A stretch of 64,000 bases of DNA, from assembly GCA_030704615.1 (NCBI GenBank), contig CM060734.1:61814001-61878000 (forward strand), read 5' to 3'. This document shows, in pieces, positions 1-64,000 of the stretch. The DNA comes from Takakia lepidozioides (lineage: Eukaryota > Plantae > Bryophyta). How positions within the stretch are numbered: the stretch's first letter is position 1; each line of letters begins with the position of its first letter. A model generated the notes under the pieces. The model saw nothing but the letters and a program-made list of their open reading frames with translations, was not told where the DNA came from and did not search any database. The position numbers and the translations under genes are program-made.

Positions 1-996
1 GGCGGAAACTCCAAGATAGAAGAGTTGGAAATCTCTAAGCACTCAGCCCGTGCAGAACAATCAGTCATGACCTACTGCTAGTGTATCATGGGGGTGTTTC
101 CTATTTGTTTCCCTTTTGGCATTCATGTTAGCTACCTTACCATTGATAATTAAGTATCAGTTTGCTTCATCAATCTATTGGATTCCATCAACTCATCCAT
201 TCATTCCACAGCTTCACTCAGATCTCTCTACACAGTGTGATTGTATCGTATAAGTATCAGATTATGATTTATCAGGTATCAGGCCGAAGCCATTGTGTCT
301 CTAATTTGCTCTACAATATCACTACAGCTTTGCATATAACAAGCATCTACTAATCATCTCTCCATCTTTGCTTCCGTTCTTCATCTCTGCCCGATCCCCT
401 CTCCTTCATCACCAAGAAGTCCTCCCCCGTCCAGTGCTTCCAAGAATCATCCCCCCAAAAAACCCCATACTCAGTCCTTGCTTCTCCCTTTATCTTCCTA
501 CCCGTGGCTCTAACCGTTTCCCTTACTAACCGTCGTCCGTGAACTAACATGTTCCATTTGCAGGTGTTGTTCCCCACAGTCGTTCCCTGTCCTGCTCTTC
601 GTTCCCTATGATCGTGACAGCTGTGTCAAGCTGTGACTGGCTGTGTGAAATTGTGACGGGCTGTGATTGGCTGTGCGACTGTGTTTGGCTGTGTCGGGCT
701 GTGACTGGCTGTGTGGCTGTGTCGGCTGTGACGGGCTGTGTTGGCTGTGATGGCTGTGTCGGGCTGTGACGAGCTGTGCTGACTGTGTCTGGCTGTGTCG
801 GCTGTGACGACTGAGACGGACTGTGTTGGCTGTGTCGGCTGTGACGAGCTGTGTTGGCTGTGACGGGCTGTGTAACCCCCCTCTACAGTGCGCTGTTGTC
901 ACCCCTAAGGCTCCTGTTGGTCTCAGTCTGTGCCAAAAATTAAGGGTACCCTACAGATCCCGTATAAGTGTCTAAGTCCCAGACAGTCCTCTAACA
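1..996 (-). repeat. 3' LTR of copy A (a few tens of bp lie left of the window)
   Basis: Ends ...CAGTCCTCTAACA (reverse complement TGTTAGAGGACTG) at 996; matches the other LTRs. Confidence 0.95.
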
Positions 997-1013
997 TTAC
1001 CCCTTCCCCTCTC
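997..1013 (-). promoter_or_regulatory. Polypurine tract of copy A
   Basis: Reverse complement GAGAGGGGAAGGGGTAA directly precedes the LTR TG. Confidence 0.9.
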
Positions 1014-1034
1014 AAAAAGCCGTGTCCTCACGGT

Positions 1035-4000
1035 TTACTGATTGCGATTAGCAAACCTTTGTGAGTGAGCACCTTTCTGACGTTGAGAGTTTCGTGGCGG
1101 ACTGTGTGTACGAGCCCGAGGTCTGTCTCTGGTTGACGGAGATGTTTGATCACTACCTGGATAAGTGAGGCCCTCTGGAGGCTGATATCGAGGTAACCTT
1201 TCAGGCATAGGAGACCCCCGTCGCTTCTTCTCTGCCATCTGAATTGCATAGTCTTCTCCCATGTCAAAAGAATTCGGTGAAGAAACAGTTGTATCAGAAT
1301 CCTCATCGCCTCTCAGGTGTTTTAATTTTCGAACTTTTTGTGGAATCCTCTGGGGCATACAATGTTGTCCTACCATGTCTGGAAGTTTATATTTTACAAC
1401 TTGGTGTAACTGCTGAACAGCAAAATTGGTGTAGACACTGAGCTCCTTGTCTGTCCAGGTGAGTGGGGTACCAATTACTTGTGCAGCGTGCAAGTATTTC
1501 CATGCCACATGTCCCTTATAGAAAATATCATCAATGCCGAATTTCTGTGTTGACAAATTGTTCCAGGCCGCAACCATGAACGAATTTGAGAATCCTTTTG
1601 CATCATAACTTTTGCCTCATATAGGTACATATGAGGTGGCACTGAAGGTAAGACCCAATGATCCCCACTGGAATAACTCAGAAAGCGCGCTTGCATCTTT
1701 TGTTGCTCAATGTGATAACGTACCTGAAAACAAGCAGCGTAGTATAACCCGCATCCCATGACAATACTTGCTACCTCCTTGGTCTTGGTATAAATGAATC
1801 CATGTACAACCTGGAAAGCAATTAATTCCCTCAACATGGTACCTGCCTCATGCCAGTACTGTGCAAAGTGATGATCCTCAATTGGTCGATTGTTCGGAAG
1901 AACTTTAGTCCTAGTTGCCACTGGCAGCCAAATGCGCATGATTTGGTATAATGTGCGAATGACTGCGGAGGACTAAATTCTTTCCAAGCCAAATCCAACA
2001 TGATGGGAATTTGGTTGAAGGGCATAATCATAGCCCTACTGTACTCCCTTGCAGCTGGAGTTTTAGGTGGGTTAAAAGCAACATTGCCCCATACCTCACG
2101 CTGTGGTGGCTGTGGTGTGGTTGTAGTAACAACAGGTTCAGCTACTGGTATAGTGACTTGTTGTGGTGTTGGTGGTACTGGCTCTTGTATCATTGGCATC
2201 TCCTGCACCTCCTGTGAAGACTGAAAAGCCAAAGTTCTGGCTTGTAAATAAGAAGCCATTAGCTGTTCCTGAGGGATATAGACTCTTTTGTCGATGTTTG
2301 AAGTGAGGTCCTCCACTTGAGTCTGCAGTCCGTCTACATCCTCCTGTAACTATGCTATCCTACTATAGACATTGTCTATAGTAGTTGTGGCAATGTTCTA
2401 CACTTGCAGTCTGAGCTCATTCATCTCGCGTTGGGTGAGCTTTCGTGGTGCTTTGCCCTCCACTGGCCCTTGTGCTAACCAGATCTGCATAAGGTTGTTA
2501 TCCACCAAGTTGCTTGTGGTTCCCCTGAGAGTTTGCTCCTCTCTTAGCTTGTACAATTCTAACTGCTGTTGTAAAGCCTCCATGCGATTCGCATGAGGTT
2601 CAACCAAATTTGCATAAGCAGCAAGTAGATTATTAGCTTCCTTCCAAGCTTGTTAGTGACCGTGATTTCATTTCTATTGGCCACGAGCGTTTGTTGCAAC
2701 TCCAGGATGTACTTCTCTTGATCAGCTTCAACCTGCCTGTATCGCTTGAAAGTATCCTCATTGCGACAGATTGTATTCTTCATATCGATAATGAGTTTCA
2801 TTTGCTCACATTCTCTTCTTCTGCCTTCATTCTCTTCTTCTGCCTTCGTACATTTTCCGCTTGACTGTTTATTTCTTTGTAGATTGGTCAAGCATAGTTG
2901 TGAATGTAGCACATTGTATGGCCATCCTGTCATGCACTGTCTGCAACTCCGTATGTAGTGCATTCACTTCTTGCAACTTGCTTTCATGCTGCACCTGCAT
3001 TTGGTATAGCTGTTGCTTATGTGCTTCGTGCAACTGGTCTTGCGCGAGGCCTGCCTCAATCAATTGTTCCTTGGCCAATTGCAAAGCCGCTTCTGTATTC
3101 TCCAAGTCCTGCTGCATCTTGAGAGTGACCTCTTCATCGACCTTGTTTGCACACTCAGTGGCTAGTCGAGCCTCAAACTCCTTCCTGAGTTCCTCTCTCA
3201 AGGCTGTCAATGGGTAGTTGGAACATGGGATTTGACATAAGTCCCAACAAATTAAGTGTCCTGCCTATGGAACTCATCAGCATTGCCTGTTGAGGGTCAT
3301 CATGGTGAGGTTGCTGTGTTCCTCCTGATCCTCAACCGTGTGATGTCTCACGAACCACTCAGGCCATTGTCCCACCGGATTTTCTTCCTGAACCACTTCA
3401 ATATCACCGGTGCTACAGTGTCATGACCTTCTGCCTGTGGTACCTCCGACACAGGTGTGTGTATTATATGCACCTCAGGATTTCCCTTGGGCAACTGTTG
3501 CACCTCTGGAATCTCTGTCTCCTTGACCAGACCAGAATATTCATAGAGAAGGTCCCCCTTCTCAATTTCTGCCACTATCTGTTCTGTAGTTGGAATATCT
3601 AACCCTTCTCTTTCCAAATCAATTATTTCTGGTTGAGCTGCATGGACAACTTGTAACCTTGTGACAAGCCGATCAGCTGGCTGTGATGGTTGTGATACTG
3701 AAGTAACTTCTCTCCCCCTCTGAAGGTCCTGCTTCCAGTAATAGCATTCTCTGTGCTGCTGTGCCCCTTCCTGCCATGAGCTTGGGAAACATTATCATGC
3801 GGAATCCGTGAAGCCAGTGGATCCGCCACTACAGTCTTTCCCCGTCTCTGCCTCTTAGTCTCGGGTTGCCCTGCTAGTCACCACCACTGTGTGAAGAGCC
3901 TGCTCTTCCATTGCAGTGGTTTCTGGCTCAAACACTCCCATCTCCTTTCTTTCTTGCGCATCAAGTATGCCAGAATCAAGAATTATTTGAGCAATGATTG

Positions 4001-4802
4001 GGCCAGACCTATGATAGGAGACTTTGCGGTAGTAACTTGTAATCTTTTCATCTCCTCCACCAGTGCGTTGTACATTATGTCCGCCCATTCTACCTCTTGT
4101 CCCTTCAGGGCTTTGAGTATTTCCTCCGTGAAGGATCTGCTCAAATACTGTTGGTTCTGTTTCATGGCAATCAGAACGTTCAATACCTGGCCTACCTCCT
4201 TTAGCCCTGGGTACACAGCCTTGTACAAGCATAACCCTGAGTTTTAAAGAAACTCCCTTCTTGGAATAAGTCCCCTATTTGCAGTCTTGCCCTGTGTTCC
4301 TCCACATGCACCTGACCTGCTGGCAATCGAAACAATTGCTGGAGGTATAGGGGAGTAATCACTAATTCAACTCCCTTCACCGTTGTTGTTCCTGTCCTTG
4401 GCTCAAAGTTCTGCAAAAATTGTAACATGTACTGTCTATGGTGGTAATGTCCAATCTATGCTTTGCAATCCTTGCAATCTCAGCTCCTTCAGTATCTGTA
4501 TCGCCTGGGTGGGGTAGCAATCGTTTGTTTCTGCAGAATTGTGGTGCTCTTCACCCTGATTTCCTCCATTCCTCTCACTCTCTTCATTTTAGACTCACAG
4601 AAATGTTTTGGCTGTAACAACTGCAGAAATGCCTGTAGTGCACAAAGCATAAACGTATGGTTGCCACAAAAAGCTATGGGTAATTTCTTGTAAGCCTGTG
4701 GAGCTTGCAAGCATCGCTCAAGAGAAAAGCTCCGCTCTGTTCTTCGTGTCTATGCCACTGCGTAAGTAATATTGCAAGCGTATAGTCTGTTAGTTCCTCC
4801 AT
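1035..4802 (-). pseudogene. 3' extra ORF of copy A, frameshifted
   Basis: Fragments 1035-1577, 1475-1939, 1831-2316, 2869-3210, 3983-4228 and 4201-4428 match the single-frame version in copy C. Confidence 0.85.
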
Positions 4803-5274
4803 AGTTTCAAGCTATAGCATTGATGGTCTGTCCCGTCGAGACGCCCGTTACTCAGAACGACGCCGCCTCTTGCGCTTAATTTCCCTCCAATTTCTTGATC
4901 CTTTCTCTGGCTTTCTATTGGCTGTAACCCTGTGACTGGATTTTAGATTTCATTTTCTTTAGTGGACTTTCCCTGCTGGATAGTCCACTAGGATCACACA
5001 TGTGACAAGAATTTCGCTTTTCTGTACTTGCCGTTTGTTCCGTTCCCCTTTTTCCGTATTCATTAATGGGCCCGCCCTTCATCCATTTTGACGGCCGTTC
5101 TTGTCCTCTTTCTTATGACACCTGTTCTTGCACTTCCTTCTCAGCTGTGTGTCGCGCCCTGACTTCCACGTGTCTATTTTAAACTGGTTTCCGTCTTTTC
5201 TTCCGTCAGCCATTTTCCTGAAGTTATTGTGTGTCCACCTGTCACTGATTCTATGGATCGTGTAACCCTAGTAG

Positions 5275-5507
5275 GCTGTGTTGAGCTGTGACAGGCTGTG
5301 TCATACTGTGGTACGTTGTGATAGGCTGTTGATGCTTGTGATGCAATGGTGGGTTAAGATGTGATAGGCTGTGACAGCTGGGGGGTGGGTGGTAGGTTGT
5401 GTGATAGGCTGTGTTGTGCCGTGATGGGCTTTGTGATAGGCTTGTGTCACGTTGTGATGGGCTGTGATAGGCTGTGCTTCGCCTGATGGGCTGTGATAGG
5501 CTGTGTT
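5275..5507 (-). repeat. Internal CACAGCC(TAT) tandem array between pol and extra ORF, copy A
   Basis: Repeated GTGATAGGCTGTG / GATGGGCTGTG on the + strand. Confidence 0.85.
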
Positions 5508-8500
5508 CACCTTGTTTTGCCCGCCCTGGTCATATATGCTGGCCTAGCGACAAGTGCTCCATACTCCGTTGGTAACACTGGTGCAGCCCGTGACTGCTCT
5601 TGCGTTTCAACATGCAAATCATGCTGCAAGGGTTTGTCATGGATACCACTGTATCCCCTTAACTTATTGGCATTGACTCTTCCCAGCATTTCTTTGTTAA
5701 TGGTTTGTAACATGGCGGTGTTGTTATCATACATCTTTTGTATGACATAAGGTCCTTTCCATGGTGATTTAAGCTTAGAAGCTTAAATCTTTCCTTTCTT
5801 CTGCAACCATAGAACCAAATCCCCCGTCTTAAAAGTCTTTAACTTGCCTTCATCAAACTGTTCCTTTCTCTTCATCTGAATTCTGGTCATATTATCAGCT
5901 GCATCAGCACGTACTTCTTCCACATGGTATAATTCAGTTTCCTGACCTTAATGGAATCTTGCAATTCCATTCTTTTCCCACTCCGTTCTCATGGTAGGTA
6001 ACAGGAATTCCACTGGAAGTAAGGCTTCCATACCATAAACTAATTGGAATGGTGTATACTTAGTGGTGACTTTATATGAAGTCCTGTATGACCACAAAGC
6101 TGTCAGCAGCTTGTATCCCAATCCGTTCTGTTTGCATTGACTATCTTAGCCAAGATAGTACATAGTATTTTGTTGGTAGCCTCTGCCTGCCCATTACCCT
6201 GTGGGTAATATGTTGTACTCTTTCTATGCACAATCATGAACTCTTTAGTCAACAACTCAATGGTCTCATTCATGAAGTGACTTCCCTGATCACTGATAAA
6301 TTCTAAGGGACAGCCAAATCGGTGTAAGTATGTTCTCATACAGGAACCTTGCTGTGGACTTGGCTGTGTTGTCCCTCAAAGCTTTAGCTTACCCCCACTT
6401 CGTAGTATAATCAGTGGCTGTAATTATGTACCTGTTCCGTGTATTCTTGATTGGTGGGTTTAATTGGTCCAACAAAGTCTAGTCCCCATTTCTGAAATGG
6501 TTCCGTAGGCATTGTAGGATGCAAGGCCATCCTTCCAGATCTCTGCAAAGGTCCTAGCCTCTGACATTCATCACAACTCTGACAATACTCGTGTACATCT
6601 TTGAACAAAGTAGGCCACCAGTAACCTGCGAGTAGTATCTTCCTACTGGTAGTCTCTTCTCCAAAATGACCTCCAGCCACTCCTTTATGAACTTCCTCCA
6701 AAACTTTATTTACTTCATGGTGGTACAAGCATCGTTTTAGTACTCCATCAGGTCCTAGCTTATACATTCTGCTTCCTACCATAGTATAAGGTAAAGCTTT
6801 GATAGCGATTCTCTTCCTCTGCTCCTTACCATAACTAGGTGGGCACTGACCATGAGCAAGGTAGTATCTGATTGGCCACTGCCAATCTAACCAGTCATCT
6901 GCACTTCCCTGCACCTCCACTGCAAATAGACTCGCATCTGGTAATTGATCATCTATTCCTGTGGCTGGTTCTCCTGTTGATAACGTGACAAGTGATCCGC
7001 CACAAGATGCAGTCTCCCAGGCTTGTAAAAACCTCGAACTCAAACTCGTGCAAGATTATCAACCATCTTGCTATTCTTCCGCTTATCAGAGGTTTGTTTA
7101 CCAGGTATATCAGAGCCTGGTGATCCACATAGAATAGAACATAAACTTTTGCCCAGCAGGTAATGCCTGAATTTCTTCACTGCATAGATCATTGCCATGC
7201 TTCTCTTTCCGTTGTGCTATAGTTCCTTTCAGCACTGTCATCAACCGGCTAGCATAGTACACAGGTGAATCTATATTTCTGTAACATTCTGGGCTAACAC
7301 CGCTCCCAACGCTTCTCCTGATGCATCGCAGTGAACATGAAATACTACATGCCAGTGAGGGTTAATCAGCACAGGTGTAGTTGTTACTGACAGTGTAAGT
7401 TCCTCAAACGCCTGTTGACATTCAGCTGTCCAGGCAAACACTGCATCTTTCTTCAGTAGCTTGCTCAATGGTGCTGCTATTTGTGCATACCTTTGACAAA
7501 TCTTCTGTAATAACTGGTTTGCCCAAGGAATCTCCTTAGACTCTTAACATTCACTGGTGGTGGAGAGGCTTTAATGGCCTCTGTCTTCCTGGGATCCACA
7601 AGGAGTCCCTCTTACACACAATGTGTCCCAGAAGCACCCCTGAGTTCACACAGAAAGTACACTTCTCTGGATTCAGGCCCAGACCTCTCATCCTGCATCT
7701 GGCCAGACATAACTCCAATTTATGCAAGTGCTCATTCTTAGAGCTGTACACACTGAAATCATCCAAGAATACCTGCATGAAATCATCCAGATACTCATGA
7801 AAAGATTCACTTATTACTCTCTGAAAGGTTGCTGGTGCATTACAAAGTCCAAAGGGCATGACTTTGTATGCATAAGCCCCCCAGTCTGTGATGAAAGCTG
7901 TTTTTCCTTGGTCTTCTTCTGCCACTTGCACTTGATTATAACCACTGAAACCCATCCATGAATGAGTACATCTCATGGACTGCCACAGTGTCTAATACTG
8001 CTTCTGTGAATGGCAAAGGAAAAGGATCTTTCTTCGTACAAGCATTTCAGCTTTTTGTAGTTCACACATACTCTTAGTTTACCATTCTTCTTGGGACTAT
8101 CAAATGGGTGACAACCAAGTTGTATACTCTATTGGATATATAAACTTAGCCTCACCAACTTCTTTATCTCTTCTCCAACCTTCTGTGCGTAGTGGGGATT
8201 CATTCTGTACCTCGCCTGCTTGATTGGTACTGACCCTGGTTCCAGTTCAATCTTATGCTGACAGACTTCAGGTGGTATCCTTTTAGATCCTCTAGCTCCA
8301 AGCAAATACATCTCTGTATTTGATGAACAAGCTTTAGCTTCTTCAAAGAATTCCGGCTCCAAATCAGCTCCTACTTTCACCATCCTCGGTTCCTCTTTAG
8401 TTCCCACATTCACTTCCCTCACCTGCTCATCAGCTGTGATTGTCCAACCAGTCACCACTTCATCCTGTAAGCTCACAGTGGCTGGTTCCTCTAGGATTTC

Positions 8501-9554
8501 ATTTCTCCTTCTCTTTCTCATAGAAAATGTGATGGGTAAATGTTGGTGTTCCTCTTCAGTTGGTGTTGCTGTCACTACACCACAGCAGATACCTCTTAAA
8601 CAACTTAGGCTTTCCAGCCGCATCTCTCTGCAACCTGCTCCCACTCTGGGTGTGCAGCAAATAGGGTAGCTTCCTGCTCCTCATCCAGTCCTCCTTTCCA
8701 GTCATACTCTCTGACTCCTCGAGTGTTTCTTGTAGCAGGTAATCTACTAGATTTCTTTGTGGTAATTTGTATTCGTGTATCCCATTTATGCACGGTTAGT
8801 AACTGAGAATTCCAGTCATGGAATACCCTGGCCTGTTTCAGCCACGGACGTCCCAATAATAGGGAGTAAGCCTCCATGACTTCATCCATCTTCAACACAG
8901 TTACTGTGATCATAAAGATCATCTTCTGTATCTGTATCTTAACTCCTCTTATCAATCCCAATGGCTGTACACCTTTCTTGATCTGCCATTGTTACTGTAA
9001 ATGGGGCTGGTTTCATGTTACTTAGACCAAGCTTCTTCCTTAATTGTCTGTCATGATATTAACTCCAGAACCTCCATCTATCAGTACATCAGTTAGTTCT
9101 GTGCTTCCAATTCTCAATTGGATTACTGGCATAGAATCATCAAAGTCCATGACTGTTTCTCGCCCTTCCGGCTTCACATTATAACTGGTCACCTTGCTGT
9201 TCAGGTCTGTGTTTTCCTGTCTCCTGGGCAATTCGATTGATTGCTTGATACAGCCTGTGTTACAATAAGGTGCCACAGCTAATAGCTGTCAATGGTAATT
9301 TCTGCTTTGGTCTGGCATATTACTTCAGCCAAATCTCTTCATTACTTTGCATGTCTGCATCTTTTTTTTCCTTTCTCCTCACTCCCTTCTTCTCTCCATC
9401 AGAATCAAGAGGAATCTGCCACAGGAATATCAGTACTCTTCTGCATTTCCTTATAGTATCTGCCACTTCCTTGTGAAGTTCCTTTATCATCCTTTCCAAG
9501 TCTCTTCATCTTCAGGCATATCATTGTCACCTTCATTATCATCTTCTTCCTCTA
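5507..9554 (-). pseudogene. pol (PR-RT-RH-INT) of copy A, frameshifted and cut by the gap
   Basis: LIDGGSG protease, VMPFGLCNAPATFQ / VFLDDF RT, HCDASG RNase H, GHFG..CDEC and WGLDFVGP integrase. Confidence 0.92.
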
Positions 9555-10054
9555 NNNNNNNNNNNNNNNNNNNNNNNNNNNNNNNNNNNNNNNNNNNNNN
9601 NNNNNNNNNNNNNNNNNNNNNNNNNNNNNNNNNNNNNNNNNNNNNNNNNNNNNNNNNNNNNNNNNNNNNNNNNNNNNNNNNNNNNNNNNNNNNNNNNNNN
9701 NNNNNNNNNNNNNNNNNNNNNNNNNNNNNNNNNNNNNNNNNNNNNNNNNNNNNNNNNNNNNNNNNNNNNNNNNNNNNNNNNNNNNNNNNNNNNNNNNNNN
9801 NNNNNNNNNNNNNNNNNNNNNNNNNNNNNNNNNNNNNNNNNNNNNNNNNNNNNNNNNNNNNNNNNNNNNNNNNNNNNNNNNNNNNNNNNNNNNNNNNNNN
9901 NNNNNNNNNNNNNNNNNNNNNNNNNNNNNNNNNNNNNNNNNNNNNNNNNNNNNNNNNNNNNNNNNNNNNNNNNNNNNNNNNNNNNNNNNNNNNNNNNNNN
10001 NNNNNNNNNNNNNNNNNNNNNNNNNNNNNNNNNNNNNNNNNNNNNNNNNNNNNN
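9555..10054. other. Assembly gap (500 N)
   Basis: Run of N. Confidence 1.
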
Positions 10055-10191
10055 TGTTGGGCTACTGTAACCCCCCTCTACAGTGCGCTGCTGTCACCCT
10101 AAGAGGTCCTGTTTGTCCTCAGTCTGTGCAAAAATTAAGGGTACCCTACAGATCCCGTATAAGTGTCTAAGTCCCCTACAGTCCTCTAACA
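10055..10191 (-). repeat. Partial 3' LTR of copy B
   Basis: Ends GTCCCCTACAGTCCTCTAACA, the same variant as LTR 21482-22603; adjoins the PPT complement TTACCCCTTTCCCCCTC. Confidence 0.9.
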
Positions 10192-10229
10192 TTACCCCTT
10201 TCCCCCTCAAAAAGCCGTGTCCTCACGGT

Positions 10230-13200
10230 TTACTGTTTCCGAGTAGCAACCTTTGTGAGTGAGCACCTTGTTGACGTTGAGAGTTTCGTGGTGGGACTGT
10301 GTGTACGAGCCCGAGGTCTGTCTCTGGTTGACGGAGATGGTTGATCACTACCTGGATAAGTGAGGCCTTCTGGAGGCTGATATCGAGGTAATCTTTCCGG
10401 CATAGGAGATCCCCTTTGTTTCTTCTCTTCCATCTGAATTGCATAGTCTTCTCCCATGTCAAAAGAATTGGTGAAGAAACAGTTGTATCAGAATCCTCAT
10501 CGCCTCTCAGGTGTTTTAATTTTCGAACTTTTTGTGGAATCATCTGGGGCATACAATGCTGTCCTACCATGTCTGGAAGTTTGCATTTTACAACCTTGGT
10601 GTAACCGTGATTGAACAGCAAAATTGGTGTAGACACTGAGCTCCTTGTCTGTCCAGATGAGGTGGGTACCAATTACTGGTGCAGCGTGCAAGTATTTCCA
10701 TGCGATTGTCCCTTATAGAAAATGTCATCAAGTCCGAATTTCTGTGTTGACAAATTGTTGCAGGCTGCTTGAAACCATGAACGAATTTGAGAATCCTTCT
10801 GTATCATAACTTTTGGGTCATATAGGTACATATGAGGTGGCACCGAAGGTAATACCCAATGATCTCCACTGGAGTAACTTTGAAAGCGTGCTTGCATCTT
10901 TTGTTGCTCAATGTGGTAACGTATCAGAAAACAAGCAGCGTAGTATAGCCCGCACCCCATGACAATACTTGCTATCTCCTTGGTCTTGGTATAAATGAGT
11001 CCATGTACAACCTGGAAAGCAACCAATTCCCTCAACATGGTACCTGCCTCGTGCCAGTATTGTGCAAAGTGATGATCTTCAATATGTCGATTGTTTGGAA
11101 GAACTTTAGTCCTGGTTGCCACTGGCAGCCAAATACGCATGATTTGGTAGTAATGTGCGAATGACTGCGGAGGACTAAATTCTTTCCAAGCCAAATCCAA
11201 CATGATGGGAATTTGGTTGAAGGGCATAATCATAGCCCTACTGTACTCCCTGGCAGCTGGAGTTTTAGGTGGGTTAAAAGCTGCATTGCCCCATACCTCC
11301 GGCTGTGGTGGCTGTGGTGTGGTTGTAGTAACCACAGGTTCAGCTACTGGTACACTGACCTGTTGTGGTGGTGGTGGTACTGGTTCTGTACCATTGGCAT
11401 CTCCTGCACCTCCTGTGAAGACTGAAAAGCCAGAGTTCTGGCTTGCAAATAAGAAGCCATTAGCTGTTCCTGAGGGATATAGACTCTTTGGTCGATGTTT
11501 GAAGTGAGGTCTTCCACTTGAGTCTGGAGTCCGTCTACATCCTCTTGTAACTCTGCTATCCTACTATAGACATTGTCTATAGTAGTTGTGGCAATGTTCT
11601 GCACCTGCAGTCTGAGCTCATTCATCTCGCTTTGGGTGAGCTTCCGTGGGCTTTGCCCTCTACTGGCCCTTGTGCTAACCAGACCTGCATAAGGCTGTTA
11701 TCCACCAAGCTGCTTGTGGTTCCCCTGAGAGTTTGCTCCTCTCTTAGCTTGTACAATTCCAACTGCTGTTGTAAAGCCTCCATGCGCTTCGCCTGTGGCT
11801 CAACCAATTGCGCATAGGCAGCAAGTAGATTATTGGCTTCCTTCGAAGCCTTGTTACTGACCGCGATTTCATTTCTATTGGCCACGATGGTTTGTTGCAA
11901 CTCCACGATGTATTTCTCTTGCTCAGCTTCCATCTGCCTGTATTGCTTGAAAGTATCTTCATTGCGACAGATTGTATTCTTCATATCGACAATGAGCTTC
12001 ATGTGCTCCACATTCTCTTCTTCTGCCTTCGTACATTTTTCCGCTTGACTGTTTATTTCTTTTGTTGATTGGTCAAGCATAGTTGTAAATGTAGCGCATT
12101 GTATCGCCATCCTGTTATGCACTGTCTGCAACTCCGTATGTAGTGCATTCAGTTCTTGCAACTTGCTTTCATGCTGCACCTGCATTTGGTATAGCTGTTG
12201 CTTATGTGCTTCGTGCAACTGGTCTTGCGCGAGGCCTGCCTCAATCAATTGTTGCTTGGCCAATTGCAAAGCCATTTCTGTATTGGCCAAGTCCTGCTTC
12301 ATCTTGAGAGTGACCTCTTCATCGACCTTGTTTGCACACTCAGTGGCAAGTCGAGCCTCAAACTCCTTCCTGAGTTCTCTTTCAAGGCTGTCAATTGGGT
12401 AATTGGAACATGGGATTTGACATAAGTCCCCAACAAATTAAGTGTCCTGCCTATGGAACTCATCAGCATTGCCTGTTGAGGGTCATCATGGTGAGGTTGC
12501 TGCTGTTCCTCCCTGATCTTCAACAGTATGATGTCTCACTAACCATTCAGGCCATTGTCCCACCGGATTTTCTTCCTGAACTACTTCATCTATCACCGGT
12601 GCTACAGTGTCATGACCTTCCGCCTGTGGTACCTCCGACACAGGTGTGTGCATTATATGCACCTCAGGATTTCCCTGGGCAACTGTTGCACCTCTGGGAT
12701 TTCTGTCTCCTTGACCAGACCAGAATATTCATAGAGAAGGTCCCCTTTCTCTATTTCTGCCACTATCTGTTCTGTAGTTGGAATATCTATCCCTTCACTT
12801 TCCAAATCAATTATTTCGGGTGAGCTGCATGGATAACTTGTGACCTTGTGACAAGTCGTTCAAGTGGCTGTGTTGGTTGTGATGCAGAAGTAACTTCTTC
12901 CTCCTCTCTGAAGGTCCTGCTTCCAGTAATAACATTCTTTTGTGCTGCTGTGCCCCTTCCTGGTCATGAGCTTGGGAAACATTATCATGCGGAATCCGTG
13001 AAGCCAGTGGATCCGCCACTACAGTCTTCCCCTTCTCTGCCTCTTAGTCTCGGGTTGTGCTGCTAGTCCACCCTCACTGTGTGAAGAGCCTTGCTCTTCC
13101 ATTGCAGTTGTTTCTGGCTCAAACACTCCCATTTCCTTCCTTTCTTGTGCATTAAGTATGCCAGAACTAAGGATTATTTGAGCAATGATTGGGCCAGACA

Positions 13201-13989
13201 CTATGATAGGAGATTTTGCGGTAGTACCTTGTAATCTTTTCATCTCCTCTACCAGTGCGTTGTACATTATGTCCGCCCATTGTACCTCTTGTCCCTTCAA
13301 GCCTTTGAGGATTTCCTCTGTGAAGGATCTGCTCAAATATTGTTGGTTCTGTTTCAGGGCAATCAGAACGTTCAATACTGGCCTATGTCTTTTAACCCTG
13401 GGTACACAGCTTTGGTACAAGCATAACCCTGAGTTTTAAAGAAACTCCCTTCTTGGAATAATCCCCTATTTGCAGTCTTGCCCTGTGTTCCTCCACATAC
13501 ACATGACCTGCTGGCAATCGAAACAATTGCTGGAGGTATAGGGGAGTAATCATTAATTCAACTCCCTTCACCGTTGTTGTTCCTGTCTTTGGCTCAAAGT
13601 TCTGCAAAAATTGTAACATGTACTGTCTATGGTGTAGTGTCCAATCCATGCTTTGCAATCCTTCCAATCTCAGCTCCTTCAGTATCTTTATCGCCTGTGG
13701 GGTAGCCATCGTTTGTTTCTGCAGAATTGTGGTGCTCTTCACCCTGATTTCCTCCATTCCTCTCACTCTCTTCATCTTAGACTCACAGAACTGCTTTGGC
13801 TGTAACAACTGCAGGAATGCCTGTAGTGCACAAAGCATAAACGTATGGTTGCCGCAGAAAGCTATGGGTAATCTCTTGTAAGCCTGCGGGGCTTGCAAGC
13901 ATTGTTCAAGAGAAAAGCTGCTCTTTCGTTTTCGTGTCTTGCCATTGCGTAAGTAATATTGCGAGCGTATAGTCTGTTAGTTCCTCCAT
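10230..13989 (-). pseudogene. 3' extra ORF of copy B, frameshifted
   Basis: Fragments 10673-11335, 11622-12302, 13019-13420 and 13392-13898 are homologous to copies C/E. Confidence 0.85.
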
Positions 13990-14462
13990 AGTTTCCAAGT
14001 TATAGCATTTATGGCTGTCCTGTCGAGACGCCCGTTACTCAGAACGACGCCGCCTCTTGCGCTCAATTTCCCTCCATTTTCTTGATCATTTCTCTGGTTT
14101 TCTATTGGCTGTATCCGCTGTGACTGGATTTTAACTTTTATCTTCTTTAGTGGACTTTCCCTGTTGGATAGTCCACTAGGATCACACATGCGACATGAAT
14201 TCGGCTTTTCTGTACTTGCCGTTCGTTCCGTTTCCCTTTTTCCGTATTCATTAATGGGCCCGCCTTTCATCCCTTTTGACGGCCGTTCTTGTCCTCTTTC
14301 TTTTTGACACCTGTCCTTGCACTTCATTCTCTGCTGTGTGTCGCACCCTGACCTCCACGTGTCTATTTTTAAAGTAATTTCCGTTTCTTCTTCCTTCAGC
14401 CATTTTCCTGAAGTTTTTATGTGTCCACTTGTCACTGATTCTATGGATCGTGTAACTTTAGT

Positions 14463-14770
14463 AGGCTGTGTTGAGAGTGTGACAGGCTGTGTCATACTGT
14501 GTTACGCTGTGATAGGCTGTGTGTTGCACTGTGGTAAGCTGTGATAGGCTGTGACACGCTGCGGTAGGTTGTGATAGGTGTCACGTGGACGGGTGGTCTG
14601 TGATAGGCTGTGTCACGCCGTGATGGGCTGTGATAGGCTGTGTCACGTCGTGATGGGCTGGGTGTGATAGGCTGTGTGTCACGACGTGAGGCGTGGGTGT
14701 TGTGGCTGTGATAGGCTGTGTGTTGTGTCCGCCGTGATGGGCTGTGGCTGTGTGATAGGCTGTGTCACGT
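14463..14770 (-). repeat. Internal CACAGCC tandem array, copy B
   Basis: Repeated GTGATAGGCTGTG units. Confidence 0.85.
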
Positions 14771-17700
14771 TTGTTTTGCCCACCTGGTCATATATACTGG
14801 GCCTAGCGACAAGTGTTCCATACTCCGTTCGTAACACTGGTGCAGCCCGTGACTGCTCTTGCGGTTCAACATGCAAATCATGCTGCAGGGGTTTGTCATG
14901 GATACCACTGTACCCTTCAACTTATTTGCATTGACTCTTCCCAGCATTTCTTTGTTAATGGTTTGTAACATGGCTGTGTTTGTTATCATACATCTTTTGT
15001 ATGACATAAGGTCCTTTCCATGGTGATTTAAGCTTAGAAGCTTGAATCTTTCCTTTCTTCTGCAACCATAGAACCAAATCCCCCGTCTTAAAAGTCTTTA
15101 ACTTGCCTTCATCAAACTGTTCCTTTCTTCATCTGAATTCTGGTCATATTATCAGCTGCATCAGCACGTACTTCTTCCACATGGTATAATTCATGTTTCC
15201 TGACCTTGATGGAGTCTTGCAATTCCATTCTTTTTCCCCACTCCGTTCTCATGGTAGGTAACAGAATTCCACTGGAAGTAAGGCTTCCATACCATAAACT
15301 AATTGGAATGGTGTATACTTAGTGGTGACTTTATATGAAGTCCTGTATGACCACAAAGCTGTCAGCAGCTTTGTATCCCAATCCGTTCTGTTTGCATTGA
15401 CTATCTTAGCCAAGATAGTACATAGTATTTTGTTGGTAGCCTCTGCCTGCCCATTACCCTGTGGGTAATATGTTGTACTCTTTCTATGCACAATCATAAA
15501 CTCTTTAGTCAATAACTCAATGGTCTCATTCATGAAGTGACTTCCTTGATCACTGATAAATTCTAAGGGACATCCAAATCGTGTAAGTATGTTCTCGTAC
15601 AGGAACCTTGCTGTGGACTTGGCTGTGTTGTCCCTCAAAGCTTTAGCTTCCACCCACTTTGTAGTATAATCAGTGGCTGTGTGTATTATGTACCTGTTTC
15701 GTGTATTCTTGGATGGTGGATTAATTGGTCCAACAAAGTCTAGTCCCCATTTCTGAAATGGTTCCGTAGGCATTGTAGGATGCAAGGCCATTCTTCCAGA
15801 TCTCTGCAAAGGTCCTAGCCTCTGACATTCATCACACTTCTGACAATACTCATGTACATCTTTGAACAAGTAGGCCACCAGTATCCTGCGAGTAGTATCT
15901 TTCTACTGGTAGTCTCTTCTCCAAAATGACCTCCAGCCACTCCTTTATGAACTTCCTCCAAGACTTTATTTACTTCATGGTGGTACAAGCATCGTTTTAG
16001 TACTCCATCAGGTCCTAACTTATACATGCTTCCTACCATAGTATAAGGTAAAGCTTTGATAGCAATTCTCTTCCTCTGCTCCTTACCATAACTAGGTGGG
16101 CACTGACATGAGCAAGGTAGTATCTGATTGGCCACTGCCAATCTAACCATTCATCTGCACTTCCTTGCACCTCCATTATAAATAAAACTCGCATCAGGTA
16201 ACTGATCGTCCACTCCTGTGGCGGCCTCTCCTGTTGTTAGTCGTGACAAATGATCTGCCACAAGATGCAAACGGCCAGGCTTGTAAATAACCTCGAACTC
16301 AAACTCATGCAAGATTATTAACCACCTCGCTATCCTTCCACTTATCAAAGGTTTGTTCACCAGATATATCAGAGCCTGGTGATCCACATAAAACATAAAC
16401 TTTCTTCCCAATAGGTAATGCCTGAATTTCTTGACTGCATAATCATTGCCAATGCTTCTCTTTCCGTTGTACTATAGTTCCTCTCAGCACTGTTCATCAA
16501 CCGGCTAGCATAGTACACAGGTGAATCTATATTCCCTGTAACATTCTGGGCTAACACCGCTCCCAACGCTTCTCCTGATGCATCGCAGTGAACATGAAAT
16601 ACTACATGCCAGTGAGGGTTAATCAGCACAGGTGTAGTTGTTACTGACAGTGTAAGTTCCTCAAACGCCTGTTGACATTCAGCTGTCCATGCAAACACTG
16701 CATCTTTCTTCAGAAGCTTGCTCAATGGTGCTGCTATTTGTGCATACCTTTTGACAAATCTTCTGTAATAACTGGTTTGCCCAAGGAATCTCCTTAAACT
16801 CTTAACATTCACTGGTGGTGGAGAGACTTTAATGGACTCTGTCTTCCTGGGATCCACAAGAAGTCCCTTCTTACACACTATGTGTCCCAGAAGCACCCCT
16901 GAGTTCACACAGAAAGTACACTTCTCTGGATTCAGGCCCAGACCTCTCATCCTGCATCTGGCCAGGCATAACTCCAATTTATGCAAGTGCTCATTCTTAG
17001 AGCTGTACACACTGAAATCATCCAGATACTCATGAAAAGATTCACTTATCACTCTCTGAAAGGTCGCTGGTGCATTACAAAGTCCAAAGGGCATGACTTT
17101 GTATGCATAAGCCCCCCAGTCTGTGATGAAAGCTGTTTTCCCTTGGTCTTCTTCTGCCACTTGCACTTGATTATAACCACTGAAGCCATCCATGAATGAG
17201 TACATCTCATGGCCTGCCACAGTGTCTAATACTGCTTCTGTGAATGGCAAAGGGAAAGGATCTTTCTTCGTACAAGCATTCAGCTTCTTATAGTTCACAC
17301 ATACTCTTAGTTTGCCATTCTTCTTGGGAACTATAACAATGGGTGACAACCAAGTTGTATACTCTATTGGGTATATAAACTTAGCCTCAGCCAACTTCTT
17401 TATCTCTTCTCCAACCTTCTGTGCGTAGTTGGGATTCATTCTATACCTCGCCTGCTTGATTGGTACTGACCCTGGTTCCAGTTCAATTTATGCTGACAGA
17501 CTTCAGGTGGTATCCCTTTTAGATCCTCATAGCTCCAAGCAAATACATCTCTGTATTTGATGAACAAGCTTTTGCTTCTTCGAAGAATTCCGGCTCCAAA
17601 TCAGCTCCTACTTTCACCATCCTCGGTTCCTCCTGAGTTCCACATTTACTTCTCTCACCTGCTCATCAGCTGTGATTGTCCAACCGGTCACCACTTCATC

Positions 17701-20700
17701 CTGTAAGCTCACAGTGGCTGGTTCTTCTAGGATTTCTATTTCTCCTTCTCTTTCTTCATAGAAATGTGATGGGTAAATGCTGGTTTCTTCTTCAGTTGGT
17801 GTTGCTGTCACTACACCACAGCAGATACCTCTCAAACAACTTAGGCTTTCCAGCCGCATCTCTGCAACCTGCTCCCATTCTGGGTGTGCAGCAAATAGGG
17901 TAGCTTCCTGCTCCTCATCCAGTCCTCCCCTCCAGTCATACTCTCTGACTCCTCGAGGTCTTCTTGTAGCAGGTAATCTACTAGATTTCTTTGTGGTAAT
18001 TTGTATCTCGTGCATCCCATTATGCACAGTTAGTAACTGAGAATTCCAGTCATGGAATACCCTGGCCTGTTTCAGCCACGGACGTCCCAATAATAAGGAG
18101 TAAGCCTCCATGACTTCATCCATTTTTAATACAGTTACTGTGATCATAAAGATCATTTTCTGTATCTGTATCTTAACTCCTCTTATTAATCCCAATGGCT
18201 GTACACTTCTTTGATCTGCCATTGTTACTGTAAATGGGGCTGGTTTCATGTTACTTAGACCAAGCTTCTTCCTTAATTGGTCTGTCATGATATTTACTCC
18301 AGAACCACCATCTATCAGTACATCAGTTAGTTCTGTGCTTCCAATTCTCAATTGGATTACTGGCATAGAATCATCAAAGTCCATGACTAGTTCTCGCCCT
18401 TCCGGCTTCACATTATAACTGGTCACCTTGCTGTTCAGGTCTGTGTTTCCTGTCTCTTGGGCAATTCGATTGATTGCCTGATACAGCCTGTGCCTACAAT
18501 AAGGTGCCACAGCTAATAGCTGTCCAATGGTAATTTCTGCTTTGGTCTGACATATTACTTCAGCCAAAGTCTTTCATTACTTTGCATGTCTGCATCTTCT
18601 TTTTTCCTTTCTTCCTCACTCCCCTCTTTTTCTCCATCCGAATCAGAGGAATCTGCCACAGGAATATCCGTACTCTTTTGCATTTCCCTTATAGTATCCG
18701 CCACTTCCTTGTGCAGTTCCTTCTCATCTTTCCAAGTCTCTTCATCTTCAGGCATATCATTGCCACTTCCAGTCTCATCTTCTTCCTCTTCTACTGGAGG
18801 TATTAGTTTGGCTTTACTTCTTGTTACTATCATTGTACTTACTTCTGGTACAACACATGGCCTAACCATGTGAGCTGCCACCACTGGGCCCTCATTCACA
18901 GGAGCTCTCATCTCATTTGGTGTCTTATCCAGAATGAACAGGCTGCCTTGCGATGTCCTGGCTGATTACAATAGTAACATAGCTCTTCACCATTGGGTCC
19001 TCGCCCTTGGTCTGTTCTTGGATTATTTCTATAATCCTGATTCCCGGGCTGGTAATCCCCCTTGGATTACCCTGATAGTTGCCTCTGGAATTTCCTTGGT
19101 AATTCCCTCTTGAATTACCTCTCCCTTCCATGCCATTGTTATAACCACCAGACCTACCATAGTGGTCCTGATCATTGCTTCTTCTTGGCTGGGGCTGCAC
19201 CTGATGCACCCTCACTTGCCTAGGTTCTCTTGCAGCTGTCCTTCTGTTGTAGTAACAATTCTCAGTAGAATGGTTATCCATTTTACAGATAGTACAGTGT
19301 TTCTCCTTCATGTGGCATTCTGCAGTGGTATGGCCTTCATTCTGGCACTTTGCACACCATACACCCTTCCTCCAATGTGTTGCAGCCTCTGTGGCATACT
19401 TCTTCAAGATTTCTTCCAATCTTTTCTCATAGTTATCCCTCTTCAACTTTTCCTTTCTCTTACTCTTTCTTTTTAGTTCTTGCTCTTCTTCTTCATCTGA
19501 CTCATCTTCAGAGTCCTCATCTTCCTTTTTCTCTCTCCTGAGCATTCCCAATTGCTCAATTCTGTTTGCAGTTTCAAATGCCTCCTCCACTGTATTATGG
19601 GGTAACATATCCACTTTCTTCTGCAACTCTGGTCTTAGTCCACTCACAAACCAAGTCTTCTGTAAACCGGGTGCTGGTACTGCAGCCAGCTTTTTCATCA
19701 TCAATTCCATCTTCTCCATATACTCTTCAACAGTTTCATGCTTCTTCTGCTTCAGCTGTTGTAAACTTCCATACACTTCATCCTCAGTTTTACTTGTCCT
19801 GAACCTATTTCGAAATGCTGTATTCAAGCCATTCCAGGTTAGGAAATGATTATCAGGGAATCTTGCATACCATTCACTTGCTTTCTTGATAAGTGAACAA
19901 GGAAACAGTCTCATCTTGGCATCATCGCCATTCTCATTGTTCACTATACACATGTGCTCAAATTGGCTAATGTGTACATCGGGATCCCCTTTTCCTGAAT
20001 ATATTGGAAAGGGTGGTTTTGCCCGTGTTGGTTGTAACGCCATCTGTGGCCCTACCTTCTGCCCACTGACAGGTGCTGGCACCCTTGCTGGTGCTGGTCC
20101 TTCTGGACCTGTTGTTTTTGTGGTGGATCTTCCACCAAGTGGTGGCCCTTGAGCACTCCCTGCTTCTGGCCCCACGATATTCACAGTATTCCCAGCTTCA
20201 GTTGCACTACTTCCCACACTCCCTGTCCCCCCAGAGCCAGATCCAGGCAGCCCGCCTGATCCCCCTGAGCCGACACCTTCGTTGGCCTGTGATCCAAGTG
20301 CTCCACTTGATCCAGGTCCAACGGGTTGGGATGTCCTGGTTGTAGTCTCAACCTCAGCTGTTGGGTCTACTTCTTCATATTCTTCATCTTCCAATTTCTT
20401 CTCTCTGTTTTCATCCTCCAAGTTCTGCCCTTGGGTTTCTTCTTCACTCATGTAACTCAACTGTAATGGTGTTGGAGAGTCTGAACTCTCCGTTGGCTCT
20501 GCCACATCCTCATCTCCTTCTTCATCTTCTGCTTCAGAAACTGGAGTTCCTGCTTTTGGTGTTCCATGCCAACTCTTATCAAAGATTTCTGTCAAGTCTT
20601 TTATCCAAGGATGTACCTCAGATCTTTCACCTCGTGATTGATCTTCTTCCTGTACCAATTCCCTTAATCTTTCTTGCAAAGAAACAGAAGGAGTGGCATC

Positions 20701-20872
20701 CAACTCTAGTTCTTCCGGTATAGGTGATGCACTTTTGATCTTGATGGTGTGAGAGGTCCAGATGATTCCCCTATGTCTATTCCTCTCTCCAAAGATATGG
20801 ATAATTAGCTTTCAGATAGCTTTCTCTTTTTGATGAATATCTTTGTCGTCTAGCTTCTCTTTCATCACTCAT
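14679..20872 (-). pseudogene. gag-pol polyprotein of copy B, several frameshifts
   Basis: ORFs 18925-20703 (gag, CCHC), 17614-18567 (PR), 16369-17439 (RT/RH), 15249-15878 (INT core); ATG at 20872. Confidence 0.93.
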
Positions 20873-20893
20873 GTCCCATGTCTTTCATTTCTT

Positions 20894-21589
20894 TTAATGT
20901 GGCAATAACCAAAACTCTCTTCTGTAATATCTCTCGTATATGCCTGGATTTCTTTCAAGCTTCAATGCACCCTTGGCTATACTTGAAGTCTCCGTTACCA
21001 TATAACCATATGGCAAACAAGTCTGAAAAGCTGTTCTTGGTGTGAGTTTGATCCACAAAATATCCTTTGGAATCCAATTCTTTACCAGTACAAGCTCTTC
21101 ATGCATATGAGTATAAACATTCACCTTTCTTTCTTCCCAGCCTTCAAACTCTACTCGTTTAATGGATAGCAACGCTATCACATAAACTAATGTTGGTAAC
21201 CAACGTGCTCTTCCTCTACAGGCTACCTGATAAATCTTTATCACTCCTTTCTCCAGACCCCATTCTGGATCAGCATCATGCACTCGTTTAAGAATATTTT
21301 CTTTACATCCGTCTGGCAATTCCAAGAACCTTTGAAAGAATTGTTTGGACAATCTTTCTTCCTTCGTTCCACAGGGAATTTGATTCACTTCAAATTCTTT
21401 AATGGTCCAACCACCATGATCCCACCAGATGCCTGTCACATCTGGTTGTTCATGTCCCAGGTCCCCAGTATGGTCGCCAAATGTCGCGCGGCTTTTACTC
21501 ACCCATCCCTTCGCTATCCGAGGCGGAAACTCCAAGATAGAAGAGTTGGAAATCTCTAAGTACTCAGCCCGCGCAGAACAATCAGTCAT
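20894..21589 (-). CDS. 231-aa ORF upstream of gag, starting in the LTR and crossing the PBS (unknown function), copy B
   Basis: Intact; differs from the copy E ORF at only 2 residues, with about 5 synonymous differences. Confidence 0.7.
   Translation of the reverse strand: MTDCSARAEYLEISNSSILEFPPRIAKGWVSKSRATFGDHTGDLGHEQPDVTGIWWDHGGWTIKEFEVNQIPCGTKEERLSKQFFQRFLELPDGCKENILKRVHDADPEWGLEKGVIKIYQVACRGRARWLPTLVYVIALLSIKRVEFEGWEERKVNVYTHMHEELVLVKNWIPKDILWIKLTPRTAFQTCLPYGYMVTETSSIAKGALKLERNPGIYERYYRREFWLLPH
21462..21479 (-). promoter_or_regulatory. Primer binding site of copy B (tRNA-Arg-like)
   Basis: TGGCGACCATACTGGGGA on the - strand, 2 nt from the LTR end. Resembles the tRNA-Arg PBS of Ogre/Tat; the tRNA identity is inferred. 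Confidence 0.85.
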
Positions 21590-22603
21590 GACCTACAGCT
21601 AGTGTATCATGGGGGTGTTTCCTATTTGTTTCCTTTTCCGCATTCATCTTAGCTACCTTACCATTGATAATTAAGTATCAGTTTGCTTCATCAATTTATC
21701 GGTTTCCTTAACTCCTCCATTCAATCCACAGCTTCACTCAGATCTCTCTACACAGTGTGATTGTATCGTATAAGTATCAGATTATGATTTATCAGGTATC
21801 AGGCCGAAGCCATTATGTCTCTATTCTTCTTTCCTATATCACTATAGCTTTGCATATAACAAGCATCTACTAATCCTCTTTTCTCCTTCATCGTGCTCTC
21901 CGATCTCCGCTCCCGCCTGACTCCGAAGTCCTCCCCGAATAATGATCCCTTTCTTCATTCCCCGTTTTTCCCTTTATCCTCCTATCCGCGGTTCTAACCG
22001 TTTCCCTCTCTAACCGTCGTATGTGAACTAACATGTTCCCTTCACAGGTGTTGTTCCCACAGTCGTTCCCTGTCCTACTCTTCGTTCCCTATTATCGTGA
22101 CAGCTGTGTCAAGCGGTGACTGGCTGTGTTGGCTGTGTCGGGCTGTGACTGGCTGTGTGGCTGTGCCGGGCTGTGTGACTGGCTGTGTGGGCTGTGTCTG
22201 CTGTGACGACTGTGACGGGCTGTGTGGGCTGTGTGGGCTGTGTGGGCTGTGACGACTGTGACGGGCTGTGTGGGCTGTGACGGCTGTGTGGGCTGTGTGG
22301 GCTGTGACGACTGTGACGGGCTGTGTGGGCTGTGTGGGCTGTGACGGCTGTGTGGGCTGTGACGACTGTGACGGGCTGTGTTGGCTGTGTGGGCTGTGAC
22401 GGCTGTGTGGGCTGTGACGACTGTGACGGGCTGTGTTGGCTGTGTGGGCTGTGACTGCTGTGTCGGCTGTGTGGGCTATGTAACCCCCCTCTACAGTGCG
22501 CTGCTGTCACCCCTAAGGTTCCTGTTTGTCTCAGTCTGTGCAAAAATTAAGGGTACCCTACAGATCCCGTATAAGTGTCTAAGTCCCCTACAGTCCTCTA
22601 ACA
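21482..22603 (-). repeat. 5' LTR of copy B (1122 bp, long internal tandem array 22097-22478)
   Basis: TGT...ACA termini; adjacent PBS. Confidence 0.95.
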
Positions 22604-24030
22604 ATGATCAATTACCAGATGCGAGTCTATTTGCAGTGGAGGTGCAGGGAAGTGCAGATGACTGGTTAGATTGGCAGTGGCCAATCAGATACTACCTTGC
22701 TCATGGTCAGTGCCCACCTAGTTATGGTAAGGAGCAGAGGAAGAGAATCGCTATCAAAGCTTTACCTTATACTATGGTAGGAAGCAGAATGTATAAGCTA
22801 GGACTGATGGAGTACTAAAACAATGCTTGTACCACCATGAAGTAAATAAAGTTTTGGAGGAAGTTCATAAAGGAGTGGCTGGAGGTCATTTTGGAGAAGA
22901 GACTACCAGTAGGAAGATACTACTCGCAGGTTACTGGTGGCCTACTTTGTTCAAAGATGTACACGAGTATTGTCAGAGTTGTGATGAATGTCAGAGGCTA
23001 GGACCTTTGCAGAGATCTGGAAGGATGGCTTTGCATCCTACAATGCCTACGGAACCATTTCAGAAATGGGGACTAGACTTTGTGGGACCAATTAACCCAC
23101 CAGCCAAGAATACACGAAACAGGTACATAATTACAGCCACTGATTATACTACGAAGTGGGTGGAAGCTAAAGCTTTGAGGGACAACACAGCCAAGTCCAC
23201 AGCAAGGTTCCTGTATGAGAACATACTTACACGATTTGGCTGTCCCTTAGAATTTATCAGTGATCAGGGAAGTCACTTCATGAATGAGACCATTGAGTTG
23301 TTGACTAAAGAGTTTATGATTGTGCATAGAAAGAGTACATCATATTACCCACAGGGTAATGGGCAGGCAGAGGCTACCAACAAAATACTATGTACTATCT
23401 TGGCTAAGATAGTCAATGCAAACAGAACAGATTGGGATACAAAGTTGCTGACAGCTTTGTGGTCATACATGACTTCCAGTGGAATTCCTGTTACCTACCA
23501 TGAGAACGGAGTGGGGAAAGAGAATGGAATTGCAAGATTCCATTAAGGTTAGGAAACATGAATTATACCATGTGGAAGAAGTACGTGCTGATGCAGCTGA
23601 TAATATGACCAGAATTCAGATGAAGAGAAAGGAACAGTTTGATGAAGGCAAATTAAAGACTTTTAAGACGGGGGATTTGGTTCTATGGTTGCAGAAGAAA
23701 GGAAAGATTAAAGCTTCTAAGCTTAAATCACCATGGAAAGGACTTTATGTCATACAAAAGATGTATGATAACAACACCGCCATGTTACAAACCATTAACA
23801 AAGAAATGCTGGGAAGAGTCAATGCCAATAAGTTAAAGGGATACAGTGGTATCCATGACAAACCATTGCAGCATGATTTGCATGTTGAAACGCAAAAGCA
23901 GTCACGGGCTGCACCAGTGTTACCAACGGAGTATGGAGCACTTGTCGCTAGGCCAAGCATATATGACCAGGGCAGGCGGAAAACGCAAAACACAGCCTAT
24001 CACAGCCCATCACAGCCCATCACAACGTGA
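22604..24030 (+). pseudogene. Integrase of copy C (frameshift and 62-bp deletion)
   Basis: HHCC zinc finger, WGLDFVGP, ISDQGSHF, PQGNGQAE; WKGLY variant of the GPY/F motif. Confidence 0.92.
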
Positions 24031-27000
24031 CACAACCTATCACAGCCCAGCACGGCGCAACACAGCCTATCACAACCTACCACCGCGTGTCACAGCCTAT
24101 CACAGCTTACCACAGTGCATCACAGCCTACCACAGCGTACCACAGTATGACACAGCCTGTCACAGCTCAACACAGCCTACTAGGGTTACACGATCCATAG
24201 AATCAGTGACAGGTGGACGCACAATAACTTCAGGAAAATGGCTGAGGGAAGAAAAGACGGAAACCAGTTTAAAAATAGACAAGTGGAAGTCAGGGCGCGA
24301 CACACAGCTGAGAAGGAAGTGCAAGAACATGTGTCATCAAGAAAGAGGACAAAGATGGCCGTCAAAGTACCTACGTAGCGCGTCAAATTGGATGAAAGGC
24401 GGGCCCATTAATGAATACGGTAAAAGGGGAACGCAACAAACGGCAAGTACAGAAAAGCGAAATTCTTGTCACATGTGTGATCCTAGTGGACTATCCAGCA
24501 GGGAAAGTCCACTAAAGAAAATGAAATCTAAAATCAAGTCACAGCGGTTACAGCCAATAGAAAGCCAGAGAAAAGATCAAGAAATTGGAGGGAAATTAAG
24601 CGCAAGAGGCGGCGTCGTTCTGAGTAACGGGCGTCTCGACGGGACAGACCATCAATGCGATAGCTTTGAAACTATGGAGGAACTAACAGACTATACACTT
24701 GCAATACTACTTACGCAGTGGCATAGGGACGAAACAACAGAGCGGATCTTTTCTCTTGAGCGATGCTTGCAAGCCCCGCAGGCTTACAAGAAATTACCCA
24801 TAGCTTTTTGTGGAAACCATACGTTTATGCTTTGTGCACTACAGGCATTTCTGCAGTTGTTACAGCCAAAACATTTTTGTGGGTCTAAAATGAAGAGAGT
24901 GAGAGGAATGGAGGAAATCAGGGTGAAAAGCACCACAATTCTGCAGAAACAAACGATTGCTACCCCACAGGCGATACAGATACTGAAGGAGCTGAGATTG
25001 CAAGGATTGCAAAGCATAGATTGGACATTACACCATAGACAGTACATGTTACAATTTTTGCAGAACTTTGAGCCAAGGACATGAACAACAACGGTGAAGG
25101 GAGTTGAATTATTAATTACTCCCCTATACCTCCAGCAATTGTTTCGATTGCCAGCAGGTCAGGTGCATGTGGAGGAACACAGGGCAAGACTGCAAATAGG
25201 GGACTTATTCCAAGAAGGGAGTTTATTTAAAACTCAGGGTTATGCTTGTACAAAGGCTGTGTACCCAGGGCTAAAGGAGGTAGGCCAGGTATTGAACGTT
25301 CTGATTGCCATGAAACAGAACCAACAGTATTTGAGCAGATCCTTCACGGAGGAAATACTCAAAGCCCTGAAAGGACAAGAGGTAGAATGGGCGGACATAA
25401 TGTACAACGCACTGGTAGAGGAGATGAAAAGATTACAAGGTACTACCGCAAAGTCTCCTATCATAGTGTCTGGCCCAATCATTGCTCAAATAATTCTTGA
25501 TTCTGGCATACTTGATGCACAAGAAAGAAAGGAGATGGGAGTGTTTGAGCCAGAAACCACTGCAATGGAAGAGCAAGGCTCTTCACACAGTGAGGGTGGA
25601 CTAGCAGGGCAACCCGAGACTAAGAGGCAGAGACGGGGAAAGACTGTAGTGGCGGATCCACTGGCTTCACGGATTCCGCATGATAATGTTTCCCAAGCTC
25701 ATGTGCAGGAAGGGGCACAGCAGCACAGAGAACTGCTATTACTGGAAGCAGGACCTTCAGAGAGGGAGGAGGAAGTTACTTCAGTATCACAACCATCATA
25801 GCCAGCTGATCGGCTTGTCACGAGGTTACAAGTTGTCCATGCAGCTCAACCAGAAATAATTGATTTGGAAAAAGAAGGGTTAGATATTCCAACTACAGAA
25901 CAGATAGTGGCAGAAATTGAGAAGGGGGACCTTCTCTATGAATATTCTGGTCTGGTCAAGGAGACAGAGATTCCAGAGGTGCAACAGTTGCCCAAGGGAA
26001 ATCCTGAGGTGTATATAATACATACACCTATGTCGGAGGTACCACAAGTACAATGTCAAGACACTACAGCACCGGTGATGGATGAAGTGGTTCAAGAAGA
26101 AAATCCGGTGGGACAATGGCCTGAGTGGTTCGTGAGACATCACACTGTTGAGGATCAGGAGGAACAGCAGCAACCTCACCATGATGACCCTCAACAGGCA
26201 ATGCTGATGAGTTCCATAGGCAGGACACTTAATTTGTTGGGGACTTATGTCAAATCCCATGTTCCAACTACCCAATTGACAGCCTTGAGAGAGGAACTCA
26301 GGAAGGTATTTGAGGCTCGACTAGCCACTGAGTGTGCAAACAAGGTCGATGAAGAGGTCACTCTCAAGATGCAGCAAGACTTGGAGAATACATAAGCGGC
26401 TTTGCAATTGGCCAAGGAACAATTGATTGAGGCAGGCCTCGCGCAAGACCAGTTGCACGAAGCACATAAGCAACAGCTATACCAAATGCAGGTGCAGCAT
26501 GAAAGCAAGTTGCAAGAAGTGAATGCACTACATACGGAGTTGCAGACAGTGCATGACAGGATGGCCATACAATGTGCTACATTCACAACTATGCTTGACC
26601 AATCTACAAAAGAAATAAACAGTCAAGCGGAAAAATGTACGAAGGCAGAAGAAGAGAATGTTGAGCAAATGAAACTCATTGTCGATATGAAGAATACAAT
26701 CTGTCGCAATGAGGATACTTTCAAGCGATACAGGCAGGTTGAAGCTGATCAAGAGAAGCACATCGTGGAGTTGCAACAAACGCTCATGGCCAATAGAAAT
26801 GAAATCACGGTCACTAACAAGGTTTGGAAGGAAGCTAATAATCTACTTGCTGCCTATGCGAATTTGGTTGAACCTCATGCGAAGCGCATGGAGGCTTTAC
26901 AACAGCAGTTAGAAGTGTACAAACTAAGAGAGGAGCACACTCTCAGGGGAACCACAAGCAACTTGGTGGATAACAGCCTTGTGCAGGTCTGGTTAGCACA

Positions 27001-28441
27001 AGGGCCAGTGGAGGGCAAAGCACCACGAAAGCTCACCCAAAGCGAGATGAATGAGCTCAGACTGCAAGTGCAGAACATTGCCACAACTACTATAGACAAT
27101 GTCTATAGTAGGATAGCAGAGTTACAGGAGGATGTAGACGGACTGCAGACTCAAGTGAAGGACCTCACTTCAAACATCGACAAAAGAGTCTATATCCCTC
27201 AGGAACAGCTAATGGCTTCTTATTTACAAGCCAGAACTTTGGCTTTTCAGTCTTCACAGGAGGTGCAGGAAATGCCAATGATACAAGAGCCAGTACCACT
27301 AACACTACAACAAGTCACTGTACCAGTAGCTGAACCTGTTGTTACTACAACCACACCATAGCCACCACAGCCTGAGGTATGGGGCAATGCTGTTTTTAAC
27401 CCACCTAAAACTCCAGCTGCAAGGGAGTACAGTAGGGCTATGATTATGCCCTTCAACCAAATTCCCATCATGTTGGATTTGGCTTGGAAAGAATTTAGTC
27501 CTCCGCAGTCATTCGCACATTACTACCAAATCATGCGCATTTGGCTACCAGTGGCAACTAGGACTAAAGTTCTTCCGAACAATCGACCAATTGAGGATCA
27601 TCACTTTGCACAGTACTGGCACGAGGCAGGTACCATGTTGAGAGAATTAATTGCTTTCCAAGTTGTACATGGATTCATTTATACCAAGACCAAGGAGGTA
27701 GCAAGTATTGTCATGGGATGCGGGCTATACTACGCTGCTTGTTTTCTGGTACGTTATCACATTGAGCAACACAAGATGCAAACGTGTTTTTTGAGTTATT
27801 CCAGTGGGGATCATTGGGTCTTACTTTCAGTGCCACCTCATATGTACCTATATGAGGCAAAAGTTATGATGCAAAAGGATTCTCAAATTCGTTCATGGTT
27901 TCAAGCGGCCTGGAACAATTTGTCAACACAGAAATTCGGCATTGATGATATTTTCTATAAGGGACATGTGGCATGGAAATACTTGCACGCTGCACCAGTA
28001 ATTGGTACCCCACTCACCTGGACAAACAAGGAGCTCAGTGTCTACACCAATTTTGCTGTTCAGCGGTTACATCAAGTTGTAAAATATAAACTTCCAGACA
28101 TGGTAGGACAACATTGTATGCCCCAGAGGATTCCACAAAGAGTTCAAAAATTAAAACACCTGAGAGGCGATGAGGATTCTGATACAACTGTTTCTTCAGC
28201 GGATTCTTTTGACATGGGAGAAGACTATGCAATTCAAATGGCAGAGAAGAAGCGACGGGCGTCTCCTATGCCTGAAAGGTTACCTCGATATCAGCCTCCA
28301 GAGGGCCTCACTTATCCAGGTAGTGTTCAAACATCTCCATCAACCAGTGACAGACCTCGGGCTCGTACACACAGTCCGCCACGAAACTCTCAACGTCATA
28401 AAGGTGCTCGCTCACAAAGGTTTGCTAATCGCAATCAGTAA
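23846..28441 (+). pseudogene. Giant 3' extra ORF of copy C: one reading frame (1532 codons; 1256 from ATG 24674) with four nonsense codons
   Basis: ORFs at 23846, 25094, 25865, 26402 and 27440 are all in the same frame. The stops correspond to sense codons in other copies. Confidence 0.9.
23989..24180 (+). repeat. Internal CACAGCC(TAT) tandem array, copy C
   Basis: ACACAGCCTATCACAGCCCATCACAGCCC... repeated. Confidence 0.85.
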
Positions 28442-28462
28442 ACCGTGAGGACACGGCTTTTT

Positions 28463-28479
28463 GAGAGGGGAAGGGGTAA
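28463..28479 (+). promoter_or_regulatory. Polypurine tract of copy C
   Basis: GAGAGGGGAAGGGGTAA before TGTTAG. Confidence 0.9.
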
Positions 28480-29453
28480 TGTTAGAGGACTGTCTGGGAC
28501 TTAGACACTTATATGGGATCTGTAAGGTACCCTTAATTTTTGCACAGACTGAGACCAACAGGAGCCTTAGGGGTGATAGCAGCGCACTGTAGAGGGGGGT
28601 TACACAGCCCGTCACAGCCAACACAGCCCGTCACAGTCGTCACAGCCGACACAGCCAGACACAGTCAGCACAGCTCGTCACAGCCCGACACAGCCATCAC
28701 AGCCAACACAGCCCGTCACAGCCGACACAGCCACACAGCCAGTCACAGCCCGTCACAGTTTCACACAGCCAGTCACAGCTTGACACAGCTGTCACGACCA
28801 TAGGGAACGGAGAGCAGGACAGGGAATGACTGTGTGGAACAACACCTGCAAATGGAACATGTTAGTTCACGGACGACGGTTAGTGAGGGAAACGGTTAGA
28901 GCCACGGGTAGGAAGATAAAGCGAGAAGCAAGGACTGAGAAGGGAGATTATTCTTGGAGGCACTGGAGGGGGAGGACTTCTTGGTCATGCAGGAGAGGGG
29001 ATCGGGCAGAGAGGAAGAACGGAAGCAAAGATGGAGAGCACGGTGAAGGAGGAGAGATGATTAGTAGATGCTTGTTATATGCAAAGCTGTAGTGATATTG
29101 TAGAGTAGATTAGAGACACAATGGCTTCGGCCTGATACCTGATAAATCATAATTTGATACTTATACGATACAATCACGCTGTGTAGAGAGATCTGAGTGA
29201 AGCTGTGGAATGAATGGATGAGTTGATGGAATCCGATAGATTGATGAAGCAAACTGATACTTAATTATCAATGGTAAGGTAGCTAACATGAATGCCAAAA
29301 GGGAAACAAATAGGAAACACCCCCATGATACACTAGCTGTAGGTCATGACTGATTGTTCTGCGCGGGCTGAGTACTTAGAGATTTCCAACTCTTCTATCT
29401 TGGAGTTTCCGCCTCGGATAGCGAAGGGATGGGTGAGTAAAAGCCACGCGACA
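28480..29453 (+). repeat. 3' LTR of copy C (974 bp)
   Basis: TGTTAGAGGAC...AAAAGCCACGCGACA. Confidence 0.95.
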
Positions 29454-30919
29454 GTTTCCACCCCTACCGGTATGGATACGCCGTGTAGTCCAGGCCCATG
29501 TCTCTGAGCATGGTGTTGAGGATACGGATGTAATTCATTTGTCTACTCCCCCCTCATTGAGATCAGCTTCATTTCGTGGCATGAAGGCGTATGGAAATCA
29601 TTATCGAGTGGATGACACTGAGAGTCGTCTTCTTATTTCTTTTGATTTCGGAGTTGCATTCGTCTTCTAGCAACAGAGCAGAAATAGTGTGCGTGATAGA
29701 AATCCAGTCATGTCACCATTAGAGTACGTTGGGGTCATCAAAGAGATCTTCAAATTGGATTATGGACGAGTGCACCCCATTGTATTTCGTTGTGCTTGGG
29801 TGAGGGCCAACCTCGTTGGACAAAATGCTACAATGAAGCGGGATTCGTATGGTTTTCTACTTGCAAATTTTGGGAGGATGTTACCCGCCAATGATCAGCC
29901 GTTTATCTTTCCATCTCAAGTTGAACAGGTGTTCTTTTCAGATGAGTCCCCAAGTTCGGAGTGGAAGGTAGTCCTTCGGAAGGATCCAAGAGCAAAAAAA
30001 ATTGTGGCGGACATAGATCAATGTGACATTGGAGAAAATGCAGATTTCGATGGCCTTCAGGCACCGTCCACCTTATCAGATCAGCCAATACCTAGGTCAT
30101 TAGATGGTGCCACGGCTCTAAATAAAGAAGACCTAGCTATGTTGGCTACCATTCAAGCGGCGTTTGTGCAACCAACCGCTATTCTAGTTGAGCAAAGTGA
30201 TTCAGAGGGTGAAGAATATGTTTCAGATTCAGAATAAAGTTTATTGTTGGAACCATTTGTTCAATAGCATCATGCCACAATGGTCTGGCCACTTGTCTGT
30301 TTTTCAAAGTCTGTCACAGCTGCACAAACCACTTAAAATTTTTCATGTATCACCCAAAAAGTGGTACCAATCACTTGTCTGTAGGCAACCACTCATGAGC
30401 AACCACTAGAATAGTGGTTCCAATTACTGCAGTATCTTTCATCACCCACTCTCCACCACTATCAAAGTGGTACAAATCAATGAGGTGTCTTTAACCACTC
30501 AAGATCAACGTGCACTGTCCCCGTCCACGTGGAATATTATATTTATGAATTAAAATATATTTCCAAATCATAAATCACAAATAAAGTTTGAATTATTTCA
30601 CGTGGAGTAGCAATTGGTTTCAACCACTTCCCATCACTGAGGTGTCTATAACCACTCACAATGTACCACTGCACTCGTCCACGTGGAATATTATATATAT
30701 TAATTAAAATGTATTACCAAATAAATAATAAATAAATAAAAACAATTTATTACACGTTGACTACTGAGTGGTTGAAACCACTTCCAACCACTGTCTGTGA
30801 TGCCACCATGGCATTTCATTGGGATTAACCACTGGCAAGTGGTTACTAGTGGTTTATAGAGTGGAAAAAGACAGTAGTGGTTAAAGGGCCAGTGGTTATT
30901 CGACGTTTTTCTTCTAGTG
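29454..30919 (+). mobile_element. 3' part of a CACTA (En/Spm) DNA transposon
   Basis: Transposase C-terminal remnant, many AACCACT/AGTGGTT subterminal repeats (30320-30900), terminus ...CTTCTAGTG (reverse complement CACTAGAAG) at 30919. Confidence 0.85.
29581..30237 (+). pseudogene. CACTA TnpD/TNP2-like transposase C-terminus (DUF4216-like)
   Basis: MKAYGNHYRVDD ... EYVGVIKEIFKLDYG..IVFRCAWV..RDSYGF..DQPFIFPSQVEQVFF..WKVVL; an in-frame stop precedes ORF 29689-30237. Confidence 0.8.
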
Positions 30920-31114
30920 CATGCTTCACAAGTGCACTGATTTGCACACAACAGGGACTGGCCCTATCTCTTCACTCACACCTCTTCATGAGCTTGGAGC
31001 TGAAGCTCCCACCAGGCTGCGATGCATCCCCTCGCAGCTCCACTATTCGGTTGCTCCTCATCTACCACAACAACTGATTTCGGGCAGAAATACTTTGAGC
31101 TGATCATATCATCT

Positions 31115-31324
31115 CACTACAGGAAAAAAAAAAAAAAAAAGGGGGGGGGGGTTTTGACGCCGCGGCATCGTAAAACAACCCTTTTCGGGCGGGAAAAAAA
31201 ACCAAATTTGCGACGCCCGGGTGTCGCAAGCCCGTCGCCAAAAAACCGTCGCAAATTTGCGACCAATGGGGGTCGCAAATATGCGAAACCGCGATTTGCG
31301 ACGTCCGGGCGTCGAAAAAAAACA

Positions 31325-31366
<42 letters not shown>

Positions 31367-32315
31367 CTACTCTGCGATGCAGAATTAGCACCGCCGGGGG
31401 TCGCAAAGTGCGACGCCCGGACGTCACAATTTAAGGGGGTACATTTGAATTTGAATTTTGAATTTCAAAAACTTGTTGACCATTGACTCCGGTTCTGTCT
31501 AATGGCGATATGTTCATTGTTCTATATATATATCATGCAGCGCATACTTGAACCTAAGACCTCCACGTTATAACATTTTTAAGACACTACAAACTAACCA
31601 ACACACCTAGGCTACATCTATATATCACAAAAGCAATCTATATATATATAAAGATTTCCTTCAAGTTCATTCAAGTTCCTTCTAAGGGGGTCTCTCTTGT
31701 GACGCCGGGGAGTTGCAATCTCCACATCCTTAGTGCCCAGCCCCAGTCCCAGCCCCAGCCTCAGCATCGTCGCCGTTGTTGTACTCCCCCCACCGCCAGG
31801 CGCCCCAAGCGACATCCTTTTGTGGACCTAAGCTGACCACACACTATTGCGACCCCCTGTGACGACACCGTTGCGACCCCCTAACGTCGCAACGTTGGGC
31901 GTCCCAGCGCGGGGCGCCCCCCAGCGACGCTTTTGTGAAATTGAGGGTCGCAAAGCTAAAAAAAAAAACTGCCACTGTGGTGATGCTGTTGCGACGCCCT
32001 GGCATCGTAGAGGCGCCCTTAGTGACGCTTTTGCGACGCCGAGGCATCGCAATGTCCATTTAAAATAAAAATAAAATAAATAAATTAATTTTTTTTCTTG
32101 GATTTCCGACGTCCGGGCGTCGCAAGAAAAAAAATCCGTCGCAGTGAGGGCCCTCTTTACCCCTTCATGCCACATTACGACGACTGGGCGTCGTAATGGT
32201 GTCGCAGCAGGGGATTGCGACGTCGGGGCATCGCAATAAAACGCCGTGGGCTCAGCGCCGCGCGGGGCGTGGGGGCGCGGCTGGCGTCGCAAACCCCCCC
32301 CCATTTGTTGTAGTG
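31115..32315. mobile_element. Complete non-autonomous CACTA element (1201 bp), 3-bp TSD TCT
   Basis: Begins CACTACAGG at 31115, ends TTGTAGTG at 32315, TCT on both flanks. Dense (T)GCGACGCC / GGCGTCGCA subterminal repeats in both orientations. Confidence 0.93.
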
Positions 32316-35184
32316 TCTCCAACCTGCAACACGCTAGTTTCCCATGCGTAGCCCACATTCCTGCAGCTCCTTAACTCGGCTTGCAACTGAAGAAGACGAT
32401 CACCCGTTTGCCCACTCGTGTCCAGCATCTCCTCCGCTTCATACTAGAAGCCCAAACTTGGTTACCATAGCGTTGAGCTATGCAACACTGACCGCCTCTC
32501 TATCCATTGCAAACCTGCAACCTTCGCTATCCGCTTTGGATGGGCTCATGCACTGTCGAGTTGTCCATTGCTGCATCCACTTGCTTCCTCAAAAAACGTA
32601 ACCGCTGCTGCTGCTCGATCGTTCAACTCCACACCTCAGCTCTTGCTGCCCCACTACAATAGATAAACCTTACTCTACCCTCATAAATTTCAGGCGCTCA
32701 TTTTGCTCACTACGATAGATGAGCCTCCAAGCCCCCTTAATAAGAGAGCACGGAAGAAGAGAAGAAATAGACCGGCCCACGAGAAGGAATGGCAAAACAG
32801 TGCATCGGGTGGCTTCGGGGCCTGATCACGATGCGAAGGTGGAATCGTTATGGTTAAAAATATATTTCACAAAAATAAAATAAATATAAATATAAATATT
32901 TAATGCTCATTAATATCAGGAGGAACGTTAACTAGTGAAGGTATATCTGTTATTTTATGGTGTTTTCCGACGAAGGTATATCAGGATCTTCTTCCATTTT
33001 AGCATTGATGCGGGGTCTCCTCTTGAGGGAGGAGCCAATAAAAAGACTCAATAATGGAGTATGGAGTATTAGCCAATTTTAAAAATGGTTTAGAAAATAA
33101 ATAGAACCCTCAATAAGGGAAACATATAATGTTGGGTTGGAATGCAGGGATAAGTTAGCATAAAAGCTTGCCCATCAAATGAGAAAGTTACCCACACCAA
33201 CATCTCTTTTCCTCATTTTTCAAGCTTTATTAAAATTATTTAAAAAAAAAGTGCAAGCTGCAATATGTGTATTCTACCTAGCGCCCTGGGGGACGTGGAT
33301 TGCGATGGTAGGAGCATGAATAATGCGTGGCGAGTATTCAACGTACTAGAACGGGCCGGGTAGGGCCGATTCTGCCTTGTTAACTCAGCTGAAAACAAAG
33401 ATTCAGGCACAGATGATGGTCAGGATAGTGAACAATTGTAATGACTTGTGATGGGTACTCCTCATAATGAGAAGACCCCTTTGAAGGCCTCAAACAGCCT
33501 GTCAGTGAGCTCAAGATAATGTGGAAACTGGTGGCTCTCATTGGTTCCTAATTCTGGGCCGCAGCTGCACATCAAATGCTATGGTGAAGAGTACTATTTA
33601 GAAAATCATAGTTTCCCAAGTTAAGCACATAAGCACCACAATAGAGAAATCCTTTCTGCTAGTGGCTCTTCTTCTCATGAGAACTGAAGTGATGGATTCA
33701 TTTCCTCCAAATGATCTTTTGAGGATCAGATACCCATTCTCTCACCTCCAGCCGTTGCCCCTCTTGTTCTTGCTATGTTCAAACAGGGTATGTGGCCTTC
33801 GGCTACAATAGTATGGCAATCTGAACCTCATGAGGACGTTTTTCTCTCTTTCTTTCTGCACTTGGTTGTGACTGGCAGCACGCTCAGAACCCAAAGTCAC
33901 ATCTGTGTAAAGGTAAAGAACAATAGCCATGTTGGTAACTATATCCAGCAAAAAAGCAGAGGCTCACTAACATGGACTTTGCATCACAACTAATTTTTTT
34001 TTCCCTGTCACTGAAAGGCCTCTTATTCCTTCTTGCATTGATAAGTACGCACCGTCAGCCAAAGAGGTACGAAGCCCATCACGGAAGGGAGACCAGCAAA
34101 AAAGATGCAAGAAAGAGCAAATGCTACACTCTGCTTAACCTGCACATCACATGGGGGACAACATCAGTCTATCATAGTCACCATATTTGCGTTCCAATTA
34201 GCACTAACCTCAACTCAACACAAAGCAGGTAGAAGAGTTAGCATAAATCCCACCCTTGCAAGAAGCCAGTAACCTTGAGACACACTAGGCTCTTAGGGTC
34301 TGTTCCAATTGGCCAGGAAAGCAAGGAACATTGAGTAACCAAATTGTGAATGGAAACAAATTGTCATAAATGTTCTGTGTCGGAATTCGCATGACGAGAG
34401 GATGGGGCTTTGCCCCTATGTGGCTCTCTGGATACAGATCTCTGTATCCAATGGTCTGTCTTGGGGGACGCTAAGATCTTAGATTGAAGGAGAGCCCAAA
34501 ACTGGGCCCCAGTGATGACCGGTGACCGGTTACTGAGTACATCTCCTATTCTCTGTCTATGTTTATGTCTCTTGTTCGGCCAAACTGGTGCAGGGTCTCT
34601 GGCCATAGGGCTACGGAAAACGAGTACATTTTGTTTTTGTCTCTGTTTCAAAAATTGACGGTAAGGAGTCTACTTTAAAAAATGAACAATTAACAGATGC
34701 AGAGAGGACAGGGAGATTGTCAATGCCTGACGTGCAGGTGGCCTAAAAACAATATCCATTTTCTGATACAATGTCCAGGGTATTCTCATTAGAGAGTGAC
34801 CCTCTTCAGGACCATCATGAACACTCCCCCTGCACCTCTGTTCACCACCTTTCAAAATCTCGTGGCTGAGCCTAAAGCCCTGGCCCTGTTGGGATCTAAT
34901 TGCTGGACTGATCACACACAGCAGATTGGTGCTTGTGTTCCCTCTTGTTTTTTCCAAACTCCGTGTTGGGTCTATGGCTACAAGACTACGGCAAACAACG
35001 TCTGGTGAGCACATTCGGTTTTTGTCTATGTTTCTCTCTCTCTTTCTACCCTCAAACTGAGTGTGGTATCCACGTATCCACCAACAAGGTTATGGCAAGG
35101 ACAGTTCTTGATCGGGACCTACTTGCCTGCAATAAGACCTACTGCTGACATCCTTGTCCTTTGTATATACAATCGAGTGACCAT

Positions 35185-36918
35185 GTCTTACCAATTAAGA
35201 ATTGGTTTGGTGTGCTTTAGCAATGACAAATGGAACTCAATCAATGGGCCATTCTGGAGAAGAAGCACATCAGCTGCAATAGCCACCGCTGTTGCACTAG
35301 CATTATGGGCCAAAACTATTCCGACTGTCGTAGCTACTAAGGCAGGGGCATCATTGATACCATCCCCTAGGTACAATTATCAAGATTGGGGATCCTAACT
35401 CTTCCTGGAGGATAGATAAAATAGTTCATGTGTAAATCAGTGGTTTGTTTTGTGATGAGGATTGTAGGAAATGTTCGTCAGCCTCGCCATTCTGCTTGCA
35501 GACTTATACTGCCTTTGTTGGTACTATGTCCTATAGACCCCCTTGATGCTGCACACCACATAAACCCATGCCAGCTACACCCATGCCTTGGCTGGTGCTG
35601 GCATGGGTTAGTTCCACTAATCAGCAGGTTATTGCTTAACAAGAAATATGGCCCGTTCGATCAAGCAGTCTGGGTGAATAGTAGGAACAATGTTACCCTT
35701 CTGCTGTGACAAATGCTTGTCCTCTGGCCGAAGCCCCCAGTGAAATTCGTCAATGCCAACAGTACTTTTTGCCCCCCTCTCGGCACTTGATCCCCGGTTA
35801 GCATTAACACTCGCAAGTCAGCTTGCACTTTGAGTGCCTCAACCATGTTAGAGGACTATCTGGGATTTAGACACTTATACGGAATCTGTAAGGTACCCTT
35901 AATTTTTGCACAGACTGAGACCAACAGGAGCCTTAGGGGTGACAGCAGCGCACTGTAGAGGGGGGTTACACAGCCTGTCACAGTCCAACACAACCCGTCA
36001 CAGTCGTCACAGCCGACACAGCCACACAGCCAGTCACAGTCGACACAGCCAGACACAGTCAGCATAGCTTGTCACAGCCCGACACAGCCATCACAGCCAA
36101 CACAGCCACACAGCCAGTCATAGCCCGACACCGCCAAACACAGTCACACAGCCAGTCACAGCCCGTCACAGTTTCACACAGCCAGTCACAGCTTGACACA
36201 GCTATCACGACCATAGGGAACGGAGAGCAGGACAGGGAACGACTGTGGGGAACAACACCTGCAAATGGAACATGTTAGTTCACGGACGACGGTTAGTGAG
36301 GGAAACGGTTAGAGCCACGGGTAGGAAGATAAAGGGAGAAGCAAGGACTGAGAAGGGGGATTCTTGGAAGCACTTCACGGGGGGGCACTTCTTGGTCATG
36401 CATGAGAGGGGATCGGGCGGAGAGCAAGAACGGAAGCAAAGATGGAGAGCACGGTGAAGGAGGAAAGATGATTAGTAGATGCTTGTTATATGCAAAGCTG
36501 TAGTGATATTGTAGAGCAGATTAGAGACACAATGGCTTCGGCCTCATACCTGATAAATCGTAATCTAATACTTATACGATACAATCACACTGTGTAGAGA
36601 GATCTGAGTGAAGCTGTGGAATGAATGGATGAGTTGATGGAATCCGATAGATTGATGAAGCAAACTGATACTTAATTATCAATGGTAAGGTAGCTAACAT
36701 GAATACGGAAAGGGAAACAAATAGGAAACACCCCCATGATACACTAGCTGTAGGTCATGACTGATTGTTCTGAGCGGGCTGAGTACTTAGAGATTTCCAA
36801 CTCTTCTATCTTGGAGTTTCCGCCTCGGATAGCGAAGGGATGGGTGAGTAAAAGCCGCGCGACAAACCACCGAAGCAGCATGAGGCCTGAATTGATCCTC
36901 AAAATGGAACAATGTCAC
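35185..36918 (-). pseudogene. HMA1: HMA1-like P1B-type heavy-metal ATPase gene remnant (two recognisable exons), interrupted by the solo LTR
   Basis: VTLFHFEDQFRPHAASV|VEALKVQADLRVLMLTGD across the LTR; VGIDEFHWGLRPEDK in a shifted frame; GDGINDAPALVATTVGIVLAHNASATAVAIAADVLLL at 35188-35376. These match plant HMA1 P-domain motifs as I recall them. Confidence 0.85.
35846..36864 (+). mobile_element. Solo LTR (1019 bp, subfamily I), TSD AACCA
   Basis: TGTTAG...GCGACA flanked by AACCA at 35841-35845 and 36865-36869; no PBS or PPT adjacent. Confidence 0.96.
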
Positions 36919-37086
36919 TTGTAGAAGTCCAGTCCTTCATCAACGTTAAAGGCATCTTCCACCAACCAATCACCTGCCTCAGGACACACCTCATAATATA
37001 CTGTTTTCGGTGTAATCCCCAGAGTCTGATTCATAAGACACATAACCCCATTCCTAAGGAATGGACTGAGAAAACGACGAGGATAC

Positions 37087-38201
37087 TGTCGCGCGGCTTT
37101 TACTCACCCATCCCTTCGCTATTCGAGGTGGAAACTCCAAGATAGAAGAGTTGGAAATCTCTAAGTACTCAGCCCGCGCAGAACAATCAGTCATGACCTA
37201 TAGCTAGTGTATCATGGGGGTGTTTCCTATTTGTTTCCCTTTTGGCATTCATGTTAGCTACCTTACCATTGATAATTAAGTATCAGTTTGCTTTATCAAT
37301 CTATTGGATTCCATCAACTCATCCATTCATTCCACAGCTTCACTCAGATCTCTCTACACAGTGTGATTGTATCGTAAAAGTATCCGATTATGATTTATCA
37401 GGTATCAGGCCGAAGCCATTGTGTCTCTAATCTGCTCTATAATATCACTATAGCTTTGCATATAACAAGCATCTACTCATCATCTCTCTATCTTCACTTC
37501 CGTTCTTCATCTCTGCCGGATCCCCTCTCCCGCATGACCAAGAAGTCCTCTCCCGTGAAGTGCTTCCCATCGCCAAAAAGCCCCTTCTCCGTCCTTGCTT
37601 CTCGCTTTATCTTCCTACCCGTGGCTCTAACCGTTTCCCTCACTAACCGTCGTCCGTGAACTAACATGTTCCATTTGCAGGTGTTGTTCCCCACAGTCGT
37701 TCCCTGTCCTGCTCTCCGTTCCCTATGGTCGTGACAGCTGTGTCAAGCTGTGACTGGCTGTGTGAAACTGTGACGGGATGTGACTGGCTGTGCGACCGTG
37801 TTTGGCTGTGTCGGGTTGTGACTGGCTGTGTGGCTGTGTCTGCTGTGACGACTGTGACTGGCTGTGTGGCTGTGTCTGCTGTGACGACTGTGACGGGCTG
37901 TGTTGGCTGTGTCTGCTGTGACGACTGTGACGGGCTGTGTTGGCTGTGTCGGCTGTGACGACTGTGACGGGCTGTGTTGGCTGTGACTGCTGTGACGACT
38001 GTGACGGGCTGTGTTGGCTGTGACTACTGTGACGACTGTGACAGGCTGTGTTGGTTGTGTCGGCTGTGACGGGCTGTGTAACCCCCCTCTACAGTGCGCT
38101 GCTGTCATCCTTAAGGCTCCTGTTGGTCTCAGTCTGTGCAAAAATTAAGGGTACCCTATAGATCCCGTATAAGTGTCTAAGTCCCAGACAGTCCTCTAAC
38201 A
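37087..38201 (-). repeat. 3' LTR of copy D (1115 bp)
   Basis: TGTCGCGCGG...CCTCTAACA, adjoining the PPT complement 38202-38220. Confidence 0.95.
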
Positions 38202-38240
38202 TTACCCCTTCCCCTCTTCAAAAAACCGTGTCCTCACGGT

Positions 38241-41086
38241 TTATTGATTGCGATTAGCAAACCTTTGTGAGTGAGCACCTTTCTGACGTTGAGAGTTTCG
38301 TGGCGGACTGTGTGTACGAGCCCGAGATCTGTCTCTGTTTGACGGAGATGTTTGATCATTACCTGGATAAGTGAGGCCCTCTGGAGGCTGATATCGAGGT
38401 AGCCTTTCAGGCATAGGAGACCCCCGTCGCTTCTTATCTGCCATCTGAATTGTATAGTCTTCTCCCATGTCAAAAGAATTCGGTGAAGAAACAGTTGTAT
38501 CAGAATCCTCATCGCCTCTCAGGTGTTTTAATTTTCGAACTTTTTGTGGAATCCTCTGGGGCATACAATGCTGTCCTACCATGTCTGGAAGTTTATATTT
38601 TACAACTTGGTGTAACCGCTGAACAACAAAATTGGTGTAGACACTGAGCTCCTTGTCTGTCCAGGTGAGTGGGGTACCAATTACTGGTACAGCGTGCAAG
38701 TATTTCCATGCCACATGTCCCTTATAAAAAATATCATCAATGCCGAATTTCTGTGTTGACAAATTGTTCCAGGCCGCTTGAAACCATGAACGAATTTGAG
38801 AATCCTTTTGCATCATAACTTTTGCGTCATATAGGTACATATGAGGTGGCACCGAAGGTAATACCCAATGATCCCCACTGGAATAACTCAGAAAGCGTGC
38901 TTGCATCTTTTGTTGCTCAATGTGATAACGTACTAGAAAACAAGCAGCGTAGTATAACCCGCATCCCATGACAATACTTGCTACTTCCTTGGTCTTGGTA
39001 TAAATGAGTCCATGTACAACCTGGAAAGCAATCAATTCCCTCAACATGGTACCTGCCTCGTGCCAGTACTGTGCAAAGTGATGATCCTCAATTGGTCGAT
39101 TGTTCGGAAGAACTTTAGTCCTAGTTGCCACTGGCAGCCAAATGCGCATGATTTGGTAGTAATGTGCGCATGACTGCGGAGGACTAAATTCTTTCCAAGC
39201 CAAATCCAACATGATGGGATTTGGTTGAATGGCATAATCATAGCCCTACTGTACTCCCTTGCAGCTGGAGTTTTAGGTGGGTTAAAAGCAGCATTGCCCC
39301 ATACCTCAGGCTGTGGTGGTTGTGGTGTGGTTGTAGTAACAACAGGTTCAGCTACTGGTACAGTGACTTGTTGTGGTGTTGGTGGTACTGGCTCTTGTAT
39401 CATTGGCATCTCCTGCACCTCCTGTGAAGACTGAAAAGCCAAAGTTCTGGCTTGTAAATAAGAAGCCATTAGCTGTTCCTGAGGGATATAGACTCTTTTG
39501 TCGATGTTTGAAGTGAGGTCCTCCACTTGAGTCTGCAGTCCGTCTACATCCTCCTGTAACTTTGCTATCCTACTATAGACATTGTCTATAGTAGTTGTGG
39601 TAATGTTCTGCACTTGTAGTCTGAGCTCATTCATCTCGCTTTGGGTGAGCTTTCGTGGTGCTTTGCCCTCTACCGGCCCTTGTGCTAACCAGACCTGCAT
39701 AAGGCTGTTATCCACCAAGTTGCTTGTGGTTCCCTTGAGAGTTTGCTCCTCTCTTAGCTTGTACACTTCTAACTGCTGTTGTAAAGCCTCCATGCGCTTC
39801 GCATGAGGTTCAACCAAATTTGCATAAGCAGCAAGTAGATTATTAGCTTCCTTCCAAGCCTTGTTAGTGACCGTGATTTCATGTCTATTGGCCACGAGCG
39901 TTTGTTGCAACTCCAGGATGTACTTCTCTTGATCAGCTTCAACCTGCCTGTATTGCTTGAAAGTATCCTCATTGCGACAGATTGTATTCTTCATATCGAC
40001 AATGAGTTTCATTTGCTCAACATTCTCTTCTTCTGCCTTCGTACATTTTTCCGCTTTACTGTTTATTTCTTTGTAGATTGGTCAAGCATAGTTGTGAATG
40101 TAGCACATTGTATCGCCATCCTGTCATGCACTGTCTGCAACTCCGTATGTAGTGCATTCACTTCTTGCAACTTGCTTTCATGCTGCACCTGCATTTGGTA
40201 TAGCTGTTGCTTATGTGCTTCGTGCAACTGGTCTTGCGCGAGGCCTGCCTCAATCAATTGTTCCTTGGCCAATTGCAAAGCCGCTTTTGTATTTCCCAAG
40301 TCTTGCTGCATCTTGAGAGTGACCTCTTCATCGACCTTGTTTGCACACTCAGTGGCAAGTCGAGCTTCAAACTCCTTCCTGAGTTCCTCTCTCAAGGCTG
40401 TCAATTGGGTAGTTGGAACATGGGATTTGACATAAGTCCCCAACAAATTAAGTGTCCTGCCTATGGAACTCATCAGCATTGCCTATTGAGGGTCATCATG
40501 GTGACGTTGCTGCTGTTCCTCCTGATCCTCAACAGTGTGATGTCTCACAAACCACTCAGGCCATTGTCCCACCGGATTTTCTTCCTGAACCATTTCATCT
40601 ATCACCGGTGCTACAGTGTCATGAACTTCTGCCTGTGGTACCTCCGACACAGGTGTGCGTATTATATGCACCTCAGGATTTCCCTTGGGCAACTGTTGCA
40701 CCTCTGGAATCTCTGTCTCCTTGACCAGACCAGAATATTCATAGAGAAGGTCCCCCTTCTCCATTTCTGCCACTATCTGTTCTGTAGTTGGAATATCTAA
40801 CCCTTCTATTTCCAAATCAATTATTTCTGGTTGAGCTGCATGGACAACTTGTGACCTTGTGACAAGCCGATCAGCTGGCTGTGATGGTTGTGATACTGAA
40901 GTAACTTCCTCCTCCCTTTCTGAAGGTCCTGCTTCCAGTAATAGCATTTCTCTATGCTGCTGTGCCCTTTCCTGCACATGAGCTTGGGAAACATTATCAT
41001 GCGGAATCCGTGAAGCCAGTGGATCCGCCACTACAGTCTTTCCCCGTCTTTGCCTCTTAGTCTCGGGTTGCCCTGCTAGTCCACCC
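38241..41086 (-). pseudogene. 3' extra ORF of copy D, C-terminal portion
   Basis: ORFs 38241-39212, 39041-40012, 40063-40479, 40483-41031. Confidence 0.87.
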
Positions 41087-42001
41087 TGTTAGAGGACTGT
41101 AGGGGACTTAGACACTTATACGGGATCTGTAGGGAACCCTTAATTTTTGCACAGACTGAGACCAACAGGAGCCTTAGGGGTGACAGCAGCGCACTGTAGA
41201 GGGGGGGTTACACGGTCAACACAGCCCGTCACAGTCGTCACAGCCCACACAGCCAACACAGCCCGTCACAGTCGTCACAGCCCACACAGCCAACACAGCC
41301 AAACACAGTCGCACAGCCAGTCACAGCCCGTCACAGTTTCACACAGCCAGTCACAGCTTGACACAGCTGTCACGATCATAGGGAACGAAGAGTAGGACAG
41401 GGAACGACTGTGGGGAACAACACTTGCGAAGGGAACATGTTAGTTCACAGACGACGGTTAGTGAGGGAAACGGTTAGAACTGCGGATAGGAAGATAAATA
41501 GAAAAACGGGGAATTGAGGGGATCATTATTTCGGAGGAGGACTTCTTAGTCAGGTGGGAGCGGAGATCAGAGGAAAAAGCTGGAGAGCACGGTGAAGGAG
41601 GAAAGAGGATTAGTAGATGCTTGTTATATGCAAAGCGGTAGTGATATTGTAGAGCAGATTAGAGACATAATGGCTTCGGCCTGATACCTGATAAATCATA
41701 ATCTGATACTTACACGATACAATCACACTGTGTAGAGAGATCTGAGTGAAGCTGTGGATTGAATGGATGAGTGAAGAAAACCGATAGATTGATGAAGCAA
41801 ACTAATACTTAATTATCAATGGTAAGGTAGCTAAGATGAATGCGAAAAGGGAAACAAATAGGAAACACCCCCATGATACACTAGCTGTAGGTCATGACTG
41901 ATTGTTCTGCGCGGGCTGAGTACTTAGAGATTTCCAACTCTTCTATCTTGGAGTTTCCGCCTCGGATAGCGAAGGGATGGGTGAGTAAAAGCCGCGCGAC
42001 A
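41087..42001 (+). repeat. 5' LTR of copy E (915 bp)
   Basis: TGTTAGAGGACTGTAGGGG...GCCGCGCGACA. Confidence 0.97.
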
Positions 42002-42589
42002 TTTGGCGACCATACTGGGGACCTGGGACATGAACAACCAGATGTGACAGGCATCTGGTGGGATCATGGTGGTTGGACCATTAAAGAATTTGAAGTGAAT
42101 CAAATTCCCTGTGGAACAAAGGAAGAAAGATTGTCCAAACGATTCTTTCAAAGGTTCTTGGAATTGCCAGACGGTTGTAAAGAAAATATTCTTAAACGAG
42201 TGCATGATGCTGATCCAGAATGGGGTCTGGAGAAAGGAGTGATAAAGATTTATCAGGTAGCCTGTAGAGGAAGAGCATGTTGGTTACCAACATTGGTTTA
42301 TGTGATAGCATTGCTATCCATTAAACGAGTAGAGTTTGAAGGCTGGGAAGAAAGAAAGGTGAATGTTTATACTCATATGCATGAAGAGCTTGTACTGGTA
42401 AAGAATTGGATTCCAAAGGATATTTTGTGGATCAAACTCACACCAAGAACAGCTTTTCAGACTTGTTTGCCATATGGTTATATGGTAACGGAGACTTCAA
42501 GTATAGCCAAGGGTGCATTGAAGCTTGAAAGAAACCCAGGCATATACGAGAGATATTACAGAAGAGAGTTTTGGTTATTGCCACATTAA
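41894..42589 (+). CDS. 231-aa ORF upstream of gag, starting in the LTR and crossing the PBS (unknown function), copy E
   Basis: Intact ORF with ATG at 41894; conserved with copy B; stops 21 nt before the gag ATG. Confidence 0.7.
   Translation: MTDCSARAEYLEISNSSILEFPPRIAKGWVSKSRATFGDHTGDLGHEQPDVTGIWWDHGGWTIKEFEVNQIPCGTKEERLSKRFFQRFLELPDGCKENILKRVHDADPEWGLEKGVIKIYQVACRGRACWLPTLVYVIALLSIKRVEFEGWEERKVNVYTHMHEELVLVKNWIPKDILWIKLTPRTAFQTCLPYGYMVTETSSIAKGALKLERNPGIYERYYRREFWLLPH
42004..42021 (+). promoter_or_regulatory. Primer binding site of copy E (tRNA-Arg-like)
   Basis: TGGCGACCATACTGGGGA directly after LTR + TT. Confidence 0.87.
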
Positions 42590-42610
42590 AAGAAATGAAA
42601 GACATGGGAC

Positions 42611-45600
42611 ATGAGTGATGAAAGAGAAGCTAGACGACAGAGGTATTCAGCAAAAAGAGAAAGCTATCTGAAAGCTAATTATCCATATCTTTGGGAGAGA
42701 GGAATAGACATAGGAGAATCATCTGGACCTCTCACACCATCAAGATCAAAGAGTGCATCACCTATACCGGAAGAACTAGAGTGGGATGCCACTCCTTCTG
42801 TTTCTTTGCAAGAAAGATTAAGAGAATTGGTACAGGAAGAAGATCAATCACGAGGTGAAAGATCTGAGGTACATCCTTGGATAAAAGACTTGACAGAAAT
42901 CTTTGATAAGAGTTGGCATGGAACACCAAAAGCAGGAACTCCAGTTTCTGAAGCAGAAGATGAAGAAGGAGAAGAGGATGTGGCAGAGCCAACGGAGAGT
43001 TCAGACTCTCCAACACCATTACAGTTGAGTTACATGAGTGAAGAAGAAACCCAAGGGCAGAACTTGGAGGATGAAAACAGAGAGAAGAAATTAGAAGAAG
43101 AAGAATATGAAGAAGTAGACCCAACAGCTGAGGTTGAGACTACAACCAGGACATCCCAACCCGTTGGACCTGGATCAAGTGGAGCACTTGGATCACAGAC
43201 CAACGAAGGTGTCGGCTCAGGGGGATCAGGCGGGCTGCCTGGATCTGGCTCTGGGGGGACAGGGAGTGTGGGAAGTAGTGCAACTGAAGCTGGGAATACT
43301 GTGAATATCGTGGGACCAGAAGCAAGGAGTGCTCAAGGGCCACCACTTGGTGGAAGATCCACCACAAAAACAACAGGTCCAGAAGGACCAGCACCAGCAA
43401 GGGTGCCAGCACCTGTCAGTGGGCAGAAGGTAGGGCCACAGATGGCGTTACAACCAACACGGGCAAAACCACCCTTTCCAATATATTCAGGAAAAGGGGA
43501 TCCCGATGTACACATTAGCCAATTTGAGCACATGTGTATAGTGAACAATGAGAATGGCGATGATGCCAAAATGAGACTGTTTCCTTGTTCACTTATCAAG
43601 AAAGCAAGTGAATGGTATGCAAGATTCCCTGATAATCATTTCCTAACCTGGAATGGCTTGAATACAGCATTTCGAAATAGGTTCAGGACAAGTAAAACTG
43701 AGGATGAAGTGTATGGAAGTTTACAGCAGCTGAAGCAGAAGAAGCATGAAACTGTTGAAGAGTATATGGAGAAGATGGAATTGATGATGAAAAAACTGGC
43801 TGCAGTACCAGCGCCCCGGTTTACAGAAGACTTGGTTTGTGAGTGGATTAAGACCAGAGTTGCAAAAGAAAGTGGATATGTTACCCCATAACACAGTGGA
43901 GGAGGCATTTGAAACTGCGAACAGAATTGAGCAATTGGGAATGCTCAGGAGAGAGAAAAAAGAAGATGAGGACTCTGAGGATGAGTCAGATGAAGAAGAA
44001 GAGCAAGAACTAAAAAGAAAGAGTAAGAGAAAGGAAAAGTTGAAGAGGGATAACTATGAAAAAAAATTGGAAGAAAAATCTTGAAGAAGTATGCCACAGA
44101 GGCTGCAACACATTGGAGGAAGGGTGTATGGTGTGCAAAGTGCCAGAATGAAGGCCATACCACCACAGAATGCCACATGAAGGAGAAACACTGTACTATC
44201 TGTAAAATGGATAACCATTCTACTGAGAATTGTTACTACAACAGAAGGACAGCTGCAAGAGAACCTAGGCAAGTAAGGGTGCATCAGGTGCAGCCCCAGC
44301 CAAGAAGAAACAATGATCAGGACCACTATGGTAGGTCTGGTGGTTATAACAATGGCATGGAAGGGAGAGGTAATTCAAGGGGAATTACCAAGGAAATTCC
44401 AGAGGCAACTATCAAGGTAATCCAAGGGGGAATTACCAGCCCGGGAATCAGGATTATAGAAATAATCCAAGAACAGACCAAGGGCGAGGACCCAATGGTG
44501 AAGAGCTATGTTACTATTGTAATCAGCCAGGACATCGCAAGGCAGCCTGTTCATTCTGGATAAGACACCAGAATGAGATGAGAGCTCCTGTGAATGAGGG
44601 CCCAGTGGTGGCAGCTCACATGGTTAGGCCATGTGCTTGTACCAGAAGTAAGTACAATGATAGTAACAAGAAGTAAAGCCAAACTAATACCTCCAGTAGA
44701 AGAGGAAGAAGATGAGACTGGAAGTGGCAATGATATGCCTGAAGATGAAGAGACTTGGAAAGATGAGAAGGAACTGCACAAGGAAGTGGCAGATACTATA
44801 AGGGAAATGCAAAAGAGTACTGATATTCCTGTGGCAGATTCCTCTGATTCGGATGGAGAAAAAGAAGGGAGTGAGGAAGAAAGGAAAAAAAAAGATGCAG
44901 ACATGCAAAGTAATGAAGAGACTTTGGCTGCAGTAATATGTCAGACCAAAGCAGAAATTACCATTGGACAGCTATTAGCTGTGGCACCTTATTGTAGGCA
45001 CAGGCTGTATCAGGCAATCAATCGAATTGCCCAAGAGACAGGAAACACAGACCTGAACAGCAAGGTGACCAGTTATAATGTGAAGCCGGAAGGGCGAGAA
45101 CCAGTCATGGACTTTGATGATTCTATGCCAGTAATCCAATTGAGAATTGGAAGCACAGAACTAACTGATGTACTGATAGATGGTGGTTCTGGAGTAAATA
45201 TCATGACAGACCAATTAAGGAAGAAGCTTGGTCTAAGTAACATGAAACCAGCCCCATTTACAGTAACAATGGCAGATCAAAGAAGTGTGCAGCCATTGGG
45301 ATTAATAAGAGGAGTTAAGATACAGATACAAAAAATGATCTTTATGATCACAGTAACTGTATTAAAAATGGATGAAGTCATGGAGGCTTACTCCTTATTA
45401 TTGGGACGTCCGTGGCTGAAACAGGCCAGGGTATTCCATGACTGGAATTCTCAGTTATTAACCGTGCATAATGGGATACACGAGATACAAATTACCACAA
45501 AGAAATCTAGTAGATTACCTGCTACAAGAAGACCTCGAGGAGTCAGAGAGTATGACTGGAGAGGAGGACTGGATGAGGAGCAGGAAGCTACCCTATTTGC

Positions 45601-48600
45601 TGCACACCCAGAGTGGGAGCAGGTTGCGGAGATGCGGCTGGAAAGCCTAAGTTGTTTGAGAGGTATCTGCTGTGGTGTAGTGACAGCAACACCAACTGAA
45701 GAGGAAACTAGCATTTACCCATCACATTTCTATGAAGAGAGAGAAGGAGAAATAGAAATCCTAGAAGAACCAGCCACTGTGAGCTTACAGGATGAAGTGG
45801 TGACTGGTTGGACAATCACAGCTGATGAGCAGGTGAGAGAAGTAAATGTGGGAACTCAGGAGGAACCGAGGATGGTGAAAGTAGGAGCTGATTTGGAGCC
45901 GGAATTCTTCGAAGAAGCTAAAAGCTTGTTCATCAAATACAGAGATGTATTTGCTTGGAGCTATGAGGATCTAAAAGGGATACCACCTGAAGTCTGTCAG
46001 CATAAGATTGAACTGGAACCAGGGTCAGTACCAATCAAGCAGGCGAGGTATAGAATGAATCCCAACTACGCACAGAAGGTTGGAGAAGAGATAAAGAAGT
46101 TGGCTGAGGCTAAGTTTATATACCCAATAGAGTATACAACTTGGTTGTCACCCATTGTAATAGTTCCCAAGAAGAATGGCAAACTGAGAGTATGTGTGAA
46201 CTATAAGAAGCTGAATGCTTGTACGAAGAAGAAAGATCCTTTCCCTTTGCCATTCACAGAAGCAGTATTAGACACTGTGGCAGGCCATGAGATGTACTCA
46301 TTCATGGATGGCTTCAGTGGTTATAATCAAGTGCAAGTGGCAGAAGAAGACCAAGGGAAAACAGCTTTCATCACAGACTGGGGGGCTTATGCATACAAAG
46401 TCATGCCCTTTGGACTTTGTAATGCACCAGCGACCTTTCAGAGAGTGATAAGTGAATCTTTTCATGAGTATCTGGATGATTTCATGCAGGTATTCTTGGA
46501 TGATTTCAGTGTGTACAGCTCTAAGAGTGAGCACTTGCATAAATTGGAGTTATGTTTGGCCAGATGCAGGATGAGAGGTCTGGGCCTGAATCCAGAGAAG
46601 TGTACTTTCTGTGTGAACTCAGGGGTGCTTCTGGGACACATTGTGTGTAAGAAGGGACTCCTTGTGGATCCCAGGAAGACAGAGTCCATTAAAGCATCTC
46701 CACCCCCAGTGAATGTTAAAAGTCTACGAAGATTCCTTGGGCAAACCAGTTATTACAGAAGATTTGTCAAAAGGTATGCACAAATAGCAGCACCATTGAG
46801 CAAGCTTCTGAAGAAAGATGCAGTGTTTGCCTGGACAGCTGAATGTCAACAGGCGTTTGAGGAACTTACACTGTCAGTAACAACTACACCTGTGCTGATT
46901 AACCCCCACTGGCATGTAGTATTTCATGTTCACTGCGATGCATCAGGAGAAGCGTTGGGTGCGGTGTTAGCCCAGAATGTTACAGGGAATATAGATTCAC
47001 CTGTGTACTATGCTAGCCGGTTGATGAACAGTGCTGAGAGGAACTATAACAACGGAAAGAGAAGCATTGGCAATGATTTATGCAGTCAAGAAATTCAGGC
47101 ATTACCTATTGGGAAGAAAGTTTATGTTTTATGTGGATCACCAGGCTCTGATATATCTGGTGAACAAACCTTTGATAAGTGGAAGGATAGCGAGGTGGTT
47201 AATAATCTTGCATGAGTTTGAGTTCGAGGTTATTTACAAGCCTGGCCGTTTGCATCTTGTGGCAGATCATTTGTCAGGACTAACAACAGGAGAGGCCGCC
47301 ACAGGAGTGGACGATCAGTTACCTGATGCGAGTTTATTTGTAATGGAGGTGCAAGGAAGTGCAGATGAATGGTTAGATTGGCAGTGGCCAATCAGATACT
47401 ACCTTGCTCATGGTCAGTGCCCACCTAGTTATGGTAAGGAGCAGAGGAAGAGAATTGCTATCAAAGCTTTACCTTATACTATGGTAGGAAGCAGAATGTA
47501 TAAGTTAGGACCTGATGGAGTACTAAAACGATGCTTGTACCACCATGAAGTAAATAAAGTCTTGGAGGAAGTTCATAAAGGAGTGGCTGGAGGTCATTTT
47601 GGAGAAGAGACTACCAGTAGAAAGATACTACTCGCAGGATACTGGTGGCCTACTTTGTTCAAAGATGTACATGAGTATTGTCAGAAGTGTGATGAATGTC
47701 AGAGGCTAGGACCTTTGCAGAGATCTGGAAGGATGGCCTTGCATCCTACAATGCCTACGGAACCATTTCAGAAATGGGGACTAGACTTTGTTGGACCAAT
47801 TAATCCACCATCCAAGAATACACGAAACAGGTACATAATTACAGCCACTGATTATACTACAAAGTGGGTGGAAGCTAAAGCTTTGAGGGACAACACAGCC
47901 AAGTCCACAGCAAGGTTCCTGTACGAGAACATACTTACACGATTTGGCTGTCCCTTAGAATTTATCAGTGATCAAGGAAGTCACTTCATGAATGAGACCA
48001 TTGAGTTGTTGACTAAAGAGTTTATGATTGTGCATAGAAAGAGTACAACATATTACCCGCAGGGTAATGGGCAGGCAGAGGCTACCAACAAAATACTATG
48101 TACTATCTTGGCTAAGATAGTCAATGCAAACAGAACGGATTGGGATACAAAGCTGCTGACAGCTTTATGGTCATACAGGACTTCATATAAAGTCACCACT
48201 AAGTATACACCATTCCAATTAGTTTATGGTATGGAAGCCTTACTTCCAGTGGAATTCCTGTTACCTACCATGAGAACGGAGTGGGGAAAAAGAATGGAAT
48301 TGCAAGACTCCATCAAGGTCAGGAAACATGAATTATACCATGTGGAAGAAGTACGTGCTGATGCAGCTGATAATATGACCAGAATTCAGATGAAGCGAAA
48401 GGAACAGTTTGATGAAGGCAAGTTAAAGACTTTTAAGACGGGGGATTTGGTTCTATGGTTGCAGAAGAAAGGAAAGATTCAAGCTTCTAAGCTTAAATCA
48501 CCATGGAAAGGACCTTATGTCATACAAAAGATGTATGATAACAACACAACCATGTTACAAACCATTAACAAAGAAATGCTGGGAAGAGTCAATGCAAATA

Positions 48601-48878
48601 AGTTGAAGGGGTACAGTGGTATCCATGACAAACCCCTGCAGCATGATTTGCATGTTGAACCGCAAGAGCAGTCACGGGCTGCACCAGTGTTACGAACGGA
48701 GTATGGAACACTTGTCGCTAGGCCCAGTTATATGACCGGGGTGGGCAAAACAAACGTGACACAGCCTATCACAGCCCATCACGGCGTGACACAGCCTATC
48801 ACAGCCCATCACGACGTGACACAGCAACCACAGCCCAGCAAGGCGCAACACAGCCTACCACAGCCCGTCACGACGTGA
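42611..48878 (+). CDS. gag-pol polyprotein of copy E (Gag, 3 CCHC, PR, RT, RH, INT); a few small frameshifts
   Basis: ORFs 42611-43891, 44081-44563, 44594-47215, 47031-48878; LIDGGSG, VFLDDF, HCDASG, GHFG..CQKCDEC, WGLDFVGP, WKGPY. Confidence 0.95.
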
Positions 48879-49028
48879 CACAGCCAACCACAACCCAGCA
48901 AGGCGCAACACAGCCTATCACAACCTACCGCAGCGTGTCACAGCCTATCACAGCTTACCACAGTGCAACACAGCCTATCACAGCGTAACACAGTATGACA
49001 CAGCCTGTCACAGCTCAACACAGCCTAC
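48755..49028 (+). repeat. Internal CACAGCC(TAT) tandem array overlapping the pol stop, copy E
   Basis: GTGACACAGCCTATCACAGCCCATCACG x2, then degenerate units. Confidence 0.88.
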
Positions 49029-49085
49029 TAAAGTTACACCATCCATAGAATCAGTGGCAAGTGGACACATAATAACTTCAGGAAA

Positions 49086-52000
49086 ATGGATGACGGAAGA
49101 GAAAACGGAAATTACTTAAAAATAGACACGTGGAGGTCAGGGTGCGACACACAGCAGAGAATGAAGTGCAAGGACAGGTGTCAAAAAGAAAGAGGAAAAG
49201 AACGGCCGTCAAATGGGATGAAAGGCGGGCCCATTAATGAATACGGAAAAAGGGCGGCAAGTACAGAAAAGCCGAATTCTTGTCACATGTGTGATCCTAG
49301 TGGACTATCCAAGAGGGAAAGTCCACTAAAGAAGATAAAATTTAAAATCCAGTCACAGCGGATACAGCCAATAGAAAACCAGAGAAAGGATCAAGAAAAT
49401 GGAGAAAAATTGAGCGCAAGAGGCGGCGTCGTTCTGAGTAACGGGCGTCTCGACAGGACAGGCCATAAATGCTATAACTTGGAAACTATGGAGGAACTAA
49501 CAGACTATACGCTCGCAATATTACTTACGCAGTGGCATAGACACGAAAGGACAGAGCAGAGCTTTTCTCTTGAACAATGCTTGCAAGCCCCGCAGGCTTA
49601 CAAGAAATTACCCATAGCTTTCTGCGGCAACCATACGTTTATGCTTTGTGCACTACAGGCATTCCTGCAGTTGTTACAGCCAAAGCAGTTCTGTGAGTCT
49701 AAAATGAAGAGAGTGAGAGGAATGGAGGAAATCAGGGTGAAGAGCACCACAATTCTGCAGAAACAAACGATGGCTACCCCACAGGCGATAAAGATACTGG
49801 AGGAGCTGAGATTGGAAGGATTGCAAAGCCTGGATTGGACACTACACCATAGACAGTACATGTTACAATTTTTGCAGAACTTTGAGCCAAGGACAGGAAC
49901 AACAACGGTGAAGGGAGTTGAATTAATGATTACTCCCCTATACCTCCAGCAATTGTTTCAATTGCCAGCAGGTCAGGTGCATGTGGGGGAACACAGGGCA
50001 AGACTGCAAATAGGGGACTTATTCCAAGAAGGGAGTTTCTTTAAAACTCAGGGTTATGCTTGTACCAAAGCTGTGTACCCAGGGTTAAAAGAGATAGGCC
50101 AGGTATTGAACGTTCTGATTGCCCTGAAACAGAACCAACAATATTTGAGCAGATCCTTCACAGAGGAAATACTCAAAGGCCTGAAGGGACAAGAGGTACA
50201 ATGGGCGGACATAATGTACAACGCACTAGTAGAGGAGATGAAAAGATTACAAGGTACTACCGCAAAGTCTCCTATCATTGTGTCTGGCCCAATCATTGCT
50301 CAAATAATCCTTAATTCTGGCATACTTAATGCACAAGAAAGGAAGGAAATGGGAGTGTTTGAGCCAGAAACAACTGCAATGGAAGAGCAAGGCTCTTCAC
50401 ACAGTGAGGGTGGACTAGCAGCACAACCCGAGACTAAGAGGCAGAAAAGGGGAAAGACTGTAGTGGCGGATCCACTGGCTTCACGGATTCCGCATGATAA
50501 TGTTTCCCAAGCTCATGGCCAGGAAGGGGCACAGCAGCACAGACAAATGCTATTACTGGAAGCAGGACCTTCAGAGAGGGAGGAGGAAGTTACTTCTGCA
50601 TCACAGCCAACACAGCCACTTGAACGACTTGTCACAAGGTCACAAGTTATCCATGCAGCTCAACCCGAAATAATTGATTTGGAAAGTGAAGGGATAGATA
50701 TTCCAACTACAGAACAAATAGTGGCAGAAATAGAGAAAGGGGACCTTCTCTATGAATATTCTGGTCTGGTCAAGGAGACAGAAATTCCAGAGGTGCAACA
50801 GTTGCCCAAGGGAAATCCTGAGGTGCATATAATACACACACCTGTGTCGGAGGTACCACAGGCGGAAGGTCATGACACTGTAGCACCGGTGATAGATGAA
50901 GTAGTTCAGGAAGAAAATCCGGTGGGACAATGGCCTGAATGGTTAGTGAGACATCATACTGTTGAAGATCAGGAGGAACAGCAGCAACCTCACCATGATG
51001 ACCCTCAACAGGCAATGCTGATGAGTTTCATAGGCAGGACACTTAATTTGTTGGGGACTTATGTCAAATCCCATGTTCCAATTACCCAATTGACAGCCTT
51101 GAGAGAGGAAGGAGTTTGAGGCTCGACTAGCCACTGAGTGTGCAAACAAGGTCGATGAAGAGGTCACTCTCAAGATGAAGCAGGACTTGGGCAATACAGA
51201 AATAGCTTTGCAGTTGGCCAAGCAACAATTGATTGAGGCAGGCCTCGCACAAGACCAGTTGCACGAAGCACATAAGCAACAGCTATACCAAATGCAGGTG
51301 CAGCATGAAAGCAAGTTGCAAGAACTGAATGCACTACATACGGAGTTGCAGACAGTGCATAACAGGATGGCGATACAATGTGCTACATTTACAACTATGC
51401 TTGACCAATCAACAAAAGAAATAAACAGTCAAGCGGAAAAATGTACGAAGGCAGAGGAAGAGAATGTTGAGCAAATGAAGCTCATTGTCGATATGAAGAA
51501 TACAATCTGTCGCAATGAAGATACTTTCAAGCAATACAGGCAGATGGAAGCTGATCAAGAGAAACACATCGTGGAGTTGCAACAAATCATCGTGGCCAAT
51601 AGAAATGAAATCGCGGTCAGTAACAAGGCTTGGAAGGAAGCCAATATCTACTTGCTGCCTATGCGCAATTGGTTGAGCCACAGGCGAAGCGCATGGAGGC
51701 TTTACAACAGCAGTTGGAATTGTACAAGCTAAGAGAGGAGCAAACTCTCAGGGGAACCACAAGCAGCTTGGTGGATAACAGCCTTATGCAGGTCTGGTTA
51801 GCACAAGGGCCAGTAGAGGGCAAAGCCCCACGGAAAGCTCACCCAAAGCGAGATGAATGAGCTCAGGCTGCAGGTGCAGAACATTGCCACAACTACTATA
51901 GACAATGTCTATAGTAGGATAGCAGAGTTACAAGAGGATGTAGACGGACTCCAGACTCAAGTGGAAGACCTCACTTCAAACATCGACCAAAGAGTCTCTA

Positions 52001-53243
52001 TATCCCTCAGGAACAGCTAATGGCTTCTTATTTACAAGCCAGAACTTGGCTTTTCAGTCTTCACAGGAGGTGCAGGAGATGCCAATGATACAGGAGCCAG
52101 TACCACCACCACCACAACAGGTCAGTGTACCAGTAGCTGAACCTGTGGTTACTACAAACCACCACAGCCACCACAGCCGGAGGTATGGGGCAATGCCGCT
52201 TTTAACCCACCTAAAACTCCAGCTGCAAGGGAGTACAGCAGGGCTATGCTTATGCCCTTCAACCAAATTCCCATCATGTGGATTTGGCTTGGAAAGAATT
52301 TAGTCCTCCGCAGTCATTCGCACATTACTACCAAATCATGCGTATTGGCTGCCAGTGGCAACTAGGACTAAAGTTCTTCCAAACAATCGACATATTGAAG
52401 ATCATCACTTTGCACAATACTGGCACGAGCAGGTACATGTTGAGGGAATTGTTGCTTTCCAGGTTGTTGTACATGGACTCATTTATACCAAGACCAAGGA
52501 GATAGCAAGTATTGTCATGGGGTGCGGGCTATACTACGCTGCTTGTTTTCTGGTACGTTACCACATTGAGCAACAAAAGATGCAAACACGCTTTCAAAGT
52601 TACTCCAGTGGAGATCATGGGTATTACCTTCGGTGCCACCTCATATGTACCTATATGACCCAAAAGTTATGATGCAGAAGGATTCTCAAATTCGTTCATG
52701 GTTTCAAGCAGCCTGCAACCATTTGTCAACACAGAAATTCGGACTTGATGACATTTTCTATAAGGGACATGTGGCATGGAAGTACTTGCACGCTGCACCA
52801 GTAATTGGTACCCCCACTCACCTGGACAGACAAGGAGCTCAGTGTCTACACCAATTTTGCTGTTCAGCGGTTACACCAAGTTGTAAAATGCAAACTTCCA
52901 GACATGGTAGGACAGCATTGTATGCCCCAGATGATTCCACAAAAAGGTTCGAAAATTAAAACACCTGAGAGGTGATGAGGATTCTGATACAACTGTTCTT
53001 CACAGAATTCTTTTGACATGGAGAAGACTATGCAATTCAGATGGCAGAAAAGAAGCGACGGGGGTCTCCTATGCCGGAAAGGTTACCTCGATATCAGCCT
53101 CCAGAGGGCCTCACTTATCAAGGTAGTGATCAACCATCTCCGTCAACCAGAGACAGACCTCGGGCTCGTACACACAGTCCACCACGAAACTCTCAACGTC
53201 AACAGGTGCTCACTCACAAAGGTTTGCTACTCGGAAACAGTAA
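49086..53243 (+). CDS. Giant 3' extra ORF of copy E; first 677 codons open, later frameshifted
   Basis: ORF 49086-51119 then fragments to TAA 53241-53243; probable start ATG 49488 (MEELTDY). Confidence 0.85.
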
Positions 53244-53265
53244 ACCGTGAGGACACGGGCTTTTT

Positions 53266-53285
53266 GAGGGGGAAGGGGTGGAGGA
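53266..53285 (+). promoter_or_regulatory. Polypurine tract of copy E
   Basis: GAGGGGGAAGGGGTGGAGGA before TGTTAG. Confidence 0.85.
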
Positions 53286-54204
53286 TGTTAGAGGACTGTA
53301 GGGGACTTAGACCCCAACTATACGGATCTGTAGGGAACCCTTAAATTTTTGAACAGACTGAGACCAACAGGAGCCTTAGGGGGTGACAGCCCGCACTGTA
53401 GAGGGGGTGGTTACACGGCAACCCACAGCCCGTCACAGTCGTCACAGCCACACAGCCAACACAGCCGTCACAGTCGTCACAGCCCACACAGCCCACACAA
53501 GCCAAACACACAGTCGCACAGCCAGTCACAGCCCGTCACAGTTTCACACAGCCAGTCACAGCTTGACACAGCTGTCACGATCATAGGGAACGAAGAGTAG
53601 GACAGGGAACGACTGTGGGGAACAACACTGCGAAGGGAACATGTTAGTTCACAGACGACGGTTAGTGAGGGAAACGGTTAGAACTGCGGATAGGAAGATA
53701 ATAGAAAAAAACGGGGAGGGAATTGAGGGGATCATTATTCGGAGGAGGACTTCTTAGTCAGGTGGGGAGCGGAGATCAGAGGAAAAGATGGAGGCACGGT
53801 GAAGAGGAAGAGGATTAGTAGATGCTTGTTATATGCAAAGCTATGTAGTGATATTGTAGAGCAGATTAGAGACATAATGGCTTCGGCCTGATACCTGATA
53901 AATCATAATCTGATACTTATACGATACAATCACACTGTGTAGAGAGATTGAGTGAAGCTGTGGATTGAATGGATGAGTGAAGGAAACCGATAGATTGATG
54001 AAGCAAACTATACTTAATTATCAATGGTAAGGTAGCTAAGATGAATGCGAAAAGGGAAACAAATAGGAAACACCCCCATGATACACTAGCTGTAGGTCAT
54101 GACTGATGTTCTGCGCGGGCTGAGTACTTAGAGATTTCCAACTCTTCATCTTGGAGTTTCCGCCTCGGATAGCGAAGGGATGGGTGAGTAAAAGCCGCGC
54201 GACA
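53286..54204 (+). repeat. 3' LTR of copy E (919 bp)
   Basis: Near-identical to 41087-42001 apart from small indels. Confidence 0.97.
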
Positions 54205-55126
54205 CACCCTCACTGTGTGAAGAGCCTTGCTCTTCCATTGCAGTGGTTTCTGGCTCAAACACTCCATTTCCTTTCTTTCTTGCGCATCAAGTAGCCAGAA
54301 TCAAGAATTATTTGAGCAATAATGATTGGGCCAGACACTATGATAGGAGACTGCGGTAGTACCTTGTAATCTTTTCATCTCCTCCACTAGTGGTTTTGAA
54401 ATTATCTACGACCCATGTACCTCTTTGTCCCTTCAGGCTTTGAGTATTTCCTCCGTGAAGGATTCGCTCAATACTGTTGGTTCTGTTTCATGGCAATCAG
54501 AACGTTCAATACCTGGCCTACCTCTTTTTTCCCTGGGGTACACAGCCTTGGTACAGCAAACCATGGTTTTAAAGAAACGCCCTTCTTGATAAGTCCCCTA
54601 TTTGCAGTCTTGCCCTGTGTTCCTCCACATGCACCTGTCCTGCTGGCAATCGAAACAATTGCTGGGGTATAGGGGAGTATAGTAATCACTAATTCAACTC
54701 CCTTCACCGTTGTTGTTCCTGTCCTGGCTCAAAGTTCTGCAAAAATTGTAACATGTACTGTCTTGGTGTTAATGTCCAATCTATGCTTTGCAATCCTTGC
54801 AATCTCAGCTCCTCAAGTATCGATCGCCTGTGGGGTAGCAATCGTTTGTTTCTGCAGAATTGTGGTGCTCTTCACCCTGATTTCCTCCATTCCTCTCACT
54901 CTCTTCATTTTAGACTCACAGAACTGTTTGTTTGGCTGTAACAACTACAAAAATGCCTGTAGTGCACAAAGCATAAACGTATGGTTGCCACAAAAAGCTA
55001 TGGGTAATTCTTGTAAGCCTGTTGAGCTTGCAAGCATCGTTCAGAGAAAAAGCTCCGCTTGTTTCTTTCGTGTCTTTGCCACTGCGTAAGTAATATTGCG
55101 AGCGTATAGTCTGTTAGTTCCTCCAT
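54205..55126 (-). pseudogene. 3' extra ORF of copy D, N-terminal portion (indel-rich)
   Basis: Continues the sequence interrupted at 41086; MEELTDYTLAILLTQW, KGVELVIT, VGQVLNVLIAMKQ. Confidence 0.82.
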
Positions 55127-55588
55127 AGTTTCCCAAGCTATAGCATTGATGGTCTGTCCCGTCGAGACGCCGTTACTTGAACGACGCCGCCTCTTGCGCT
55201 CAATTCCTCCATTTTCTTGATCCTTTCTCTGGCTTTCTATTGGCTGTATCCGCTGTGACTGGATTTTAGATTTCATTTCTTTAGTGGACTTTCCCTGCTG
55301 GATAGTCCACTAGGTCACAAATGTGACAAGATTTCGCTTTCTGTACTTGCCTTTTTTCCGTTCCCCTTTTTTCCGTATTCATTAATGGGGCCGCCTTTTC
55401 ATCCATTTTGACGGCCGTTCTTGTCCTCTTTCGTTATGACACCTGTTCTTGCACTTCTTCTAGCTGTGTATCGCGCCCGACTTCCACGTGTCTATTTTTA
55501 ACTGGTTTCCGTCTTTTCTGCCGTAGCCATTTTCCTAAGTTATTGTGTGTCCACCTGTCACTGATTCTATGGATGGTGTAACTTAGTA

Positions 55589-55708
55589 GGCTGTGTTGAG
55601 CTGTGACAGGCTGTGTCATACTGTGGTACGCTGGGTGATAGGCTTTTGTGACACGCGGTGGTAGGTGGTGATAGGCTGTGTTGTGCCGTGCTGGGCTGTG
55701 ATAGGCTG
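55589..55708 (-). repeat. Internal CACAGCC tandem array, copy D (short)
   Basis: GTGATAGGCTG units. Confidence 0.75.
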
Positions 55709-58700
55709 GTTCGCCTTGTCCGCCCGCCCTGGTCATATATGCTTGGCCTAGCGACAAGTGCTCCATACTCGTTGGTAACACTGGTGCAGCCCGTGATTGC
55801 TCTTGCGTTTCAACTGCAAATCATGCTGCAAGGGTTTGTCATGGATACCACTGTATCACTTTAACTTATTGGCATTGACTCTTCCCAGCATTCTTTGTTA
55901 ATGGTTTGTAACATGGCGGTGTTGTTATCATACATCTTTTGTATGACATAAGGTCCTTTCCATGGTGATTTAAGCTTAGAAGTTTAATCTTTCCTTTCTT
56001 CTGCAACCATAGAACCAAATCCCCGTCTTAAATGTCTTTAACTTGCCTTCATCCAACTGTTCCTTTCTCTTCATCTGAATTCTGGTCATATTATCAGCTG
56101 CATCAGCACGTACTTCTTCCCTGGTATAATTCATGTTTCCTGACCTTAATGGAATCTTGCAATTCCATTCTCTTTCCCCACTCCGTTCTCATGGTAGGTA
56201 ACAGGAATTCCACTGGAAGTAAGCCTTCCATACCATAAAATATTGGAATGGTGTATACTTAGTGTGACTTTGTATGAAGTCCTGTATGACCACAAAACTG
56301 TCAGCAGCTTTGTATCCCAATCAGTTCTGTTTGCATTGGCTATCTTAGCCAAGATAATACATAGTATTTGTTGGTAGGCCTCTGCCTGCCCATTACCCTG
56401 GGGTAATATGTTGTAATCTTTCTATGCACAATCATAACTCTTTAGTCAAAACTCAATGGTCTAATTATGAAGTGACTTCCCTGATCACTGATAAATTCTA
56501 AGGGACAGCCAAATCGTGTAAGTATGTTCTCATACAGGAACCTTGCTGTGGACTTGGCTGTGTTGTCCCTCAAAGCTTTAGCTTCCACCCACTTTGTAGT
56601 ATAATCAGTGGCTGAATTATGTACCTGTTCCGTGTATTCTTGGCTGGTGGGTTAATTGGTCCAACAAAGTCTAGTCCCCATTTCTGAAATGGTTCCGTAG
56701 GCATTGTAGGATGCAAGGCCATCCTTCCAGATCTCTGCAAAGGTCCTAGCCTCTGACATTCATCACAACTCTGACAATACTCGTGTACATCTTTGAACAA
56801 AGTAGGCCACCAGTAACCTGCAGTAGTATCTTCCTACTGGTAGTCTCTTCTCCAAATGACCTCCAGCCACTCCTTTATGAACTTCCTCCAAAACTTTATT
56901 TACTTCATGGTGGTACAAGCATCGTTTTAGTACTCCATCAGGTCCTAGCTTATACATTCTGCTTCCTACCATAGTATAAGGTAAAGCTTTGATAGCGATT
57001 CTCTTCCTCTGCTCCTTACCATAACTAGGTGGGCACTGACCATGAGCAAGGTAGTATCTGATTGGCCACTGCCAATCTAACCAGTCATCTGCACTTCCCT
57101 GCACCTCCACTGCAAATAGACTCGCATCTGGTAATTGATCATCTATTCCTGTGGCTGGTTCTCCTGTTGATAACCGTGACAAGTGATCCGCCACAAGATG
57201 CAGTCTCCCAGGCTTGTAAACAACCTCGAACTCAAACTCGTGCAAGATTATCAACCATCTTGCTATTCTTCCGCTTATCAGAGGTTTGTTTACCAGGTAT
57301 TCAGAGCCTGGTGATCCACATAGAACATAAACTTCTTGCCCAACAGGTAATGCCTGAATTTCTTCACTGCATAGATCATTGCCAATGCTTCTCTTCCGTT
57401 GTGCTATAGTTCCTTTCAGCACTGTTCATCAACCGGCTAGCATAGTACACAGGTGAATCTATATTCCTGTAACATTCTGGGCTAACACCGCTCCCAACGC
57501 TTCTCCTGATGCATCGCATGAACATGGAATACTACATGCCAGTGAGGGTTAATCAGCACAGGTGTAGTTGTTACTGACAGTGTAAGTTCCTCAAATGCCT
57601 GTTGACATTCAGCTGTCCAGGCAAACACTGCATCTTTCTTCTTCAGTAGTTTGCTCAATGGTGCTGCTATTTGTGCATACCTTTTGACAAATCTCCTGTA
57701 ATAACTGGTTTGCCCAGGAATCTCCTTAGACTTTTAACATTCACTGGTGGTGGAGAGGCTTTAATGGACTCTGTCTTTCTGGGATCCACAAGGAGTCCCT
57801 TCTTACACACAATGTGTCCCAGAAGCACCCCTGAGTTCACACAGAAAGTACACTTCTCTGGATTCAGGCCCAGACCTCTCATCCTGCATCTGGCCAACAT
57901 AACTCCAATTTATGCAAGTGCTCATTCTTAGAGCTGTACACACTGAAATCATCCAAGAATACCTGCATGAAATCATCCAGATACTCATGAAAAGATTCAC
58001 TTATCACTCTCTGAAAGGTCGCTGGTGCATTACAAAGTCCAAAGGGCATGACTTTGTATGCAAAGCCCCCCAGTCTGTGATGAAAGCTGTTTTTCCTTGG
58101 TCTTCTCTTCTGCCACTTGCACTTGATTATAACCACTGAAGCCATCCATGAATGAGTACATCTCATGGCCTGCCACAGTGTCTAATACTGCTTCTGTGAA
58201 TGGCAAAGGGAAAAGATCTTTCTTCGTACAAGCATTCAGCTTCTTGTAGTTCACACATACTCTTAGTTTACCATTCTTCTTGGGAACTATAACAATGGGT
58301 GACAACCAAGTTGTATACTCTATTGATATATAAACTTAGCCTCAGCCAACTTCTTTATCTCTTCTCCAACCTTCTGTGCGTAGTTGGGATTCATTCTGTA
58401 CCTCGCCTGCTTGATTGGTACTGACCCTGGTTCCAGTTCAATCTTATGCTGACAGACTTCAGGTGGTATCCCTTTTAGATCCTCATAGCTCCAAGCAAAT
58501 ACATCTCTGTATTTGATGAACAAGCTTTTAGCTTCTTCAAAGAATCCGGCTCCAAATCAGCTCCTACTTTCACCATCCTCGGTTCCTCTTTAGTTCCCAC
58601 ATTTACTTCCCTCACTTGCTCATCAGCTGTGATTGTCCAACCAGTCACCACTTCACCTGTAAGCTCACAGTGGCTGGTTCTTCTAGGATTTCCATTTCTC

Positions 58701-61700
58701 CTTCTCTTTCCTCATAGAAATGTGATGGGTAAATGCTGGTTTCCTCTTCAGTTGGTGTTGCTGTCACTACACCACAGCAGATACCTCTTAAACAACTTAG
58801 GCTTTCCAGCCGCATCTCTGCAACCTGCTCCCCCTCTGGGTGTGCAGCAAATAGGGTAGCTTCCTGCTCCTCATCCAGTCCTCCTTTCCAGTCATACTCT
58901 CTGACTCCTCGAGGTCTTCTTGTAGCAGGTAATCTACTAGATTTCTTTGTGGTAATTTGTATCTCGTGTATCCCATTATGCACGTTTAGTAACTGAGATT
59001 CCAGTCATGGAATACCCTGGCCTGTTTCAGCCACGGACGTCCCATAATAAGGAGTAAGCCTCCATGACTTCATCCATCTTCAACACAGTTACTGTGATCA
59101 TAAAGATCATCTTCTTAACTCCTCTTATTAATCCCAATGGCTGTACACTTCTTTGATCTGCCATTGTTACTGTAAATGGGGCTGGTTTCATGTTACTTAG
59201 ACCAAGCTTCTTCCTTAATTGGTCTGTCATGATATTTACTCCAGAACCTCCATCTATCAGTACATCAGTTAGTTCTGTGCTTCCAATTCTCAATTGGATT
59301 ACTGGCATAGAATCATCAAAGTCCATGACTGTTTCTCGCCCTTCCGGCTTCACATTATAACTGGTCACCTTGCTGTTCAGGTCTGTGTTTCCTGTCTCCT
59401 GGGCAATTCGATTGATTGCTTGATACAGCCTGTGCCTACAATAAGGTGCCACAGCTAATAGCTGTCCAATGGTAATTTCTGCTTTGGTCTGGCATATTAC
59501 TTCAGCCAAAGTCTCTTCATTACTTTGCATGTCTGCATCTTCTTTCTTCCTTTCTTCCTCACTCCCTTCTTCTTCTCCATCAGAATCAGAGGAATCTGCC
59601 ACAGGAATATCAGTACTCTTCTGCATTTCCCTTATAGTATCTGCCACTTCCTTGTGCAGTTCCTTCTCATCTTTCCAAGTCTCTTCATCTTCATCTTCAG
59701 CATATCATTGCCACCTTCATTATCATCTTCTTCCTCTACTACTGGAGGTATTAGTTTGGCTTTACTTCTTGTTACTATCATTGTACTTACTTCTGGTACA
59801 ACACATGGCCTAACCATGTGAGCTGCCACCACTGGGCCCTCATTCACAGGAGCTCTCATCTCATTCTGGTGTCTTAATCCAGAATGAACAGGCTGCCTGC
59901 GATGTCCTGGCTGATTACAATAGTAACATAGTTCTTCACCATTGGGTCCTCGCCCTTGGTCTGTTCTTGGATTATTTCTATAATCCTGATTCCCGGGCTG
60001 GTAATTCCCCTTGGATTACCCTGATAGTTGCCTCTGGAATTTCCTTGGTAATTCCCTCTTGAATTACCTCTCCCTTCCATGCCATTGTTATAACCACCAG
60101 ACCTACCATAGTGGTCCTGATCATTGTTTCTTCTTGGCTGGGGCTGCACCTGATGCACCCTTACTTGCCTAGGTTCTCTCTGCAGCTGTCCTTCTGTTGT
60201 AGTAACAATTCTCAGTAGAATGGTTATCCATTTTACAGATAGTACAGTGTTTCTCCTTCATGTGGCATTCTGTGGTGGTATGGCCTTCATTTTGGCACTT
60301 TGCACACCATACACCCTTCCTCCAATGTGTTGCAGCCTCTGTGGCATACTTCTTCAAGATTTCTTCCAATCTTTTCTCATAGTTATCCTCTTCAACTTCT
60401 CCTTTCTCTTACTCTTCCTTTTTTAGTTCTTGCTCTTCTTCTTCATCTGACTCATCCTCAGAGTCCTCATCATCCTTTTCTCTCTCCTGAGCATTCCCAA
60501 TTGCTCAATTCTGTTTGCAGTTTCAAATGCCTCCTCCACTGTATTATGGGGTAACATATCCACTTTCTTTTGCAACTCTGGTCTTAGTCCACTCACAAAC
60601 CAAGTCTTCTGTAACCGGGTGCTGGTACTGCAGCCAGCTTTTTCATCATCAATTCCATCTTTTCCATATACTCCTCAACAGTTTCATGCTTCTTTTGCTT
60701 TAACTGTTGTAAACTTCCATACACTTCATCCTCAGTTTTACTTGTCCTGAACCTATTTCGAAATGTTGTATTCAAGCCATTCCAGGTTAGGAAATGATTA
60801 TCAGGGAATCTTGCATACCATTCACTTGCTTTCTTGATAAGTGAACAAGGAAACAATCTCATCTTGGCATCATCGCCATTCTCATTGTTCACTATACACA
60901 TGTGCTCAAATTGGCTAATGTGTACATCGGGATCCCCTTTTCCTGAATATATTGGAAAGGGTGGTTTTGCCCGTGTTGGTTGTAACGCCATCTGTGGCCC
61001 TACCTTCTGCCCACTGACAGGTGCTGGCACCCTTGCTGGTGCTGGTCCTTCTGGACCTGTTGTTTTTGTGGTGGATCTTCCACCAAGTGGTGGCCCTTGA
61101 GCACTCCCTGCTTCTGGCCCCACGATATTCACAGTATTCCCAGCTTCAGTTGCACTACTTCCACACTCCCTGTCCCCCCAGAGCCAGATCCAGGCAGCCC
61201 GCCTGATCCCCCTGAGCCGACACCTTCGTTGGCCTGTGATCCAAGTGCTCCACTTGATCCAGGTCCAACGGGTTGGGATGTCCTGGTTGTAGTCTCACCT
61301 CAGCTGTTGGGTCTACTACTTCTTCATATTCTTCCTCTTCCAATTTCTTCTCTCTGTTTTCATCCTCCAAGTTCTGCCCTTGGTTTCTTCTTCACTCATG
61401 TAACTCAAACTTGTAATGGTGTTGGAGAGTCTGAACTCTCCGTTGGCTCTGCCACATCCTCTTCTCCTTCTTCACCTCTGCTTCAGAAACTGGAGTTCCT
61501 GCTTTTTGTGTTCCATGCCAACTCTTATCAAAGATTTCTGTCAAATCTTTTATCCAGGATGTACCTCAGATCTTTCACCTCGTGATTGATCTTCTTTCCT
61601 GTACCAATTCCCTTAATCTTTCTTGCAAAGAAACAGAAGGAGTGGCATCCAACTCTAGTTCTTCCGTATGGGTGATGTACTCTTTGATCTTAATGGTGTG

Positions 61701-61822
61701 AGAGGTCCAGATGATTCCCCTATGTCTATTCCTCTCTCCCAAAGATATGGATAATTAGCTTTCAGATAGCTTTCTCTTTTTGCTGAATATCTCTGGCGTC
61801 TAGCTTCTCTTTCATCACTCAT
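55690..61822 (-). pseudogene. gag-pol of copy D, heavily frameshifted
   Basis: INT 56146-57422, RT 57667-58523, PR 59027-59647, gag 59874-61822. Confidence 0.92.
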
Positions 61823-61843
61823 GTCCCATGTCTTTCATTTCTT

Positions 61844-62541
61844 TTAATGTGGCAATAACCAAAACTCTCTTCTGTAATATCTCTCGTATATGCCTGGGTT
61901 TCTTTCAAGCTTCAATGCACCCTGGCTATACTTGAAGTCTCCGTTACCATATAACCATATGGCAAACAAGTCTGGAAAGCTGTTCTTGGTGTGAGTTTGA
62001 TCCACAAAATATCCTTTGGAATCCAATTCTTTACCAGTACAAGCTCTTCATGCATATGAGTATAAACATTCACATTTCTTTCTCTCCCCAGCCTTCAAAC
62101 TCTACTCGCTTAATGGATAGCAATGCTATCACATAAACCAATGTTGGTAACCAACGTGCTCTTCCTCTACAGGCTACCTGATAAATCTTTCACTCACTCC
62201 TTTCTCCAGACCCCATTCTGGATCAGCATCATGCACTCGCTTAAGAATATTTTCTTTACAACCGTCTGGCAATTCCAAGAACCTTTGAAAGAATTGTTTG
62301 GACAATCTTTCTTCCTTCGTTCCACAGGGATTTGATTCACTTCAAATTCTTTAATGGTCCAACCACCATGATCCCACCAGATGCCTGTCACATCTGGTTG
62401 TTCATGACCCAGTTCCCCAGTATGGTCGCCAAATGTCGCGCGGCTTTTACTCACCCATCCCTTCGCTATTCGAGGCGGAAACTCCAAGATAGAAGAGTTG
62501 GAAATCTCTAAGTACTCAGCCGCGCAGAACAATCAGTCATG
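61844..62541 (-). pseudogene. 5' LTR/PBS-spanning ORF of copy D, frameshifted
   Basis: Fragments 62194-62532 and 61844-62026 match the 231-aa ORF. Confidence 0.7.
62414..62431 (-). promoter_or_regulatory. Primer binding site of copy D
   Basis: TCCCCAGTATGGTCGCCA on the + strand. Confidence 0.87.
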
Positions 62542-63251
62542 ACCTACAGCTAGTGTATCATGGGGGTGTTTCCTATTTGTTTCCCTTTTGGCATTCATGT
62601 TAGCTACCTTACCATTGATAATTAAGTATCAGTTTGCTTATCAATCTATTGGATTCCATCACTCATCCATTCATTCCACAGCTTCACTCAGATCTCTCTA
62701 CACAGTGTGATTGTATCGTAAAAGTATCCGATTATGATTTATCAGTATCAGGCCGAAGCCATTGTGTCTCTAATCTGCTCTACAATATCTATAGCTTGCA
62801 TATAACACAGCATCTACTCATCATCTTTCTATCTTCACTTCCGTTCTTCATCTCTGCCCGATCCCCTCTCCTGCATGACCAAGAAGTCCTCCCTCCCTGA
62901 ATGCTTCCATCGCCAAAAAGCCCCTTCTCCGTCCTTGCTTCTCCTTTATCTTCCTACCCGTGGTTCTAACCGTTTCCCTCACCCTCACCGTCTCCGTGAA
63001 CTAACATGTTCCATTTGCAGGTGTTGTTCCCCACAGTCGTTCCCTGTCCTGCTCTCCGTTCCTATGGTCGTGACAGCTGTGTCAAGCTGTGACTGGCTGT
63101 GTGAAACTGTGACGGGCTGTGACTTGGCTGTGCTAATACTGTGTTGGCTGTGTCGGGCTGTGACTGGCTGTGTGGCTGTGTTCTGCTGTGACGACTGTGA
63201 CGGGCTGTGTTGGCTGTGACGACTGTGATGGGCTTGTTGTTTGGCTGTGAC
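62434..63251 (-). repeat. 5' LTR of copy D, truncated by the gap inside its tandem array
   Basis: Starts TGTCGCGCGG at 62434; matches 37087 onward. Confidence 0.93.
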
Positions 63252-63751
63252 NNNNNNNNNNNNNNNNNNNNNNNNNNNNNNNNNNNNNNNNNNNNNNNNN
63301 NNNNNNNNNNNNNNNNNNNNNNNNNNNNNNNNNNNNNNNNNNNNNNNNNNNNNNNNNNNNNNNNNNNNNNNNNNNNNNNNNNNNNNNNNNNNNNNNNNNN
63401 NNNNNNNNNNNNNNNNNNNNNNNNNNNNNNNNNNNNNNNNNNNNNNNNNNNNNNNNNNNNNNNNNNNNNNNNNNNNNNNNNNNNNNNNNNNNNNNNNNNN
63501 NNNNNNNNNNNNNNNNNNNNNNNNNNNNNNNNNNNNNNNNNNNNNNNNNNNNNNNNNNNNNNNNNNNNNNNNNNNNNNNNNNNNNNNNNNNNNNNNNNNN
63601 NNNNNNNNNNNNNNNNNNNNNNNNNNNNNNNNNNNNNNNNNNNNNNNNNNNNNNNNNNNNNNNNNNNNNNNNNNNNNNNNNNNNNNNNNNNNNNNNNNNN
63701 NNNNNNNNNNNNNNNNNNNNNNNNNNNNNNNNNNNNNNNNNNNNNNNNNNN
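63252..63751. other. Assembly gap (500 N)
   Basis: Run of N. Confidence 1.
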
Positions 63752-63752
63752 C

Positions 63753-64000
63753 ATCGTGGATTTCGCCTCATGCGGCAAGGCCGTTTTTCCTCTTAATTCT
63801 TTTGCCTTATTACGTCCATTTGCCTCGATCGTGGATTTAACATCATGCCGCTAAGACCCAAAAAACAAAAAAACACACATTTTTTTTCTTTTTGGCCTTA
63901 TATATGTTTGTGTGCCTGGATCATGAATGATCGTGGATTTGGCCTCATTCTGCTAAGGCAAATTGTTTTAAAAAAAAATCTTTTTTGCCTTATATACGTC
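63753..64000. repeat. Degenerate tandem repeat, three units of about 70-100 bp
   Basis: ATCGTGGATTT..(C)TCAT..GC(T)AAG at 63753, 63828, 63930, each followed by TTTT(G)GCCTTAT(A)TAYGT. Confidence 0.7.

Follow-up and report, generated by a model that had tools for sequence, protein, structure and literature searches.

A Ty3/Gypsy retrotransposon of a moss with a giant sense extra ORF and CACAGCC arrays in its LTRs and at the pol junction

Does the Gypsy-type element at positions 41087-54204 of the analysed stretch (the window, 64,000 nt of the Takakia lepidozioides genome) carry selected genes of its own besides gag and pol, and what are the CACAGCC repeat arrays that lie in its LTRs and in front of its last ORF? 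What extra ORFs do in plant LTR retrotransposons is a long-standing open question (PMC7264820). The family described here is an unusually clean case, with a very large selected sense ORF that has no homologue in the databases searched and is flanked by two arrays of one motif. The host, a moss, is open to routine transgenesis and methylome analysis. We compared the target copy (T) with four further family copies within the window (A, B, C and D); they form two subfamilies separated by dS ~0.15. The whole is best explained, with a probability of roughly 0.55, by a young and complete copy of a high-copy, lineage-specific moss Gypsy family with four selected units, a regulatory U3 array and the accessory ORF3.

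A complete element nested in its own family

Positions 41087-54204 are one complete Ty3/Gypsy LTR retrotransposon with exact boundaries, inserted into an older copy (D) of its own family. The structural features are as follows.

41082..41086 (left) and 54205-54209 (right), flanking both sides of the element: target-site duplication CACCC, 5 bp
41087..42001, + strand: 5' LTR, 915 bp, TG..CA
42004..42020, + strand: primer-binding site, starting TGGCGACC (TGG), which begins 2 nt past the 5' LTR
53266..53285, + strand: polypurine tract, abutting the 3' LTR
53286..54204, + strand: 3' LTR, 919 bp, TG..CA, with its own U3 array at 53424-53572
37927..41086, - strand: 3' part (ORF3 and LTR) of the older host copy D
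54205-63239, - strand: 5' part of the same copy D

The insertion splits copy D at element position ~9321-9326. The Pfam domain order (Retrotrans_gag, RVT_1, RT_RNaseH, Integrase_H2C2, rve) is that of Gypsy elements. Pfam detected no Chromo match, the mark of chromoviruses, in the 615-aa integrase ORF. Unlike Tat/Ogre/Retand elements, the target copy has by Pfam only the RT-linked RNase H and no second (archaeal-type) one, the mark of Tat. Nor did Pfam find TRP28, or any other family, in the element's three antisense ORFs of 100 aa or more. Phygy, the described moss clade of non-chromoviruses, also differs, being short and without extra ORFs (PMC6317226).

Many of the frame breaks are single-base deletions, and the assembly shows a strong bias towards single-base deletions in repeats. 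Such breaks may be assembly errors, frame and start-codon details are unreliable, and a gene of these elements that looks 'broken' in this assembly need not be so.

Coding units and the giant ORF3

Ka/Ks values show frame-specific purifying selection on four units of the family, the upstream ORF, gag, pol and ORF3, which lie in the target copy as follows.

41894..42589, + strand: upstream ORF, 231 codons, starting inside the LTR and reading through the primer-binding site
42611..44563, + strand: gag, capsid-like domain (Pfam), interrupted in the target copy
44594..48878, + strand: pol (protease-like, RT, RNase H, integrase), with one frame change in 47031-47215
49086..53240, + strand: ORF3, giant additional ORF in sense orientation, ~1,385 codons, filling the interval from pol to the 3' LTR

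The conserved 5' ORF that the sequence-only reading had noticed besides gag-pol is borne out. It is also kept in copies B and D, its Ka/Ks is 0.11-0.26 (shifted frames give >1), and it shares the frame of gag, stopping 7 codons 5' of the gag ATG at a conserved TAA..TGA pair. Pfam returned no match for it at E up to 10, and an exact-protein look-up found it not on record. Ka/Ks is 0.12-0.23 for gag, which contains a Cys/His knuckle-like region within 44081-44563, 0.05-0.27 for pol and 0.11-0.15 for the integrase.

The 3' sense ORF, claimed at about 1250+ codons, is real and longer. The earlier figure was an underestimate because ORF3, counted from the junction ATG, has about 1,385-1,400 codons. 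Its Ka/Ks between the subfamilies is 0.28-0.33, with 1.0-1.4 in shifted frames. The target copy retains an intact piece at 49086-51119 (677 aa) and the remainder is split into smaller pieces, all breaks being small indels with zero in-frame stops; over ~1,360 ORF3 codons neither T nor B has an in-frame stop. In copy C (23846-28441) one frame spans 1,532 codons and is broken by only 4 stops, and its ORF3 ends 38 nt 5' of the 3' LTR. The element thus carries an additional ORF in the usual sense, at least 250 codons outside gag-pol and conserved in most copies.

ORF3 is an orphan, without Pfam family, homologue or usable fold in the searches made. Pfam was run on all ORF3 pieces, and at E up to 10 on four pieces of ORF3 and the upstream ORF. 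It assigned the ORF3 pieces to no family, neither to the plant mobile domain (PMD) of MAIN/MAIL1 nor to VANC/DUF1985, and a DNA-binding domain was not recognisable; the few weak matches, of coiled-coil type or, below threshold, to Pox_Rap94, were taken as compositional. Word-index protein searches with three ORF3 pieces returned 0 matches, under a length filter that would hide full-length relatives, and an exhaustive HMMER search of the C-terminal domain against 1.84 billion representatives also returned 0. ESM Atlas held no usable match, PDB nothing by sequence, and metagenome and viral contigs no related loci, so that no relative was found outside the family itself. AlphaFold2 models of both globular regions, made from the single sequence without an alignment, had mean pLDDT of 39 and 32 and are unusable; a fold search with them would be meaningless.

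ORF3 is predicted to open with a basic N-terminus that contains Cys; two globular domains follow, then a helical stretch of ~330 residues, probably a coiled coil, and finally a basic tail. Near the N-terminus, which is not hydrophobic, lie basic stretches that resemble an NLS and a cluster of conserved Cys residues. Two borderline segments (Kyte-Doolittle 1.7) bear charged residues, and neither a signal peptide nor a membrane anchor of the kind expected in env-like ORFs (Athila, Bagy2) is clearly recognisable in ORF3. We suggest that ORF3 is an accessory protein required for the propagation of the family, translated probably either from a spliced subgenomic RNA or as part of an extended pol. 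The spliced RNA is proposed because of a conserved TTCAG|G just 5' of the ORF3 ATG. Contigs from candidate RNA runs (the RNA status of two runs is presumed) contained only patches of the family, with nothing covering 48391-49769 and no joint at the ORF3 junction.

Plant Gypsy elements with additional ORFs or with tandem repeats 3' of pol have been described (PMC7264820, PMC6317226, PMC11963269, PMC7004042). The class with aORFs or eORFs includes the env-like ORFs of Athila and Bagy2, ORF1 of Ogre and the antisense ORFs of Grande, RIRE2 and Retand, and their products have been proposed, but not shown, to act in regulation or in the nucleus (PMC7264820, PMC6317226). The moss family resembles this class in having extra ORFs ahead of gag as well as in the pol-to-3' LTR interval in all copies, conserved about as well as gag and without database homologues. 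It differs in that its 3' ORF is sense, far larger (~1,400 codons) and fills the whole interval.

The CACAGCC arrays

Tandem Repeats Finder detected three arrays, which are listed here with the TATA-like box of the 5' LTR.

41210..41367, + strand: U3 array, CACAGCC-type units of 9-10 bp, higher-order unit 37 bp
48754..49027, + strand: junction array, 27 units of 10 bp, higher-order unit 30 bp
53424-53572, + strand: array of the 3' LTR, units of 9-10 bp, higher-order unit 37 bp
41492..41500, + strand: TATA-like box GATAAATAG, a sequence motif only, ~125 bp 3' of the U3 array

The sense strand of the element contains 37 perfect CACAGCC cores (10, 13 and 9 in the three arrays), compared with an estimated chance expectation of ~1 in 13 kb and 0 in the window's 6.4 kb of non-family DNA. 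That one core is amplified both in the LTR and upstream of the 3' ORF, as the sequence-only reading had stated, holds for the family: arrays in the same orientation were found at 5/5 junctions and in 7/7 LTR copies uncut by a gap. Their size varies from copy to copy, with 4-13 perfect cores at the junctions and 15-37 units in the LTRs, and the core positions of the units are better conserved than the 3-nt spacers. The CACAGCC arrays are hypervariable minisatellites retained by every copy. No G-quadruplex motifs were detected in them.

The arrays had been placed ahead of both probable transcription units, which stands for the LTR array, ~125 bp before the TATA-like box and with four GGGAAC motifs in between. 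For the junction array a promoter position is doubtful because it ends only 59 nt 5' of the ORF3 ATG at 49086, and no TATA-like motif was seen by eye in this 59-nt spacer.

The U3 array is probably a multimerised cluster of cis-regulatory sites upstream of the LTR promoter, and it would be read by a putative trans factor, by default a transcription factor of the host. Tandem enhancers in U3 are familiar from the BII boxes of Tnt1, the 13-bp repeats of Tto1 and the 72-75 bp repeats of MLV; such retroviral and plant repeats lie upstream of the LTR TATA box, their copy number is linked to promoter strength, and host factors are known. The moss U3 array is similar, a repeated short motif upstream of an LTR TATA-like box. 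The differences are the second array of the same core inside the moss element and a reader factor that here is only putative.

The junction array may be leader, linker or coding DNA rather than promoter, as the frames across it differ between copies. It is probably either a second cluster of U3-type sites or a descendant of the U3 array that template switching during reverse transcription copied there, and as such it would belong to the transcribed stretch ahead of ORF3, as leader or linker, and not to a classical promoter. Because the 30-nt higher-order period is a multiple of three, translation of the array is possible, and we weighed a rather unlikely explanation in which the integrase runs through the array into ORF3 as one giant polyprotein, the array encoding a repetitive Thr/Gln/Pro/His-rich linker instead of a regulatory site. 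The period of 30 nt equals 10 codons and is indel-free in the target copy, the integrase frame extends 37 codons into the array and is the ORF3 frame in copies A and B, and the ORF3 frame of copy C is open backward across the whole array. Read contigs indicate an extra T after 49115 in most genomic copies, which would put the junction ATG out of frame and join ORF3 to the upstream frame. However, the length differences between the arrays of different copies are not divisible by three, stops interrupt at least one of the relevant frames in each copy, and the frame relation varies by copy. The basic unit of 10 nt is not a coding period, and a TAA or TAG right after the last unit, in the frame of the ATG, is kept in 5/5 copies.

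We find it improbable that the arrays are functionless products of slippage in replication or reverse transcription, with the shared core explained by one array seeding the other. The strong polymorphism of array length would fit this, such arrays are common in plant Gypsy elements without known function (PMC7004042, PMC11963269), and 10-bp minisatellites of the CACAGCC type are widespread in unrelated metagenome contigs. An array pattern scan of metagenomes detected only unrelated minisatellites and two unrelated Gypsy elements without an ORF3 homologue. But every copy of the two subfamilies retains both arrays, the core is more conserved than the spacers, and the U3 array lies at enhancer distance from the TATA-like box. 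Tat/Ogre/Retand elements have hypervariable tandem-repeat regions 3' of pol, with a proposed slippage origin and a function that is unknown (PMC7004042, PMC11963269). The moss arrays share with them short, family-specific post-pol repeats whose length varies between copies, whereas the junction array precedes a coding ORF and is not in a long 3' UTR, and its core recurs in U3.

Does ORF3 recognise the arrays?

VANC proteins are the anti-silencing proteins of VANDAL (Mutator-like) DNA transposons (PMC5735166, PMC10398659). By analogy, ORF3 could enter the nucleus as a sequence-specific factor, bind the CACAGCC arrays of its own family that bracket it, and protect the copies from silencing or activate their transcription, protein and arrays co-evolving. 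If true, it would give LTR retrotransposons their first element-encoded anti-silencing system of the VANC kind, with an independent origin in a bryophyte, and binding of the arrays by ORF3 would mean that sequence-specific self-recognition arose independently in retrotransposons. Even if ORF3 does not bind the arrays, the family brings to light a giant accessory protein of a new class in Gypsy elements of bryophytes. The anatomy is real; the action of ORF3 on the arrays is hypothetical and its function putative.

We consider this self-recognition very unlikely. The anatomy is that of published VANC targets, a short motif in one orientation and at high density, in arrays at non-coding or junction positions whose units are rapidly gained and lost (PMC5735166), and the moss family, like VANDAL elements, encodes an accessory protein. 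ORF3 is under selection, its NLS-like stretches and Cys cluster would suit a nuclear protein, and the two arrays bracket it in genomic RNA and DNA. The carrier, however, is an LTR retrotransposon with no sequence relation to VANDAL, and binding of the motif with loss of DNA methylation, a mark of VANC, is for ORF3 a prediction. The lack of a DNA-binding, PMD or DUF1985 domain, of a homologue and of a fold argues against recognition of the arrays by ORF3. Both subfamilies (dS ~0.15) have kept one core, so motif and protein show no sign of having diverged together; the undiverged motif is a further difference from VANDAL/VANC. Arrays of 10-bp CACAGCC units were also detected in the LTR of an unrelated chromovirus (L110) without an ORF3 homologue, and a host factor or chance therefore fits equally. 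The chromodomain of L110 was detected by Pfam.

Family copies and the anatomy of the target element

Judged on its sequence, the target, a Ty3/Gypsy LTR retrotransposon, is best read as a variant of a known Gypsy kind with additional ORFs and tandem repeats. Self-comparison detected a single retrotransposon family nested repeatedly across the window.

Family copies detected by self-comparison
1-9553, minus: copy A
10066-22260, minus: copy B, nearly full length
22606-29457, plus: copy C, 3' half of the element
near 35845-36864 and 37087-37912: solo LTRs
37927-41086 and 54205-63239, both minus: copy D, in two pieces
41087-54204, plus: target element (copy T), within copy D

The target insertion interrupts ORF3 of copy D, the giant sense ORF between pol and the 3' LTR, at family position ~9323. 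Its LTRs (915 and 919 bp, both with TG..CA termini) are flanked by a 5-bp duplication, CACCC; the primer-binding site begins with TGG two bases past the 5' LTR, and directly before the 3' LTR lies a polypurine tract. LTR-LTR identity is 95% (BLAST), the difference being mostly small indels and the mismatch clusters arising from them, and the presence of only 2 substitutions in the last 395 aligned LTR bases marks the insertion as young. Two 500-N gaps lie at family-copy edges (9555-10054 and 63252-63751), so the assembly is unresolved there. The sole 6.4 kb of the window outside the Gypsy family contains a fragmentary ORF that encodes a DUF4216 domain (29689-30237, plus strand, Pfam E 5e-9), a 154-bp tandem repeat (30475-30793) and a poly-A run (31315-31364). 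DUF4216 is a domain of plant transposon proteins, in keeping with a plant genome.

Pfam detected a gag capsid-like domain, RT, RNase H, integrase zinc-binding domain and integrase core in the target, in Gypsy order, and neither a chromodomain nor a second RNase H. The upstream ORF (41894-42589, 231 aa) starts at LTR position 808, and its frame crosses the primer-binding site. It ends in a TAA..TGA pair, common to copies T, B and D, 7 codons ahead of the gag ATG and is in the same frame as gag (separator at 42587-42613); two separate cistrons or stop-codon readthrough are both possible. Within the gag-to-pol region of the target, a TAA at 43889-43891 recurs in copy D and a TAA at 44561-44563 in copies B and D. 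Past the first of these, gag apparently goes on in a different frame; for both codons, natural recoding and shared error are indistinguishable here.

The two extra ORFs: selection, frame breaks and the ORF3 protein

ORF3 lies after the integrase and in copy C reaches to 38 nt from the 3' LTR. The single frame that holds it there spans 1,532 codons and contains four stops; from the junction ATG onward, ORF3 measures ~1,385-1,400 codons. Pairwise comparison of copies across the two subfamilies (T/B vs A/C) gave ORF3 Ka/Ks values of 0.28-0.33, with the minimum of 0.16 in codons 1000-1200, and 1.0-1.4 for the same columns in the two shifted frames.

In-frame Ka/Ks of the other coding regions
Upstream ORF: 0.11-0.26
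gag: 0.12-0.23
Protease-RT-RNase H: 0.05-0.27
Integrase: 0.11-0.15

Out-of-frame values were near or above 1, except that one shifted frame gave 0.6-0.7 for gag and for part of pol. Because in-frame Ka/Ks is low and out-of-frame Ka/Ks is near or above 1, the upstream ORF and ORF3 are real genes of the family. Pfam, Ka/Ks and repeat data together confirm the anatomy proposed in the sequence-only reading, namely gag-pol with a 5' ORF and a 3' ORF, and CACAGCC arrays in the LTRs and before the 3' ORF.

No in-frame stops were found in ORF3 of copies T and B, and the breaks are all small indels.

Unique single-base indels in ORF3
Copy T: 13 deletions, 3 insertions
Copy B: 12 deletions, 3 insertions
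Copy A: 19 deletions, 1 insertion
Copy C: 0 deletions, 0 insertions

Contigs of X1, a public run containing about half of the sampled words from this stretch, have one base more at many of the deletion places (e.g., after 49115, 52159, 52278, 52344 and 52435). The strong deletion excess is probably the error profile of an unpolished long-read assembly, and therefore broken TE genes in this assembly are possibly artefacts; in that case the target could be less damaged than its sequence suggests.

ORF3 layout, read from the copy C translation, in order
First region: basic, containing a conserved Cys cluster (C-x3-C ... C-x2-C) along with NLS-like stretches
Residues ~270-570: hydrophobic, presumably globular
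Next region: acidic
Region of ~330 residues: Gln/Glu/Lys-rich, with Pfam signals only weak, to helical or coiled-coil families
Linker: Pro/Thr-rich
Residues ~1190-1420: second globular region
Tail: basic, Ser/Pro-rich

The N-terminus is not hydrophobic and there are only two borderline hydrophobic segments; the protein bears no obvious resemblance to an envelope protein, and a membrane segment could still be present. ORF3 matched no Pfam family at any threshold, PMD and DUF1985 included, and gave zero matches in three word-index protein searches and no match in PDB or ESM Atlas. Metagenome and viral contigs contained no locus related to it, and its C-terminal domain had zero matches among 1.84 billion representative proteins. 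Single-sequence AlphaFold2 models (mean pLDDT 39 and 32) were unusable.

CACAGCC arrays and possible routes of ORF3 expression

Repeated U3 motifs are classical enhancers. The LTR array, at LTR positions 124-281, consists of units in which CACAGCC or CACAGTC precedes 2-3 variable bases, with a 37-bp higher-order unit; it has 15 to 37 units in the window LTR copies uncut by a gap, and unit number explains most of the LTR length spread (915-1122 bp). It ends ~125 bp upstream of the TATA-like GATAAATAG, and by sequence its position is that expected of a U3 enhancer-type repeat. Four GGGAAC motifs, 13-19 bp apart, lie between this array and the TATA-like box (41380-41440).

The junction array at the pol/ORF3 boundary (48754-49027) is built from a 10-bp unit repeated 27 times, and its 30-bp higher-order unit combines two good cores with one degenerate unit. 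Its core positions are more conserved than the three spacer positions. All five copies covering the region have the junction array, with 4-13 perfect cores and with length differences that are not multiples of three. The motif is on the sense strand in both arrays and, since the shared heptamer cannot be chance, they are related by descent, function or both.

The suggestion that arrays precede both transcription units holds for the LTR array and is doubtful for the junction array, which is separated from the ATG at 49086 by 59 nt only, with no TATA-like motif visible by eye in this spacer (the computed motif scan covered the LTR). The integrase frame enters the junction array for 37 codons. 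Directly before the ORF3 ATG, TTCAG|G is kept in four copies and could be a candidate splice acceptor, for which retroviral env and barley Bagy2 provide precedent (PMC7264820). A further T after 49115 distinguishes copies B and C, as well as the majority of read contigs, from copies T, A and D; with it, the ATG at 49086 is out of frame and ORF3 extends upstream, at least over the last array units and in copy C across the whole junction array. In this assembly, with its error profile, the apparent integrase/ORF3 frame relation varies among copies. Because of the short spacer, the integrase frame, TTCAG|G and the extra T, three options for ORF3 expression appear possible: a spliced subgenomic mRNA, translation that carries on from pol, or a start upstream of the junction array.

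Expression data were contigs of three runs, with RNA status guessed for two. They contain family patches (LTR U3 and R, integrase, ORF3 parts) at 85-93% identity. A 1,845-nt contig of X2, a possible RNA run, with depth 77, matches 50719-51969 in four islands only (~85% identity) and may represent an ORF3-like but diverged transcript, whether of another family or of a domesticated copy. Neither candidate RNA run covers 48391-49769, and no joint was found at the pol/ORF3 junction.

Comparison with known elements and the VANC parallel

Plant Gypsy elements are well known to carry extra ORFs, both before gag and between pol and the 3' LTR, and most of these are orphans of unknown function (PMC7264820, PMC6317226). 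Tat/Ogre/Retand elements typically show family-specific tandem repeats of variable length downstream of pol (PMC7004042, PMC11963269). ORF3 is unusual here in its size as a sense ORF and in having no homologue in any of the searches, as is the single core motif in U3 and junction, by which ORF3 is bracketed by arrays in both DNA and genomic RNA. The bryophyte host adds to this, as the only non-chromovirus clade described from moss is short and without extra ORFs (PMC6317226).

The sequence-only reading also drew a parallel to VANC, the anti-silencing protein of VANDAL DNA transposons, in which the ORF3 product could act on the element's own arrays. The likeness stands in the anatomy, as VANC targets (PMC5735166) and the CACAGCC arrays share a short motif, single orientation, dense packing and fast gain and loss of units. 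It does not extend to the protein domain (no DUF1985) or the transposon class, and the binding and hypomethylation steps are hypothetical here. No co-divergence of motif and protein was detected between the two subfamilies (dS ~0.15). On our analysis, a VANC-like action of the ORF3 product on its own arrays seems improbable. A pattern scan detected 10-bp CACAGCC minisatellites commonly in unrelated DNA, including the presumed LTR of L110, an unrelated chromovirus that lacks an ORF3 homologue, and therefore a host factor or chance is weakly favoured over a dedicated element-encoded reader.

Two unrelated metagenome Gypsy elements have 10-bp TGCACAGCC arrays (contigs L110, 1997-2191, and L088, 7141-7266). 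In L110, the chromovirus, the array lies between pol and the next gag, antisense to pol, presumably in an LTR. The L088 arrays are 3' of two extra ORFs, beyond a 70-80 bp repeat array, and this type of array with its flank was also detected in L035, L039, L054, L062 and L107.
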